The notes: a model not told the origin generated them from the sequence alone. Shown: positions 1 through 64,000, numbered from the stretch's first letter. The stretch is DNA of 64,000 nt from Bdellovibrionota bacterium FG-1 (GCA_051382295.1 JBBCAW010000013.1:82610-146609); one strand, 5' to 3'. Numbers and translations: made by a program.

Positions 1-614
1 TTTTTATGGGGCTTAGAATTTGAGAGACAGAAAAAATACCGTCTCCGCGAAAGGTTGAATTTTTTCAACACCGGATCAATCTCTTCCTGGTCAACCTTCT
101 CTAAAAAGCAGGGATCCAACGCATTAGGAATGACTTGAATTTCGCGAGGTCCCAGCCACTGCAATAATTCTTTTTTCGAAAATTCCGAAACGGTGGCGAT
201 TACTTTTGCCTTCAGTGCAAAGGGTTTCAGTACTCGTTCATAATAGGCCTTTTTTCCTCGACCGCCGAACTGAAGATGGTTGAGATCATGAATGGTCACC
301 ATCCACGGACAAGGAACCCGGAGCAGCGCCGAAAATGTGGGACTATGATAAAAACGAGCCTCGAGCTTTCGAAGGAGCACCGGAATTTCGATGAGTTCCC
401 AGGGACTCAGAAACCCTGACCCAACCCTCACTGTTTCGAAACCCGTAAAGGTTGCCATGGGGGCCTGGCTACTGGTCAAAAACACAGGCGAGTAAGGCAA
501 GGTCATTCCTCTTTCCACCTGCCTGAGCCCAGCCACCATCAGGGACACGTATCGCCCAAAACCGTGCGGAACTGCCCCCACCATTCGCGCATCAATGACA
601 ATTCGGGGTTTCAC
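1..614 (-). CDS. Glycosyltransferase family 4 (GT-B fold), runs off the window start
   Basis: Not in the ORF track; translated by hand from GTG 614: MKPRIVIDARMVGAVPHGFGRYV...VTIHDLNHLQ...VIATVSEFSKKELL...IQVIPNA. The start overlaps the upstream TGA (GTGA). Confidence 0.85.
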   Translation of the reverse strand, partial: MKPRIVIDARMVGAVPHGFGRYVSLMVAGLRQVERGMTLPYSPVFLTSSQAPMATFTGFETVRVGSGFLSPWELIEIPVLLRKLEARFYHSPTFSALLRVPCPWMVTIHDLNHLQFGGRGKKAYYERVLKPFALKAKVIATVSEFSKKELLQWLGPREIQVIPNALDPCFLEKVDQEEIDPVLKKFNLSRRRYFFCLSNSKPHK

Positions 615-1873
615 GAAGAGACCTCCTCGCGGAGCTTTGAACTCTCGGCCCAAAGAAGGATCCAAGCCACTGACCACATCATTTGATGCATGACCTTGCC
701 CTCCCAAAAATTAACTTGGGTCAAACCGTTCAGATGAAAACCGATCCACGCAAAAAGCAAACCGGATGAAAACCCCACGGAATTTCGAGAGGACACCCCG
801 ATGATTCGAAACAATAATCCACACCAAAGCAGCCAGGCCAACGCACCCAAAATTCCGGTTCCACCCATCATATCGATCAAATTATTATGTGCATGCCCGG
901 TAAAAACGGATCCGGCATTGGGCAAGGACTCCAAGTAATAGGATGAAGCCTCGATATTGCGGCGAAAGCCAGTGCCGGTCAAAGGGCGAAGCCTTAAGAA
1001 TTCAAGATTGGCCTTCCAAAGCTTCTCACGGTCACCAATACCCATCACAGCGGTGGCGCGTTGTTGAATGGAAGGAAGCTGCGCGATTCCTCCACCCAAG
1101 GCCACTAAAAGAGCGGCGGCGATGACCGCTTGTTTGCGAGGAAGTGCGTGAATCACCCAAATGAGAAGCGCCAGAGGAAGGCTTAACCACAGCATTCGTG
1201 AATAAGTCAGAAACAAAGTCGCAAAACCAAGAACGAGGCTCAAAAGTAAAAACCAGACAGGAAAAAGCCCCTTCAGGCGGGCGGGCCGCAAACGAGCGGT
1301 CCATTGCTGAGTCACCCAATCGAGCACGGCAAAGAACGGAAAAATGAAAATGCTCGCTACCGAAAGATGATGACCTAAAAAGAGCGTCGCGTGAAAATGG
1401 GTTTCATTTTTCGGAATCGGCTGAGACCTTGGCCAGCCGACAAAGTATTGAAAAATTCCGATAGCTGAAAGCACCGTAAAAGTGATGATCCAAGTTTTGA
1501 GAACGGTCGTCCGCTCGGCTTCATCCAAGCGACGCAGTCCAAGCACGAGCAAAATCGGCCAGGCAAAGTACCAGACCTTCGCCAAATCCCACCATTCTGG
1601 CTGCACAAAATGCCCGCCCCAACCCACCGGCCAAAACACCGCGCCCAAAAGACTGAGCGCCAGAGCCGCTACGAGCAGACCCGAAGCCCCACAAAATCGC
1701 CGTACCCAGAATCCGCGCGCCGTCTGAACGCTGGCCTGCCAAAGTCCGCGAGGGCCGCCACATTCCCAGACGAGGGCCGCAAAGAGGATCGCCGCGCCGA
1801 TACTCATCACAGCCATCGATATCAAAGTCGATGCCGCATAAAGGGCAAAGGCGAAAGTCAGACCTTTCTTCAT
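611..1873 (-). CDS. O-antigen ligase (WaaL/Wzy_C-like) family membrane protein
   Basis: Many TM segments; R..LW...PLTGTG and HAHNNLIDM motifs. Likely start ATG 1873 (MKKGLTF); the ORF extends to 1921. Confidence 0.8.
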   Translation of the reverse strand: MKKGLTFAFALYAASTLISMAVMSIGAAILFAALVWECGGPRGLWQASVQTARGFWVRRFCGASGLLVAALALSLLGAVFWPVGWGGHFVQPEWWDLAKVWYFAWPILLVLGLRRLDEAERTTVLKTWIITFTVLSAIGIFQYFVGWPRSQPIPKNETHFHATLFLGHHLSVASIFIFPFFAVLDWVTQQWTARLRPARLKGLFPVWFLLLSLVLGFATLFLTYSRMLWLSLPLALLIWVIHALPRKQAVIAAALLVALGGGIAQLPSIQQRATAVMGIGDREKLWKANLEFLRLRPLTGTGFRRNIEASSYYLESLPNAGSVFTGHAHNNLIDMMGGTGILGALAWLLWCGLLFRIIGVSSRNSVGFSSGLLFAWIGFHLNGLTQVNFWEGKVMHQMMWSVAWILLWAESSKLREEVSS

Positions 1874-2191
1874 GAGGAGACTATGCCTTTGGGTATTGCA
1901 ACCGAACAAGGGTAAAAGCAAAGACCACTATCGCAGCGGCGGTAATTTTTGATAACTATCTGAATTTTATAACAAAAACGACAACCCAAAGCCCCGTTTT
2001 GGCCATCACCTGCCGAGCAAAAGCCCGAGCGCCCCGGTTACAATTCGGCATCGCGACATCACGTCAGGAAAGTATGAGTAGAGTATGGGTGAAATATCTT
2101 GGGTTCGAGCGAAGTCGCCAGTAATTTGACACGCTTTGAAAGTAAGAACACAAATTCAAAAATTTTCGATTTTATTCCGATCAGTTACCAG

Positions 2192-2626
2192 ATGGCGTTG
2201 CCAATATTTAAGACGCGGCAAAAAACTTGGCTTTTAGGCCTTTTCATTCTTGCTCTCAAAATTCTTGAAAGCGGGAGTAACTCTCTTTGCCAAGCCGCCC
2301 CCCCTGTCTTTCCACAGGGCCCCGAAGGCTTCCGAATCGGAATGGAAATGGAATTTCTTCCGGAATCCTTTGCGCTTCTCACCCCGTACTTTGACTTCGA
2401 CCGACTTCAAAAAGAGCAAGGAAAAGAGATCACGGAATGGTTGCCCAATGCCTTTTGTGAGGACTACCTCAAAAATTCCCCTCAAGCTCTGGCCGACCTG
2501 CCTGCACCGCTTCGGGCCAAATTAACTCAAGGACTGCAGCTCGATTCCATCATCGTGCATGAAAAGCCTATACCTTTATCAACCGGATGCCTACGGAAAG
2601 GGGCTCATCGGTGTCATCAGCAATGA
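2192..2626 (+). CDS. Secreted hypothetical protein, N-terminal part of a probably broken gene
   Basis: Signal-peptide-like N-terminus and FRIGMEMEF motif; overlaps the next ORF out of frame by 68 bp. Confidence 0.45.
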   Translation: MALPIFKTRQKTWLLGLFILALKILESGSNSLCQAAPPVFPQGPEGFRIGMEMEFLPESFALLTPYFDFDRLQKEQGKEITEWLPNAFCEDYLKNSPQALADLPAPLRAKLTQGLQLDSIIVHEKPIPLSTGCLRKGAHRCHQQ

Positions 2627-3542
2627 TCGCATCGAAGCGAGAGCTCACCACTTAGCATTAAAAGAGGAATTAGAATTTAACATCAAAGCCCTCTCCCTTG
2701 ATGAAGACAAAGCCCTTCAGATGATCGATTCTGAGATCAAACATCTCCTGTCGGACTACGTCGTAGACAAAATCGCCGAACTCAAGGTGAGTTATTTGGT
2801 CGACTTTGTCCCCCTCATGAACCACGAACAACTTCGGCGAATTGAGCCAAAGCTCGAACTACTCGACTACCTAAGTAAACTTTCCAGTGGAAAGGTGCCC
2901 AAAGACTTCTGGACCCGTGCTCCCGAATTAATGACCAACTCAGATTCGAGTGTTGGAGAAAAAATTTCTTATTTTTTAAAAAACCAAAACTCCTGGCCTA
3001 ACGAATTTTGGGACCACATCCAAAAACTGCTCATGCACCCCAACCCCTCATTTCAAAAAATAGCCTGTTTAGCACTCCAGGGAAATGCGCCCTGGCCTGA
3101 AGAGATCTGGCGCCAAGTTCACGCACTCCTGAAAAGCCCTAATCAAAATTTGAGGAAAAATCTCATCGTTGCCATGAGGGGTCAGTCACAGCTGCCTGAT
3201 TTCATTTGGAATGAGCTTCCAAATGTCATGACCTCCAAGCCAGAAGTTCAAGAAGCACTCCTCGTCTTGTTAAAAAAACATGCGCAATGGCCAGAGCCCG
3301 TGTGGGAAATTCTTCCGACTTTAATATCGAAGGCCGACCGCTGGGTCCTTCACTCGATCTTCACTGCCCTTCAAACCCAATCCCACGGCTCCGAGGATTT
3401 TCGGGCTAAATTTCTGTCATTAATGGCAAAACTCCCTGAGAAGACCCGAGACAAAATCCCCGAAAATCTCCGTCTTCAACTCCTGCAACACCACGGAGGC
3501 TGCCTCTCCCAAGTCAACGCGCTTTTACCGCCGCTGCGATAG
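2559..3542 (+). CDS. Hypothetical protein with C-terminal HEAT-like helical repeats
   Basis: 327 aa with recurring (W/L)P-x-x-x-W-x-x-(L/I/V)-x-x-L units every ~36-38 aa. Confidence 0.6.
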   Translation: MKSLYLYQPDAYGKGLIGVISNDRIEARAHHLALKEELEFNIKALSLDEDKALQMIDSEIKHLLSDYVVDKIAELKVSYLVDFVPLMNHEQLRRIEPKLELLDYLSKLSSGKVPKDFWTRAPELMTNSDSSVGEKISYFLKNQNSWPNEFWDHIQKLLMHPNPSFQKIACLALQGNAPWPEEIWRQVHALLKSPNQNLRKNLIVAMRGQSQLPDFIWNELPNVMTSKPEVQEALLVLLKKHAQWPEPVWEILPTLISKADRWVLHSIFTALQTQSHGSEDFRAKFLSLMAKLPEKTRDKIPENLRLQLLQHHGGCLSQVNALLPPLR

Positions 3543-4388
3543 CACCGCCCCCTGCTTCAAAATCCCCACCCGCGCGAGCGCAAAATCATACCGAACCGGA
3601 TCCAGAGGATCATAAATTTTGAGGGCGGCTGTGACTTCCAAAGCCGCTAACCATCCCAAGCTCTTACGCTCGGTCAACCTGAGCTGCTGACTGATTCGAC
3701 CGGTATGAGTATCTAAAGGGATCACCAATTGCGAAGACCGCACAAAACGCCCCCCCGTAAAAGTGTGAGCCAGAGGCCCCCCCTCGGTCCACAACCCTGG
3801 ATCAATGCCATCTTTGCGCCCCATCCATCGTAACAACATGCACCAACGCTTGCAGCAACTCCCATCACGCGGCGCGGTTAGCAAATAGCCAAAGGAGCTA
3901 GCAGCCACTTGAGTGTCTAGTTTCACAGCCCATTTACGCCAATGATCCATCAAACTATCCAGTGCAACCGTAATATCCGAAGCGCCGGGTTCTAAACCCA
4001 ACACAAACTGCGCCCCCAGCGATCCATGAGTGCGCCAGCTTTGTTCCAAAAGCCTGAACAAAAGCACCAAATCCTCGCCGCGATTAAATCGGTGAACAAA
4101 GCCGACAAACTCGCTCTTTGCATGCCGCACCCCAGCAGCAGTACCCAACCTCTTCACAAAGGCCGATGGAGAATCCGTCCCCATCCTGTTCAGAGCATCC
4201 TGCACCGAGCGTTTGATCTGTTTGACATTTCCATAGGCTAAAAGAGCCGCTAGAACCGCTACAGCCTCCTGATCCCAGGGATCTGAATAGTGATGAACAA
4301 ACTCAAGTGGATCACTCGGAAGATAAGCTTCTCGGTGGAATTGTTCCTGAACGGAATTCAATAATTCAGGCAAGGACAGTCTCGGCAT
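3525..4388 (-). CDS. TIGR02757 / DUF2400 family protein
   Basis: Motifs SDP..FVH.Y, LAYGNVKQI, CKRWCMLLRWM, PLDTH and DPVRYDFAL. Confidence 0.85.
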   Translation of the reverse strand: MPRLSLPELLNSVQEQFHREAYLPSDPLEFVHHYSDPWDQEAVAVLAALLAYGNVKQIKRSVQDALNRMGTDSPSAFVKRLGTAAGVRHAKSEFVGFVHRFNRGEDLVLLFRLLEQSWRTHGSLGAQFVLGLEPGASDITVALDSLMDHWRKWAVKLDTQVAASSFGYLLTAPRDGSCCKRWCMLLRWMGRKDGIDPGLWTEGGPLAHTFTGGRFVRSSQLVIPLDTHTGRISQQLRLTERKSLGWLAALEVTAALKIYDPLDPVRYDFALARVGILKQGAVLSQRR

Positions 4389-4496
4389 GGGTGCCTCATA
4401 CCAAAATAAGCTCCACTTCGCCCAATTGCTTTACAAGGAATTCACTAGACTGGTAAACCCTCCCAAAGACCCCTTTCTGAGGAGACTCCCCGCGCT

Positions 4497-7400
4497 ATGA
4501 GAACCGACATTCGCAAGATCCTACTCATCGGCAGCGGCCCCATTGTCATCGGTCAAGCGTGCGAGTTCGACTACTCCGGCACGCAAGCACTCAAGGCTCT
4601 TAAAGAAGAGGGTTATCAAGTCGTTCTGGTCAACTCCAACCCCGCAACCATCATGACCGATCCGGAACTCTCGGACCGGGTTTACGTCGAACCGCTGACT
4701 CCCGAATTTTTAGAACGAATCATCGCAAAAGAACGTCCCGATGCTCTGCTGCCCACGATGGGCGGCCAAACCGCGTTGAATCTAACGATGGCGCTCCACA
4801 AGTCAGGGGTCCTCGCCAAATACCATGTCGAACTTCTCGGCGCTTCGCCCGAAGCAATCCACAAGGCCGAAGACCGCGAAACCTTCAAGGCCACGATGTC
4901 TGCCATCGGCGTCGATAGCGCCAGGAGCGCAGTCGCGCGCAGCCTGGATGACGCTCGTCGCATCATCCAGGAACTTGGGCTTCCACTCATCCTACGTCCG
5001 TCTTTTACCCTGGGTGGCGAAGGCGGAGGGACCGCCCACACTGAAGAGGAGTTTTTAGAAAAAGTCGAACGAGCGCTTTTCCTTTCGCCCACCGGCGATG
5101 TTTTAGTCGAGGAAAGCCTGATCGGCTGGAAGGAATTCGAACTCGAAGTCGTGCGCGATCGCAATGACAACGTCATCATTGTTTGCTCGATCGAAAACTT
5201 TGACCCTATGGGAGTGCACACCGGAGACTCGATTACGGTTGCCCCCGCTCAAACACTCACCGATCGCGAGTACCAACATCTCCGGGACCTGTCGATCCGG
5301 ATCATCCGCGCGATTGGCGTCGAAACCGGTGGCTCCAACATCCAGTTTGCGGTCAACCCCAAAGACGGCCGAGTCATCGTCATTGAAATGAATCCGCGAG
5401 TCTCGCGCTCATCAGCACTCGCCTCAAAAGCCACCGGTTTTCCAATCGCACGAGTCGCAGCCAAGCTCGCCGTTGGTTACACGTTAGACCAACTCACCAA
5501 TGACATCACCGGCACCACCCCTTGTTCGTTCGAACCTTCGTTGGACTATGTGGTCACCAAAATTCCGCGCTTTGACTTTGAAAAATTTCGACCCACTGAG
5601 CCTTTTTTGAGCACACAAATGAAGTCCGTCGGCGAAGTCATGGCCATTGGCCGCACTTTTGAAGAATCACTGGGCAAAGCCCTCGCGGGCCTTGAAACTG
5701 ATTCGCCTTGGTTCATGCCCCTCGAAAAACAAAAAGGCCTTCCCCCGGCCCCAGCAGGCTGGATCAAGGGACCACGATGGGACTTAATCGAAAACCCACA
5801 CTCACGACGAATTCTCGCCATCGGCGATGCCCTTCGCCAAGGAACCACTCCTGAAGAAATTGCCCGGCGTTCTCATATTGATCTTTGGTTTCTCCAAAGA
5901 ATCGCGCTGCTCTTGGATGGTGAAAAGCTCCTAAAATCCCAACCCTGGCCGCTTCCGGCAAAAGAACTCCGGGGTCTCAAGGAGCGCGGGTGGACTGACC
6001 GGGGCATCTCGGGGGTCCTCGGGATTCCAGAGGATCAGATTCGGATCGCGCGCGAAAAATTAGACATTCACGCCGCCTTTCATTCGGTGGATACTTGCGC
6101 CGCTGAATTTGAGGCAAAAACGCCCTATCTCTATAGTAGTTACCGGGGAAAAGACGAATCTAAAGTTTCCTCTCGCCCTAAGGTCATGATTTTGGGAGGG
6201 GGCCCCAATCGCATCGGACAGGGAATTGAATTCGACTACTGCTGCGTTCATGCCTCCATGGCCTTGCGCGCGATTGGATTCGAAACCATCATGGTCAACT
6301 CAAACCCTGAAACGGTAAGCACGGATTTTGATATTTCCGATAAGCTTTATTTTGAGCCTCTCACTCCCGAACATGTCCTCAATATCGCACGAGTCGAAAA
6401 ACCTCTCGGCGTGATCGTCCAGTTTGGCGGCCAAACCCCGCTAAAAATCGCCAAAGCGCTCGAGCAAGGTGGGCTCCGCGTTCTAGGCACTACCACCGAA
6501 AGTATCGACCAAGCCGAAAATCGTGGCAAATGCGAAGAACTCGTTCGTTCCTTGCGACCTCTTGGTCTTGAACAACCGGATGCCGCGACTGCCTTTACCA
6601 TTGACGAAGCCGTCGAGCGAGCCAATCAACTCGGTTATCCTGTTTTAGTGCGACCTTCTTATGTGCTCGGCGGAAAAGGCATGAAGATTGTCCACAGCGA
6701 GACTTCGCTCAGAGAATGGATCGAAGAAGCCATTCATGTCAGCGACACACACCCCGTCCTCATTGATCGCTTTTTAAATAAAGCCACCGAGGTCGACGTA
6801 GACGCCATCAGTGATGGCCACGAATGCTTTATCGGCGGTTTGATGGAGCATATCGAGGAAGCGGGAATTCACTCGGGCGACAGCGCCTGCTCACTTCCCG
6901 TCGCGACCCTTTCGGTGAGTATCTGTGATCGAATCCGGACCTACACGCGCGAACTCGCTAAACGCCTCAAAGTGGTTGGCCTCATGAACGCCCAGTTTGC
7001 GATTCAAGGGGACCGAATTTTCCTTTTAGAAGTGAACCCTCGTGCTTCGCGAACCGTGCCCTTCATCAGCAAAGCCGTAGGCAAGCCCCTGGCCAAAATC
7101 GCCGCGCAGGTCATGCTCGGCAAATCTTTGCAAGAACTCGGCATTCAAGAAGACCTTGACCTAGGCCTCACGACTTTTAACGTGAAAGCCCCGGTTTTTC
7201 CTTTCAATAAATTTCCAGGTGTTGATGTTCTCTTGGGACCCGAAATGAAATCCACCGGTGAAGTCATGGGGCGAGGGCGAACCTTTGCGGGCGCTTATGC
7301 AAAGGCGCTGGCGGCAGCAGGCATGACTTTGCCCTCAAGTGGAAATGCCTTTTTATCGATTCGCGACGAAGACAAGGCTGAAATTTTGATGATCGCCCAA

Positions 7401-7718
7401 GGATTAAAAGACCTGGGCTTTGAACTTTGGGGCACACACGGCACGGCGTCGTTTCTGAATAGTTATGATTTGGGGTGCACGCCGATCAATAAAGTCCGAG
7501 ATGGATCCCCCCATTGCGTCGATGCCATTCGCGAAGGCCGTTTTGCCCTAGTTATCAACACCACGTCCAACGAAGGCGCAATCAAGGACAGCTTCTCTAT
7601 CCGACGGGCCGCGCTTGAACGGAAGGTACCTTATAGCACCGTGACTTCTTCAGCCCGCGCCATGCTCGAGGGCATCAAAGAGCTACGCAAAGGCCCCCTT
7701 GAGATCCTTCCGTTATGA
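4497..7718 (+). CDS. carB: Carbamoyl-phosphate synthase large subunit
   Basis: [28 protein letters not shown], duplicated ATP-grasp halves, C-terminal MGS-like domain; 1073 aa. Confidence 0.98.
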
Positions 7719-8923
7719 TGGGATTTCTTGGCTTCTCACTGGTCAGTTTCATCGCGTTAGTTCGGCTTTTGACACAAAATGTGCCCGGCCATTACCGGGT
7801 TTTTACGGGTGCCGGCCACGCCATTTGGAATGGCATCAATCCCTATGCTTCCGATTTTGGAACGGGAGTAGGCTATTTTTTTTACTCTCCCTTTTGCGCG
7901 ATGACTGTCTTTGGCCCCCTCTCGGTCCTTCCCGAAAAACTCGGCATGGCGATGTACATGCTCATTTCATGGGGCTTTTTTGTCTGGGGCGTCACCGCTT
8001 TTTGGAAAAGATGGGCGCAACCGTCCCACAACCGTTGGCTGCAATGGTTTTGGATCGCAATCGCGCCCCAAATGTTTGGCGGCATCCTCGCCAGCAAACT
8101 AGAAATCATCATTGCCGGACTTCTACTGCTCGCCCTGGCTTGGCTGTATGAGACCCCGAGAAAAACCTGGGCCGCGTGCACTCTGCTAGCGATGACCCTC
8201 AATTGGAAATTTCAGTCCATCCCAATAGTTGGACTCCTCTCGTTAGCCATGTGGATCATTCGCCGAGATTGGCGAACTCCCGTCCGAATGGGAGCGATGA
8301 TTATTGGGCTTTTTCTTTTACCGTTTGCCTTTTTTTCATCCGAGTTTTTGTTTCATGCCCAACAGACGTGGCAATCGAGCCTTTCACGTTTTGTGGGCGA
8401 GGCCTACCTGAATTACGAAAATCTGTTCACCTTCTTACATCAAGGCTTTGGCCTTCCTTTTACCTTCAAAATGACCCAAGTCCTCACCGGAGTGACGGGT
8501 GTCGCCTTTGCCGGCACCTTAGTCGTTTGGCTTCGGACCGTGTCAAAACGCCGGTTCACCCAAGAACAACAGATCCGAGGCGCAATCCTCTTGGTCACAG
8601 CCCTAGGATCCGCCTTCATGACAGCGTTTTCTCCGCTGGGGCAAAACAATGCGTTGATCTTGTATGCTCCACTTTTGCTCATTGGATTTATTTTAGGCGC
8701 TGATTTGCAGTCCGGGAAAAAAGGTTGGGTCGGGGTCTTAGTCCTGACTTTTGTGGGGATGACGCTACTCTATTCCGACTTAGTACCTTTACCCCTCCGA
8801 AATGAATTCCGAAACCTTTCCCTCAAGCCGGTTTTTTGCTTGGGCTTGGGAATCGCCATTGTGATCCAAACTTTTTTATTCGCAAAACAAGGACAAAGAG
8901 GGCCAAATCATGTCGCAACCTGA
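7715..8923 (+). CDS. Glycosyltransferase family 87 (DUF2029)-like membrane protein
   Basis: Multi-TM protein with G.NPY and FFYSP motifs; overlaps the carB stop. Confidence 0.7.
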
Positions 8924-9215
8924 AACGACGACTGGTCATTGTTGGAAATGTGGACAAGCGCTCACGTTACTGGATTATGGCCGGCAGGACAGCTGCCGAA
9001 AATGCGGCTTAGATACCCGGGTTTGTAAGAACTGCATTCATTACGATCTTGACTACAATAATCATTGCCGGGAAAACCAAGCGGACCGTGTCGTTGAAAA
9101 AGAACGCGCCAATTTTTGCGATTATTTTAAGCCGAAAGCTGGCGGTGGTGCGAATGCCCCCACTCGGGATCACCTCAAGGCTGCGGCCGATGCCCTCTTC
9201 AAAAAGGGAACCTAA
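8910..9215 (+). CDS. Small Cys-rich, probable zinc-binding protein
   Basis: CWKC, CRKC, CKNC, C..E and RANFCDYF in 101 aa; in operon context. Confidence 0.75.
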   Translation: MSQPETTTGHCWKCGQALTLLDYGRQDSCRKCGLDTRVCKNCIHYDLDYNNHCRENQADRVVEKERANFCDYFKPKAGGGANAPTRDHLKAAADALFKKGT

Positions 9216-9218
9216 TTT

Positions 9219-9902
9219 ATGCCTCTCGTAGAAACCCGAAATATCAAAAAGTCCTACACCCGTGGCCATCAAGCGGTGGACGCTCTAAAAGGTGTTTCCC
9301 TCAGTATTGATCAAGGTCAGTTTGTTTCTATTATGGGACCGAGCGGTTCCGGCAAAAGCACGCTGATGCATATCATCGGTGGCCTGGATCGGCCCACCTC
9401 CGGTCAGGTGATTCTTTCTGGGCAGGGGATCGAGTCCTACTCCGATGACGAGCTTTCGGCCTTTCGGCGGCGAAGGCTCGGATTTATTTTTCAATTTTTT
9501 AACTTGCTCCCCACTCTCAGCGCCCTCGAAAACGTCGCGTTACCCTTGCTCCTCGACGGCAAGCCCATGCGTGAAATCGCACCGAAAGCCACTGAATTAC
9601 TGACCCTGATCGGCCTAAAAAATCGCATTGATCATCGCCCTGATCAGCTTTCAGGTGGCGAAATGCAACGCGTGGCGATTGCCCGCGCTTTGGTGACTGA
9701 TCCCCTTTTGATTTTGGCTGACGAACCCACGGGCAATCTCGACACCAAAACGGGCACCACAGTGTTGGAACTCCTCGCACAAATGGCCAAGGAACGGGGC
9801 CACACCATTTTGATGGTCACTCACGATCCTAAAGCGGCGTCCTTTGGAAATCGTCTGATCACTTTACGCGATGGCCTGATCGAGTCTGATGGTGCGATAT
9901 GA
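9219..9902 (+). CDS. ABC transporter ATP-binding protein (LolD/MacB-like)
   Basis: [25 protein letters not shown] and VTHD. Confidence 0.95.
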
Positions 9903-12499
9903 ACCGCAATCTGTTCCAATACGTCGGTCTCAGGCATCTCAAAATGAAGCCGACTCGAACCATCTTAACGACCATTGGAGTTTCGCTCGGAATCGCCCTT
10001 TATGTTGGAATCGCCATTATCAATCGCTCCACGTTGCATTCTTTCAAGGAGAGCATTGAAGCCGTCGCCGGCAAGGCGACTTTAATCGTGTCGGCGGGTG
10101 AAGCCGGCTTTCCTGAGTATCGCCTTGACCTGATCAAAAAGGTCCCTGGCGTCAAGTACGCAGTACCCATGGTCGAATCCCGCGCTTATTTTGCGGGCAA
10201 CAAGGACTCCAGTGAAACCATCACCATTTTGGGCGTGGACTTACTCCAGGAACAAGCCGTTCGAACCTACAAAACCACTGACGAACAAGTCATCGATGAC
10301 CCTCTCGTATTCTTGAACCAACCTGACAGCATCATCATTACTCGCGCTTTTGCGGCCCAACATCACTTCAAGATCGACTCGACTTTTGCATTAGCTACGG
10401 CTCATGGCACAAAACGATTTACCGTTCGAGGCATGCTCTCGCCCGAGGGGCCTGCCAAGGCCTATGGCGGTGCCATTGCGATCATGGACATCGATGGTGC
10501 TCGTATGACGTTCGGCAAGGAAGGCAAGATTGATCGCGTCGACGTCGTCACGGTCGCGGGCGAGGACATCGATCAAGTCGCCCAACGGATCAACCACGCC
10601 GTCGGTAGCGGCTACCGCGCCGAACGTCCCGAAACGCAAAATGAAAACATGGAAAGAATGGTCAAAACCTATCAGGTGATGCTGACCTTTTTCAGCACGC
10701 TTGCGTTGCTTGTGGGCTTATTTTTAGTCACCAATTCCGTGAGCATCGCCGTAGCTGAGCGAAAACGTGAAATCGGCACTTTGCGCGCGCTCGGCGCGAC
10801 TCGTGGAGGAATTCTCACCCTCTTTCTCTCCGAAGCCGTCGTCATGGGCGCGATGGGCGCTTTTGTGGGGGCCTGGCTTGGGCGGGGTTTGGCCGCCGTT
10901 TTGCTCAGCTTGGTGACCCGCTCGATGTCGTCTCAATACCTCACGCGCATTGATGTCTCGACCCTCCTCTTCGGGCCTGGCGAGGTTTTGCGTGCTGTCG
11001 CTCTGGGTGCAACGGCGGCCTTTCTGGCCGCGCTGTTTCCGGCCTGGCGAGCAACCACGATTGACCCTCTCGAAGCCATGCGCCACCACGAGGTCGGCGA
11101 AAATGCCAACCAACAGGGCTTTTTTCGATACTCACCCTGGATCGGTGTGGGCCTGTTATCTTTCATGGGTTTAGCAACATGGGCCGGCCTTCCAGTGCGT
11201 TTTCAATGGATCGACACCCTTTGCCAGATCTGCGCGATACTGGGATCCGCGTTGCTCGGCCCGACTTTGGTGGTTTTTCTCATTCGCTTGATGCGACCCT
11301 TGGTTCTACGAATGGGCGGCACGATTTCGCGCCTCGCCCAAGACAATCTGCTGCGCAATCCCAGACGCACCGGAAGCAATGTCATGAGCTTAATGGTAGG
11401 ACTCATGCTGACCATCATGATCGCGATCGTCAATGTGAGCTTCCGCATGACCATCACCGATTGGTTCAACCGTATTCTTCGGGCGGATTTATTTGTTTCG
11501 TCCACGGGACGTCTGATTTCCTATCAAACCCAACCTCAACATGAAGACCTCGGGCCTGAACTTGAAAAAATTCCAGGCATAAAAATGACCAACGGAAAGG
11601 GCGCCTACGGAATTCGTTTTATCCACGTCACCTATGAGGGACGGCAGCTCGGGATGAAGGCGTGGGATGAACCTGATCCCGCGGCAAATTATTCTATTCT
11701 CGATGTGCAAGATCGAACGCCGTTCCAAGCAGGGCGGGACCTTTATCATTCGCCGGACCCTACTGTTTTAGTTTCTGAAAACTTTGTACTTCATTTCAAA
11801 AAGAAAACCGGAGACAGCCTCGACTTAGACACCCCTTCGGGACGAAGTTCATTTCGAATCGTGGGGGTCGTCGTGGATTTTGCAGGACCGGAGGGTATTC
11901 TCTATATCGATCGGCAGCTTTATCGCCGAATCTGGCATGATCCCTTGGTCAGCGCTTTTGGACTCAATCTTGCGCCCGGCGCTGATCTAAGTACGGTTCG
12001 ACAGGAGATCGATCGTCAATTTGGGCGGGCAAGAAATATTTCAGTCACCTCCAACGCCGAACTGCGCGACCAAATGGTCAGTGTGATCGATCAAAGCTTT
12101 GCCTATACCCGCGCTATCGAAGGTGCCGCGCTTTTAGTCGGACTTTTAGGCCTCCTCAATACATTGCTGATTAGCGTCATGGAGCGGATGCGCGAATTAG
12201 GAATGCTGCGCGCCGTCGGAATGTCTCGTAGCCAAGTATCCAAAATGATCCTCCAAGAAGCCCTGGTGCAAGGGGCCTTAGGTGCGGTGGCCGCGGTTGT
12301 TTTAGGGAGTGGAATCGCCTACCTGTGGATTAAGTACAGTTTAGCCCACGTTTTGGGTTGGATGATTCATTTTTACTTTCCATGGCTCGCTGTCGGAGGC
12401 ACCGTTTTAGTCGGAACGGCTGTTGCTTTATTTGCCGGCTTCTTTCCAGCTAGGCGAGCTTCCCTTCTTGAGATTTGCGAAGCTTTAGAATACGAATAG
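9899..12499 (+). CDS. FtsX-like ABC permease with two MacB/FtsX repeats
   Basis: ERKREIGTLRALGA and ERMRELGMLRAVGM repeats; 866 aa. Confidence 0.93.
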   Translation: MNRNLFQYVGLRHLKMKPTRTILTTIGVSLGIALYVGIAIINRSTLHSFKESIEAVAGKATLIVSAGEAGFPEYRLDLIKKVPGVKYAVPMVESRAYFAGNKDSSETITILGVDLLQEQAVRTYKTTDEQVIDDPLVFLNQPDSIIITRAFAAQHHFKIDSTFALATAHGTKRFTVRGMLSPEGPAKAYGGAIAIMDIDGARMTFGKEGKIDRVDVVTVAGEDIDQVAQRINHAVGSGYRAERPETQNENMERMVKTYQVMLTFFSTLALLVGLFLVTNSVSIAVAERKREIGTLRALGATRGGILTLFLSEAVVMGAMGAFVGAWLGRGLAAVLLSLVTRSMSSQYLTRIDVSTLLFGPGEVLRAVALGATAAFLAALFPAWRATTIDPLEAMRHHEVGENANQQGFFRYSPWIGVGLLSFMGLATWAGLPVRFQWIDTLCQICAILGSALLGPTLVVFLIRLMRPLVLRMGGTISRLAQDNLLRNPRRTGSNVMSLMVGLMLTIMIAIVNVSFRMTITDWFNRILRADLFVSSTGRLISYQTQPQHEDLGPELEKIPGIKMTNGKGAYGIRFIHVTYEGRQLGMKAWDEPDPAANYSILDVQDRTPFQAGRDLYHSPDPTVLVSENFVLHFKKKTGDSLDLDTPSGRSSFRIVGVVVDFAGPEGILYIDRQLYRRIWHDPLVSAFGLNLAPGADLSTVRQEIDRQFGRARNISVTSNAELRDQMVSVIDQSFAYTRAIEGAALLVGLLGLLNTLLISVMERMRELGMLRAVGMSRSQVSKMILQEALVQGALGAVAAVVLGSGIAYLWIKYSLAHVLGWMIHFYFPWLAVGGTVLVGTAVALFAGFFPARRASLLEICEALEYE

Positions 12500-12504
12500 C
12501 CCCC

Positions 12505-13368
12505 ATGTACAAGCACAATCGTCAGCAAGTAGATATCAGTTCCTTGACTGGGTTTGCGGTGCTCGTTTTTGTGAGTTTAACTTTTGCATTCCTGGCTGTT
12601 TGGCATTCTGCAAGAGCAGACTCACTCACGGCTAAGGACATCATGACTCGAAACGAGGACGCCCGCAAAGTCGATGACGTAATTGCGACCGCTTCAATCA
12701 CCACAGGGGGGGGGGGCTCCGCCGAAAGGGTCAAAACGTTTACCTGGTGGCGAAAGCTCATGGCAGACCGAGTTCATTTTAACACCCTTACGCGTTTCCA
12801 CACTCCCGCCGAAGTTCGCGGCGAGGGAATTTTATTTGTGGAGCACGATCATGACGAGAACGACGTGCAGATGTACCTCCCCGCCTTCAAAAAAGTGAGA
12901 CGGGTGGAGAGCCAAAGCCAAAGTGGCAGTTTCATGGGAAGCGAATTCAGCTATGCTGATATCGCAACCCCTCATGTCGATGATCACCACTACTCGTTGC
13001 AAAAGGAATCTGAATGCCCCATCGATGGCGGTAAAACCCTGCGCTGTTACGTGGTCGAAGCAACGCCCGTGTCTGAAGCGGTCAAGGAGCGGACCGGCTA
13101 TTCAAAAACAATTGAATGGGTTCGACCTGATAACTTTATGGCCGTTAAAGGTGAGTTTTTCGACAAAGAGGGCGTCCTCTGGAAAAAAATGGAAGCTCAT
13201 CAGATCAAAGAAGTAGATACCGCCAAGCATAAATACATAGCTCACCAAATCCGGATCGAAAATGCCAAAAGCGGTAAGTTCACCCTCCTGGAATTTTCGG
13301 AAGTCAAGGTCAACACCGGCATTACGGATTCCATTTTTACCGTCCAAAATCTTTCTCGTGAAAAATAA
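12505..13368 (+). CDS. Outer-membrane lipoprotein-sorting (LolA-like) protein
   Basis: Signal peptide; MYLPAFKKVRR, SFMGSEFSYAD and F...NL motifs. Confidence 0.85.
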   Translation: MYKHNRQQVDISSLTGFAVLVFVSLTFAFLAVWHSARADSLTAKDIMTRNEDARKVDDVIATASITTGGGGSAERVKTFTWWRKLMADRVHFNTLTRFHTPAEVRGEGILFVEHDHDENDVQMYLPAFKKVRRVESQSQSGSFMGSEFSYADIATPHVDDHHYSLQKESECPIDGGKTLRCYVVEATPVSEAVKERTGYSKTIEWVRPDNFMAVKGEFFDKEGVLWKKMEAHQIKEVDTAKHKYIAHQIRIENAKSGKFTLLEFSEVKVNTGITDSIFTVQNLSREK

Positions 13369-14602
13369 TATCGCCCTTGTTTATGCGGCGCTCACGCTCC
13401 CCGGCATTCCACTGACCGGAAAGATCTTCAGCGATATTTATCTTCCAGCACGGGATCTGGATACTTCCAGCTATCACCAAGTTTCAGCCTCCGCCTGGTT
13501 GCAAGGTGACCCAAAACTCGGCGAAAATGGTTACGCGCGCTTTATTTTGACAGCCGACACCCTCGATTCCGCCGCAAATTCCCCGGGCGCCAACCTAGGC
13601 CTTCGCGAGGGCTACGTGGGATACGCCAAAAATGGGTGGGAATTTCGCCTGGGAAGGCAACTCATCCCCTGGGGTAAATCAGATGCATTTAACCCCACTG
13701 ATTATCTTTCGGCAAAAAATTATGCACTTTTTAACCCGGATGACGAAGTCCGGCGTATTGGCAGCACGAGCCTCTGGCTGAATTGGACACCGACTCAAGG
13801 AGCCTCGCCCCTGAGCGTGACCGTGGTTGCCACCCCGGCTTTTCCGCAAAGCCATTTACTGATTCCTTCGTCAGCCATTCCTGCTGGCGTTACGCTGGTG
13901 CCCCCCCCTCAGACGCCCCCTACGACTTTTGGAAATACTGAGACCGCAATCAAATTGGCTTATACCGGAAACGCGTGGGACGCCTCATTATCGGCCTTTC
14001 GTGGGTATAACCACATGCCCGAGTTTGCCATCTTCGATATTTCGGGTTCTCCCCTTCAACCTGTGATTACGCTGGTTCAAACCTTTCACCCCATTCGCGC
14101 CGCAGGAGGTGATGCCTCCTTCACTTTTGGAAAATGGATTGGCCGCGCTGAAACCGCTTATTTTTGGACCCAAAATGACGACGGCACCCAACCCCTCATC
14201 CAACCTTCGCATTGGGACTCGGTCATTGGGGCGGAACGCCCTTTAGGCGATGACTTTCGTTTTCAAGTCCAGGCCATTTACCGATACCACCCAGCCTTTC
14301 AAGAGCCCACCGCACTGGCCAAGGCAAATGCACTCCTCCTAGGCTATCAAGAAAAAAGCCGTCCCGCTGCGACCTTTCGCCTGGCCTATAGCAATGAAGC
14401 CAATGGCTGGGATATTGAGTTGTTTTTAATGGCCAATTTTTCCGGTGGAGACTACCTAGCCAGGCCTAAAGTAACTTATGCATGGACCGATGCTGTAAAA
14501 TCCACCGCCGGAGTTGAGTACTATGGAGGTCCGGATGACCGGCCCTTAGGCGCCCTTAAATCCTACAATTCGGTTTTTATTGAGGGAAAGTATGTGTTTT
14601 AA
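13358..14602 (+). CDS. Outer-membrane beta-barrel protein (DUF1302-like)
   Basis: LREGYV...GRQLIPWGKSD..NPTD; ends EGKYVF. Start uncertain (GTG 13358; the ORF opens at 13262). Confidence 0.7.
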   Translation: MKNNIALVYAALTLPGIPLTGKIFSDIYLPARDLDTSSYHQVSASAWLQGDPKLGENGYARFILTADTLDSAANSPGANLGLREGYVGYAKNGWEFRLGRQLIPWGKSDAFNPTDYLSAKNYALFNPDDEVRRIGSTSLWLNWTPTQGASPLSVTVVATPAFPQSHLLIPSSAIPAGVTLVPPPQTPPTTFGNTETAIKLAYTGNAWDASLSAFRGYNHMPEFAIFDISGSPLQPVITLVQTFHPIRAAGGDASFTFGKWIGRAETAYFWTQNDDGTQPLIQPSHWDSVIGAERPLGDDFRFQVQAIYRYHPAFQEPTALAKANALLLGYQEKSRPAATFRLAYSNEANGWDIELFLMANFSGGDYLARPKVTYAWTDAVKSTAGVEYYGGPDDRPLGALKSYNSVFIEGKYVF

Positions 14603-14645
14603 GAATTCTTGCGTTAACCTGAGATTATGTTACGTGTAAATTTCT

Positions 14646-15125
14646 ATGCCGGATGAAAAAATCCCAATGACGGTAGTCGGAAAAAAGGCGCTCGATGAGG
14701 AGCTTAAGCGGCTCATGACCGTTGAGCGTCCATCGGTCGTGAAAGCAATCGAGATCGCGCGCGGTCACGGCGATCTTTCGGAAAACGCCGATTATTCGGC
14801 CGCCAAAGAGCGACAAAGCTTTATTGAGGGCCGTATTCAGGACATTAATGGCAAGATGGCTCGCGCACAAGTCATTGATCCCACCACCATTAAGTCTGAA
14901 AAGATCGTTTTTGGCGCGACCGTCCTGCTGGAAGATCAGGACTCGGGTAACCGGGTGACTTATAAAATTGTGGGAGTCGATGAGGCTGATGTCAAAAACG
15001 GAAAAGTAGGAATCACTTCGCCTATTGCGCGCGCGCTCATCAGCAAAACGGCAGGAGACGAAGTAGTCGTTCATGCCCCCAAGGGACAAATTCGTTACGA
15101 CGTCATCCATATCCGATACGAATAA
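14646..15125 (+). CDS. greA: Transcription elongation factor GreA
   Basis: ARGHGDLSENADYSAAKE and SPIARALI. Confidence 0.97.
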   Translation: MPDEKIPMTVVGKKALDEELKRLMTVERPSVVKAIEIARGHGDLSENADYSAAKERQSFIEGRIQDINGKMARAQVIDPTTIKSEKIVFGATVLLEDQDSGNRVTYKIVGVDEADVKNGKVGITSPIARALISKTAGDEVVVHAPKGQIRYDVIHIRYE

Positions 15126-17319
15126 ATCGCGCCCCCATTTACCACAAGACACCCCGGTTCAATTTGTTAAGGGTGTAGGGCCACGCCTCGGTGCGATTTT
15201 TGCCAGCCGAGGTGTCCACACGGTTAAGGATTTACTCTTCTTTTTTCCCCGTGCCTACGAGGACCGGAGTCAACTCTTACGGATATCCGAACTTAAAGAA
15301 GGAACGACCGCCACCGTCGCCGTACGGGTCACTGGCATCCGCCAGATTCCTATCCGCGGGCGCTTCAACAAGTCTATGCTCGAGGTGCGCTGCACCGACG
15401 AAAGCGGAGCCTCGCTCGGACTCAAATGGTTTCATGCACCTAAAGGGATGGAGCAACGTTTCAAACCCGGCATTCAGCTCATTGTTACAGGCATAATCAA
15501 AAATTTCATGGGCCGTCCGGAAATCATCCACCCTGAAATCACTTGGGGCGTCAGCGCCGACACCGACTCAGAACAAGAGAATCACAGCTTTGGGCGAATT
15601 GTCCCCATTTATACCGAAATTGAGGGCGTTTCGAGCCGTATTCTCCGTAAGGTATTATGGGAGGCTCTCGAAAAATACGCGAGCACCCTCACCGAAGATC
15701 TTCCCACCCCTTTTCTCCAAGCTCACTCGTTACCTCGACTGTCAGAAGCGGTACGCCAGATTCATTTTCCACCGGAACCGCTTGCCTCAACCGAAGAAGG
15801 CGCAGAAATCGCATCACTGCTAGAATTTGCGACCCCCGCGCACCAACGCCTGATTTATGAGGAATTTTTTAAATTTGAATATTTGATCCTTCGCCAACGC
15901 CTTCGAATGGAGAAGGCCCATGCCCCCCCTCTGGGCAGTGAGGGCGGAAAAGAGGCCCTCTATGCTCTTGAAAGACTTTTGCCCTTTGTTCTCACCGGCG
16001 GCCAAAAAAAAGCCATTCAGGACGTGATGGAAGACCTCCAGAAACCCCATCCTATGAACCGCCTGATCCAAGGGGACGTGGGTTCCGGAAAAACCGCGGT
16101 GGCCTTTCTCACTGCTGGATGCGCGCTGGCCGAGGGCGGCCAGGTCGCATTGATGGTGCCTACAGAAATTTTGGCCGAACAACACTATAAAAGTGCACTC
16201 CAACTTTTCGGCGGACGTCTCAATGTCGCGATTTTAACGGGCAAAACGCCCCAGTCCGAACGCACTTCACTCCAAGGTCGCCTCCAGGCTGGCGAACCCA
16301 TTTTGGTGATTGGTACTCACGCTTTGATTGAAGAGCCTGTGATCTTTCCGAACCTGGTTTTTAATTTGGTCGATGAACAGCACCGTTTCGGAGTCGATCA
16401 AAGACGCACGCTGCGGAATAAGGGAATGCACAAGAACCCCGTGACGGGACAAATCACCCTGCCCCACACCTTGATCCTCACTGCCACGCCCATTCCTCGT
16501 ACTCTCGCCTTGACGGCCTACGGCGACCTCTCGGTCAGTAGCATCACTGAGCTTCCGCCTGGGCGCACGCCCATCGTGACTCGAATCGCTCGCGACCGAA
16601 CCCAAGTTCTCAGGGCCTACGAGCAAATTCGCAGAGAACTGCAGCAAGGCCATCAGGCCTACTTCATCTATCCCCTCGTCAACAACAGCGAGGCGGAGGG
16701 CTTTACCCAACTCAAATCCGCCGTGGCAGAGGCCGACCGCTTAGCCAAAGAAATGTTTCCAGAATTCAAAGTCGCACTTTTGCATGGCCAGATGAAACCC
16801 GACGAAAAAGCTGGCATTATGGAGGCGTTTAAAAATCGCGAATTTCATCTTTTGGTCTCCACGACCGTGGTCGAAGTCGGCGTAGACGTGCCTAACGCCA
16901 CGGTGATGGTGATCGAGCACGCCGATCGATTTGGCCTCTCCCAACTTCACCAGCTCCGAGGACGCGTGGGGCGTGGAGCCGCACAATCCTTCTGTTTTCT
17001 TTTTGCGCCCCCCCGAAGTGCCGCAACCACGGCACAGAGGCTTGAGGTTCTAGAAGAAACCCAAGACGGCTTCAAAATCGCGGAAGCCGATCTCGAAATA
17101 CGAGGCCCAGGGGAGTTTTTGGGTACACGCCAGGCCGGCGGGCTGCCTTTTCGACTGGCTCATTTAGTCCGCGATCGCCAATGGCTGCTCCAGGCCCGAG
17201 ACGATGCCTCAACACTTCTTAAGGAAGATCCAGAACTTATCAAGACTGAACACCTTCCTTTGCGGCAGTATTTTGAAAGAGAAGGTCGAATTCAAAGCGA
17301 CCGTTTGAAAACGTCCTAA
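15073..17319 (+). CDS. recG: ATP-dependent DNA helicase RecG
   Basis: KGVGP wedge start, QGDVGSGKT, DEQHRFG, FGLSQLHQLRGRVGRG and RGPGEFLGTRQ. True start uncertain. Confidence 0.97.
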   Translation: MPPRDKFVTTSSISDTNKSRPHLPQDTPVQFVKGVGPRLGAIFASRGVHTVKDLLFFFPRAYEDRSQLLRISELKEGTTATVAVRVTGIRQIPIRGRFNKSMLEVRCTDESGASLGLKWFHAPKGMEQRFKPGIQLIVTGIIKNFMGRPEIIHPEITWGVSADTDSEQENHSFGRIVPIYTEIEGVSSRILRKVLWEALEKYASTLTEDLPTPFLQAHSLPRLSEAVRQIHFPPEPLASTEEGAEIASLLEFATPAHQRLIYEEFFKFEYLILRQRLRMEKAHAPPLGSEGGKEALYALERLLPFVLTGGQKKAIQDVMEDLQKPHPMNRLIQGDVGSGKTAVAFLTAGCALAEGGQVALMVPTEILAEQHYKSALQLFGGRLNVAILTGKTPQSERTSLQGRLQAGEPILVIGTHALIEEPVIFPNLVFNLVDEQHRFGVDQRRTLRNKGMHKNPVTGQITLPHTLILTATPIPRTLALTAYGDLSVSSITELPPGRTPIVTRIARDRTQVLRAYEQIRRELQQGHQAYFIYPLVNNSEAEGFTQLKSAVAEADRLAKEMFPEFKVALLHGQMKPDEKAGIMEAFKNREFHLLVSTTVVEVGVDVPNATVMVIEHADRFGLSQLHQLRGRVGRGAAQSFCFLFAPPRSAATTAQRLEVLEETQDGFKIAEADLEIRGPGEFLGTRQAGGLPFRLAHLVRDRQWLLQARDDASTLLKEDPELIKTEHLPLRQYFEREGRIQSDRLKTS

Positions 17320-17401
17320 TCTTGACATTTCCTTCAACTTTTGCAATTATCAAGAAGTTATCAAAAGCCATCGGGCTACCTAACGGCGGGAGTTTACAAT
17401 C

Positions 17402-17824
17402 GTGCCTCATTCCTTACCCAAGCGGCCAAAACTTGTCGGAGCGTTTATTCGCGAACGTCGTGAAGAGCTTGCCATCTCTCAGCGGGCCCTCGGTTTACTT
17501 TTTACCCCCCCGGTAACGACTCAATTTATTTCAAACGTCGAAAGAGGGGTTACGCCACTTCCACCCGTGCACGTCCCCGTACTGGCAAAAGCTCTGAAGA
17601 CCAATGAGACTGAAATCATGGCTCTTTTAGAAAAAGAGTACACCTTCAAGCTGTCAGGACGCTTAGGGTTTATTCAAGAAGCCACTCTCAATACCCCGCC
17701 ACAGATGGCCATAGCGGCTGATCATTACGATTTTATTCAAAAATTTTATGAAGCTTTTCGATTAGCCGATCACCAGACCCGCCAATCTTTCGTGAACCTT
17801 TGTGAAACGACCTTGAAAATTTGA
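17402..17824 (+). CDS. XRE-family helix-turn-helix protein
   Basis: IRERREELAISQRALG...QFISNVERG. Confidence 0.8.
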   Translation: MPHSLPKRPKLVGAFIRERREELAISQRALGLLFTPPVTTQFISNVERGVTPLPPVHVPVLAKALKTNETEIMALLEKEYTFKLSGRLGFIQEATLNTPPQMAIAADHYDFIQKFYEAFRLADHQTRQSFVNLCETTLKI

Positions 17825-17877
17825 GTCCTGCTCTCTTGCTTTGGCAATACCCAAGAAGGTATACGTTAGAGAAGAGA

Positions 17878-18905
17878 TGATGATCGATTCACCCAGCAAG
17901 CCCAGGCCTCCCGGAGCACGCAAAAAAAGCGTGGCTGAACGAATGCGCACGGGGGAACGCCCACCCGTGAGTCACGGTTACGTCAAAGGGTTTGATGGAA
18001 CTAAGCTTTTTTATAGTACCGAAGGTCAAGGCAAGCCGCTGGTTTTTTGTTATGGACTCGTTTGTTCGAGTCTTCATTGGACCTACCAGATCGAGCATTT
18101 TCAGCGCACTCACCAAACCATTTGGTTTGACTATCGCGGACATCAGAACTCTGAAACTCCAAAAGACATGAAGAGTCTCACGGTTCATAACATTGCTCGT
18201 GATCTGGGCACGGTTCTGGACGAACTCGGAATTAAGGAAACCGTCATTCTGGGGCACAGTATGGGCGTTAATGTTGTATTGGAGTTTTACCGCCAACAGC
18301 CGGAACGCGTGCTCGGGATGGTGCTTGCGAACGGGACCGCGACACGTCCGCTCGAAAATCTTTTTCGAAACAATGTCGCCCAAAGCGGCTTTCGCCTTCT
18401 GAAAAAGGCCTACGAAAAGTCCCCTGAAGCCGTTTCACTGCTTTGGCGAATGTCCAAGGGGAACGCCTTAGCCCGCACCGCTGTAACCCTGGGAGGTTTC
18501 AATGCGCATCTCACCCCAAAAGCGGATATCGAGCTTTATGTCGATCAAGTATCCGAAATGGACCCCGCCATACTGATTCATTTAATTGAAAACTACGAGG
18601 AATACGACGCGACGGCATGGCTTCATACGATCCAAGTGCCCACGCTCATCTTGGCTGGCGAACAAGACAATATGACGCCGGTAGAGCAACAAGAACTCAT
18701 GAACCAACTGATTCCTCGCAGTCGTTTTGAGCTGATCCGCCACGGCTCCCATTGTCCTCAGATGGATTTACCGGAACTAGTGAACCTCAAAATTGAAAAA
18801 TTTCTGGACGAGATCAACTATGGGTCACAGTCCATTCAGACCACGGGAAACGCCAATCCGACCACTGAGACGCATCCAAGCCCTGATCCAGAAGCGTCCG
18901 TCTAA
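17878..18905 (+). CDS. Alpha/beta hydrolase
   Basis: DYRGHQNS, GHSMG nucleophile elbow, GEQD and GSHCP. Confidence 0.9.
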
Positions 18906-20817
18906 ACGCCTCTAAACAGAGTTGACCATGGCACTTTCCTTCGCCCACATGAGTCACGGATAGGACCGCCTCAGGTGATTGAAGGCTACCGTTTTTCAAC
19001 CGTTCAACCACCTGCTCTACGGTAATACCTAAGCAAGGGCAAAGGGAGTTTTCACCCTGAGTCGGCGCTGGGGACTCCGTCAGGCGAATCGCCATTCCAC
19101 GATGAACTTTTTCCTGGCATGCCAATTTTTGCACTCCGTCAACCGTCACCTGACAAAGACCACAACTCCCATCTGGGCAATAAAGAACATCCTCAGGTCG
19201 GCTCTGGCCCGTTTCAAAAAGCGCCACCGTCACCGGAATCTTTTCGCGCACCATGCGACGCTCGCCATCTAGCGTAATATCGACTTTTTCAGCTGAAAGC
19301 TCGGAGCGGCTCACCGCTTTCATAAATATCTCATCCTCAACCGAGGCCGTCCTGGCGCGCTTAACCGACCGCGCTTCCCAAAGTAAATGGGTTGGAATAT
19401 CCACCTGCACAAGCTGCGAAACCACCTCATCCGAGCCGTCGTTTAAGGTCTCGTGGACTCGATCTGAGGGCGCCTCCAAAATCTTGAGCACTCGCACGCC
19501 CCCCATGCGCTCGCCCCGGCGATTAACGGCCACCGCAAATTCGCCTTCTTTCCAAGGTCGAACCCCACGCCAGGGCAAAACCAATGTCGACATAGCGTGC
19601 TCGCTATTTTCCTGCAACATCGTAATCGCGCCGCTCGGGCAAGCCTGAACACAAAGACCACAGCCCACGCATTTAGATTCGTTTAAAATTGCAGCCTCGC
19701 GGGGAATACGACCGATCTCGATGGCTCCATGCGGACAAATCGTCATGCAGACCTTGCAAGCAATCTGTTCAAAACACTCGACTGAAGCGACCAATCGCTT
19801 TTTTTGCTCGGTTTGCGGAGTTCCGCTAAAAGCTCGAATGGCCTTAAAGTCCGTACTGGCCACCCATTTACCTTGATAAGCAGGCACAAAAGGCTCTTCA
19901 CGATGGTGAAAAAAGTTTTTCAGTTTCATCCGAGCGCGCTTAAACACCCTCTCAATTTCGTCTTTTTTATCCCTATGCTCTTGAAGATCCGTGGCCAAGC
20001 CTTTGACAATCTTTCCGGCTAGCCAACGACAACGAGTTTCCTCAAGAACCCAGCCTTCGACATCCTCCACTTGGGATGCTCGTGCCGTCTGTTCCAGTTC
20101 AAAAAGCGAAGACCCTGGCGGGTGTTCGCGAATCCCTGCTAAATCCCGAAAAGGCCCGGCGGAAACCACCCTCGCCACCTCTAAAATGCGAAGTCCACGC
20201 GCATCTTGAATGCGCAACTCCCAAAGCAACGCGGCTTTAGGCGAAAGCTTAACGGGTTTAGCCTCGAGCAGTCTGCCCCCGAGCGACTCAAAACGCCGCT
20301 TTTCCACTTCCCATCCCGCAAACCGTTTCGCCCCCCATTGAGCAAAGGACTCAATACAGTAAACTTCGCCCACTCCCGATTCAAGCAAGGAGATGCCAAA
20401 ACGAAGCGCCTCATTTCCCGTGCCCAAGATCGCAGTGGCCGGATCCCACTGGACCCGACTTTCTTTTCGCAAACGCTCCGCCGTAAAAAGGGGGATCAAG
20501 CCTTGAGATCTCCAACCCGAGAACGAATCAGGCAGGCAGGCGTTTTGGGTGACTTTAACGATTGCACGGGCATGAATTCGATGGATGCGCTTTTGGACAT
20601 CTTCAAGCAGAACGATACCGCCGGTGCCTGGAAGTGGAATCACGCCTTTGACTGAAATCGATTCACCGCCAAAAAGACCGACTTCGAGCCCCATTTCCGC
20701 GCAAAGCGTGGAGAGGGCCCGCAGCCCCGCGGAAGGCCATAGTGATACGCGAGGGCCCGCCACAATCGCGACGTCAAAGCGTCCCTCTCGCACGCTGAGC
20801 TCGCCTATGCCGTTCAC
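18814..20817 (-). CDS. Multidomain Fe-S protein: degenerate pyridine-nucleotide oxidoreductase + 2x[4Fe-4S] + [2Fe-2S] + BFD-like domains
   Basis: CFEQIACKVCMTICP, CVGCGLCVQACP, CPDGSCGLC..LAC and CPC...CHGQLC. GTG 20817 overlaps the upstream stop. Confidence 0.8.
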   Translation of the reverse strand: MNGIGELSVREGRFDVAIVAGPRVSLWPSAGLRALSTLCAEMGLEVGLFGGESISVKGVIPLPGTGGIVLLEDVQKRIHRIHARAIVKVTQNACLPDSFSGWRSQGLIPLFTAERLRKESRVQWDPATAILGTGNEALRFGISLLESGVGEVYCIESFAQWGAKRFAGWEVEKRRFESLGGRLLEAKPVKLSPKAALLWELRIQDARGLRILEVARVVSAGPFRDLAGIREHPPGSSLFELEQTARASQVEDVEGWVLEETRCRWLAGKIVKGLATDLQEHRDKKDEIERVFKRARMKLKNFFHHREEPFVPAYQGKWVASTDFKAIRAFSGTPQTEQKKRLVASVECFEQIACKVCMTICPHGAIEIGRIPREAAILNESKCVGCGLCVQACPSGAITMLQENSEHAMSTLVLPWRGVRPWKEGEFAVAVNRRGERMGGVRVLKILEAPSDRVHETLNDGSDEVVSQLVQVDIPTHLLWEARSVKRARTASVEDEIFMKAVSRSELSAEKVDITLDGERRMVREKIPVTVALFETGQSRPEDVLYCPDGSCGLCQVTVDGVQKLACQEKVHRGMAIRLTESPAPTQGENSLCPCLGITVEQVVERLKNGSLQSPEAVLSVTHVGEGKCHGQLCLEAFRRTLLDQGLDASQWSDWRFPWSEWTVTHS

Positions 20818-22082
20818 ACTCTCTCCTTCTCCCCCCCAAAACGCGCACAGGCGCTTCGGGAGTTTCGAACCACATCGGCCAACGGACCATCGCAACCGGG
20901 GATCACGTAAACTTGTTGATCGTCATCCAGGCCCAGACGCCAAGCTGCCTTTTGATCCCATTCGAAAATAGCTCGGGGCTTCATCGCTAAAATAGAAAAG
21001 CGATCCCATTTCAAAAACGTATGACATAATTCGGACACCGCGCCAAACGACTCGGCGGATCCCCAGCTTTTTCCACCAGCCGGCGAACTCACTTGATCTA
21101 ACGGCACCAAAGCTCCCGCCCGCAACACGGCCAGGCGATTCAAATGTTGCAGGGTGGGCTGCGGAAAGCCTTCGACCTCAGCCCAAACCGCCATATCCCT
21201 AAAAATACCGATCACACTGGGATCCAACGACTCGCGCGACAAAAGCGACCACTGCTCCCAAAGTCTCACCCCCGTGGGCAAAACTGGCGCGACTTCAGCC
21301 TTCTTTGCTTGTGCCAAAACCCATGGGCTCATTCGCGGGGTCCAAAACACCAGAGCCCCTTCCTTAAGTCGCGCGGTACGAAGGGTTTTTCCAGCATAAA
21401 AGCGCACGCCCCCCGGCATAAGCTCGGTTTGGCTAGCCTGACAAATGACCCCGGCAGGCCCCGCCCGTTCGCGTACAAATTCCAGGAGGCCATTTCGATA
21501 ACGGACCACATCCATGTCCGAAATCTTGGGAATCAATAGTCCGCGACAATTTCCTACGGGCCTGGAAAATCCTGGAAAACGGGTCTCCGCTTGTGCGCCC
21601 TCAAAGATTTGGGGTTTTAACCCAGCATCCGCGGCTTCCACATACAGTTCTTCCAAAAGTTCCCACGGCCAATCACGATCTCGCTCGTTCAAGGTAATCC
21701 AAAGTCGTGAACGACTCCGAACATGGGGGGCTTCAAAATCATGAAACCCCTGTCCCACCCCGCCGCCGGTCCAAAGTTCCACAGCCCCCGGAAAATCGGG
21801 CCGCAGCTCCTCGATCACGCGCTCCGGATCACTCCGCTTTAGACGTCCCGGCATTCGTCTTAAATTAATACTAGCGGCATCCTTATCGGGACTCACCGGC
21901 CACATGGGATCCAGAGGCAACTCGGAGTCTTCTAAAAAAAAATCACGATCCGGATTCAGCAATAAAACGGTCTTCCCCTGGGCCATCAGAAAATTTGCCG
22001 CCACTAAAGGCGCTAAACCGGTCCCGACTAAAGCCACGTCGTAAACCCCGGCTACCGCAGAAAGCGCCCCCGAAGTTGTCAT
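20814..22082 (-). CDS. Divergent FAD-dependent oxidoreductase (DAO-like)
   Basis: N-terminal YDVALVGTGLAPLVAA Rossmann-like motif; coupled to both neighbours. Confidence 0.6.
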   Translation of the reverse strand: MTTSGALSAVAGVYDVALVGTGLAPLVAANFLMAQGKTVLLLNPDRDFFLEDSELPLDPMWPVSPDKDAASINLRRMPGRLKRSDPERVIEELRPDFPGAVELWTGGGVGQGFHDFEAPHVRSRSRLWITLNERDRDWPWELLEELYVEAADAGLKPQIFEGAQAETRFPGFSRPVGNCRGLLIPKISDMDVVRYRNGLLEFVRERAGPAGVICQASQTELMPGGVRFYAGKTLRTARLKEGALVFWTPRMSPWVLAQAKKAEVAPVLPTGVRLWEQWSLLSRESLDPSVIGIFRDMAVWAEVEGFPQPTLQHLNRLAVLRAGALVPLDQVSSPAGGKSWGSAESFGAVSELCHTFLKWDRFSILAMKPRAIFEWDQKAAWRLGLDDDQQVYVIPGCDGPLADVVRNSRSACARFGGEKERV

Positions 22083-23389
22083 ACGTTAAGAAAACCACCC
22101 ATGACACGTCGAAGTGCCGTTTGCACTTGGGCTTTTTTGTATTCGCTATGCGCGCTATGGCCCTTTTCATTTTGGTCAGCGCTTTTCACATCCATGATTT
22201 GCACTTCAAAAGGGTAAAAGAAACGAATTTCCCGCTGCAAATATTTGAGGTCAATTCGATCAATCCGCTTGGCGATTTCTTCTTGCGCGCCTTTTTGTTT
22301 CACGAGGCTTTTAAGCTCTCGAACATCATCGTACAAAGGATTATTAAGCTTAATCAACTGACGGCAAGTAAACTGAATCGCGCGATAAAACTCACTCGAA
22401 TGGGGATTTTCAGAACTTGTCACCGGGGGCAAACAGGCAGTCTCCAGCTCGAGGAGCAATTGCTCCTCGCTGATTTCTCCAGCATCGGCGCGTGCCAAAG
22501 ACTCACCCAATTGGTTTTTAAAATTATCCAAGTCCACTAAGGTGTTGCGCGAGCGACTGGGCTTGATGTTGGGCGGCATCACAATCATTTTATCTCTGAG
22601 ATATTTGACGACCCGCAAGGCCCCGAGACGCGTCACAGAAACAAAACGAAGGCCAACCCGATCAAAAATATCCTCAGCCACATTTTCAGGCTTGTGCAAC
22701 AGCTTCAAAATCGTTGAATCACGAGATTTTTTCGGCTTGGTTTCAAAGGCCACGAGGTCCACCCGCAAAGGATCGTTATCGTTTTCGCCCAAATAAAGCT
22801 GACCACTCTCCGTGCGATGAATGACTCTATAAAAGCGATCAAAGATCTGTTGCTGAAGATCGCCAAAATAAGAGCTACGCAGGTCTTTATCAATATGGGC
22901 GATCGTATGCATCACCTTGAGCAAACTACAGGCCCAATTACGCAATGCAATAGCTTGATCTAAGGCCTCACTCCGCGCTGACAACGGGTGGGTCAGGCTG
23001 GCCATCAAAAATAATTCACGAATATCCGCCATTTCAACCACTTGTCGCGGAATTTCTAATCTCAGACCATGAGGGTTGTCGGGCTGCAAAAAAAATTTAC
23101 GCACGAAATTAAGAGCTTCATGAAAATTACCCATAACCTCAGCCCGTTCAATCGGGTTGTCCAAGTCATAACCATAACTCATGATAAAACGGTTCGCTTC
23201 GTCCAGGCTTTGGATCTGAAAACCTTGCGGCGTATCGATCGTCGACTTACCGCCGATAATCACATCCAGCACGTCCCAGCGAAAATCATATTTGGTCCTA
23301 AAAAGAGATGTCGGAGGAGTCACATCCGAAAGACTAGCCCATTCGGGTTTGCGCCGGCAATGATCATCATTAGATGCAGTGCACCACAT
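22079..23389 (-). CDS. TIGR04552-like protein with RelA/SpoT synthetase-like motifs
   Basis: KPKKSRDSTILKLLHK, IFDRVGLRFV, YRAIQF, FEVQI and HSEYK. Confidence 0.75.
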   Translation of the reverse strand: MWCTASNDDHCRRKPEWASLSDVTPPTSLFRTKYDFRWDVLDVIIGGKSTIDTPQGFQIQSLDEANRFIMSYGYDLDNPIERAEVMGNFHEALNFVRKFFLQPDNPHGLRLEIPRQVVEMADIRELFLMASLTHPLSARSEALDQAIALRNWACSLLKVMHTIAHIDKDLRSSYFGDLQQQIFDRFYRVIHRTESGQLYLGENDNDPLRVDLVAFETKPKKSRDSTILKLLHKPENVAEDIFDRVGLRFVSVTRLGALRVVKYLRDKMIVMPPNIKPSRSRNTLVDLDNFKNQLGESLARADAGEISEEQLLLELETACLPPVTSSENPHSSEFYRAIQFTCRQLIKLNNPLYDDVRELKSLVKQKGAQEEIAKRIDRIDLKYLQREIRFFYPFEVQIMDVKSADQNEKGHSAHSEYKKAQVQTALRRVMGGFLNV

Positions 23390-23427
23390 TCATTTTGTTT
23401 ACACAAAACAATCAATTTGAATGATAC

Positions 23428-24021
23428 ATGAAACTCTCAATGACTCAGCCTCATGCCTCAACCCCCCATCGTTTCCAAACCCCCCGAAGACTCCTCCGCT
23501 GGGAAAAAGTCAGAGGTCCTCGCGCGATTTTGGCGATCGCGACCGGAACTGCTCTCGGAGCCGGACTCGTACCGCTCGCCCCAGGAACAGCAGGCACGCT
23601 CGCCGCTCTTCCGCTCGCGTATTTTACAAACGAGTGGCCCTGGCCTTTACGTATCGCTCTTTGGACCGCCTTGACCGCCGCCGGGACCTGGGCCGCCAAG
23701 GTTTTCGACGAACTCATGGGCACAAGCGACAATCAAAACATCGTGATGGATGAAGTGGTCGGCCTAGGGATCACTGCATGGACCGCTGGCCATGACGTGA
23801 CCTCTCTGCTAGTGGCCTTTGTGTTGTTTCGGTTTTTCGACATCCTCAAACCATTTCCGGTCCGAAATATAGACACCTGGTCCAAAAAGAAGGCATCGGA
23901 AAACACACCCCTTTCACAATGGTATGGCGGTTTTGGAGTCATGGCAGACGACTTGGTCGCAGGCCTCCAGGGGCTCTGCTGTATGCTTTTGCTGCAGTGG
24001 CTCCATATTCTACCTTCATGA
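23428..24021 (+). CDS. pgpA: Phosphatidylglycerophosphatase A
   Basis: APGTAGT, IVMDEVVG, LFRFFDILKPFP and GVMADDLVAG. Confidence 0.93.
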   Translation: MKLSMTQPHASTPHRFQTPRRLLRWEKVRGPRAILAIATGTALGAGLVPLAPGTAGTLAALPLAYFTNEWPWPLRIALWTALTAAGTWAAKVFDELMGTSDNQNIVMDEVVGLGITAWTAGHDVTSLLVAFVLFRFFDILKPFPVRNIDTWSKKKASENTPLSQWYGGFGVMADDLVAGLQGLCCMLLLQWLHILPS

Positions 24022-24204
24022 TTTCAACGTATTAACGCACGGCCCAATTTAGGGTATTTTTCTTTAACTGAATCAACAAATCAAATCGGGGTGCCACTTC
24101 CATTTCATTTCTTTTTCATGGTACGGTCCGTGCTCAACAACCCCTCCAATCAGGCCAGTGGACGCCCGAGATAAAACCCCGAGATGTAATAGGAGATAAT
24201 TTAA

Positions 24205-25386
24205 ATGGATATGGAAGAAAGAAAAAGTACGCTTGAATCCAGTCAAGGCACTGGTCAAAAAAACAAGGCCATCGATTTAGCGGTTCAAGCCATTGAAAAA
24301 CAATTTGGCAAAGGCTCGATTATGCGCCTGGGAAACGAGCAGGGTCTTGCCAATCAAGATGTCCCAGCCGTGCCCACCGGCTCACTGAGCCTCGATATCG
24401 CACTGGGGATCGGCGGATTGCCCCGCGGTCGTATTTGCGAGATCTATGGACCAGAAGCTTCCGGCAAAACGACGCTCACGTTGCACGCCATTGCTGAATG
24501 CCAAAAACAGGGTGGCGTGGCGGCCTTTATTGATGCCGAGCACGCCCTTGACGTCACCTACGCTCGCAAACTCGGAGTGCGCACGGATGATCTGCTCATC
24601 TCGCAACCCGACACCGGTGAACAGGCCCTCGAAATCGCAGATATGCTGGTCCGTTCCGGTGGCATCGACCTGCTTGTGGTCGACTCGGTGGCGGCCCTTG
24701 TTCCTCGCGCTGAAATCGAAGGCGAAATGGGTGACAGTCACATGGGTCTCCAGGCCCGCCTCATGTCACAGGCTTTGCGCAAACTCACGGGCACGATTAG
24801 CCGCAGTAAAACGCTGTTGATCTTCATCAATCAGATCCGAATGAAGATTGGTGTGATGTTCGGTAATCCAGAAACCACCACGGGTGGCAATGCGCTGAAG
24901 TTCTATTCGTCGGTTCGTTTGGACATCCGCCGCATCCAGGCGATTAAAGATGGCGAAAATGTCATTGGCAATCGCACCCGGGTGAAGGTTGTTAAAAACA
25001 AGATGGCACCTCCCTTTAAAGAAGTGGAATTTGACATCATCTATGGCGAAGGTATTTCCAAAGAAGGCGACATGCTGGACTTGGCGGCCAACCTCAACAT
25101 CATAGAAAAATCCGGCACTTGGTACACCTATAAGGATGAACGCATGGGGCAGGGTCGTGAAAACTCACGCAACTACTTGAAGCAACATCCTGAAGCGATG
25201 GAACAGATTCGCAAAGAGGTGATGATCAAAGCCGGAATTATGAAAGCACCTCAAACGGCAGCAACTACTCCTTCTAGTAGTACTGCTCATGCGGGCGCAA
25301 CCGTCGCAGGGGCGGCAACAATCGCGGTTTCGGCAACGGCCAAACCTGCTGCATCGGCTAAGCCAGCAATGGCGAAAAGTAAGTAA
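24205..25386 (+). CDS. recA: Recombinase RecA
   Basis: [29 protein letters not shown] and [16 protein letters not shown]. Confidence 0.99.
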
Positions 25387-25407
25387 GCAAGTCAATTAAA
25401 CGACTCG

Positions 25408-25456
25408 AAAAAGCCCTTGAGAACACGCATGATGCGGGCCTCAGGGGCTTTTTTTT
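25408..25456. terminator. Bidirectional rho-independent terminator after recA
   Basis: AAAAAGCCCTTGAG...CTCAGGGGCTTTTTTTT between convergent genes. Confidence 0.8.
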
Positions 25457-25461
25457 ACCCT

Positions 25462-26484
25462 TTAGTCCCCAATCACCCAACCGCCACCCGGCGTCGGAGT
25501 GACAGTCCAACCAGCCACGCCACCATTCATTCGCCTGAAAAAAACGAGGTGTTGGTTGGCATCCGTCGCGCGAACCACAAAATTCCAAAGACGATCACCC
25601 ATCGTGGCAGAAAGGCCGGTATGGCGACACACAAAGGATTGTTTCCAAGTCTCGCCCGCTTTTAACTCCACTTGCAGGGCCCCAATGCCGTCGAAATCAC
25701 AGGGCATAAATTGATCTGGAGCGGATTCTGAAAAGTAACCCGCTTCGACTCGTACCCTTTGCGACAAAACCGGAACAATCGAGGCTTCGGCCTTGGCGAG
25801 ATGAATTTCGTCTACTTTACCGCGATTCAACATGCGATTTTCAATGAGCTTCAGATTACCATTCAAAGGTTCGCGTCCTGGAAGATAAGCTACACAGCGC
25901 ACTGACCCCGAAAATTGCCGTTTGGTGACATGAAATTTTCCGTCAGCCGCAGTAAACACATAAACCGTGGGATCGGTCGGATTACCATGGGTATCGATCG
26001 TGCCCGCCGTCGGAGTCGACGTTGTCCAAAAACGCAGATCTTCGCTTCCACGCGGAACCACATTTCTAAAACCATCCGCTTCCAAAACAACATAGTCGTC
26101 CTGTTGGCCCAGCGGAAATCCCGTGGGCAAACGCCAGGACAGGTCAGTCAAATACCCACGAGCATCCATCGCTAGGCTGGCCGGCGTAAAGGGATGACTG
26201 GGGTCGTAAGATTTATCCGCACAAAGCTTCTCCGCCTCTGCCTGACTGTAAAAACCACTGACAATATCGCTCACCACGAGACCAGCGGTTTCATCCACCC
26301 AAACTTCTCGCGTGCTCGAAGTCCGAGCCAAGAGTCTAAAGGTTGCATGAGCCGTGTTCACTTCCACGGGTACCTGTCCCAACGCGAAATCGCCGGCCGC
26401 GCTCGCCGAAGGCAAACCCAAATCGAGCATTAAACCCAAGGCCGGTACAAGAGCGAGCGTCCACTTTGCTTTCAAATTCTTCAT
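25462..26484 (-). CDS. Secreted protein with DUF1566/Lcl-like domain
   Basis: Signal peptide; WVDETAGLV, AEKLC, WRLPT, FWTTS and SVRCV pattern. Confidence 0.6.
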   Translation of the reverse strand: MKNLKAKWTLALVPALGLMLDLGLPSASAAGDFALGQVPVEVNTAHATFRLLARTSSTREVWVDETAGLVVSDIVSGFYSQAEAEKLCADKSYDPSHPFTPASLAMDARGYLTDLSWRLPTGFPLGQQDDYVVLEADGFRNVVPRGSEDLRFWTTSTPTAGTIDTHGNPTDPTVYVFTAADGKFHVTKRQFSGSVRCVAYLPGREPLNGNLKLIENRMLNRGKVDEIHLAKAEASIVPVLSQRVRVEAGYFSESAPDQFMPCDFDGIGALQVELKAGETWKQSFVCRHTGLSATMGDRLWNFVVRATDANQHLVFFRRMNGGVAGWTVTPTPGGGWVIGD

Positions 26485-26517
26485 AAAATTGCTACTTTCA
26501 GGATTACTGTCTTCAAA

Positions 26518-27030
26518 TCAAAAAAATGGGTGACAGGCTTGGCAATTACTTGCCTGAGGCTGATGGGTTTTTCGGTCGGTATGACAAGATTCACATCTCA
26601 CACGACGAACGGGTTCATCCAAATTGTGCTGAGCATTGTGACAGTTCGTACAATGAGCGCGATGCTGAGGCACCGAATGTGCGCCGCCCCCATTATCACC
26701 TCTAAAAAAGGCGCCATGGCACCAAAAACAAGCCTTGGGGTTTTGCGAAAACCCAGGGCCTTGCCCCCCATTGGCAGGCTGCGAATCATGGCAATTTTGA
26801 CAAATAGCAGGAGTGAGCTGTTGCTGCGGAGGCGCTACCGGCTTCTCCGTTTGATGGCAAAGAACGCACATTCCTTCGAGATTTCCGATAAAATGTTGCT
26901 GATGATATTTAGGTAATTCAGGAAACGTCCCGGTCTCGTCTCCACCACTAGCCCTTGGCGGAGCCATGCCGCAAAGAAACACAAAACTGACGCAGGCAAA
27001 GAGAACCATTAAACTTCTTTTGTATAGCAT
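26518..27030 (-). CDS. Small periplasmic multiheme c-type cytochrome (6 CxxCH)
   Basis: CVLCH, CQNCH, CFWCH, CTNCH, CESCH and CQACH after a signal peptide. Confidence 0.88.
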   Translation of the reverse strand: MLYKRSLMVLFACVSFVFLCGMAPPRASGGDETGTFPELPKYHQQHFIGNLEGMCVLCHQTEKPVAPPQQQLTPAICQNCHDSQPANGGQGPGFSQNPKACFWCHGAFFRGDNGGGAHSVPQHRAHCTNCHNAQHNLDEPVRRVRCESCHTDRKTHQPQASNCQACHPFF

Positions 27031-27312
27031 CTTAACACCTAATACATTTCATTTACTGTACCAAATTTATCATCTTATACACCGAGGAGCAAAGCTTGTC
27101 TAGACCGGTTTTCTGCAGTGCAACTAGTCGATATACTTAATAAAATAGCAAAAAACGCGGCGAAAACCAGCCATTGATCCCGACTTGGAAAACAAGATGA
27201 AGTGGTGTCGTAGGCGTCTGCAAACAGGTCTCTTCATCTAAAGACCCAACCCAAGCGCGTCCTCAGCCATGAGGGCTCCGGGTTACTCAAACGCTGTACC
27301 CGCGAACCTCCT

Positions 27313-27450
27313 CTAGCTTCGATCTAAGTGACGAGAAACCAAATCAATAAGAAAAACGAGAAGTTTACAGATCACCAAAAAAAATGTAGCTCTAAACTTC
27401 AGCTTTTCATACCGACGCCGAGAAGAATAATGTGGGTTCTTATTCTTCAT
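27313..27450 (-). CDS. Small 45-aa basic/hydrophobic peptide (below the ORF-track cutoff)
   Basis: MKNKNPHYSSRRRYEKLKFRATFFLVICKLLVFLIDLVSRHLDRS; GAGAGGTG SD just upstream. Confidence 0.45.
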   Translation of the reverse strand: MKNKNPHYSSRRRYEKLKFRATFFLVICKLLVFLIDLVSRHLDRS

Positions 27451-27635
27451 AAGGCACCTCTCTTTCTCTTGGGAAGGGAGGTGTTTTCCTTTTCACTCAC
27501 GCCTGAGTTGGGCTGGGCGCTTTCAACGCAAAGTCAGTACCAAAAAAGATGCTAAATATCGGCTGCTTTTAGGCATAGACCGTTCGAATTCCGGACGGTT
27601 TGCGCGAAATGCGACTGATACCAAATAAAATGAAT

Positions 27636-28388
27636 CTACTTTCGATGCACCAACTGCACCGACGCCTGATCCGTCGGAAAAAGGATCATCTCCTGGACAT
27701 TCACGTGTTTCGGCCGCTGCACGCACCAAAGAATGGCCTCAGCGACATCCGTTGCGCTCAAAGGGGTCATGCCGGCATAGACCGACTTAGCCTTTTCAGC
27801 ATCGCCTCCAAAGCGAACCAGACTAAACTCAGTCTCCACCATTCCGGGCGCGATCGAGGTGACGCGCACGCCCGTTCCATTCAAATCCTGGCGCATACCC
27901 TCATTCAGGGCTCGTACGGCAAACTTGGTGGCCGCATAAACCGCCCCCTGAGGATAGGTCCAATATCCGGCCACAGAGCCAAGATTCACCACGTGCCCGA
28001 CGCCTCGCTCAATAAAACCAGGTAAGACCGCCCGCGTCACATAAAGCAGCCCTTTAATATTCGTGTCGATCATGAGTTCCCAGTTCTCGGAATCATCGGT
28101 TTGAATCGGACTTCGTCCACTCGCCAAACCTGCATTATTGACCAAGACATCGATTTTCTTAAGCACTTCCGCATTTACGTCTGCCCACGCCTGAACGGCT
28201 TTTTTTGAACGCACGTCCAACTCAAAACAATGAACTTCGACTCCATTTTTGGCTCGAATCTCCTGCGCAATCGCATCGAGTCGTTTCTTTCGTCGGGCTA
28301 CCAACACCAATGAGAAACCGGCAGCTGCAAAACCCCGTGCGCACGCCTCCCCTATTCCACTCGAAGCCCCCGTAATCAATACCGCCAT
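27636..28388 (-). CDS. SDR oxidoreductase (YdfG-like)
   Basis: TGASSGIG, NNAG, YAATK and PGMVETEF. Confidence 0.93.
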   Translation of the reverse strand: MAVLITGASSGIGEACARGFAAAGFSLVLVARRKKRLDAIAQEIRAKNGVEVHCFELDVRSKKAVQAWADVNAEVLKKIDVLVNNAGLASGRSPIQTDDSENWELMIDTNIKGLLYVTRAVLPGFIERGVGHVVNLGSVAGYWTYPQGAVYAATKFAVRALNEGMRQDLNGTGVRVTSIAPGMVETEFSLVRFGGDAEKAKSVYAGMTPLSATDVAEAILWCVQRPKHVNVQEMILFPTDQASVQLVHRK

Positions 28389-28463
28389 CTTTTTTTCCTC
28401 CGGCTGCTTGCCAGTCACCTTCGCACTGGACAGCAACCAAACTCCAGACATAATCTTCTAAAA

Positions 28464-31127
28464 ATGAAAGCTGCCGAAATCCGTTCCAAATTCCTAAAAT
28501 ACTTTGAAAAAAACGGCCACACGATTGTCGAAAGTTCGTCCCTGGTTCCGCAAAACGACCCGACGCTTCTTTTTACTAACGCCGGAATGGTTCAGTTCAA
28601 AGACGTTTTCTTAGGCAAGGACCCGCGCCCCTACAAACGGGCCACGACCTCGCAAAAATGCGTACGCGCCGGCGGCAAACATAACGACCTCGAAAATGTG
28701 GGCTACACCGCACGCCACCACACTTTTTTTGAGATGCTCGGCAATTTTTCGTTTGGGGACTACTTCAAAAAAGAAGCGATTCACTACGCTTGGGAATTCG
28801 TCACTCAAGAACTCAAACTTCCCAAAGACCGCCTCTATGTCACCGTTTTTGAAAAAGACGACGAAGCCGCCGAGATCTGGCACAAACAGGAAGGCGTTCC
28901 ACAAAATCGGATTTATCGTTTTGGCGAAAAGGATAACTTTTGGGCCATGGGCGATACAGGTCCCTGCGGACCTTGCAGCGAAATTTTTATCGATCGCGGC
29001 GAAAAATACAGCTGCGGTAAACCCACTTGTGCGATGGGCTGTGATTGCGATCGATACATGGAGTTCTGGAATCTCGTGTTCATGCAATACGAACGCGATG
29101 CCAGCGGAAAGCTGACCCCACTCCCCAAGCCCTCCGTCGACACTGGCGCAGGCTTGGAGCGCATTGCCTCCATCCTTCAAGAAGTCGACACTAACTATGA
29201 CACCGATATTTTTCAGCACATCATTAGTGAGACCGCCAAACTGGCCGGAAAACCCTACGATCGCAAAAGTGACACGGCGGCCATTTTCAGAGTAATCGCG
29301 GACCATTCTCGCGCCACTGCATTTCTGATTGCCGATGGGGTCATGCCCTCCAACGAAGGACGTGGCTATGTTCTCCGTCGAATTATGCGCCGGGCGATCC
29401 GCATGGGCCACAAGCTGGGACTCGATAAACCCTTTCTCGACAAGACCGCTGGGTTTGTCATCGAACAGATGAAGGACGCCTACCCCGCACTGGTCGACCA
29501 AAGAGCTTTTATCGAAAAGGTGGTTTTTGCCGAAGAAGAGCAATTTCTTCGAACGCTCGACAAAGGAATCGCGCTCTTTCATGAGTGGCAAAAAGAAAAA
29601 CCCACCGAAAAGACCTTGCCCGGCGAGGTGGCCTTCAAACTTTATGACACCTTTGGTTTTCCGCTGGATCTCACGCGGGTGATGGCCGCGGAACTTGGAA
29701 TTTCGATAGACGAAGCCGGTTTTGAAAAATGCATGGATCGACAACGCGAAATGGCCCGAAAAAACTGGAAAGGTTCAGGCGATGAGACCATCAGTGCGGT
29801 CTATCAACAACTCGCGGCTGAACTTCGCGGTCAAGGAAAGTTACCTCAATTTGTCGGTTACGATACGCAAACGGCGCGTTCCGCTTGTATCGCAATTTTA
29901 CCGAGTGATAATAAATCCCCACACCTCGAGGCGGTTTTTGCTGAAACCCCCTTCTATGGCGAAAGCGGGGGCCAGGTCGGCGACCGCGGACGCGTGACGA
30001 GCGAAACCTTTGAGGGCGAAGTAGTCGATGTGCAACGCCCGGTCCCCGAACTCAGTGTCGTTCATATCAAGCCGACTCGCGGAAAACTGGAGGTCGGTGC
30101 ATCCTATACCCTCACCACCGACGCAGAGTTGCGGGCCCTCATCGCCCGCAACCATACCGCCACCCATCTTTTACACTGGGCCTTGCGCAACGTGCTCGGT
30201 AAACATGTCAAGCAAGCGGGTTCCTTGGTTCAGTCTGATTTATTGCGCTTTGACTTTACCCATTTTCAACCCGTGACTGAGACTGAGCTCAAACAGGTCG
30301 AGGATCAGATTAACGCAAAAATTTGGGGCGCCCATGCCGTACTCAAGAAGGAAATGGGCAAGGAAGAAGCCATCGCCACGGGTGCCATCGCTTTCTTTGG
30401 AGAAAAATACGGCGAAAAAGTCCGAGTCGTACGCGTAGGCGATTTCTCGACCGAGCTTTGCGGCGGCACTCACGTCGATAACTCGGCAGAAATCCATCTT
30501 TTTAAGATCGCCAACGAAAACGGAATCGCGGCAGGCGTCCGTCGAATCATTGCGTATACGTCCAAAGGCGCTTTCGAATACCTTCGCGCACGGGACGAAC
30601 AAGTCAAAGCGCTGCGCGACCAACTCAAAGTCAGCACGACGGACGAAATTCCGAGCCGCATCGAAAAAATGGGACAAAACGAGCGCGAGCTTCGCAGACA
30701 AATTGAAGTTTTTCAGTCCAAGGCTGCGGCAGGCGAGGTCGACGAAATGATCGGTCACGCGCAAACGATTGGTGCGATTCAACTGGTAGCGGCGATTGCC
30801 GCTACGGATGCCGAAGGAATCAAACGACTGCGCGACCTGGCGGATCGAGTGAAGCAAAAACTTCCCGCAGCCGTGATCGTGCTCGGAATGAAAGACGCCA
30901 CGACTGAAAAAGCCTCGCTCCTGATAGCCGTCGGTCCCAAGGCCCCGCCATCGCTGAGTGCTGCTGACCTTTTAAAGGAACTCGCGCCCTTCATCGACGG
31001 TCGCGGGGGCGGTAAGCCAGACATGGCTCAAGCGGGCGGCACCAAGCCAGCAGGACTGACAGATGTCCTCAAAAAAGCGCCCGAGGTCGTCAGCCGACGC
31101 CTGGGAATGGGACAAGCGGGTCAATGA
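28464..31127 (+). CDS. alaS: Alanine--tRNA ligase
   Basis: DPTLLFTNAGM, RHHTFFEMLGNFSFG, NHTATHLL, ELCGGTH and GGGKPDMAQAG. Confidence 0.99.
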   Translation: MKAAEIRSKFLKYFEKNGHTIVESSSLVPQNDPTLLFTNAGMVQFKDVFLGKDPRPYKRATTSQKCVRAGGKHNDLENVGYTARHHTFFEMLGNFSFGDYFKKEAIHYAWEFVTQELKLPKDRLYVTVFEKDDEAAEIWHKQEGVPQNRIYRFGEKDNFWAMGDTGPCGPCSEIFIDRGEKYSCGKPTCAMGCDCDRYMEFWNLVFMQYERDASGKLTPLPKPSVDTGAGLERIASILQEVDTNYDTDIFQHIISETAKLAGKPYDRKSDTAAIFRVIADHSRATAFLIADGVMPSNEGRGYVLRRIMRRAIRMGHKLGLDKPFLDKTAGFVIEQMKDAYPALVDQRAFIEKVVFAEEEQFLRTLDKGIALFHEWQKEKPTEKTLPGEVAFKLYDTFGFPLDLTRVMAAELGISIDEAGFEKCMDRQREMARKNWKGSGDETISAVYQQLAAELRGQGKLPQFVGYDTQTARSACIAILPSDNKSPHLEAVFAETPFYGESGGQVGDRGRVTSETFEGEVVDVQRPVPELSVVHIKPTRGKLEVGASYTLTTDAELRALIARNHTATHLLHWALRNVLGKHVKQAGSLVQSDLLRFDFTHFQPVTETELKQVEDQINAKIWGAHAVLKKEMGKEEAIATGAIAFFGEKYGEKVRVVRVGDFSTELCGGTHVDNSAEIHLFKIANENGIAAGVRRIIAYTSKGAFEYLRARDEQVKALRDQLKVSTTDEIPSRIEKMGQNERELRRQIEVFQSKAAAGEVDEMIGHAQTIGAIQLVAAIAATDAEGIKRLRDLADRVKQKLPAAVIVLGMKDATTEKASLLIAVGPKAPPSLSAADLLKELAPFIDGRGGGKPDMAQAGGTKPAGLTDVLKKAPEVVSRRLGMGQAGQ

Positions 31128-32968
31128 AGATGAGACACATCACGACGAATTTATTGACGACCAGAATGATCCTGGCCTTAACTGGTATTTTGATAGTGAC
31201 TGGATGTACTCATCGGGAAAACGATGGAAACCTTGCCGTTTTCCATGGGCAACTCAAGGATGATGTTAAAACTTGGGATCCCGCCAACGCATATGACTCA
31301 GTTTCCTTAGAGGTCGTGCCGAGCGTGTATGAGGCTCTCTACCAATACTCCTATCTTTCGGACACCTACAAACTCGTGCCGCTCCTCGCAGCGGATATGC
31401 CAAAAATTTCAGCCGATCGCCTGACTTATACTATTCCGATTAGGCATGGAATTAAATTTCAAGATGACCCTTGCTTCAAAAACAATCACGGAAAAGGACG
31501 AGACCTCAAGGCACAAGACTTTATTTATGCCTGGAAACGTCTGGCCCTGCCGCCCCTGGATTCGCAAGGTTGGTGGATCTTTGACGGAAAAATCGTCGGG
31601 ATCAACGCCTTTCATGACAACCTCGTCAAAGTGAACCAAACGCCTCAAACCCCGCAAACTCCCAAAGACCTCTTATCCAAGGCTTTTGCGGAAAACATCG
31701 AAGGCATGAAGGCATTGGACGACTTCACGCTCCAAATCAAATTAACCAAACCCTACCCCCAATTGATGTGGGTGCTGGCGATGACCTTTACTGCGCCGGT
31801 CGCCGAAGAGGCGACGACTCAGTACGCCGACGACCGCGGAAATCTCACTGACCACGCGGTCGGGACCGGACCGTTCTTTTTGAAAAAATGGGATCGAGGA
31901 CATCGCGTAATTTTGGAGCGCAACCCGACCTTTCATACAGATTTTTATCCAACTAATGGTGCGTTGGATTACCGCAAACTCGGCTTATTGACTGATGCTG
32001 GCAAGCTCCTGCCCTTTTTGGATCGTTTGACTTTTGATGTCATGCGCGAGTCCCAGCCCCGTTGGCTTGGCTTTATGAACGGCGACCAAGATCTACTGGA
32101 CATCCCCAAAGACAATTTTGGGCAGGCGGTTTCGAATCGAACCCATGTATCCCCCGACCTGGCGGCCAAAGGGGCGAGACTCAATATCGAAACCGGCGTG
32201 GTATTTCGGTACGTTTCCTTCAATGTTAAAGACAAGCTTTTCGAAAATAAATATTTGCGGCAAGCGCTTTCAGCAGCCATCGATCGCGAAAAGTGGATCG
32301 ACCTCTTTACGAATGGGACAGGAAAAAAGATGACCCATGCTCTCCCCCCGGGGACACCGGACCGTCCCGCCCAGCCTAAGCTCAAATATGACTTTGATCT
32401 CAAGCTTGCCAAAGATTTACTTAAAAAGGCCGGCTTTCCGGAGGGACAAGGACTTCCGCTGATTCACTTTGATCTGCGAGGCGCCGATACCGTAAGTCGG
32501 CAACTAGGCGACTTTTTTACCCAGCAATGGGGCGCGATAGGAATCAAAGTCAATGTGATTGCCAACACCTTTCCGGCTTTTCTGGAGAAAATGAAACTGG
32601 GACAATGGCAAACTTCAATCGGCGGCTGGTCGATGGACTACCCCGATGGAGAAAACGTCTTTCAACTCATGTACGGTCCAAACAAATCCCCTGGTCCCAA
32701 TGATACTAACTATGACAACCCTGAAATGAACAAACTCTACGAACAAATCGCAGTGACCGAGCCCGGCCCCACTCGCGCGGCGACTATCGAAAAAATCGAT
32801 GAAATCCTTCAAGAGGATTGCCCGTGGGCTTATGGTTACTACGAAGCCACTTATATGCTCACCCAACCCTGGATTCTTAACTACCGCGTGGCTGACATCA
32901 TTCAAAACAAGTACAAGTATTTACAGGTTAATCGCGAAATCAAAAAAAGATATCAAGCCAACCGTTAA
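31124..32968 (+). CDS. Family 5 (OppA/DppA-like) ABC substrate-binding lipoprotein
   Basis: Lipobox IVTGC; DPA..YD, GTGPF and LRQALSAAIDR. Confidence 0.9.
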   Translation: MKMRHITTNLLTTRMILALTGILIVTGCTHRENDGNLAVFHGQLKDDVKTWDPANAYDSVSLEVVPSVYEALYQYSYLSDTYKLVPLLAADMPKISADRLTYTIPIRHGIKFQDDPCFKNNHGKGRDLKAQDFIYAWKRLALPPLDSQGWWIFDGKIVGINAFHDNLVKVNQTPQTPQTPKDLLSKAFAENIEGMKALDDFTLQIKLTKPYPQLMWVLAMTFTAPVAEEATTQYADDRGNLTDHAVGTGPFFLKKWDRGHRVILERNPTFHTDFYPTNGALDYRKLGLLTDAGKLLPFLDRLTFDVMRESQPRWLGFMNGDQDLLDIPKDNFGQAVSNRTHVSPDLAAKGARLNIETGVVFRYVSFNVKDKLFENKYLRQALSAAIDREKWIDLFTNGTGKKMTHALPPGTPDRPAQPKLKYDFDLKLAKDLLKKAGFPEGQGLPLIHFDLRGADTVSRQLGDFFTQQWGAIGIKVNVIANTFPAFLEKMKLGQWQTSIGGWSMDYPDGENVFQLMYGPNKSPGPNDTNYDNPEMNKLYEQIAVTEPGPTRAATIEKIDEILQEDCPWAYGYYEATYMLTQPWILNYRVADIIQNKYKYLQVNREIKKRYQANR

Positions 32969-32969
32969 G

Positions 32970-33947
32970 CTAAGCGGCTCGCGCAGCTTGTCGACGAAAC
33001 ACGGATGCCATGATTTGAACCAATTCTGGATCAAATTTTCCGGTTTCTTTTTGAATGATGGCCACGGCTTGCTCCGCGGAGTGAGCCGTGCGAAAAGGCC
33101 GTTTACTGATGAGCTCGCTGAAACTATCGGCTAAGGCCACCACCTTGGCTGGATAATAGATCGTGTTGCCATGCAGTCCGTTCGGATAACCCCGTCCACT
33201 GGGTTCTTCGTGATGTTGGTACACAATATGCCGAACGGGATCCGCGATGTTAGGGGTGTTTTCGATGAGCCGCATCCCCAACTGAGGATGAGTTTGTAGA
33301 AGCTCAAGCTGTTCTGGGGTCAAATCGCTCGGGTTGCCGCTCAATTCTTTGGGTAGGAGAGTCATCCCGATATCATGCAAAAAACCCCCGAGCCCAATGA
33401 GCTCGAGGGTTTTTTGACTGAACTGGCCCGTTCCTTTGGCAATAATCGCGCTAAAAATCGCCACTGCAATCGCATGATAATAAAGATAATCGCCATGAGA
33501 GACCAATTTCAAAATAACTGCGAGCGTGTTGGGACTTTGCACCATGAGCTCAACATAACTGTGAATGACCCGTTGGGAGGCTAGCGCGGTCTCTTCGCTA
33601 ATGGGAACCTGGCAAAAAAGCTCGGCAATATTTTGCTCCGTCATATTCAGTAAAATGGCGATCTTTTTTTCCTGGGGGGTTTGCGGATCATTCAAAAGAA
33701 CATGCGCGGGACGAGCGATAAAAGCTTGATAAACTTCGAGATCCTCGGCCCGAATATGGAGCTTTTCGACACCTTTTTGTATGTATTGCGCGAGTCGTTT
33801 GTAATCTAAACCCGTGGTCTTAGAAAAAACGTGAGCGTGATTGTCGTCCGACAATTTAAGAAAAACATCAAAATTGATATCACGAGTCGCGCTCCGAAAG
33901 ACCTGAATATCAACCTCGATCAGCCCGCCTTCAACGCTAGGTGCCAT
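32970..33947 (-). CDS. HD-GYP domain c-di-GMP phosphodiesterase-like protein
   Basis: LHDIG, HHEEPSGRGYP and AD.F.....RPF. Confidence 0.9.
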   Translation of the reverse strand: MAPSVEGGLIEVDIQVFRSATRDINFDVFLKLSDDNHAHVFSKTTGLDYKRLAQYIQKGVEKLHIRAEDLEVYQAFIARPAHVLLNDPQTPQEKKIAILLNMTEQNIAELFCQVPISEETALASQRVIHSYVELMVQSPNTLAVILKLVSHGDYLYYHAIAVAIFSAIIAKGTGQFSQKTLELIGLGGFLHDIGMTLLPKELSGNPSDLTPEQLELLQTHPQLGMRLIENTPNIADPVRHIVYQHHEEPSGRGYPNGLHGNTIYYPAKVVALADSFSELISKRPFRTAHSAEQAVAIIQKETGKFDPELVQIMASVFRRQAARAA

Positions 33948-34022
33948 GAAATACCCTCACTTTTAAGCGTATCGGCAACGACCTCAATAACAATGAGGCA
34001 GGGCAGAGAGCAGAAATTTACC

Positions 34023-34049
34023 TCAGGTACAGGAAAATTCTGCCGATAA
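34023..34049 (+). promoter_or_regulatory. Putative sigma28 (FliA) promoter
   Basis: TCAG-N15-GCCGATAA; the -10 element is a perfect consensus. Confidence 0.55.
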
Positions 34050-34133
34050 GCATTACAGAAGGTGCCCTAGGGCCCTTTCAAAAAACAGTCGCAAGGAGGC
34101 GAAATTTAACGACTTTTGAATGGAACAGACCTT

Positions 34134-34538
34134 ATGCGTTGGTACAGGATCATCGCCCCGATTATCACCGTGCTTGCATTTTTAACAACCCCCAAGATCA
34201 GCCTCTCGGCAGATTTTGTGGTCTACAGTGTGTACAAAGGTCTCGACCTGGGGATACCCGGCGAAACCCCGCAAAAAGACTACTACGTCAACATGGGTTC
34301 GTCGCAAGGAATCCATATGGGGTCACACCTGGATGTCCTACGCCGACTTCCGACTTACGATGTTTTAAACGAAAAACTTTATAAAGACGTGACCTTTGCC
34401 ATCGCCAAACTTAAGGTCATCCACGTCGAAAACAATGCAGCGATTTGCCGACTTGAAAAAACCCTACCTCCAGATAAAACACCGGTCACTTCGCCTCACG
34501 GGGTGATGGTAGGGGATCTGGTTCGGACTGCTGAATAA
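34134..34538 (+). CDS. Secreted protein, FlgT C-terminal-like beta domain
   Basis: Signal peptide; YVNMGSSQGIHMG..LDV.R and IAKLKVIHVE..AAICRL. Start could be 34116-34134. Confidence 0.6.
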   Translation: MRWYRIIAPIITVLAFLTTPKISLSADFVVYSVYKGLDLGIPGETPQKDYYVNMGSSQGIHMGSHLDVLRRLPTYDVLNEKLYKDVTFAIAKLKVIHVENNAAICRLEKTLPPDKTPVTSPHGVMVGDLVRTAE

Positions 34539-34601
34539 TAGGCAACGCTCAAGTCTTGTCGGGGGACTTAAACACCTGAACGTTGCCCATTTCCGCCTCA
34601 A

Positions 34602-35039
34602 TTAGGCCGCTTGCGTCACTTCAACACTCGGGTCAACCTCCTTGCCCTCTGCCTGGGCCCCATTGGCTGGAGTGCTCCGTTTTCGTCCCAAAAAGCTCAC
34701 ATGATCCGCATGAACTTCAAACACGAAACGGGCTTCCCCCGATTTGGCGGTATATTTACGGGTTCTCACCATGCCTTCAACAAAGACAGCCTGTCCTTTT
34801 TCAAGATATTGGTGGCAGGCCTCGGCCTGCTTACCCCATACGACAACACGGTGCCATTGAGTCTCCTCCTTTTCGACCGCTTGAGCGTCACTCCCCTGCT
34901 CTGCGACCCGCCGAGACGTGGCTAACGGAAAATGGACCACAGCCAATCCGTTTTTGGTCTCGCGTTGCACGGGATTAGCCCCCAAACGACCGATGAGGAG
35001 GATTTTGTTAACGTCTTTCATAAGATTACTCTCTTTCAC
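34602..35039 (-). CDS. ssb: Single-stranded DNA-binding protein
   Basis: VNKILLIGRLG, ETQWHRVVVWGKQAE and KG..VFVEG; lacks a DDDIPF tail. Confidence 0.9.
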   Translation of the reverse strand: MKESNLMKDVNKILLIGRLGANPVQRETKNGLAVVHFPLATSRRVAEQGSDAQAVEKEETQWHRVVVWGKQAEACHQYLEKGQAVFVEGMVRTRKYTAKSGEARFVFEVHADHVSFLGRKRSTPANGAQAEGKEVDPSVEVTQAA

Positions 35040-35331
35040 AAACGAGCCCCGGGTAGGGGACTCTTAGTTTTCGAATGGTTCGCACTCCTCCCTTTTGCGA
35101 GTCGCGTGCCCACTTTTACCGGCAAAAAAGGCCATTTTTTGCAAAAAACCGGACTCCTCGACCGAAAATCGGACTCAGTTTGGGTCGCCGTGACCGCCCC
35201 CTCACGAAGAATCCGATCAAAATTCTGAGGCTTACGTTTAAATCGGGTTGATTTTTGACCAAACTGGACTATCTTGGCCTAGCAAAACGTCTTTTGCTTT
35301 TATCGCAGCTTTTCCTTGAGGAGGATTCACT

Positions 35332-35838
35332 ATGACACTTTCGAGCGCGACACTTCGCCGCTTAGCTTTTTCTTTGATGTTGGGCACCTTGGTTTACGCC
35401 GCAGGTTGTTCCAGCAATAAGCCAAAAACCGACGAGGGCGCGGTTCCCAATGCCCCAGCCGCAGACGAAAATCTTTCGGGAGATTCGGATTCTGGCAAGG
35501 CAATGGGTCTTCAAACGGTTCATTTTGGCTACGACTCATCCACTCTGGACGCTGAAGCTAAAACGGTTCTTGAAACGAATGCTAGCCTCCTAAAAGGCAA
35601 AGCGAGCGTTAAAGTTCAAGTGGAAGGTCACTGCGATCACCGCGGCGGCATCCAATACAATATCGCTTTGGGCGAAAAACGCGCCAATGCCGCTAAGAGC
35701 TACCTTGTAGACCTCGGCGTCAGCGCGGACCGAATTTCAACGATCAGCTTTGGTAAAGAGCGTCCGTTGGATACCGGAACCTCTGAAGCTGCCTACGCCA
35801 AGAATCGTCGTGGCAATTTTGTCGTTACCGCTAAGTAA
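35332..35838 (+). CDS. pal: Peptidoglycan-associated lipoprotein (OmpA-like domain)
   Basis: Lipobox AAGC; EGHCD.RG..YNIALGEKRA, SFGKERP and KNRR. Confidence 0.92.
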   Translation: MTLSSATLRRLAFSLMLGTLVYAAGCSSNKPKTDEGAVPNAPAADENLSGDSDSGKAMGLQTVHFGYDSSTLDAEAKTVLETNASLLKGKASVKVQVEGHCDHRGGIQYNIALGEKRANAAKSYLVDLGVSADRISTISFGKERPLDTGTSEAAYAKNRRGNFVVTAK

Positions 35839-35888
35839 TTTAAAAGTAATCGGTTGAAAAGACCGATCACTTCGTCCATCGTAAAGTA

Positions 35889-36476
35889 ATGACGAGGACT
35901 GACAAACATCAAGCTTGTAACATCAGTTCTTCGGCACAAGTTGAAGGGGCAGGACGTAAGTTCTGCTCCTTCTTTTTTTTGGTTTCACTACTGACGTTGT
36001 CTTTCACCGTTTCTCTCGGAGGGTGCGCGATCTTAGGAACCCGCCCCGTTCAAGAAATGTCCAATACCGCCGCATCGATTCGGGCGGCCCGCGAGGTTCA
36101 AGCGGACACGCTTGCGCCTGAGCTTTTTCGCCAGGCCAATGAGTGGTTCTTCAAGGCCAAACGTGAATATAAATTTAAGAATTTTGATCTCGCCCAATCT
36201 TATGCCAAAAAAGCCCGTCTTTTTGCCGAAGAAGCGGAGTTTGAAGCGATTCGAAACGGTGGCAACCGATCCGATACCGCAATCGCAGACCCCATGGCTT
36301 CTGGACTCACTAGCCCCTCCCCTCCGCAAACAACGCCCTCCCGCGAACCCTATCCCTATCCGACACCGTGCGGAACACCAGCGGACGCCCCCCCCCCTCC
36401 TAGTCCAACTGCACCGGAGCCTTTGAGCTCACCGTCGCCCTCAGCAGCTCATTTTCCTGGCCCACGGCCGTCTTGA
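35889..36476 (+). CDS. DUF4398-like lipoprotein with Pro-rich tail
   Basis: LGGC lipobox; P.QEMS..AASIRAAREVQA...APE and A..AE.AE. Confidence 0.7.
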   Translation: MTRTDKHQACNISSSAQVEGAGRKFCSFFFLVSLLTLSFTVSLGGCAILGTRPVQEMSNTAASIRAAREVQADTLAPELFRQANEWFFKAKREYKFKNFDLAQSYAKKARLFAEEAEFEAIRNGGNRSDTAIADPMASGLTSPSPPQTTPSREPYPYPTPCGTPADAPPPPSPTAPEPLSSPSPSAAHFPGPRPS

Positions 36477-36506
36477 GAGCTTGATCAGGTCTCGATTATG
36501 TTTCGG

Positions 36507-37607
36507 CTACTGAAGAGTGGTGTGAAACCGTCGTAGGCTGGCTAAACCTGTCACCAAGGCCATAATCATTAAAACCCCAATATGAAGGGCCACATATTGA
36601 CCACCGCCGCCCTTCAACATGATATTACGAAGTAACCCCATAAAATGGGACAATGGGTCAATATAGGAAAGCCAACGAATCGTCGCGGGCATGTTTTCAA
36701 CCGGAAACATTAAACCAGAAAACATAATCATCGGAAACATGAACAAAAACCCTGCCAACGTCGCCTGCTGCTGATTCTTGCAATACGTCGAAATCAGGGT
36801 ACCCAGCGCAACCGCAGTGCATACGAAGGCCAAGGTAGCGATCAACAGAATGAGCAGAGCCCCCCTCATCGGGACTCCAAACACAAATACCGCCACTGCC
36901 AGAATGAGTGGAAAATTAGACATTCCAAGAATGACGAAAGGGATTGTTTTTCCGTAAATCACTTCTGAGCGGGAAATAGGGGCAGAAATGAGCATCTCAA
37001 AGGTGCCCATTTCCTTTTCTCGAACGATTGCAAGATTAGCCATGACCATGGTTGTGATGAGCATGAGCATGCACATCGTGCCTGGAATCATAAAAACGGA
37101 TGTTTCCAAGTCTGGATTAAAGAGCACGCGCTGTTCGATTTGAATGGGAGCAATCGGAGCCACCTGCTTCAGGTTCTGCCAGACGGAATGTTGTACGATA
37201 TTTTTGAGATACCCTTCAACAGACTGTGCTTGCGTCACATTGACCGAATTAATTAAGAGTTGTAACTTTGCATCCCCCCGCCCTAACGCCCGCGTAAAAC
37301 CCCCGGGAGGGGCGACCAGTACCGCGTCTGCATCCCCAGACTCAATCAGCTTATAGGGATCCGTCTCAGAACTCACGGCGGGAACAAACCACTTGCTTGC
37401 GATACTTCTTTCGTAAATATCACGCAAAACCGTATCTTTAGAATCAAACAAAGCCGCCAACTTAACATTTTTGACTTCGGTAGAGATCGCCACGCCAAAT
37501 AACGTGAGCTGAATCATCGGCATCACAAAAAGCATGACACGCATCCGAGGGTCTCTCAGTGTTTGTACCAATTCCTTTTTTATAAATCCTCGTAAAGTCT
37601 GATTCAT
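36507..37607 (-). CDS. ABC-2 transporter permease (YbhR-like)
   Basis: KELVQTLRDP and IVREKEMGTFEML. Confidence 0.92.
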   Translation of the reverse strand: MNQTLRGFIKKELVQTLRDPRMRVMLFVMPMIQLTLFGVAISTEVKNVKLAALFDSKDTVLRDIYERSIASKWFVPAVSSETDPYKLIESGDADAVLVAPPGGFTRALGRGDAKLQLLINSVNVTQAQSVEGYLKNIVQHSVWQNLKQVAPIAPIQIEQRVLFNPDLETSVFMIPGTMCMLMLITTMVMANLAIVREKEMGTFEMLISAPISRSEVIYGKTIPFVILGMSNFPLILAVAVFVFGVPMRGALLILLIATLAFVCTAVALGTLISTYCKNQQQATLAGFLFMFPMIMFSGLMFPVENMPATIRWLSYIDPLSHFMGLLRNIMLKGGGGQYVALHIGVLMIMALVTGLASLRRFHTTLQ

Positions 37608-38722
37608 GGTTCCAGGTCTCTCTTAAACTTCCGAGTGCCCAGTGCAATCACAAACACACCGAAACAAATCAGACCCAAAAAGGGACCCCACAACGCTAAA
37701 AAAGGAGTACCCTGCAGAAAAGTTTCCCTTGAAATCTGCATAAACCAACGCGCGGGAAGAACCATCGTGAGGTACTGCATCGCCTTAGGCATGCTTTCAA
37801 TCGGGAACACAAAACCCGAAAGCAACTGAGTCGGCAACATGCCTGTCATCATTGCAAGCTGCATCGCGACCTGTTGTTTACGGGTCACCACCGAAATCAA
37901 AAGCCCCTGTCCTAGATAGGCAATTAAAAAAAGCACGGCTCCAAGCGCAAAAACAGCCATATTACCCACAAAGGGCACACCGAATACATACCGAGCAATC
38001 AGAAAGATAAAGGCTACGGTCGTGAGACCCAGCATGCCATAGGGGGTGAGCTTGCCAATAATAATTTCGATGGGTTGTACGGGGGTTGAGAGAAGTAGTT
38101 CCATAGAGCCATTTTCATACTCACGCGCGATCGTAAGCGATGTGAGCAATACCGATAAAATTCCCATCACCACGACATTAAGACCAGGAATCACAAACCA
38201 CCGGCTGTTTAATTCAGGGTTAAAGACGAATCGTGTGCGCAACTCATAAGAGCTTGGGGGATTAAAGCCCGCAATTCGGTACGAAGCTAAGGCCTGAATG
38301 TTGCCGATATAGCCCAGAACGGGGCCGACCGTCGAACTATCCGAGCCATCTAGCAAAATCTGCACCTCAGCACTTCTCCCGGCAAATACGTTTTTCTCAA
38401 AGTCTGGCGGGATCATCAATGCAGCCCGAGCCCTTTCTGAGGTTAAAGCACGAATCGCATCGGTAGGTGAACTCGAAGGCTGAACAATGAAATACTTTGA
38501 GCTCGCAAAGGTGTCCAAAAAACGCCTCGAGGTTTGCGAGTGATCCGCATCGCTGACTGCTAAAGGAATGTTTTTGACATTGAACTCAATAGCCACGCCA
38601 AACATGATGACCATGAACACCGGCAGTCCCAGCGCGGCACCCAAGGTAAAGGGATCTCGAGAAATATGATAAACCTCTTTCTTGGCAATCGCAAAGGCTC
38701 GCCGCCAGACAAATGCTTTCAT
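37604..38722 (-). CDS. ABC-2 transporter permease (YbhS-like)
   Basis: KEVYHISRDP, FNPELNSRWF and AREYENGSME. Confidence 0.92.
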   Translation of the reverse strand: MKAFVWRRAFAIAKKEVYHISRDPFTLGAALGLPVFMVIMFGVAIEFNVKNIPLAVSDADHSQTSRRFLDTFASSKYFIVQPSSSPTDAIRALTSERARAALMIPPDFEKNVFAGRSAEVQILLDGSDSSTVGPVLGYIGNIQALASYRIAGFNPPSSYELRTRFVFNPELNSRWFVIPGLNVVVMGILSVLLTSLTIAREYENGSMELLLSTPVQPIEIIIGKLTPYGMLGLTTVAFIFLIARYVFGVPFVGNMAVFALGAVLFLIAYLGQGLLISVVTRKQQVAMQLAMMTGMLPTQLLSGFVFPIESMPKAMQYLTMVLPARWFMQISRETFLQGTPFLALWGPFLGLICFGVFVIALGTRKFKRDLEP

Positions 38723-39654
38723 TGGTTTTTGGCCTCCACTGCGCGAATAAAAACATCTTCCAGTGAAGGCTTGATTTTCCGAATATGAAAACGCGTCGCA
38801 AAAAAAGGCGCAACTTTAGCCCATTCATCATAGGCCCGAATGGAAGCATGAAAACGCAAGCCATAGGGTTCAAAAAAAGAGAAAACCTCATGCTGGCTCA
38901 GTTCAGAAACAGCGGAAAAACTTAAAGGTTCCTTGGGGTCAAACTCAAACACCGGCATTGGAAAGGTGGAACTCTTGAGACCGTCCGGAGTATCCAGCGA
39001 AATGATCACGCCGTCGCGCATCAGGGCGATTCTGTCGCATTGTTCGGCCTCATCCATATAGTGCGTGGTTACAAAGACAGTTTTTCCCTGTTTTGAAAGT
39101 TTTCGAATCAGCGACCAAAACCGTGCCCTAGCTACCGGAAAAACTCCCGCTGTAGGCTCGTCTAGGAAAATAATTTCAGGATCATGCAGGAGCGCAGCAG
39201 CAAGCGCCACCTGTTGCTTGACTCCTCCCGGCAGATCATGAACAAGGGTCTTCATGGAGTGCTCAAATGAAATGAAATCAAAAAGCGCTTTGCGACGTTT
39301 CAAGTAAGTGGCGCGATCGAGCTTTCTCAATGCTGCAATAAAATCGAGATTTTCATCCACCTTAAGATCATCATAAAGAGTGAACTTCTGTGACATATAG
39401 CCCACTTTGGCCTTGATCGCGAGTTCACCATCCTCGAGCCTCACACCTGCGATCAAGACCTGCCCAGAGGTGGGAGTCAAAAGCCCACAAAGAACGCGAA
39501 TCGTGGTGGTTTTTCCGGCACCGTTAGCACCCAGAAATCCAAAAATCTCACCTCGCCGCACACCAAAAGAAATACCATTCACCGCGGTAAAGTCGCCAAA
39601 ACGAACCGTGAGGTCCTTGACTTCAACTGTTGCCTCAACACCCGAGCTATTCAT
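38719..39654 (-). CDS. ABC transporter ATP-binding protein
   Basis: GANGAGKT, DEPT and TTHYMDEAE; likely start ATG 39654. Confidence 0.93.
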   Translation of the reverse strand: MNSSGVEATVEVKDLTVRFGDFTAVNGISFGVRRGEIFGFLGANGAGKTTTIRVLCGLLTPTSGQVLIAGVRLEDGELAIKAKVGYMSQKFTLYDDLKVDENLDFIAALRKLDRATYLKRRKALFDFISFEHSMKTLVHDLPGGVKQQVALAAALLHDPEIIFLDEPTAGVFPVARARFWSLIRKLSKQGKTVFVTTHYMDEAEQCDRIALMRDGVIISLDTPDGLKSSTFPMPVFEFDPKEPLSFSAVSELSQHEVFSFFEPYGLRFHASIRAYDEWAKVAPFFATRFHIRKIKPSLEDVFIRAVEAKNQ

Positions 39655-40381
39655 TGGCTCCCCGGCGCATAAAGAGCTCATCAAAGCTGCGCACCTTTTC
39701 GCGCTCAAGAAGCTGACGGGGTTCGCCCTCGGCGACGACCGAGCCACGTGTCATAAGATGCACTCGACCACAACGCTCGGCCTCGTCCATATAGGCCGTT
39801 GTTAGTAAAATAAGAATTTCCTGATCTGCTAGGCGGTAAAGAAGCTCCCAAAACTCGCGCCGACTAATCGGATCAACGCCATTGGTGGGTTCATCCAACA
39901 GTATAATCCGTGGTGACCTCAATAGCGCGCACATCAAGCCTAGTTTTTTGTACATTCCGCCCGAAAGCTTGCCCGCTGGCCGATCCGTAAACTCGGTCAA
40001 CCGCGTGATTTGTAACAGCTCAGTTCGGCGCTGTGCATAGGTTTCTTTTGAAATGCCATACAACTCTCTAAAAAACTCGAGATGCTCGTCAATGGATAGG
40101 TCCGAATAAAGACTTTGCTGTTGCGGCATATAAGCAACACTGGCCCTGACCTCCTCAAAATCAACCGGGCGCTCACCGAGCCGATACTCAACACGGCCTT
40201 GATTCGCTTTCAAGAGGCCCAACATGATGCGCATCAAGGTGGTTTTTCCGGCGCCTTCGGGACCAATGATCCCGTGCATCGATCCAGACGAAAAGTTCAA
40301 GGAAACGCCCTTCAGCGCTTCCACCGCTTTAAAAGACTTCCGAACTTCATGCACTTGAATCGAAAGCGCTGATTGCGACAT
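39647..40381 (-). CDS. ABC transporter ATP-binding protein
   Basis: GPEGAGKT, LSGG and DEPTNGVDP. Confidence 0.93.
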   Translation of the reverse strand: MSQSALSIQVHEVRKSFKAVEALKGVSLNFSSGSMHGIIGPEGAGKTTLMRIMLGLLKANQGRVEYRLGERPVDFEEVRASVAYMPQQQSLYSDLSIDEHLEFFRELYGISKETYAQRRTELLQITRLTEFTDRPAGKLSGGMYKKLGLMCALLRSPRIILLDEPTNGVDPISRREFWELLYRLADQEILILLTTAYMDEAERCGRVHLMTRGSVVAEGEPRQLLEREKVRSFDELFMRRGANE

Positions 40382-40386
40382 TTTTC

Positions 40387-41157
40387 CTATTCCTTGGGTA
40401 ATTGCAGCTCAATTGTCATGCCAGGCTTAAGAATTTGTTCTTCGTTTGCACCTAGAAAACTCACTTTTACCCCAAAGACGAGACGAGTTCGTTCTGAGCG
40501 AGTCTGGACGTTTTTGGGAGTAAACTCGGCCTCAGCGTTAATCTTAACGATTTTACCTAAAAATTTGCGGCCACTCAGCTCAGAAAGGATGCCCGTGAGT
40601 TTCATGCCCGGTTTTAAATGGGCGACGGTAATTTGAGGCACGTAGATATAAGCCCAAATGTCCTTAATATTTGCTAAAGTCACTAGCTTCACGCCAGCAT
40701 TCACCCATTCTCCAGGTTCGTGATATCGACTCAAGACGGTGCCCTGAATGGGCGACCGAATCGAACACCACTTCAGATGAACATCGACTTCTTCTTTTTT
40801 ATTTTTTACTTGATCCATCGTGTCTTGCGAAATGGTTCCTGAGCGAAATAGGCGCGAGTTTCGTTCATAGTTCTGATTGGCCAGCTCAGCCGCTACCTTA
40901 AAGTCCTCACAGGAAAGAGCTACGACCTCTTGGTTCTCTTTGACCTCATCTCCTTCTTGAACTCCAAAAGCTGCGATTGACGAGGGGAGTTGAGCGGATA
41001 AATCCACTTTTGTGGCCTCGAGAGTGCCCGAGAATAAAAAGTCATTTTCAAAAAAGAAGGATTTGATCGCGACGCCAGCAATGATGAGGGTGATCATGGC
41101 CCCAACCGCAAAGATCCTACGCGAAGGTCCTTTTCGTGTGGACTGTTCGTTAGTCAT
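40387..41157 (-). CDS. HlyD/YbhG-like periplasmic adaptor
   Basis: N-terminal TM; IRSPIQG and AEFTPKNVQT..ER. Confidence 0.9.
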   Translation of the reverse strand: MTNEQSTRKGPSRRIFAVGAMITLIIAGVAIKSFFFENDFLFSGTLEATKVDLSAQLPSSIAAFGVQEGDEVKENQEVVALSCEDFKVAAELANQNYERNSRLFRSGTISQDTMDQVKNKKEEVDVHLKWCSIRSPIQGTVLSRYHEPGEWVNAGVKLVTLANIKDIWAYIYVPQITVAHLKPGMKLTGILSELSGRKFLGKIVKINAEAEFTPKNVQTRSERTRLVFGVKVSFLGANEEQILKPGMTIELQLPKE

Positions 41158-42571
41158 GAATACCTTCCTTGCCCGAAAGGGCTATAAGAGTAATAATTTG
41201 ATTGAGGATCTGTGCGTCAATGTGCGCCGCACCTACTTTCGCTTGTAGGGCAGCATTATTGGCAGTCTGGACATCGATCAAATTATTTTTACCGGCCTTG
41301 TAAGAACCATAATAAAGTTTTGCGCTTTCCTCGGATTGTAAAACATCTTGCGCCGCAAGCTTTTGCTGTTCACGGAGGCTGCTGAGCATTTCCAGGGATT
41401 TTTCATAATCTCGCAGGAGATCGACGCGCAACTGATCGGCTCGAAAACGTGTGCCGTCAGCCTCCTTTCGTTTTTCGGAGGCAAGATGCCAAGTCGGATC
41501 ACCTAAATACAGGGGCATCGACAGGCTCAGGGCTACTGCATTTTGGTGAATTTGCTCGGGTATCGGCCCATTTGGATAAGTGAGGGTTGTGCTGGCTGAC
41601 ACCCCGAGTGTGGGAAGAAGCTTGGCTTTCTGCCCTGATGCCGCTCGATCGGTAGCATCTGCGAGGAGTAACTGACCTCGGAGTTGCGGATGAAGGTCAT
41701 TAGGTGCTGAGGATTCAAACTGACCAAGAACAGCCAAAGTAGTCGAAAGTGTGTCGAGTTTAAGCACGAGAGAAACGTGCTCCACATCGGGGGGTCCGGG
41801 GTAATAAAACTGCGAAGACCGAAAAGCCTCCGTAAGATGACCAGGTCCGACAAGGGCCATTAAATCTCTCAACACCGCCGAGAGGTCTGCTTGCTTTTGC
41901 TTAAATTGCAACTCGTAGCTTAAAATTTGCCGATTGGATGTGACCAAATCAAGGCGGGTGGCAGCCCCAGCGTGAAAACGTGTCGTAATGTCGTGGTCTT
42001 GAGCTTTCGCTAATTTGAGCGAACCATTGACCAGACGAAACTCCTCTAGCGCTAACTGTACACGCACGTAAGTAGAGCGAACAAGATAAAGAAGCTGACT
42101 CTGGACGGCCTCTCGATCTTGGCCACGCGCCTCGGCAAGTTTGTTTAAAGATTGGTATGAATCAAGGGCAGAAAAGTTGTCCCAAAAGGTATAACTCAAG
42201 GCAGGGCCAATACTATAGCTCGAATGTGACGTCAGTTGAATGGGGGGGCCTGCCCCTATCGCCAAGCTCGGTACGGTACCCAGATACTGATACCCGGCTT
42301 GAAGCGTAAGCCGAGGCAGAAGTGTCGAAAATCCCGCTTTGGCCTGCTCTAAGGCAGCCTCTTCGTCTGTGGCCGCCGCCTTGAGACGACTTGAAAACCT
42401 GATCGCTTCAGATTCAGCATCTCGAAAGGATAGCTCGAAGTTTTCACTTTGAGGTAATGCGAAAGCAGATCCAGCCGCGCATAAAGATGCTATCGCATAA
42501 ATCAAAATTCCAAGCGAAACACTGGGATTACCCTTTTCAACACGAATGTAAGTATTCATAGATACTCCCAA
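41150..42571 (-). CDS. TolC-family outer-membrane efflux protein
   Basis: Signal peptide; two OEP repeats (LLPRLTL, RFHAGAAT.LD, YKAG..N.IDV). Confidence 0.9.
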   Translation of the reverse strand: MGVSMNTYIRVEKGNPSVSLGILIYAIASLCAAGSAFALPQSENFELSFRDAESEAIRFSSRLKAAATDEEAALEQAKAGFSTLLPRLTLQAGYQYLGTVPSLAIGAGPPIQLTSHSSYSIGPALSYTFWDNFSALDSYQSLNKLAEARGQDREAVQSQLLYLVRSTYVRVQLALEEFRLVNGSLKLAKAQDHDITTRFHAGAATRLDLVTSNRQILSYELQFKQKQADLSAVLRDLMALVGPGHLTEAFRSSQFYYPGPPDVEHVSLVLKLDTLSTTLAVLGQFESSAPNDLHPQLRGQLLLADATDRAASGQKAKLLPTLGVSASTTLTYPNGPIPEQIHQNAVALSLSMPLYLGDPTWHLASEKRKEADGTRFRADQLRVDLLRDYEKSLEMLSSLREQQKLAAQDVLQSEESAKLYYGSYKAGKNNLIDVQTANNAALQAKVGAAHIDAQILNQIITLIALSGKEGIHD

Positions 42572-42689
42572 AAAATCGCCTAACGTTGGCCAGTATCACC
42601 TCATGAACCGAGGATCCGATTTTATAGCCCGATCTATTGCACTGTACAGACTTGATATCGACCTTCAACACAAAAACGTCCCGAAAGAG

Positions 42690-42860
42690 GTGGCAAAAAC
42701 AAAAACTCGAAACTGCTCGCATCAACTAAAATTTGATATTCGGCGCTGGGGTAAATGGATTGGATGTCACGCTTCGTCACGGTAAGCGTGTCCGCCTCGC
42801 TGATCATCGTGAGATGGTGGAATTTGTTTCATGCTCCTATCTAGGCTTAGATCAACGGCT
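42690..42860 (+). pseudogene. N-terminal fragment of a PLP-dependent class I/II aminotransferase (BioF/Kbl-like)
   Basis: GKRVRLADHREMVEFVSCSYLGLDQ motif, after which similarity ends. Boundaries approximate. Confidence 0.6.
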
Positions 42861-43110
42861 ATTCTATTCCAGTCTTCGTGTTCGCGAGCCAGAAATGCAA
42901 TCCTGGTCAGCGCCTCGGACGTGTTTCAGGAATCAGACAGCTGTCTGTCGCCTTACTCACACTCCTCTTGGTACCCGCCCTTTCGTCTATGACGGAAGGC
43001 TTAAAACCATTAGCCGCAGCCTTTGCTCTCATGGCGGCTATTATCTTCCTATTTTCTTGGATGTCTAATGCTTTGCCAAAGACCACCTACCCTCCGCAGA
43101 AAGAAGACTG
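42860..43110 (+). pseudogene. C-terminal fragment of an MFS-like membrane protein
   Basis: LGRVSGIRQLSVALLTLLL followed by two hydrophobic helices; no N-terminal part. Confidence 0.4.
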
Positions 43111-43111
43111 T

Positions 43112-43916
43112 ATGAAACACCTCTATCTCATCCAACAATCGCGTTTAAAAGTAAAATGGGCCAATCTGGTTTCACCGGAACTACGCCTCGTTCTGATCAC
43201 GAACCCCCTCACCCGAAATAAGCTTCCCGATACTGATGCAAATCGGATTGACCGACTTGTCGTGACTGAAGATTTTCGGTTCGAAAACCTCCTGGCCATT
43301 ATCGAATCCGACCCAAAGTGTCTCGAAGACTCCATCGTTTTTGTAACCACCGACGAATTTTTGGTGGCTACCGTTGCGCAGCTTAACGAACATTTTGGAC
43401 TACCGGGCGTTCAACCCGAGCAGGCGCTTCGTTATTTGAATAAAGAAAAAATGAAACAAGCCCTTGTCGATAGCGGCATACGATACCCTCGGTTTGTTCG
43501 TTTCGAGCCGCAGACCTTCGAGCTCGAGGGCCAGAAATACCTAAAACGCATCCTCCGATACACCGGACTACCTTGCTTTATAAAGCCGCTTACGGCTGCT
43601 GGAGCTTTAGGAACCGAAAAAATTGAAAATCCAGAGCAACTGCTGCGCTGGGCAAATGGACACCTAGGAGATTACGAATATGAGATTGATGAATTTATCA
43701 CGGGCGAACTGTTTCATTTAGATTCAATTATCTTAAAATGGGAAAATCAGCCTCACGTTAAGTGGACGGTATTTTTTTCCGCCGGCTGCTTTTTTTGACG
43801 GAAAAATTTGTGGAAGTTTTGCCCTACCCCCTTCTGACTCGCGCCACCAAGCGCTTGCCAAACTAAACCAGAGCGTCTTGGAAAGGTTAGGAATTTTTAA
43901 TGGAGCCTACCACTTA
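43112..43916 (+). pseudogene. ATP-grasp ligase, frameshifted and IS-truncated
   Basis: NKEKMK, PCFIKP..AAGA.G and IDEFITG..FHLD. Frame change near 43738 continues NGKISL...LGIFNGAYHL, then the IS begins. Confidence 0.8.
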
Positions 43917-43936
43917 GCGTCCGCCCAACAATAACT

Positions 43937-44884
43937 TTACATTTTCTGAGGTCGGATCGTGTAGTTCCACTTCGGCAGATTTGGATGAAAGTCCATGCGC
44001 AGTTTTTGCATTTCTGCGTCTGTGATCTTAACCCCTTTGGGGTAGTGACGACGGATAAGACGGGCAGAGACGCTCAGGCCCGTCTTGGTTTTGGTCGTTC
44101 GAATGTAGTTCAGTACGGTTTTGAAGCTTGAGAGCGGTATACCGGCCCAATTCTTGCTGATTTCGCTAAAGAGGCGGTGCTCGATCGGATTCCATTTCGA
44201 TGCACCAGGCGGGTAGTGGCTGACATTTACTGTAAGCCCGTGGATATTACAGAGTTTGTGTTGAAGTTGATATTTCCATGCACGTGTTCTGCAGCCGTTA
44301 CTTCCGCCCGCGTCCGCCAGGATGAGAAGTTTTCTGCTGTCCGGATATTGTTTACAGCCCTCATGAGCCCACCAGCTGACAATTGAATCCACGGCGAATT
44401 CGGCGGTGTCAGCACTTTTGCCGACGCACACGAACCCACGGTTTGACGTCGTGTCGTAAATTCCGTATGGCGCCGCCATACCTTTTCCGTCCGATCGAAA
44501 ATCGTGATCGTTGACCAGTTCCGGTGTCTGCCGCCACGTTTTGCCTGGATTTTTAAACTGCCCCACCAACTCTTTCTTCTTGGTATCCACGCTGATGACC
44601 GGATGGGCATTTCTCTCAAATTTATCCCGGAAGTTTCGGATCGTGCCAAATTGCTCGTTCCGGATTACCTGAGTGGTCTTTGATCCTCTGGATAGTTTTT
44701 TGTGATTAACACGCAAGGAGAAGTCCATCTGCTTCAAAAGCCTTCCAACGGTGTTCTTGGATACGCGCAGCCCAAGTCGTAAAAGCTGGGCAGATATTTT
44801 CTCGGTCGTCTTGCGAGTCCACTTCAAGCCGCTCATCGGGTCGCCGGCAGTTTCGTAGTCCATCAAGCAGCGGATCTCTTTCAT
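43937..44884 (-). CDS. ISAzo13 transposase, catalytic (DDE) part
   Basis: ISVDTKKKELVG, DHDF, AD.GGSNG and YPPG.SKWNPIEHRLFS. Confidence 0.95.
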   Translation of the reverse strand: MKEIRCLMDYETAGDPMSGLKWTRKTTEKISAQLLRLGLRVSKNTVGRLLKQMDFSLRVNHKKLSRGSKTTQVIRNEQFGTIRNFRDKFERNAHPVISVDTKKKELVGQFKNPGKTWRQTPELVNDHDFRSDGKGMAAPYGIYDTTSNRGFVCVGKSADTAEFAVDSIVSWWAHEGCKQYPDSRKLLILADAGGSNGCRTRAWKYQLQHKLCNIHGLTVNVSHYPPGASKWNPIEHRLFSEISKNWAGIPLSSFKTVLNYIRTTKTKTGLSVSARLIRRHYPKGVKITDAEMQKLRMDFHPNLPKWNYTIRPQKM

Positions 44885-45642
44885 GATCTCCGGTGTTTTT
44901 TTTCCAGGGCCACTCTACCGCCGCCCTCTCTTCGGGTTCGGTCGATTTCGACATCTTGTGCCAGTAACTGCCGTCTTCCAGCGGCCACTGTATGTGCGTC
45001 GAGCCCCAGTAGTTCTCCTATTTTGCGATCACCACCATGGCCGAGCTTGAGGGATTCCAGGCCGGCATAGAGCCGCTGCTGTTGCTCGTCCAGCAGACAA
45101 AAAAACAGGATAATCGCCGCTTTCAGCTCATCAGGGATGACTTCATGTCCCAGCATTCGGAATCCCGGTTCCGCTTCCTGCTCCCGGCGGATGGTCAACT
45201 GTTTGCGCCGAAGCTCGACATCGTTTGAGCAGTAGACATAAAGTCCGGATATCTTCTCGCGCTGAATTGTGTGACGACCAATCAAGGTCAACAGAGCCTG
45301 TTTTACTTCAACATGAAGAGCATTTTCCAATTCGTCCGCATGGTAACCATTTGGTGCCCGATTCACGAATGCAGCGATCGTCTTGAGAAGATTGCCGTAC
45401 TTGGAGAACCATGTCGACTGACAACACCAAAGTCCGTCTCGATCAAACTCCGCGATCTCCGGTATAGTATAATACATGCCGCGATGGGAATAGCTTGTAA
45501 GATACGACAGCTCCTTGAGTTTTCTAAAAATCGTCACATCGACGGATGTGCCAAGCTCCGTCTTGAGATCTTCAAGCGTTGCGATTTGTCGCTGTTTTAG
45601 GAGGTGTTTTAGTGTTTTTGAGGAGAATGATTCCATTCGCAT
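44881..45642 (-). CDS. ISAzo13 ORF A (N-terminal/DNA-binding part), joined to the DDE part by -1 slippage
   Basis: LDEQQQRLYAGLES..LGHGG and RREGGGR; A8 run at 44896-44903. Confidence 0.85.
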   Translation of the reverse strand: MRMESFSSKTLKHLLKQRQIATLEDLKTELGTSVDVTIFRKLKELSYLTSYSHRGMYYTIPEIAEFDRDGLWCCQSTWFSKYGNLLKTIAAFVNRAPNGYHADELENALHVEVKQALLTLIGRHTIQREKISGLYVYCSNDVELRRKQLTIRREQEAEPGFRMLGHEVIPDELKAAIILFFCLLDEQQQRLYAGLESLKLGHGGDRKIGELLGLDAHTVAAGRRQLLAQDVEIDRTRREGGGRVALEKKHRRS

Positions 45643-45853
45643 AATGTTATAATTAAACCTATAGTGGTCATAATAGGTTGAACTATAACATTATGCAAGA
45701 AGACTTTCTCTGCCGGCAATTAGATCGAATTGCCGGCGAAATAGGATACAGTTTTGATTGTTTTAATGAATGCTGGCCTGTGCTGACGTCGCCAACTCGA
45801 TGACTTGAGAACTTATTCTGTTAAGTTATTGTTGGGCGGACGCTTAGGGCGCC

Positions 45854-46249
45854 TCACTGGCTCCACTTGATGAATCCTGCGTAGGACATCCAGATTCCAG
45901 ATTGAAGCTCTATTTTGACAGTATTGTCATGTGTGATCAGGATATTTTTTACCGCCGTGCCGTGCCTGAGCGCTGTTGCTTGATTCGTGTGAAACTCCTC
46001 GTATCCACCTATGTTCATGTTCGGAACTTGAACATAGTATACGGATTTCTCAGAGTCCCGCTTCCTTTCGATGTCCTTGAGGGCATCGTAGATCTTCACG
46101 GACTCCTTTGCGGCTTCGGCCGATGCCAGGGCGGCTTTGGCCTGAATATTCCCTACCCGTAGGAGCGCACAGGTCAATATTGCCAAAGCAACTGTTGCAA
46201 TCGCCGACACCGCACCCGTATTTATATTGAACCAGTCAATTACGCACAT
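45854..46249 (-). CDS. Hypothetical protein with N-terminal TM helix and coiled segment
   Basis: 131 aa ORF; AVSAIATVALAILT...QAKAA..SAEAA. Confidence 0.6.
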   Translation of the reverse strand: MCVIDWFNINTGAVSAIATVALAILTCALLRVGNIQAKAALASAEAAKESVKIYDALKDIERKRDSEKSVYYVQVPNMNIGGYEEFHTNQATALRHGTAVKNILITHDNTVKIELQSGIWMSYAGFIKWSQ

Positions 46250-46459
46250 GGGTCGATCATACCACGCCGGGGCGTGCCTGCCTCATCCGATCTCCTCCGT
46301 CCCGGCTCCAGGCCGGAGTCTCAAACCCCTCTGCTCCCAGGAATTTATTACATCGCGAACGCACGTGACCGACTTGAGTTGTGTCGAGCCTAGAACGGCG
46401 CCCCCACGCTGTCACGCCAGGAAGAGGTAGTTAAATTTGATGGTTGGTCTAGATCGTTT

Positions 46460-46918
46460 CTATTCGCACCAGACGTAAAATTCATATTCTTCGTCCTGCG
46501 AGGCATTCAATAGTCCGACGTAAAAATATAATCGTTGAGCAGTTTTCCGACTCTTATTCTGGGCGCATTGAAGTGGGACGGACGTGCTAGTTCCCAATTG
46601 GGCAGCTTGATTGCCGGCCGCCGTGCAGCCTACGACGAGAGCGCCATTACCGTTGTTATTGCGCGATACTTCGCAAAAAGTTCCACTGCCGGGCAGACTG
46701 TAAAGATTGAGTGGGCCAGTCTTCAGGTCGGATATGGCGATGGATCTTCGTTCAGTTGAGGTTCTCGTGAATTTGGCCGTCTTAATATTCTTTTCAAACT
46801 GCTTCACAATTTCCGATGAAACCCGCGTAGGGTCTCCTGCGAGACTTGAATATGCGCAAAATGACCCGAAAATATATGCCAATATTCCCAGCAAGTGAAT
46901 CCTTCGAGTGTGCTCCAT
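46460..46918 (-). CDS. Secreted hypothetical protein (Cys-containing)
   Basis: 152 aa; signal-peptide-like N-terminus and four Cys in the mature part. Confidence 0.6.
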   Translation of the reverse strand: MEHTRRIHLLGILAYIFGSFCAYSSLAGDPTRVSSEIVKQFEKNIKTAKFTRTSTERRSIAISDLKTGPLNLYSLPGSGTFCEVSRNNNGNGALVVGCTAAGNQAAQLGTSTSVPLQCAQNKSRKTAQRLYFYVGLLNASQDEEYEFYVWCE

Positions 46919-47089
46919 AAGGGTTCATTATATCGTAAATGGGGGTATCCGAGAGTATAAAGTATTGAATTAGACCACGCCGGTTTGCTGAAGGTAAGGC
47001 TGGCAATGGGCAACGTATCACCTTTACGAACCTCTGCTTGGGCGATAGTCTCGAAGTTCAACCAAGTAGTGACCGTGAAGGGATTGTCT

Positions 47090-48031
47090 ATGCCTCTATT
47101 TCAAATTGATGACAAGAAGTTGACACTGATGAAGCCAACCAACTTCGGCATGGAGAAAGACCTCCAGCAACTCATCGAAACTAATCTGACCACGGTCTTC
47201 GATTGCCGGTTTGTTGCATCGGAGTTCCCAACAGGGGCGGAGCACGCGGGCCGGATTGACAGCTTGGCGCTCTCTGAGGACAGCAACCCGGTCATCATCG
47301 AATACAAAAAGGTCGAGTCTTCCGAACTCATCAATCAGTCGCTTTATTATCTTTCTTGGATCAACGACCATCGCGGTGACTTCGAGATCGCCGTCCACAA
47401 GGCCCTGGGCAATACCACCAAAGTCGATTGGTCTGATGTCCGGGTGATCTGCATTGCGCCAGGGTACAAAAAGTTCGATCTTCACGCAGTCAAGGTCATG
47501 GGGGCGAACATCGAACTTTGGCAGTACCGCCTGTTCGATAACGGGGCGCTCTACTTTGAAGAGATATTCAGAAAGAGCACTTCATTGATCGGCGATGTGG
47601 GTGTTTTGAGCGATGGTAAGAACCCAATCATGGTCGCGGCAGGGAAGAAAGCTGCCGCCACCCGAGCAAGCGGAAGTTATACTGTCGAACAGCATCTCGA
47701 AGACATCGACGAGGAAATAAAGGAAATCGCGGTTGAACTCAGGGAGCAAATCTTGAACATCGGCGAGTCCGTCGAAGAATCACCCAAAAAGTTCTATATC
47801 GCTTACAAGGTCGCACAGAACTTCGTCTGCCTTGAAACCAACAAGAAGAAGATCACGCTGTTCCTCAAACTCAATCCGTCGGAACTTGGCAAGCTCCCAG
47901 TGAATGGCCGGGACGTTACTGGGATTGGCCATCAAGGAACCGGAGATTTTGAATTGACCGTCAGATCCAAGGATGAAATCGAAGAGGCAATCAAGTTCAT
48001 CCGCAGGGCGTTTGAGCGAGTGGGCGGCTAA
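47090..48031 (+). CDS. PD-(D/E)xK (NucS/DUF91-like) nuclease fused to a DUF5655-like domain
   Basis: EKDLQ, GRIDSLAL...PVIIEYKK and Q...Y; C-terminal KFYIAYK..NF and RDVTGIGHQGTGD.E. Confidence 0.85.
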   Translation: MPLFQIDDKKLTLMKPTNFGMEKDLQQLIETNLTTVFDCRFVASEFPTGAEHAGRIDSLALSEDSNPVIIEYKKVESSELINQSLYYLSWINDHRGDFEIAVHKALGNTTKVDWSDVRVICIAPGYKKFDLHAVKVMGANIELWQYRLFDNGALYFEEIFRKSTSLIGDVGVLSDGKNPIMVAAGKKAAATRASGSYTVEQHLEDIDEEIKEIAVELREQILNIGESVEESPKKFYIAYKVAQNFVCLETNKKKITLFLKLNPSELGKLPVNGRDVTGIGHQGTGDFELTVRSKDEIEEAIKFIRRAFERVGG

Positions 48032-48044
48032 ATCCAGGGATGAA

Positions 48045-48230
48045 CTAAAACCCGGTATTGGCTAAAACGTGAGGGCATTTATAGGCGATGCCGCTGATGG
48101 TCGCGGTCGATGTCCTGCCGCCACCCTCGCCGACGGTTAGCCCCATCTGATGCGTAGTCATGACCAAGTGAGTGGCGCCTTTTTCGGCAGCCTTATTTCT
48201 TCCGGCGTTGGTTGCGTACCTGCGCAGTGC
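48045..48230 (-). pseudogene. C-terminal remnant resembling DUF4156 lipoproteins
   Basis: Hand translation: NAGRNKAAEKGATHLV...SGIAYKCP; no usable start or signal peptide. Confidence 0.45.
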
Positions 48231-48505
48231 TACAATACTCGCTTCAGGCAGCGGAAGTATGCGCTCGCGATTTACCGCCCCGAGAATGACGATTACGTTA
48301 TTCCGAGACCTTGGAATTGCAACTGTAGGCTATTTATACATTTCAGCATACCACCTCACTCAGGCATTGCCTTGACTAATAACTTGTTAGTTATTAAGCA
48401 GATAGGATATGTTAATTGCAAAAGGCGTCTATCAACTACGCTAGAGTAGCGTGCCCCCTTTCGGGGCCTAATTTGTCCATGCAGAAATGGCCGAGAGGGA
48501 TCTCT

Positions 48506-49140
48506 ATGCGAAAATTGGCGACCTATGTACTTACTGGACTCGGATTATTAAGCAGCGTGGCATTGGTCTTGACGTTCATCGGCAGAGGCCAAGTTTTTAT
48601 CCTGGTTCCCGGATTTCTTTGCCTCTTGACGTTGCTGCCTGTGTGCCGCACCAAAGTTGGGCAGTTTGTATCCCTCCTTTGCGGCGCAGCCTTGCTCTTA
48701 ACGACCATTTCTGGAGCGTTTTTCGCGCTCATACCCCAGCGGAGCCATGATTGGCTCGACTACACCACCTACCTGGGCGACGGAACGATTTTACTTTTTG
48801 CTGGCGCCCTCTCTTTTACCAGCGGCGGCGGTCTTACTGTGCGAAAACTGGCGACCTATGTGCTTACTGGACTCGGATTACTGAGCAGCGTGGCATTGGT
48901 CCTGACGTTCATCGGCAAAGGCCAAGTTTTTATTCTGGTTCCTGGATTTCTTTGTTTATTAACATTACTGCCTGTGTCCCAAACCAAAGTTGGGCAGTTT
49001 GTATGCCTCCTTTGCGGCGCAGCTTTGCTATTAACCATCATTTCTGGAGCATTTTTCGCGCTCATACCCCAGCGGAGCCATGATTGGCTCGACTACACAG
49101 TCTATATTGGTGACGGAGCTGTTTTACTTATCGTTGGCGC
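48506..49140 (+). repeat. 333-bp-period direct repeat
   Basis: Copies start at 48506 and 48839 and are highly similar at the DNA level. Confidence 0.9.
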
Positions 49141-49162
49141 TCGAGAACTGTTCGCCGATTAG
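48506..49162 (+). CDS. Membrane protein formed by internal tandem duplication (2 x ~4 TM)
   Basis: RKLATYVLTGLGLLSSVAL...HDWLDYT occurs twice. Confidence 0.75.
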   Translation: MRKLATYVLTGLGLLSSVALVLTFIGRGQVFILVPGFLCLLTLLPVCRTKVGQFVSLLCGAALLLTTISGAFFALIPQRSHDWLDYTTYLGDGTILLFAGALSFTSGGGLTVRKLATYVLTGLGLLSSVALVLTFIGKGQVFILVPGFLCLLTLLPVSQTKVGQFVCLLCGAALLLTIISGAFFALIPQRSHDWLDYTVYIGDGAVLLIVGARELFAD

Positions 49163-49208
49163 CCACCCCAACAGCGGCCGCGATCATCGAAGGCAGAGCC
49201 ATCCAAAA

Positions 49209-49508
49209 CTAAAATTTAAACTCAGGAAAGGCGTACTGATGAGCATGGCTCAAAGGATCGGAAAAGTGCATGACCGACGACCCCGCATGATCGACATGGA
49301 CCGACATTTCGCTGAGGTTGTGGTGGCCGTCGAACACATTCTTGCCACCCAGGACGTTCGCCTCACTATGGTGAGCCAAGTTGCCATGTGAATCGTAGTG
49401 GTCATGGCCACCGAAAAGATTCTTGAAAGATACGGATGGCGAGGAGCCGTCCTGATGAAAATGTTGAGTGGCATCGCCAAAATGGCTTCCTGAATCGTAA
49501 CTATCCAT
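49209..49508 (-). CDS. Small His/Ser/Gly-rich repeat protein, last gene of the dynamin operon
   Basis: 99 aa; NLFGGHDHYDSHGNL / NVLGGKNVFDGHHNL; starts 3 nt after the dynamin stop. Confidence 0.7.
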   Translation of the reverse strand: MDSYDSGSHFGDATQHFHQDGSSPSVSFKNLFGGHDHYDSHGNLAHHSEANVLGGKNVFDGHHNLSEMSVHVDHAGSSVMHFSDPLSHAHQYAFPEFKF

Positions 49509-49511
49509 TTT

Positions 49512-51332
49512 TTAAACCCCCCAGCGACTATTCTCCGCCTTTTTTTTCGCGGTTACCAATTCCTGCCTGAGTCCGGTTAGACGCACCAACACCGCCTCGA
49601 AATCCTTGTCTTTTCTATGGGCCGCAACAGTGGTGCCACTCTTTATGGCCAGCTCCTGTTCTACAGAGGCCTTAACTTGCTTCAGTCGGGAAAAAAATTG
49701 TCCTTCGGCGTTTTCGCGAACTTTTGCCGCACGGGCATGGATATGCCGTGTAACCTCAGCTTCGATTTTTCCAAATGCTTCATCAAGGGCTTTCTCAAAT
49801 GCAGGGATTACCTTTGACTTGGCTGCTGTTACCTCGTTTTTCAAGAGTAGTTCTCTAATCTGGGGGAATCCGACCATCGAGACTATTGGAAACAAGAACC
49901 CCACACCGCAGACTGCAAGGGCGATTGCTCCTATGGCGGCAATCCCGCCCGCAAAAATCTGAGAATTACTGCCAATATCGACCGTGATTTCCATATCTGG
50001 CGTCAAACTTGAATTCTCGTTTAAAGAAGAAACGGGAGAATTCTTAAGCTGGACTAGATTTTGAAACTCTCTCTGAAGGCCTTCAGCGAGAACCTTCGCG
50101 AGATTGGCCAGCAACCCTTCAAGTGCCTCACCATGAGTCTCAAGCCACTGTCGAACGCCCCTTCGAACGAGTGAGGGCACCCGATTTTCTATGAATTCCT
50201 TGAACTGAGGGCCAGAATAGGCGTTAATCTCTTCAAGTATCGATGTCCGAATTCCCTCCTTCAGGGCATTCACGGACTTACAGGTCATCGCGATAAACTC
50301 ACGTTCGCGGTCTTGAACATACTCGGCGATTTTCTTACTTTTATCCTGCTTCTCTTCTAGAGCGCGAGTTATCCTCGCGATTTCTCCTTTGAGTTCCTCC
50401 GCACCGGCATTCGAGTTTCTGCGCGCGATTTCGACCTCTTCAATCAAGTGCGATAGTATTTCGGAACCACGGCGCTGAAAAGTCTCTGATCGCAACTGCG
50501 CGGCGCTACCGGTCTCCAAAAGTGCGCCGATTGTCCTCTCGACTTCTCCTATTCCAGATGATGCGAGAAGGTCCGCCTTCCCTTCGACCTTCCCTGCTAG
50601 AGCCTGCTTAGCGCTCAGAGGAAGGACTTTAAATTCCCGCCCAAAAACAGCATGAAGACGCCGGCATGCCGTTTCAATCACGCGTGGGCGATCCTCGGTT
50701 TTGGCTAGACGGTCGATATGGTTCAAAATAAAAACGACACGATCCAAACCGACTCGAAGAACGCTGTCCTCCAAAAACGTTTGCTCAGATTTCCTCAATG
50801 CTGCAGTGGCATCAAGCAGGAAAATGACAACATCCGCTCTGGGGATATACCGGGCAGCCACTTCGGATCGCTGCTCATTCAAATCCTGAACGCCCGGAGT
50901 ATCTACTATGAAGAGGTTTTGTCTGAGAAACTGATTTGGGATCGCTAACTCAAGATAAGAACATTCCCTAGCGTCGAAATTCCCCTCAGCGGTAAAACGG
51001 TCGAGCGCCCCCTCAGAGTAATCCAGCTTTTCAATCGCTCCATCGGTCTTATGAATAAAAATGTGAGCTTCCGAGGCCCACCTGACTACATTAAGAGTCG
51101 TGGTGGTTGGGGTGGGTCCGACCGGCAAGATGTTTTGCCCTAGAAGGGCATTTACGAACGTAGATTTTCCTCTGTTGAACTCTCCCACAATAACGATCGT
51201 AAAAAGGCCGGTTTCAAGATCGGTGTTAAATTCGTCAATCAGTGGCTTGCACGCGAGAGATTCGAGACAGCCTCCAGCAGCGGTGGCAGCAGCCCCCACA
51301 ATTTCAATTACTTTGCTTTCTTGGCTGGCCAT
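49512..51332 (-). CDS. Dynamin-like GTPase 3
   Basis: GEFNRGKS, PTT, DTPG and NHID; hydrophobic paddle GGIAAIGAIALAV; AGGAGGTG RBS. Confidence 0.93.
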   Translation of the reverse strand: MASQESKVIEIVGAAATAAGGCLESLACKPLIDEFNTDLETGLFTIVIVGEFNRGKSTFVNALLGQNILPVGPTPTTTTLNVVRWASEAHIFIHKTDGAIEKLDYSEGALDRFTAEGNFDARECSYLELAIPNQFLRQNLFIVDTPGVQDLNEQRSEVAARYIPRADVVIFLLDATAALRKSEQTFLEDSVLRVGLDRVVFILNHIDRLAKTEDRPRVIETACRRLHAVFGREFKVLPLSAKQALAGKVEGKADLLASSGIGEVERTIGALLETGSAAQLRSETFQRRGSEILSHLIEEVEIARRNSNAGAEELKGEIARITRALEEKQDKSKKIAEYVQDREREFIAMTCKSVNALKEGIRTSILEEINAYSGPQFKEFIENRVPSLVRRGVRQWLETHGEALEGLLANLAKVLAEGLQREFQNLVQLKNSPVSSLNENSSLTPDMEITVDIGSNSQIFAGGIAAIGAIALAVCGVGFLFPIVSMVGFPQIRELLLKNEVTAAKSKVIPAFEKALDEAFGKIEAEVTRHIHARAAKVRENAEGQFFSRLKQVKASVEQELAIKSGTTVAAHRKDKDFEAVLVRLTGLRQELVTAKKKAENSRWGV

Positions 51333-51352
51333 AAGCTCACCTCCTATTGACT

Positions 51353-52999
51353 CTAATTTACCAATTCCCAGAGTTTATCTGCGGATTCCAACACTGTTCG
51401 CACTCTACTCAAGAGTCGTTCCGCATCTGCCACCTTGACCGATGGCGCCAAGGCTTGCCGAATTAAGCGCGTTTCAGTCTTGCATTCCCAGATGCGATTG
51501 ACTGCAACCCACTTTATTTTCTGAACAAGAGTGAGCCTTAATGCAGATTCCAAACGATCTCGAAGCTCTCCAATGGTACTCCGTATTGCAATGAACTGCT
51601 CTTTTCTTGCTTCGGCCAGTTTTTCCTGCATCAGATGTTGCTCAATAAATGGTAACGCTACTAACGCCGCCAGGCCGTACAACCCAAGAGTTCCGATAAC
51701 AAATGGTATGGTAGTAAAGGCGATGATTTGATTTAAAGGCTTTGATATCCATTCCTCTAACGGACCGAGCCCAGCGTTGGCGTCGCTTCTTGGGATATTG
51801 TCAACATCGGGCGGGCTGGTTGCTCCAGACACGACCTCAGTCGTCGTGAACTTTGCCCATTGTTCGACGATTTTCTTGTCCCACTGTTCAACAGTTGAAA
51901 TTAGCCACGTCTGAAGGAGGTTTTTATATTCGATGGGATCTTCAACGGACTGACAGCGTTGGACAGCTTCCTTTTCAGCGGCGTCCAAAAAAGCGTGCAT
52001 TTCCTTTTCTAACGCAGACCTCGCCTTAGCAAGCTCAACGGCGTCCTTCCTCGTTCTTGCCGCAAGACTCCTTAGCTTATCTAGCGTTTCAGCGCTCAAT
52101 CGTCGACCATTTTTAAGTGGATCTGAGAGGCTTTGAATCTCATTAAGCAGCACCGCTTCGGCAGTTTTAAGGAGGAAGTGTGTGCGTTCCCTTTTCCCAT
52201 CTTCACGTCGAAGTTGGATCTTTGCGGCCAAGCGTTCAATTAAAGCCGCGCCACAATTGGGTAGGCTAACTGATGGTTGCGCCGGAAGGCACTCAAAGGC
52301 AGAGTTTTGCTTTGCTGAAACAACCCAGATGGGGCCTGCATCTAAACCGCTTGGACCAAGTGTGTTCAGCAATCTTGTCCGGGCGGCTTTTGCAATTTGA
52401 TCAGGTGCCTCACGTACTCGGTCTAGACCATTGATAACGATACTTAGGCACGAGCGGCTTACGGAAAAAAGACGCTCCTTGAGAAAAATTGCTTCGCTCT
52501 TTTTTAGAACGGCGGATGCAGACAATACGAGAACGATCCCATCGCACTCCGGTAGCAAGTTGTACAAAACAGACGCGTCGGAGTTACGAAGATCGTTTAC
52601 ACCCGGTGTGTCAATAATTTCTACAAGCTCTTGCATAGAGGGGTGCGAAAGAACCGCCGCATTGATTTTCGAGCCAGCTTCCAATGTAAGCTCATTGGAA
52701 CCGGCCATGATTTCGTTGTCCTTATAGGTCTGCGTTCCACTTTGGCGCGACAGTGACAGCTCTCGATTGGCACCATATCGGACTCGTGTGATCACGCCCG
52801 TCGTCGGCGTAACATCGGTCGGTAGTATTGATTCGCCCAGGGCGCGATTTACTAGAGACGTCTTGCCAACGCTGAATTCACCGACAAACGCGATTGTTAG
52901 CAGCCCCTCTCGGCGAATCCTGGGCAGGGGCTCTGTTAAGCCGAGCTTCGTCAGTTCATCTGAGATTGCTTCAAGCTCTTTTAGGGTGTTATTTTTCAT
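51353..52999 (-). CDS. Dynamin-like GTPase 2 (divergent)
   Basis: GEFSVGKT, PTT, DTPG and NGLD; paddle IPFVIGTLGLYGLAALVAL. ATG 52999 is 1 nt after the Clp stop. Confidence 0.9.
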   Translation of the reverse strand: MKNNTLKELEAISDELTKLGLTEPLPRIRREGLLTIAFVGEFSVGKTSLVNRALGESILPTDVTPTTGVITRVRYGANRELSLSRQSGTQTYKDNEIMAGSNELTLEAGSKINAAVLSHPSMQELVEIIDTPGVNDLRNSDASVLYNLLPECDGIVLVLSASAVLKKSEAIFLKERLFSVSRSCLSIVINGLDRVREAPDQIAKAARTRLLNTLGPSGLDAGPIWVVSAKQNSAFECLPAQPSVSLPNCGAALIERLAAKIQLRREDGKRERTHFLLKTAEAVLLNEIQSLSDPLKNGRRLSAETLDKLRSLAARTRKDAVELAKARSALEKEMHAFLDAAEKEAVQRCQSVEDPIEYKNLLQTWLISTVEQWDKKIVEQWAKFTTTEVVSGATSPPDVDNIPRSDANAGLGPLEEWISKPLNQIIAFTTIPFVIGTLGLYGLAALVALPFIEQHLMQEKLAEARKEQFIAIRSTIGELRDRLESALRLTLVQKIKWVAVNRIWECKTETRLIRQALAPSVKVADAERLLSRVRTVLESADKLWELVN

Positions 53000-53000
53000 A

Positions 53001-54836
53001 TCATTGCCACCTGAGCGCAATCTTCCCTTCGGTCACGTCTATGATAACGGTTTCGCCGGACGTGGCCGCTTCCCTTTTCAAGGTTTCTAGGGCCAACGGC
53101 CCAAGAATCATATCGTCGATCGCGCGACCAAGAGGTCTTGCACCAAAAGTCAGATCGGCGCAGGTACCCAATACGAGTCCAACCGCTGCTTCGGTTACTT
53201 TCCAGGTCATGTGTCTTTGAGATGCCCACGATTCAAGTTTCTTCTCGATCTCCTTTTGAGCAATCAATCGGATATCTTGAGCCGTAAGTGGGTCGAAACA
53301 TACGACCGAATCAAACCTATTTACGAACTCTGGGCGCAGCATGCGTGCCAGTTGTTTTCGCACCTCGGTCTGTTCGGCCCGTGCAACCGGGAGATTGCTC
53401 GTGAAGAGGAAGATGAACTGGCGAAAATTTAACGTCTTACCCGCCGGAGTGGTGAAGCGCCCATAGTCGAGAATTCCCAGTAAGGCGTCGAAAAGCTCCG
53501 GGGCTGCCTTTTCAATCTCGTCAAATAAAAGAATTCCGCCTCCAGGGTTAGCCAACAACGCGGCCTCGATGGTTCCGGGCTTTCCGTAACCCGCAAAGCC
53601 CGGGCCGGCACCGAAGAGTTTCGTTGTCCCCGCCATGTCCTGTAACTCGCCACAGTCGCATCTCCAAAGTCGCGCTTGGTCGTCGAAAAGGAGTCCTGCT
53701 AATGCATATGCCAATGCTGTCTTGCCAACCCCAGTGGGTCCAACAAATAGGATCGACGCGGCGGGCTTCGTCTTGCCGGAAAAGCCTGCTGCTATTCTTT
53801 GAACGGCGCCTTCAAGGGCGTCCTTGGCTCGGTTTTGACCAATCACTAATTTGTCGAGAACCGATCTGGCCTGAAGCGCCTTCTCAGGTGTAAGGCGAGA
53901 GAGCCCACCGCCTTTGACGCCATAAAAGCCCTCGGCGGCAGAGCGCACCGCCTCGCCATCGAGCACTCCGGCTGGTTTGATATCAAGAATCTTTTTTGAA
54001 GTAGCGAGGGCACCTGTGTTGTCAACGGGGTCGCTCATTTGCTTCAATAGCTCGCTCAGCAACTGATGCATTGTCTCCAGCTGCTCACACGGCCCGTCCC
54101 CCGCTGCGTCCTCGCCAAACTCTTTGAGGGCATGATTCAGCAATTCAATACCCTTTGCTGGAAATCGGCGATCAGGCTGAAATTCCGAAGCTAGGCGTAT
54201 TGCCTCATCTATTGCATCTGAGGCAAGGACAACGCCTACGCTGGTGGACCGATGTGATACGAATTCGTAGAGAATGCTTTTGAGTTCTGCTCCTTCTGGC
54301 TCGGCGACAACAATCGTCTTAAATCTTCGAGCAAATGGAGTATCCCGTCGCTCCATTTCTGCCCATTTGTCAGCGGTCGTAGCCCCGATCACTCGTAGCT
54401 TGCCACTACTAAGGTGGGTCTTCAGGATTTCAACGGCATCGTGATTGCCTTCCACTGTTGTACCGAGGCCCAATAGGGTGTGGATCTCATCGATGAATAG
54501 GACGCAATCGCCGCTATCATTGAGGGCATCAATGACTTCCTTAAGGCGCTCCTCGAACTGTCCCCGATAGACTGTACCGGCAATCAAATCATTGACTCTA
54601 AGGGAATGAACAGACTTCGATTTTATCGTGTTTCCAACTCGTCCCTGGACAATGCGAAACGCCAACCCTTCAACAAGAGAAGTTTTACCAACCCCGGCGT
54701 CACCAACCAATACGACATTTCCCTTTCTGGGATCGTTTAGCCAGCGGAGCAACTCTTCGACGTAAAGCTCCCTGGACGCCCACCGAATGCCGCGCTTCTT
54801 TACTTCATCATTAAGGTTGTTGGAATAGGGAATCAC
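53001..54836 (-). CDS. Clp/Hsp100-family double AAA+ ATPase lacking an N-domain
   Basis: GDAGVGKT, AGTVYRGQFEER, LFIDEIH; GPTGVGKT, LFDEIEK, RPEFVNRFD and GARPL. Confidence 0.93.
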   Translation of the reverse strand: MIPYSNNLNDEVKKRGIRWASRELYVEELLRWLNDPRKGNVVLVGDAGVGKTSLVEGLAFRIVQGRVGNTIKSKSVHSLRVNDLIAGTVYRGQFEERLKEVIDALNDSGDCVLFIDEIHTLLGLGTTVEGNHDAVEILKTHLSSGKLRVIGATTADKWAEMERRDTPFARRFKTIVVAEPEGAELKSILYEFVSHRSTSVGVVLASDAIDEAIRLASEFQPDRRFPAKGIELLNHALKEFGEDAAGDGPCEQLETMHQLLSELLKQMSDPVDNTGALATSKKILDIKPAGVLDGEAVRSAAEGFYGVKGGGLSRLTPEKALQARSVLDKLVIGQNRAKDALEGAVQRIAAGFSGKTKPAASILFVGPTGVGKTALAYALAGLLFDDQARLWRCDCGELQDMAGTTKLFGAGPGFAGYGKPGTIEAALLANPGGGILLFDEIEKAAPELFDALLGILDYGRFTTPAGKTLNFRQFIFLFTSNLPVARAEQTEVRKQLARMLRPEFVNRFDSVVCFDPLTAQDIRLIAQKEIEKKLESWASQRHMTWKVTEAAVGLVLGTCADLTFGARPLGRAIDDMILGPLALETLKREAATSGETVIIDVTEGKIALRWQ

Positions 54837-56731
54837 TTCAGCCGCGTCCCCGTAGTGAAAAGGTTGGTCAGTTCGGAGTCGATGGCTTTTAGCTCGTTCT
54901 CCATTTGAGTCAATTTTCGCAGATTCTCCTCGGCCGACTGCTGAGCGGACTGGCGCTCTTTGAGAAGGTTAAGGAGCTGCTGCTGGAGTTCCGAAAACCT
55001 GCCGTCTACCTCCTTTTGGATAGCTGTCTTTAACGATGAAAGTTTTTGCTCCCAGCCCACCTCGAAGGACTTGACGTGCTCCGGAATGAGTTCCGAATAC
55101 TTTAGATGGACCTGGGCCTTTATCTTTTCAAGAACGCTTGGCCGGGCAAGGGTGTCTAAGAATCCTTGGAAATGCTTCTGTAAACCCAGTAGAGCACCGA
55201 TAGCGACCGGCAAACTCAAAAACCAGCCGGCCAGGAATGCTACGCCAAATTGTAGGGCTACTCCAATCTCTGCGCCGCCCTTTTCAGCATCAAATTCAGG
55301 AACGGAAAGGTTGATATCCTGACTCGCACCAATCGCATCAAACGTTTTTCCAAGAGTATCTGTCCAAATTTTGTTGAGCCTCTGACTGGCGCGATCAAAC
55401 GCCTTTCTCAGGCTGGTTTGCTGCTCGGAACGTAAGTCTTGTTGTAACTTTGTTTGTAGCGGCGCAACTATGGCTTCGAGGTGCTGCTTTATCTCGGCCT
55501 CCTCCAATGATCCGGCATATTCATCGAGCCCCGCCTCAAGGGCTTTTGAGATTTCGCGGAGTCGAGTGTTTAAGGCGCGAGAAAGTTCAAATCCTTTCGT
55601 GGTAAGCGAACTGTCGAGCTCCGCCATCAACACGTCAATCAGCTCCTGAGTTCTTATTTTCTCCTTCTCCAGTAGTGCGATGGCGGAGGATAGTTTTTGC
55701 TCGGACGCAGAAGCGCCAGTTTTCAAAAGTGGAAATGTTCGCTCAAGCAGTTCTTTGACGGCAGTATGGCCACGAGCAACGGGCTTTTCCAATTTCGCAC
55801 GGCCCCGCTCTGAAACCAGAAAGGCCGAAAGGTTCCTTTCAAACTCTGTGAAGCCAGACTTAACAAGCGGTAGAATGGACTCTTCGCTGGGTGGTGCCGC
55901 TCGACCAGTGCGGATCTCAAGCGTGTATAGAGCACTCACTGGAAACACCTGCGTTGTTTCAATTTGGGCTTCTTTATGAAGCTGCTCCTGTACATGCTTT
56001 TGCACTTTTTTTACGTTGGCCAAATTCTCCTGATCAATCTTGTTAATTACGAAGAAGAAACACTTAATGTCCTCCTTCATGATTCGATCCCTCAAAAAGG
56101 TGAACTCGGAGCCCGTTGCCGCCTGATCCACTTTGAAAAGAAAAATCACAGCGTCAACAGTAGGTAAAAGCCCGTAGGTGATCTCTACGCGCAGATCATC
56201 AGTGTCGTTTGTTCCGGGTGTATCGATAATTTCAACTCCGGCTGGAAGTGCTGGCGTGGGAAACGTAATCTGAGAAAACTTGATGGCCTGAAGGTTTGCG
56301 CAGGCCTCTGCATAGCGCCGCTTTTCGGCGAGACTTTCATCGGCTGCCTGGTCAGGTGCGATCAGTTTACGGAACTCAGAAAGAGTAATGCATTTGTGGT
56401 CTACATCCGGATCTCTGTATACGAGCTTATAGTTCTCCTCGGTTCCGAATTTGATACGATTGATAATGGCTGTTGTTGGCGCGTAAGACGAGGGTAAAAC
56501 ATCCGCGCCCAAAAGCGCATTGATCAGTGTCGACTTGCCATGGGAAAACTCGCCCACTACCGCGATTGAGAATCGATCCTCGTTCATGGCGGCAATATCA
56601 TCGCGAAGGAGCTTACTCACGCTAGACATGGCCACCACGTCGGCGATATCCGCTATTCTTCGCAGCCGTCTTTCAATCGCCTGTCGTAGGGCAGAATATT
56701 CCCCTAGATCCAGGCCGGATTTAAGATCCAT
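54833..56731 (-). CDS. Dynamin-like GTPase 1
   Basis: GEFSHGKS, PTT, DTPG and NKID; paddle GVAFLAGWFLSLPVAIGALLG; C-terminal coiled coil. Confidence 0.93.
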   Translation of the reverse strand: MDLKSGLDLGEYSALRQAIERRLRRIADIADVVAMSSVSKLLRDDIAAMNEDRFSIAVVGEFSHGKSTLINALLGADVLPSSYAPTTAIINRIKFGTEENYKLVYRDPDVDHKCITLSEFRKLIAPDQAADESLAEKRRYAEACANLQAIKFSQITFPTPALPAGVEIIDTPGTNDTDDLRVEITYGLLPTVDAVIFLFKVDQAATGSEFTFLRDRIMKEDIKCFFFVINKIDQENLANVKKVQKHVQEQLHKEAQIETTQVFPVSALYTLEIRTGRAAPPSEESILPLVKSGFTEFERNLSAFLVSERGRAKLEKPVARGHTAVKELLERTFPLLKTGASASEQKLSSAIALLEKEKIRTQELIDVLMAELDSSLTTKGFELSRALNTRLREISKALEAGLDEYAGSLEEAEIKQHLEAIVAPLQTKLQQDLRSEQQTSLRKAFDRASQRLNKIWTDTLGKTFDAIGASQDINLSVPEFDAEKGGAEIGVALQFGVAFLAGWFLSLPVAIGALLGLQKHFQGFLDTLARPSVLEKIKAQVHLKYSELIPEHVKSFEVGWEQKLSSLKTAIQKEVDGRFSELQQQLLNLLKERQSAQQSAEENLRKLTQMENELKAIDSELTNLFTTGTRLK

Positions 56732-56850
56732 TGACCCACCCTCATTTATTCGTCCAGCTCTCAAGTATAAAGCGGCCAATGTGATAACGCGCAGAGTTAA
56801 ATTCAGTGTTTTCTTATAGCTACGCCGCGTTACCTCTTGGGCCTAGTGCT

Positions 56851-56886
56851 TTTCAGCTCGAAGTTTAGTTTCAGCTCAAAGTTTAG
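56851..56886. repeat. Tandem 18-bp direct repeat abutting the IS end
   Basis: TTTCAGCTCGAAGTTTAG TTTCAGCTCAAAGTTTAG (1 mismatch). Confidence 0.85.
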
Positions 56887-57102
56887 TGTCGTTGCAAAGG
56901 GACTTTGTCCGGTTAATTACAATGCGATTCTGTCCGCCTATCGGCGTCATAGGGGCAGAACTTTTGGCAAATATGGTACCTTGATTAGGAATTTCAGGAT
57001 GAAGCAAAAGGGAACATGTCCGAATCCGTGTGCGTGACCCTATCGGTGGCGGTGGCGGAATCCGCCTCGGTAACGGTCACCGCTTCAGCTAACCGCCACG
57101 GC

Positions 57103-57438
57103 CTACGCCTTGGCATGAGTGAGTCGCCATAAGAGAGCCAAAATGCGATCAAGCACTGCATCCGCTTGTTGTGCTTGAGTGGCATCGACATAGCCCCAGC
57201 CGTGAGCAACTGAAAGCGCAGCACGCACTTCAGCCGCGCTGCCTGCGGCGATGCGATAGGCATGCAGGCGGTCCTTGCCCTGCCTACGAGCGCCCTCGCT
57301 AATGTTGAGCGGCACGGACGATCCGGCGCGCCGGATCTGGTCAGCAAGACTGCGGTCATGAAACGCAATAGCGCTCACTAAAGGCCTGAGCATCGGGATG
57401 AGCGAGAGTGAGACATCGTAAGCTTGAAATCGAGCCAT
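57103..57438 (-). CDS. Four-helix-bundle protein (23S rRNA IVP / TIGR02436-like)
   Basis: LADQIRRAGSSVPLNISEG and IAAGSAAEV; GGAGG RBS. Confidence 0.9.
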   Translation of the reverse strand: MARFQAYDVSLSLIPMLRPLVSAIAFHDRSLADQIRRAGSSVPLNISEGARRQGKDRLHAYRIAAGSAAEVRAALSVAHGWGYVDATQAQQADAVLDRILALLWRLTHAKA

Positions 57439-57631
57439 GAGAGTGAACCTCCAAGAGTGCGTGTAGAGCCGCCCGACCGTCGGGCCGCTTCACTCCAAAA
57501 GCGGCACGGCAGGTCGGGGCTGACTTGCTTGAAGGATGAGCCGAGAAGGTGTCTTGCAAAGCGGGCGTGACAGCGCGAGTTTTTTCGCGCTGGCGCGATC
57601 GTTTTGCTCACCTTGGAGACGCAAACAAAGA

Positions 57632-57660
57632 TTTCAAGGGGGTACCCAACCCCCTTGAAA
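57632..57660 (-). terminator. 12-bp hairpin downstream of the transposase, probable terminator
   Basis: TTTCAAGGGGGT-ACCCA-ACCCCCTTGAAA followed on the minus strand by TCTTTGTTT. Confidence 0.5.
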
Positions 57661-57708
57661 CCACGCGATCGTCGTCTATGGGGCAAATAAAGAGGAGGTC
57701 AAAAAAGG

Positions 57709-59382
57709 CTATCCGGCAGCGGCGAGTTTTTTAGCCTGCCGCTGCTCATAGCGCGAGCCCTGGAGTTTGAGGAAGATCTTCACCGCCTTGTAGGTGGGTG
57801 ACTCGATATCCAGTGCATACTGACAGGCCTCATTAACAGCCCCGGGGGAATAGTCCTTCTCAAAGCCAATAATCCCGTAAATCGTCTGAGTGTCGATAAA
57901 CCCCTGGCCTCGCTCCATGACTGCCAACACCATCTGATCCACGTTCGCGCCGAGTCGAAGTGCAGACTTTCGGTAGGAGGATCCGGGTTCCTTGGCTCGC
58001 CTCCACGGTCCCAAGTGCTCGGGTTTGGTCGAGCACTGCGCATAGGGTCCCGTCAACTTTGGGTGCGTTTCGATCCGTTTTCCTTCATGGTGAATATGAA
58101 TTCTTCCATCCTCCTCGAATACGCTTATCTTTTGCCCCACATAGATTTCGGCCACAGAGTAATAGCGATCCAGATAGTTCACGTGTCCATCCATCCTCAC
58201 CTTTTTGGCATCAATGGCAGTCACCGATGGCGGTAAAACGGCTACCGACGCCATCGCTTTTTCAGGGACATTCACCCGGCTGACTTGAATCTCCTTGCCC
58301 GCGAAGAAGACCTTCCAGGAGAGATCTTGGTACGTTCTAATTTCCATCTTTTGCTTGTAAATGGAGTGTTTTAGTGAGGATTCGATCCGGTAGATTTCAT
58401 TGTTCCAGCTATAGGTATGGTCCCGGTTTACCTTGCGATATTCCTTGAGGCAAAAAATCTCATTCAGATCGATCCCACTCGGGAGTGGTTTATAGGCCGT
58501 TTGAAGATTGGCTGGCGTGACTTTGAACTTCGTCGCGTACTCATTGGGGAGAAATTGTTCCTGCAGAAATGCATTGGCCGTTTCATAACTGCAAATGTTC
58601 CTGAGCCTCATCTCTGCAACCAAACGATCTTGGAACGTATCCCACAGTCTCTCGATCCGTCCCTTGGCTTCAGGCGAGTTGGCAAAGAGAATGTGAATTC
58701 CAAGCTCTTTTAAAGCTCTTTTCACCTGAGAAAAGTGCGCACGCTTGGGACCCCCAAAGATCCCTGCCCGATCCACGTACAGGATCTGAAATATTCCCCG
58801 TTTTTCTATGATTTTTTGAAGCACTCGCATGCACGAAATCGTGTCTTCAGCCGGAAAAAACTCACCAAAGGGAACGTCGCTGTCAGCATCGTCAATCGCC
58901 GCGATCAAACACGAGGTCTTGCCTCCAAACCAGGGGTGAGGACTTCCGTCCATCTGGAGCATCAGCCCAGTTTGCTGCATTCGATCTCGCCGCCTGCGTA
59001 CCTTGGAGCCGCGGCGCTTTGCCCTCTTCACCATTTTGATCTCGTGGCACCATTGCCGGAAGGTTTCCCGGTTGACGCTAATTTGCTCATCGCTCGCAAG
59101 CTTTTCGAGACAGTGGGTCAGATTGAAGTCGAAATACTTCTCCTTCACCAGTTTTTGCACCTGTTGCTTGAGGCTGTCCTGAGTTTTATTAGAGGGGGCT
59201 CTCCCGCTATTGCCGTGCTTAACAAAAAGTAACCCGTGTTCGCAGTAGTCCTCCAGGTACCGCCGCAGGGTTCGTTCCGTCACATTCAGGATCTTTTGGG
59301 CATCTTTTCTAAAAATAGTTCCCGTCGAAACTTTGACGACAACATCCAATTCCAACTGTTCTTTTGCGCTCATCGTGAACAC
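57709..59382 (-). CDS. DDE transposase: IS1202/ISNCY-type core with an IstA-like C-terminal extension
   Basis: HGN.GR.P, QMDGS.H.WF, IDDA, YVDR and SPEAKGRIERLW.TFQDRL; tail DGHV.Y...YYSV...T.PEH...AC..AL...TYKAVK.FL. Confidence 0.9.
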   Translation of the reverse strand: MFTMSAKEQLELDVVVKVSTGTIFRKDAQKILNVTERTLRRYLEDYCEHGLLFVKHGNSGRAPSNKTQDSLKQQVQKLVKEKYFDFNLTHCLEKLASDEQISVNRETFRQWCHEIKMVKRAKRRGSKVRRRRDRMQQTGLMLQMDGSPHPWFGGKTSCLIAAIDDADSDVPFGEFFPAEDTISCMRVLQKIIEKRGIFQILYVDRAGIFGGPKRAHFSQVKRALKELGIHILFANSPEAKGRIERLWDTFQDRLVAEMRLRNICSYETANAFLQEQFLPNEYATKFKVTPANLQTAYKPLPSGIDLNEIFCLKEYRKVNRDHTYSWNNEIYRIESSLKHSIYKQKMEIRTYQDLSWKVFFAGKEIQVSRVNVPEKAMASVAVLPPSVTAIDAKKVRMDGHVNYLDRYYSVAEIYVGQKISVFEEDGRIHIHHEGKRIETHPKLTGPYAQCSTKPEHLGPWRRAKEPGSSYRKSALRLGANVDQMVLAVMERGQGFIDTQTIYGIIGFEKDYSPGAVNEACQYALDIESPTYKAVKIFLKLQGSRYEQRQAKKLAAAG

Positions 59383-59580
59383 CTCGCCGCCCCCTTATCA
59401 TCAACTGGTTGAACTGCTTGATGATTCGAAGACTATCGCGCCTTTCTAATGACGCGGGTTGGCGGTCAAAGTCCCTTTGTAATTAAGACCGGACAGAATC
59501 GCTTTGTAAGGACAAACAACTAAATAAGAAACGGTTGCGAGCCGATGAGAGTTTGTCAAACCACCTCATCGGGAGCAACA

Positions 59581-62500
59581 ATGACCACCAGGGCGAAACC
59601 AGCAGTCATAGATCTAAAGGGCCGATATTTTTTTCAACAGCTCGGCAGCATTCAGTCGGCGACGTTTGGAAAGGTGTATGTCCATGAGGATACACCTAGG
59701 GAAGGGATACTTTTTGTAACTAATTCCCATTTTGGATACTCTGTTGCACCAGACATTCTTGGACTCCAAGGACATGCCAGTCACTTTCAAGAACTTCCGT
59801 GCGTCCTTGAAATTGAAGTTACGCAGGCCTCCATTAGAATTGTTTTTACGAATAAAAGGGAAATCAAATTTATACCGGAGAGGTCGGACGATCAGGAGGA
59901 AGATTGGCCTCAATTCGTAAAAATCGCGTTATCCCTTCGGGCTAATGTTGTTAGAGCAGACATTGTAGATGACTACAGAGCGGCAATTAAAACATCAATG
60001 GACGCAAAAGAAAAATTCAAGCAACTTGTGAGTCTTACGAAGCGTGATAACCTCTCAAGTATTATCCCTTACGAGGCGGCCTGCTATGCCCGAGACGCTG
60101 GTGACTTTGAAAACGCGATTCAATACTTTCGACTAGCGGAATCACGAGGGTTTGCGGATCTTGCACAGCTCCATTGCAGTTTTGCGCTGGCATATCAGCA
60201 ATCGGGCAATTTTGTACAGGCTGAACGTTACGCTAGCACATCACTAGAACATGCGGATCTAGCTACTGCGCACATGATAGTTGGGCAATGTTTGAGACAG
60301 CAACAACGAATATCTGAAGCAAAGGAGCATTTTCTAGATGCAATAAAAATTGTCCCCACGAATGCCAATGCTGCATACCACCTCGCGCTTATTGCTTTTG
60401 ATGAAGAAAATAAAACCGAACTTGCTAGCCGAATTGAATCGTTGAAATCAATAACGGGTACAAATTCAATTCAATACCGTACCGCAAAAGCATATCTTGA
60501 AAAGCTTAACGGAGACCAAAAAGCTGAATTATTTGCATGGCTAGAAGTTCTGGAGATTCAACCTGAAAACTCAGAAGCTCTACGATTAGCTGCATTACTA
60601 AATTGCGATTTTGACAATGGCGAAGGTGCGCTTCCGCTAGCCAAAAAATTATTAGCCCTGGACGAACAGAATCTCTTATATCAATACGTATATTGCCGCG
60701 CACTTTCGACAGCGAAACGCCATGCTGAATTACTTCAGTTCACTCCGCGCAGTAGCTCTGACATGAACGACGATGACACTGGATTGTGTTTAGAAGTTGT
60801 TATGCTCCGCGCACATGCACTGTGCGACACAAAACGCTTTGATGAAGCAAAAAATGAAGTGGATGCAGCACGGGTTCTTCTTCGGCGGCTACATGCGACC
60901 GACAATAGAGAAGCGATAAAAACCCACGCGCTCATACTTGATGCATTCGATGGGCAAATACTGGTTGAAACGGGCCATGGAACTGACGCCATCCCGTTTT
61001 TGGAGCGAGCGTCGCGGCTCCAAAAGACAGATGCCACAAAAAAATATCACGCAGAAATTGCCGACTTGCTAGCGAAGGTCAGGCAAATCGGGCAGTCGAG
61101 AGACGAGCCAACAGTAAACGCTTCAAATGCTGGACCAAGCCTCACAGGAAACCGCAGCGAGCTGCGACGAGTTGTCCAGAATTTGTCGTATACCCTACGA
61201 TTGGACGCCCGTTTAAAGGAACAATACGACGGGTCCCAACAACTACTTGCAGATTTCGACGCGCCATTGATGATCGCAGTGTTGGGAGAATTCAATGCTG
61301 GTAAATCGACTTTTGTTAACGCACTCGTTGGGAAAGAGATCCTACCAATGGATATCCTTCCAGCAACCGCTACCATTAATATTATCAGGTACGGCGAGCC
61401 TTCGGCCCGCATTCTTTGGCAAGACGGTTCAACCGAGCAAATCCCCCCTGAACAGATCTATTCCTACTTATCAGCGAAAAATAACATAGGCGCCAAACTT
61501 CTCCAGAAAATACGTTGCGTCGAAATATTTCAACCTCTGGACAGTTTGAAAAACTTTACAGTGGTGGACACGCCCGGACTAAATGCTCCTATAGCTGAGC
61601 ATCGCCAGACAACCGAGCGATTCCTGGAGCGTGCTGACACGATAATCTGGCTATCGAATGCTACTCAACCTGCAAAAAAAACAGAACTATCAGAAATTGT
61701 TCGACTGAATTCAGCCTCGAAAAAAGTAATCGCCGTACTCAATCACTGGGACCGCACAAAGCAGTCGGACCGCGTTACGCTATTGGAGCAGACAAAACTC
61801 CGTCTACAGGAGACGACCGTCGGAGTATTTCCAGTTTCTGCAAAGGCTGCGCTTCTTGCTCGTGCAAAAGGAGATCAATCAGCCAGTAATGATTCCGGAA
61901 TTTCACACGTCGAACAGTTCTTAGTGGAAAACATTGGCCCAATTCGAATGGAACTCAAGCACGAGGCCCTTCGCTATAGAGCGATAGCGCTTGTGCGAAA
62001 GGCCCTGTTAGTAAAGCAACACGCGATGCAAAAGCGCGATGATCGTGACCAGAGATTACAAGACGTAATGGCTCTCATCGACAAAGAATTTCGTCAGTTG
62101 ATTGAAGAAGTCATTCCAGTGCTTTCAGCTCAAATAAAAAAAGAATCTCTGATCTCTGCATCCTGGCTTGGATCAGAAATCGCGAATATGCGAGAGAAGA
62201 GCAAAACTATTCAACAATCGGATTTTGAATATCTAGAAAAGAAGTTAAAGAGCGGCCTTATTTCTCCAATAAATGTTTGCCGTGAATCACTAAACAAACG
62301 AATTCACCAGGCCATCGGATCAATCAAGGAAGGTTTTGAAAAGTTCTTTCGGATCGAACGAGAAGAGGAAGGCAAGATTGTTCTGCAGATAATTGATGCC
62401 ATCACCCCAATTCACTGCCTTACCTACGATCCGTTCGACACTTACCTTGATGGCATCACGAGTGGTTTTTTCATAAATCCGAGAGAGTGTCTGAATACTT

Positions 62501-62769
62501 TTCTCGAACCACAGGAAAGCGCAACCACTGAATCAATTTCTCGGGTAATTAAGTTATATTATGCTGTTAACTGGCAGAAAGAGGCAATATGTCTGGTTGA
62601 CATGATGAAGAAACAGCTTGAACAAATTTGCGCCAATATTGCCGAGATCGAGCAAGGGCGCTTCGCGCTCGAGATCGATTCTTTTTTCTCTCCGCTCGAG
62701 GGCATTCAAGAACAACTGATTTCAACTAAGGACTCGCAGTTAAAAACCCCTGCCGCACGGGCTGCCTAG
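59581..62769 (+). CDS. TPR-repeat / dynamin-like GTPase fusion protein
   Basis: TPR-like helices at ~aa 170-500, then GEFNAGKS, PAT, DTPG and NHWD; GGGAG RBS before ATG 59581 (the ORF opens at 59545). Confidence 0.9.
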   Translation: MTTRAKPAVIDLKGRYFFQQLGSIQSATFGKVYVHEDTPREGILFVTNSHFGYSVAPDILGLQGHASHFQELPCVLEIEVTQASIRIVFTNKREIKFIPERSDDQEEDWPQFVKIALSLRANVVRADIVDDYRAAIKTSMDAKEKFKQLVSLTKRDNLSSIIPYEAACYARDAGDFENAIQYFRLAESRGFADLAQLHCSFALAYQQSGNFVQAERYASTSLEHADLATAHMIVGQCLRQQQRISEAKEHFLDAIKIVPTNANAAYHLALIAFDEENKTELASRIESLKSITGTNSIQYRTAKAYLEKLNGDQKAELFAWLEVLEIQPENSEALRLAALLNCDFDNGEGALPLAKKLLALDEQNLLYQYVYCRALSTAKRHAELLQFTPRSSSDMNDDDTGLCLEVVMLRAHALCDTKRFDEAKNEVDAARVLLRRLHATDNREAIKTHALILDAFDGQILVETGHGTDAIPFLERASRLQKTDATKKYHAEIADLLAKVRQIGQSRDEPTVNASNAGPSLTGNRSELRRVVQNLSYTLRLDARLKEQYDGSQQLLADFDAPLMIAVLGEFNAGKSTFVNALVGKEILPMDILPATATINIIRYGEPSARILWQDGSTEQIPPEQIYSYLSAKNNIGAKLLQKIRCVEIFQPLDSLKNFTVVDTPGLNAPIAEHRQTTERFLERADTIIWLSNATQPAKKTELSEIVRLNSASKKVIAVLNHWDRTKQSDRVTLLEQTKLRLQETTVGVFPVSAKAALLARAKGDQSASNDSGISHVEQFLVENIGPIRMELKHEALRYRAIALVRKALLVKQHAMQKRDDRDQRLQDVMALIDKEFRQLIEEVIPVLSAQIKKESLISASWLGSEIANMREKSKTIQQSDFEYLEKKLKSGLISPINVCRESLNKRIHQAIGSIKEGFEKFFRIEREEEGKIVLQIIDAITPIHCLTYDPFDTYLDGITSGFFINPRECLNTFLEPQESATTESISRVIKLYYAVNWQKEAICLVDMMKKQLEQICANIAEIEQGRFALEIDSFFSPLEGIQEQLISTKDSQLKTPAARAA

Positions 62770-62970
62770 TTTTAGGAGGATTGAAAGAAGACTATGACAC
62801 CTAAGGCCAGAGTGCGCACTTTATCACGACTCATAGGTATCGTTCGCGAGACAGGCCCGCTGTACAACAGATTCTCACCTAATCACGGCCCCGTCCGTGG
62901 GGCCGCGACGAAACCGGGTGTTCTTAAATTGGTGCCATTGAAGCATGCGCGACAAGGTTAAAATGCTGCC

Positions 62971-64000
62971 ATGAGCAAAATTGATCAAAACCCTGGTATA
63001 AGAGATTTGGAAGGAATCTTATCGATCTTTGGTAACCGCAGACTTTCTTGTAAAATCGCTCGCCATTGCTTAGATTATTCACGCCTACATTGCTACCACC
63101 CGGAACAAGCAGACGGCAAAAAGTTTTTCGATGACTTCCCATCGTCTGAAGTAAAGACGGTTGCCCTTGCGATCGAGGACCAGTTTCGGAACCTGATCTT
63201 GGGCGAACGCGTCCACGGTGTACCCCTTGGCGAACTCAATGACCGGCGGTGGCAGGAGCATTGGCGATTTATCGCCTGGCTGGTCATTGACACAATCTCA
63301 GAGAGGTTTTTCCTTGAGCTAGACGGGTTAGGGATCTCAGAACTGCCCACGCTTCATGAATACACTTCGTTTAGCCAGAAAGCGGCACATGAGGAACTGC
63401 GGTCCGACATTTTAGAAAAACTTAATGGCGCACTTCGGGTTGCAAAAACTCGATCCAAAGAGGGAGTTGAATGCCGGATTAAGAATGATACGATTCTGTC
63501 CAAACTGGACTCGAACAAGGAATCCAATATCCACGCCAAATTGGCGTTGGAGCTTTGTAGTTACGGCCCCGCTAGCGCACGCGTATTTGGAATTTCCGTG
63601 ATAATGTTAAAACTTCTTCATCAGATGTTCAGCGAATCGAAACTATTTAATAACCCGAAAGCCGCAGCTACTGATTTTTGCAATTGCCTGCACTTTTTCT
63701 CAAGACTTCCGGTGCCTGACTCGAACCCTGTAGATGCTTATGCATCTTCGAATTTCGACTCGATGATCCACGATTCATCCGGAACACAATGGACCTATCC
63801 CATGAAAAAGTCCTGGTTAAACCAGCACCATAAATACAAAAAGCACTTTATGGATACCTTCGCCGAAGGAACTCTTTTCGCCCCAATGAAGAGCAATTCC
63901 ACGCTCACCCTTGAAAAACACCTCTCCAATGCCGCCGCCTTCACCTGCGCGCTAGGTCTACTTCGGTGCGGATTCAATGGCCACGGTCATACCGAAAAGG
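62971..64000 (+). CDS. Hypothetical protein, runs off the window end
   Basis: Not in the ORF track; hand-translated open frame of 343+ codons starting MSKIDQNPGIRDLEGILSIFGNRR, with no stop before 64000. Confidence 0.7.
   Translation, partial: MSKIDQNPGIRDLEGILSIFGNRRLSCKIARHCLDYSRLHCYHPEQADGKKFFDDFPSSEVKTVALAIEDQFRNLILGERVHGVPLGELNDRRWQEHWRFIAWLVIDTISERFFLELDGLGISELPTLHEYTSFSQKAAHEELRSDILEKLNGALRVAKTRSKEGVECRIKNDTILSKLDSNKESNIHAKLALELCSYGPASARVFGISVIMLKLLHQMFSESKLFNNPKAAATDFCNCLHFFSRLPVPDSNPVDAYASSNFDSMIHDSSGTQWTYPMKKSWLNQHHKYKKHFMDTFAEGTLFAPMKSNSTLTLEKHLSNAAAFTCALGLLRCGFNGHGHTEK

Follow-up and report, generated by a model that had tools for sequence, protein, structure and literature searches.

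To our knowledge, bacterial dynamins are known as pairs, most of their partners and triggers have yet to be identified, and how the Eleos system works is unsolved. In mycobacterial IniBAC, IniB is by composition a small repeat-rich protein. As far as the available text of two preprints goes, Eleos consists of two adjacent dynamin-like genes, requires their P-loops for defence and occurs in islands across phyla (10.1101/2022.05.11.491447, 10.1101/2022.12.12.520048). For cyanobacteria, the accessible part of one report describes a dynamin 'chaperone clade' with a DnaK-domain gene downstream (PMC5827413). Neither a dynamin with an Hsp100/AAA+ partner nor a three-dynamin operon was found in the literature searched, mostly main texts from outside the subscription journals.

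The locus analysed here combines four dynamin-like GTPases with a Clp/Hsp100-type ATPase and a small repeat protein. It lies in a window of 64,000 nucleotides, the whole stretch of DNA that was analysed, from the draft assembly of Bdellovibrionota bacterium FG-1 (158 contigs; 97.7% complete, 5.0% contamination). Its features, in window coordinates, are the following.

43937-44884, strand not given: ISAZ013-type transposase, from a domain match
46985-48031, plus strand: DUF5655 protein, PADLOC defence candidate PDC-S18 (4.1e-107), outside the operon
49209-49508, minus strand: S, a repeat protein of 99 aa rich in His, Ser, Gly and Asp, with the conserved tail DPLxHAxxY at its C-terminus
49512-51332, minus strand: dyn3, B-type dynamin-like GTPase, 606 aa (Dynamin_N 96.4 bits; predicted paddle at residues 456-492)
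51353-52999, minus strand: dyn2, divergent dynamin-like GTPase, 548 aa (Dynamin_N 79.8 bits; predicted paddle at residues 425-453)
53001-54836, minus strand: Clp/Hsp100-type two-ring AAA+ ATPase, 611 aa (AAA 41-175; AAA_2 357-510; ClpB_D2-small 517-598)
54833-56731, minus strand: dyn1, A-type dynamin-like GTPase, 632 aa (Dynamin_N 96.8 bits; predicted paddle at residues 487-518)
56892-59509, unstranded: insertion element of 2.6 kb with paired 20-bp terminal inverted repeats (56892-56936 and 59463-59509)
57103-57438, minus strand: four-helix-bundle gene in the insertion element (Pfam 23S_rRNA_IVP)
57709-59382, minus strand: Mu/rve-type transposase in the insertion element (Pfam Mu-transpos_C_2)
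59581-62769, plus strand: TPR-dynamin fusion, 1062 aa from start 59581 (TPR 206-286; GTPase mid-protein, 577-733)
62971-63999, plus strand: uncharacterised ORF downstream of the TPR-dynamin, at least 343 aa, running off the contig end, with no match

On the minus strand the gene order is dyn1, Clp, dyn2, dyn3 and the His-rich ORF S. The TGA stop of dyn1 overlaps the GTG start of the Clp gene by 4 nt (GTGA), a single nucleotide separates Clp from dyn2, 20 nt with an internal AGGAGG separate dyn2 from dyn3, and 3 nt lie between dyn3 and S. The five genes form one tightly coupled operon, in which Clp and dyn2 are each translationally coupled to the flanking genes. Between dyn1 and the TPR-dynamin sits the insertion element, present as a single copy in the genome; before it inserted, the TPR-dynamin and the operon lay next to each other in divergent orientation, with about 230 bp between them. 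These results bear out the original prediction as to the ORF calls and their junctions, the IS-rich surroundings (the ISAZ013-type and Mu/rve-type transposases) and a TPR-dynamin facing the operon, which was its immediate divergent neighbour until the IS insertion. Scans for promoters and terminators returned sites no more numerous than in shuffled sequence. Rfam gave no match at the gathering score in the whole window and none at E values up to 1 in 56600-59700, and riboswitch control was rejected on the lack of an Rfam match in the window. A strong hairpin (57662-57630) lies 3' of the transposase gene.

All four dynamin-like proteins are members of the dynamin superfamily, matching Dynamin_N at 79.8-101.8 bits against a Pfam cut-off of 27 bits; the highest score is that of the TPR-dynamin. 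Motifs G1-G4 (GxxxxGK[ST], DTPG, N..D) are legible in the translations and conserved in alignments (A1, A4). Every one of the four strong Dynamin_N matches in the genome lies in this locus, and the two remaining matches are P-loop fragments at 21-23 bits. A single hydrophobic stalk segment of 29-37 residues in each of dyn1, dyn2 and dyn3 is a predicted paddle, as expected from the earlier proposal of three paddle-bearing dynamins. The TPR-dynamin, whose start is preceded by GGGAG, has no hydrophobic segment and is predicted to be soluble; the Clp likewise has no such segment. The closest solved relatives of the dynamins are BDLP (2j68; 5e-24, 5e-21) and the pair 5owv; dyn1 also matches Dynamin-like_hel_bact weakly, at 24.4 bits and under the cut-off of 28.3.

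Relatives in other genomes set dyn1 and dyn3 apart from dyn2. Full-length relatives were found for dyn1 (27-35% identity) and for dyn3 (208-277 bits), the latter adjoining A-type genes, and 18 loci contain a strong A-type gene. With profiles for A, B and S that were built in part from loci later counted, 13 of the 14 loci on sufficiently long contigs have B after A, and 11 of these 13 have S after B; tblastn with the window proteins alone left the picture for A and B unchanged and placed S in only four loci. One further locus carries a fusion in which an S-like N-terminal part precedes an HNH nuclease (HNH 26.4 bits; cut-off 21.4). On this comparative evidence, dyn1 (A), dyn3 (B) and S are the conserved core of a module that also includes a long accessory dynamin, variable in its repeats, and of which we found no description in print. 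In the window, A, B and S keep the module order, and Clp and dyn2 lie between the first two. The best matches of dyn2 in related loci reach about 100 bits over the GTPase domain only, it scores 125 bits against the A profile and 143 bits against the B profile, and no clear orthologue was found among the related loci; an ESM Atlas search with its stalk gave generic dynamin and mitofusin-like leads only.

The long accessory dynamins bear Sel1, SH3, beta-helix, Zn-ribbon or TPR domains, and this recurrence of variable repeat domains fits a role in recognition. The architecture of the TPR-dynamin was found in 6 of 12 long dynamins scanned. Its GTPase matches the long member of gene pairs from Myxococcota-type loci at 133-166 bits and the accessory dynamins of A-B-S loci at a lower 122-132 bits, and its orthology to the accessory dynamin of the module is loose. 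The ORF downstream of it has no Pfam, PADLOC or NCBIfam match and no tblastn match in related loci.

S contains 15 His and 15 Ser among its residues, and its D84, P85 and L86 are invariant in an alignment (A2) of its relatives. Its profile matches are located after B-type genes, 61 unannotated clusters were found for it, and the ESM Atlas was uninformative (recognition 1602, top score 0.90, unnamed clusters). A model of the S-dyn3 complex gave an ipSAE of 0.61 (runs 0.58, 0.61 and 0.66), and the best of three controls gave 0.00; 116 of 157 solved complexes attain this ipSAE mark, as do 2 of 215 mismatched pairs, rates that are only roughly valid because custom alignments were fed to the S-dyn3 model. 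The runs shared at least 54% of contacts with a partner pLDDT of at least 61, and the modelled contact sets the invariant D84-P85-L86 of S on the invariant K352-S353 of dyn3. As modelled, the conserved tail of S docks on the dyn3 (B) stalk, which supports binding and, together with the position of S beside dyn3-type genes, marks the small repeat protein of the earlier proposal as a true, conserved partner.

The Clp is a Class I Clp/Hsp100 protein (two-ring AAA+). Both Walker A and Walker B motifs are intact in an alignment (A3) with invariant GxGKT and DE columns, and pore loops 1 and 2 carry Tyr and Phe, respectively. Aligned with the ClpB and ClpA of the same genome, it is without N domain and M domain and is deleted at the segment bearing LGL (SLGLMPGD) in that ClpA, within what we take to be the ClpP-docking loop. 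Its nearest solved chains are ClpB (1qvr, 4.5e-95) and ClpC. It stays below the NCBIfam equivalog cut-offs for ClpB (TIGR03346, 400.8 bits; cut-off 1232.1), ClpA (TIGR02639, 365.3 bits; cut-off 993) and ClpV (TssH; TIGR03345, 316 bits; cut-off 885), and no type VI genes were present among the window ORFs scanned. The genome retains a bona fide ClpB (1332 bits, cut-off 1232) and ClpA (1023, cut-off 993), so the operon Clp is an extra copy; its identity to them of 33% and 32%, respectively, led us to reject a recent duplicate of the host Clp. Among 1.84 billion representative proteins, searched exhaustively, there was no orthologue (best 334 bits vs 1359 for self) and no protein more than 41% identical, which rules out recent copying of the Clp from a housekeeping gene. 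A Clp-like gene within about 10 kb of related dynamins was found in 0 of 158 loci. Viral contigs gave only distant P-loop or generic Clp-D2 matches, with Clp and dynamin together in 0 of 28 loci.

The original prediction had cast the four dynamins as one system, with the Clp as a remodeller, and implied that both the Clp and the small ORF accompany the dynamins in other genomes. The core of dyn1, dyn3 and S survives this comparison and dyn2 drops out; the small ORF recurs as anticipated and the Clp does not. With no orthologue and no Clp in the related loci, the Clp is, as far as the evidence goes, an addition in one genome and not a demonstrated component of a recurring system.

Both Clp and dyn2 might be seen as passengers, taken up as a two-gene cassette or in two captures inside a pre-existing A-B-S operon, co-transcribed with it and acting independently, e.g., in general membrane-protein quality control. 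The Clp is an orphan, no counterpart of it or of dyn2 exists in the 13 loci where A and B stay together, and the island is full of mobile DNA. However, the junctions consist of an overlap of 4 nt and a gap of 1 nt, neither IS remnants nor repeats surround the pair, its codon usage matches that of the rest of the operon, the divergence of the Clp excludes a recent housekeeping copy, and the genome already has ClpB and ClpA. We regard independent passengers as somewhat unlikely.

PADLOC profiles for DolB and PDC-M37B match the D2 ring of the Clp. DolB is a defence-system protein described, in the accessible part of its source, with a ClpB domain (PMC11514479). A PDC-M37 or Dodola identity was rejected, as these single-ring models match D2 only and no partner gene was matched. 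The link of the Clp to the dynamins comes from the gene arrangement in one genome.

The locus appears to be horizontally acquired, on the basis of its absence from relatives, its codon scores and its IS flanks. A dyn1 homologue was found in 0 of 60 family or order relatives. Codon scores across the operon are uniform and non-host-like (-0.05 to -0.09 vs +0.10 to +0.14 for housekeeping genes, which are themselves the reference set), and IS elements lie on both flanks. Integration linked to a tRNA was rejected, as the window contains no tRNA gene. The neighbour at 46985-48031, noted earlier as a PD-(D/E)xK nuclease, has DUF5655 as its sole Pfam match, and PADLOC had no matches for the other 12 ORFs scanned in the window, of which seven belong to the island. 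Around 11 module loci, PADLOC matches at 1e-10 or better were obtained for 5 of 93 flanking ORFs, namely three unvalidated PDC candidates and two generic ATPase or HTH-type models, and many genes flanking the related loci look like housekeeping genes; the defence context is weak. The LeoA/LeoBC matches of about 1e-22, the PDC-S18 candidate next door and the Clp-D2-like ATPases in defence systems point toward defence.

A different function for the whole cluster would be that of an envelope-stress or membrane-repair system like IniBAC or DynA, with the Clp extracting damaged membrane proteins or recycling dynamins. IniA (6j72) is among the solved relatives of the dynamins (4e-11, 8e-9), three of the dynamins have predicted paddles, defence genes are a minority in the flanks of related loci, and a dynamin-chaperone link has been published for cyanobacteria (accessible part of PMC5827413). 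Against these stand the patchy, island-borne distribution, the variable repeat domains of the accessory dynamins, the fusion of an S-like protein to an HNH nuclease, the distant kinship to Eleos and a resemblance to IniB in composition only. We regard envelope repair as somewhat unlikely.

Our preferred reading, held tentatively and with a little less than an even chance, is that the locus is a horizontally acquired A-B-S multi-dynamin operon split by an IS element, that Clp and dyn2 were inserted only here, and that the Clp resets the dynamin assembly. For its cellular role, conflict or defence seems more likely than housekeeping. A, B and dyn2 would form a GTP-driven heteropolymer at the cytoplasmic membrane, with S riding on the B stalk and the repeat-bearing dynamin providing target recognition. 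The Clp, without a substrate-recognition domain of its own, would be recruited by the dynamin assembly and would thread a component of it, either a dynamin or S, leading to disassembly or reset. ClpV with the type VI sheath and Vps4 with ESCRT-III would be parallels for such a role. We consider it unlikely that the locus encodes a dynamin heteropolymer with a dedicated Hsp100 'disassemblase', a prokaryotic counterpart of these two pairs for dynamins, in which an adaptor-less Clp loaded by the dynamin/S assembly threads a subunit to reset or fire it, on top of a previously undescribed four-part system of A, B, S and repeat-bearing sensor dynamin for cell-autonomous immunity.

What is new is the A-B-S multi-dynamin family, which is rare, conserved and apparently undescribed. 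It gives a concrete third component, small and with a conserved tail that the complex model sets on invariant stalk residues, and accessory dynamins whose swapped repeat domains resemble recognition modules. The locus also offers one natural case of an unfoldase without targeting domain inserted between dynamin genes. Action of the Clp on the assembly would make it the first AAA+ recycling factor for a bacterial dynamin polymer; failing that, the locus would still represent a branch of multi-dynamin systems not described before.

Among described systems, Eleos shares the adjacent dynamin-like GTPases and gives the best PADLOC match for dyn1 (LeoA 1.5e-23; LeoBC 4.7e-22, positions 58-590 of 601) and dyn3 (LeoA 1.9e-22; LeoBC 3.3e-21). 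These matches, and the definition of Eleos as two adjacent dynamin-like genes in the available preprint text, would suit a cluster that is Eleos with extras and thus already described. However, dyn1 and dyn3 score 74-82 bits (E about 1e-22), and all A- and B-type proteins tested 48-96 bits, on models of 559-601 positions, and the family therefore probably lies outside the core of the LeoA/LeoBC models. The available text of the 2022 and naming preprints mentions neither a small third protein nor a repeat-bearing third dynamin. We consider an identity with Eleos improbable; the A-B-S dynamins appear distantly related to it, as a sister. In this locus A and B are not adjacent, being split by Clp and dyn2, and the module adds S and a third dynamin; unlike Eleos in those descriptions, the locus has four dynamins, one of them accessory and repeat-bearing, together with S and a Clp ATPase.

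Nostoc BDLP, Campylobacter DLP1/DLP2 and DynA share the layout of GTPase, helical stalk and paddle; they are pairs or a two-headed fusion, for which no S, repeat-bearing third member or AAA+ partner is described. IniBAC likewise combines a small repeat-rich protein with two dynamin-like GTPases, although S resembles IniB in composition only and, unlike this locus, IniBAC is without a Clp. With ClpB, ClpA/ClpC and ClpV the operon Clp shares two AAA+ rings, Walker motifs, pore loops and the D2-small domain, whereas it has neither N domain nor ClpB M domain, is missing the ClpA-type ClpP loop and scores far under every NCBIfam equivalog cut-off. In the cyanobacterial 'chaperone clade', as far as the accessible text goes, a membrane-remodelling dynamin is likewise genetically linked to an ATP-driven chaperone; there, however, the chaperone is a DnaK/Hsp70-domain protein accompanying a single dynamin, and here it is an Hsp100.

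The minus-strand operon of the original prediction (dyn1 > Clp > dyn2 > dyn3 > small ORF) is real, and its reading frames and junctions were reproduced. The locus comprises the following features.

56731-54833, minus strand: dyn1, A-type dynamin-like GTPase, Dynamin_N above cut-off
54836-53001, minus strand: Clp-type ATPase of 611 aa (AAA, AAA_2, ClpB_D2-small)
52999-51353, minus strand: dyn2, additional dynamin-like GTPase, Dynamin_N above cut-off
51332-49512, minus strand: dyn3, B-type dynamin-like GTPase, Dynamin_N above cut-off
49508-49209, minus strand: S, His-rich ORF of 99 aa, 3 bases after dyn3
59581-62769, plus strand: TPR-dynamin fusion, Dynamin_N above cut-off

The TGA stop of dyn1 overlaps the GTG start of Clp, a single base separates the Clp stop from the dyn2 ATG, and the 20-base gap between dyn2 and dyn3 contains AGGAGG. 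The large GTPases, four out of four above the Dynamin_N cut-off, are the only strong dynamin matches of the whole genome. A single hydrophobic stretch of ~30 residues lies in the stalk of each of dyn1, dyn2 and dyn3, and none is found in TPR-dynamin or Clp.

We regard as the main and worthwhile novelty of this locus a conserved module of A, B, S and an accessory dynamin, together with a modelled contact between S and the dynamin stalk. Full-length relatives of dyn1 share 27–35% identity with it, and the loci around such relatives were sampled (at least 79 from species genomes and at least 79 from metagenomes). Gene order, established by tblastn with the window's proteins and by profile searches, recurs as an A-type (dyn1-like) gene, then a B-type (dyn3-like) gene, then S. 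Eighteen sampled loci contain a strong A-type gene and 14 of them reach far enough to be assessed; B follows A in 13 of these 14, the exception being locus L093, and the Selenomonas montiformis locus (L005) has an additional dynamin between the two. Of the 13 loci having A then B, 11 continue with S, as counted with B and S profiles that were built from many of these very loci, and the small ORF does keep company with the dynamins as first proposed; tblastn with the window's S alone recovered four of the S-bearing loci, and L006 (Paenibacillus wynnii) lacks S. Most module loci encode a further long dynamin carrying Sel1 repeats, SH3, beta-helix or zinc ribbons. The best that dyn2 achieves against any dynamin is ~100 bits over the GTPase domain only, and it has no clear orthologue. 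Among the neighbours, genes for PDZ/radical-SAM-like/DUF512 and corrinoid adenosyltransferase proteins directly follow S in two closely related metagenome loci (L095 14232-16034, L097 14429-15937), and the PADLOC defence candidate (PDC) PDC-S01, an AAA_14/DUF4143 ATPase (~520 bits), adjoins the module in two unrelated ones (L102 9830-11059, L097 6646-7866).

Aligned S proteins display GGxDxYD-like repeats and an invariant D-P-L within a C-terminal DPLxHAxEY tail. In a set of 5.8 billion proteins the family amounts to 61 clusters, not one of which has a Pfam domain; all are named 'hypothetical protein' at source. Co-folding of dyn3 and S with alignments gave an ipSAE of 0.61 (runs of 0.58, 0.61 and 0.66), and the best of three controls gave 0.00; among solved complexes, 116 of 157 attain 0.61, as do 2 of 215 mismatched pairs, counts that are rough given the custom alignments used here. 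At least 54% of contacts agree between runs, with a partner pLDDT of at least 61. The modelled interface lays S residues 83-99 on dyn3 helices 331-359 and 399-422, where the invariant D84-P85-L86 of S contact the invariant K352-S353 of B, and the model thus supports binding of S to the dyn3 stalk. A 228-aa protein after B in S. montiformis (L005, 15540-16226) joins an S-like N-terminus (DPLAHAQEF) to a C-terminal HNH nuclease domain, which hints that S may be able to carry an effector.

Between dyn1 and TPR-dynamin lies an insertion element, present once in the genome, in which a 20-bp repeat (two copies at 56892-56936, inverted copies at 59463-59509) encloses two genes, one for a Mu/rve-type transposase and one for a four-helix bundle. 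With the element removed, the two dynamin starts are divergent and ~230 bp apart; TPR-dynamin was therefore once part of the same locus, in keeping with the original prediction. Its GTPase is nearest to those of long dynamins that have the GTPase in mid-protein behind a long N-terminal extension; in Myxococcota-type and soil loci their genes lie downstream of one that resembles dyn3. From this kinship, and from the N-terminal TPR region in 6 of 12 long dynamins scanned, we infer an accessory, repeat-bearing dynamin of known architecture, which is only a loose one-to-one orthologue of the module's accessory dynamin. Two direct 18-bp repeats (56854-56889, 15/18 identical) touch the element's left end and precede the dyn1 start by ~125-160 nt; they could be the operon's operator or a piece of the element end.

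An alignment with host ClpB and ClpA shows that the Clp ATPase begins precisely with the first AAA+ module, has a short linker in place of the ClpB coiled-coil M domain and is devoid of the D2 loop of host ClpA. Walker A and Walker B motifs are both intact; in the pore loops, Tyr is retained in loop 1 and Phe replaces the usual Tyr in loop 2. The protein scores far under every NCBIfam equivalog cut-off, and the host encodes a true ClpB and a true ClpA in addition. When 5.8 billion proteins were searched by word index, its best non-self matches reached 334-340 bits at 41% identity (1359 bits to itself); scanning 1.84 billion representatives in full with HMMER had the same outcome. With no closer relative, and no Clp-like sequence in any of 158 sampled related loci (tblastn, E up to 1e-5), the proposal that Clp is a recurring partner of these dynamins does not hold; none of 28 viral loci had Clp and dynamin together. 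Clp is thus an intriguing elaboration of the module in a single genome. With slightly less than even confidence we favour a dedicated role for it on the dynamin/S assembly over the unlikelier reading that it is a passenger, because coupling is tight, the codon pattern is common to the operon, a targeting domain is missing and host ClpB and ClpA are present. Elsewhere in the genome, a 621-aa protein (G000:C67:26150-28015; L165 150-2015) has a lone Clp D1-type module at 350-613 and an N-terminal half without assignment.

The window's first 42 kb are housekeeping (carB, greA, recG, recA, alaS, ssb, outer-membrane and efflux genes), followed from ~42.8 kb to the contig end by an island holding an ISAZ013-type transposase, a DUF5655 protein matching the PADLOC candidate PDC-S18 at 4e-107, ORFs without assignment and the dynamin cluster. 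The DDE transposase (43937-45642, minus strand) appears to be broken into two overlapping ORFs (315 and 253 aa), perhaps as the result of a frameshift. Convergent with the operon end, a 248-aa membrane protein (48416-49162, plus strand) consists of two near-identical ~110-aa halves; it belongs to no Pfam family, and PADLOC links it only weakly to a CARF-TM model (1.4e-5). Searches of the window for tRNA genes and for Rfam families, riboswitches included, found nothing. A dyn1 homologue was found in none of 60 same-family or same-order genomes (E up to 0.001; 40 of high quality). Codon usage is alike across the operon and differs from that of the housekeeping genes, taken as reference, so that the cluster is probably foreign and was acquired as one unit.

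As to cellular role, we give defence an even chance, consider envelope maintenance possible to a lesser degree and any other role improbable. A conflict or defence role is favoured because of the patchy, island-borne distribution, the kinship to the anti-phage system Eleos, the swapped accessory repeat domains, the S-like::HNH fusion and the PDC candidates that adjoin the module both in this genome and in 3 of 11 further loci. Against defence count the PADLOC matches, confined to 5 of 93 flanking ORFs of module loci, and the many neighbours that are ordinary metabolic genes. The earlier interpretation of dynamins, Clp and small ORF as one module for defence or envelope repair is partly right, standing for the small ORF but not for Clp.

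Among solved structures, Nostoc BDLP, the Campylobacter DLP pair and IniA come nearest. Clp-like ATPase domains are known in defence systems such as Dodola, as its description notes (PMC11514479), and the PADLOC DolB model of that system matches the D2 ring of Clp. In the literature searched we found no description of a dynamin with an Hsp100 partner; the dynamin-chaperone genetic link reported in the published account concerns only DnaK-domain genes in cyanobacteria (PMC5827413). The best defence matches are the PADLOC LeoA and LeoBC models (~1e-22, 74-82 bits), on which all A- and B-type proteins tested score 48-96 bits over 559-601 model positions, and judged by these scores the A/B family appears to be a distant sister of Eleos, not a member. 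Eleos, as reported, shields B. subtilis from jumbo phages and requires both P-loops (10.1101/2022.05.11.491447, 10.1101/2022.12.12.520048). Whereas Eleos is described there as a two-gene system, the module here consists of A, B, S and an accessory dynamin, joined in this genome by Clp and dyn2.
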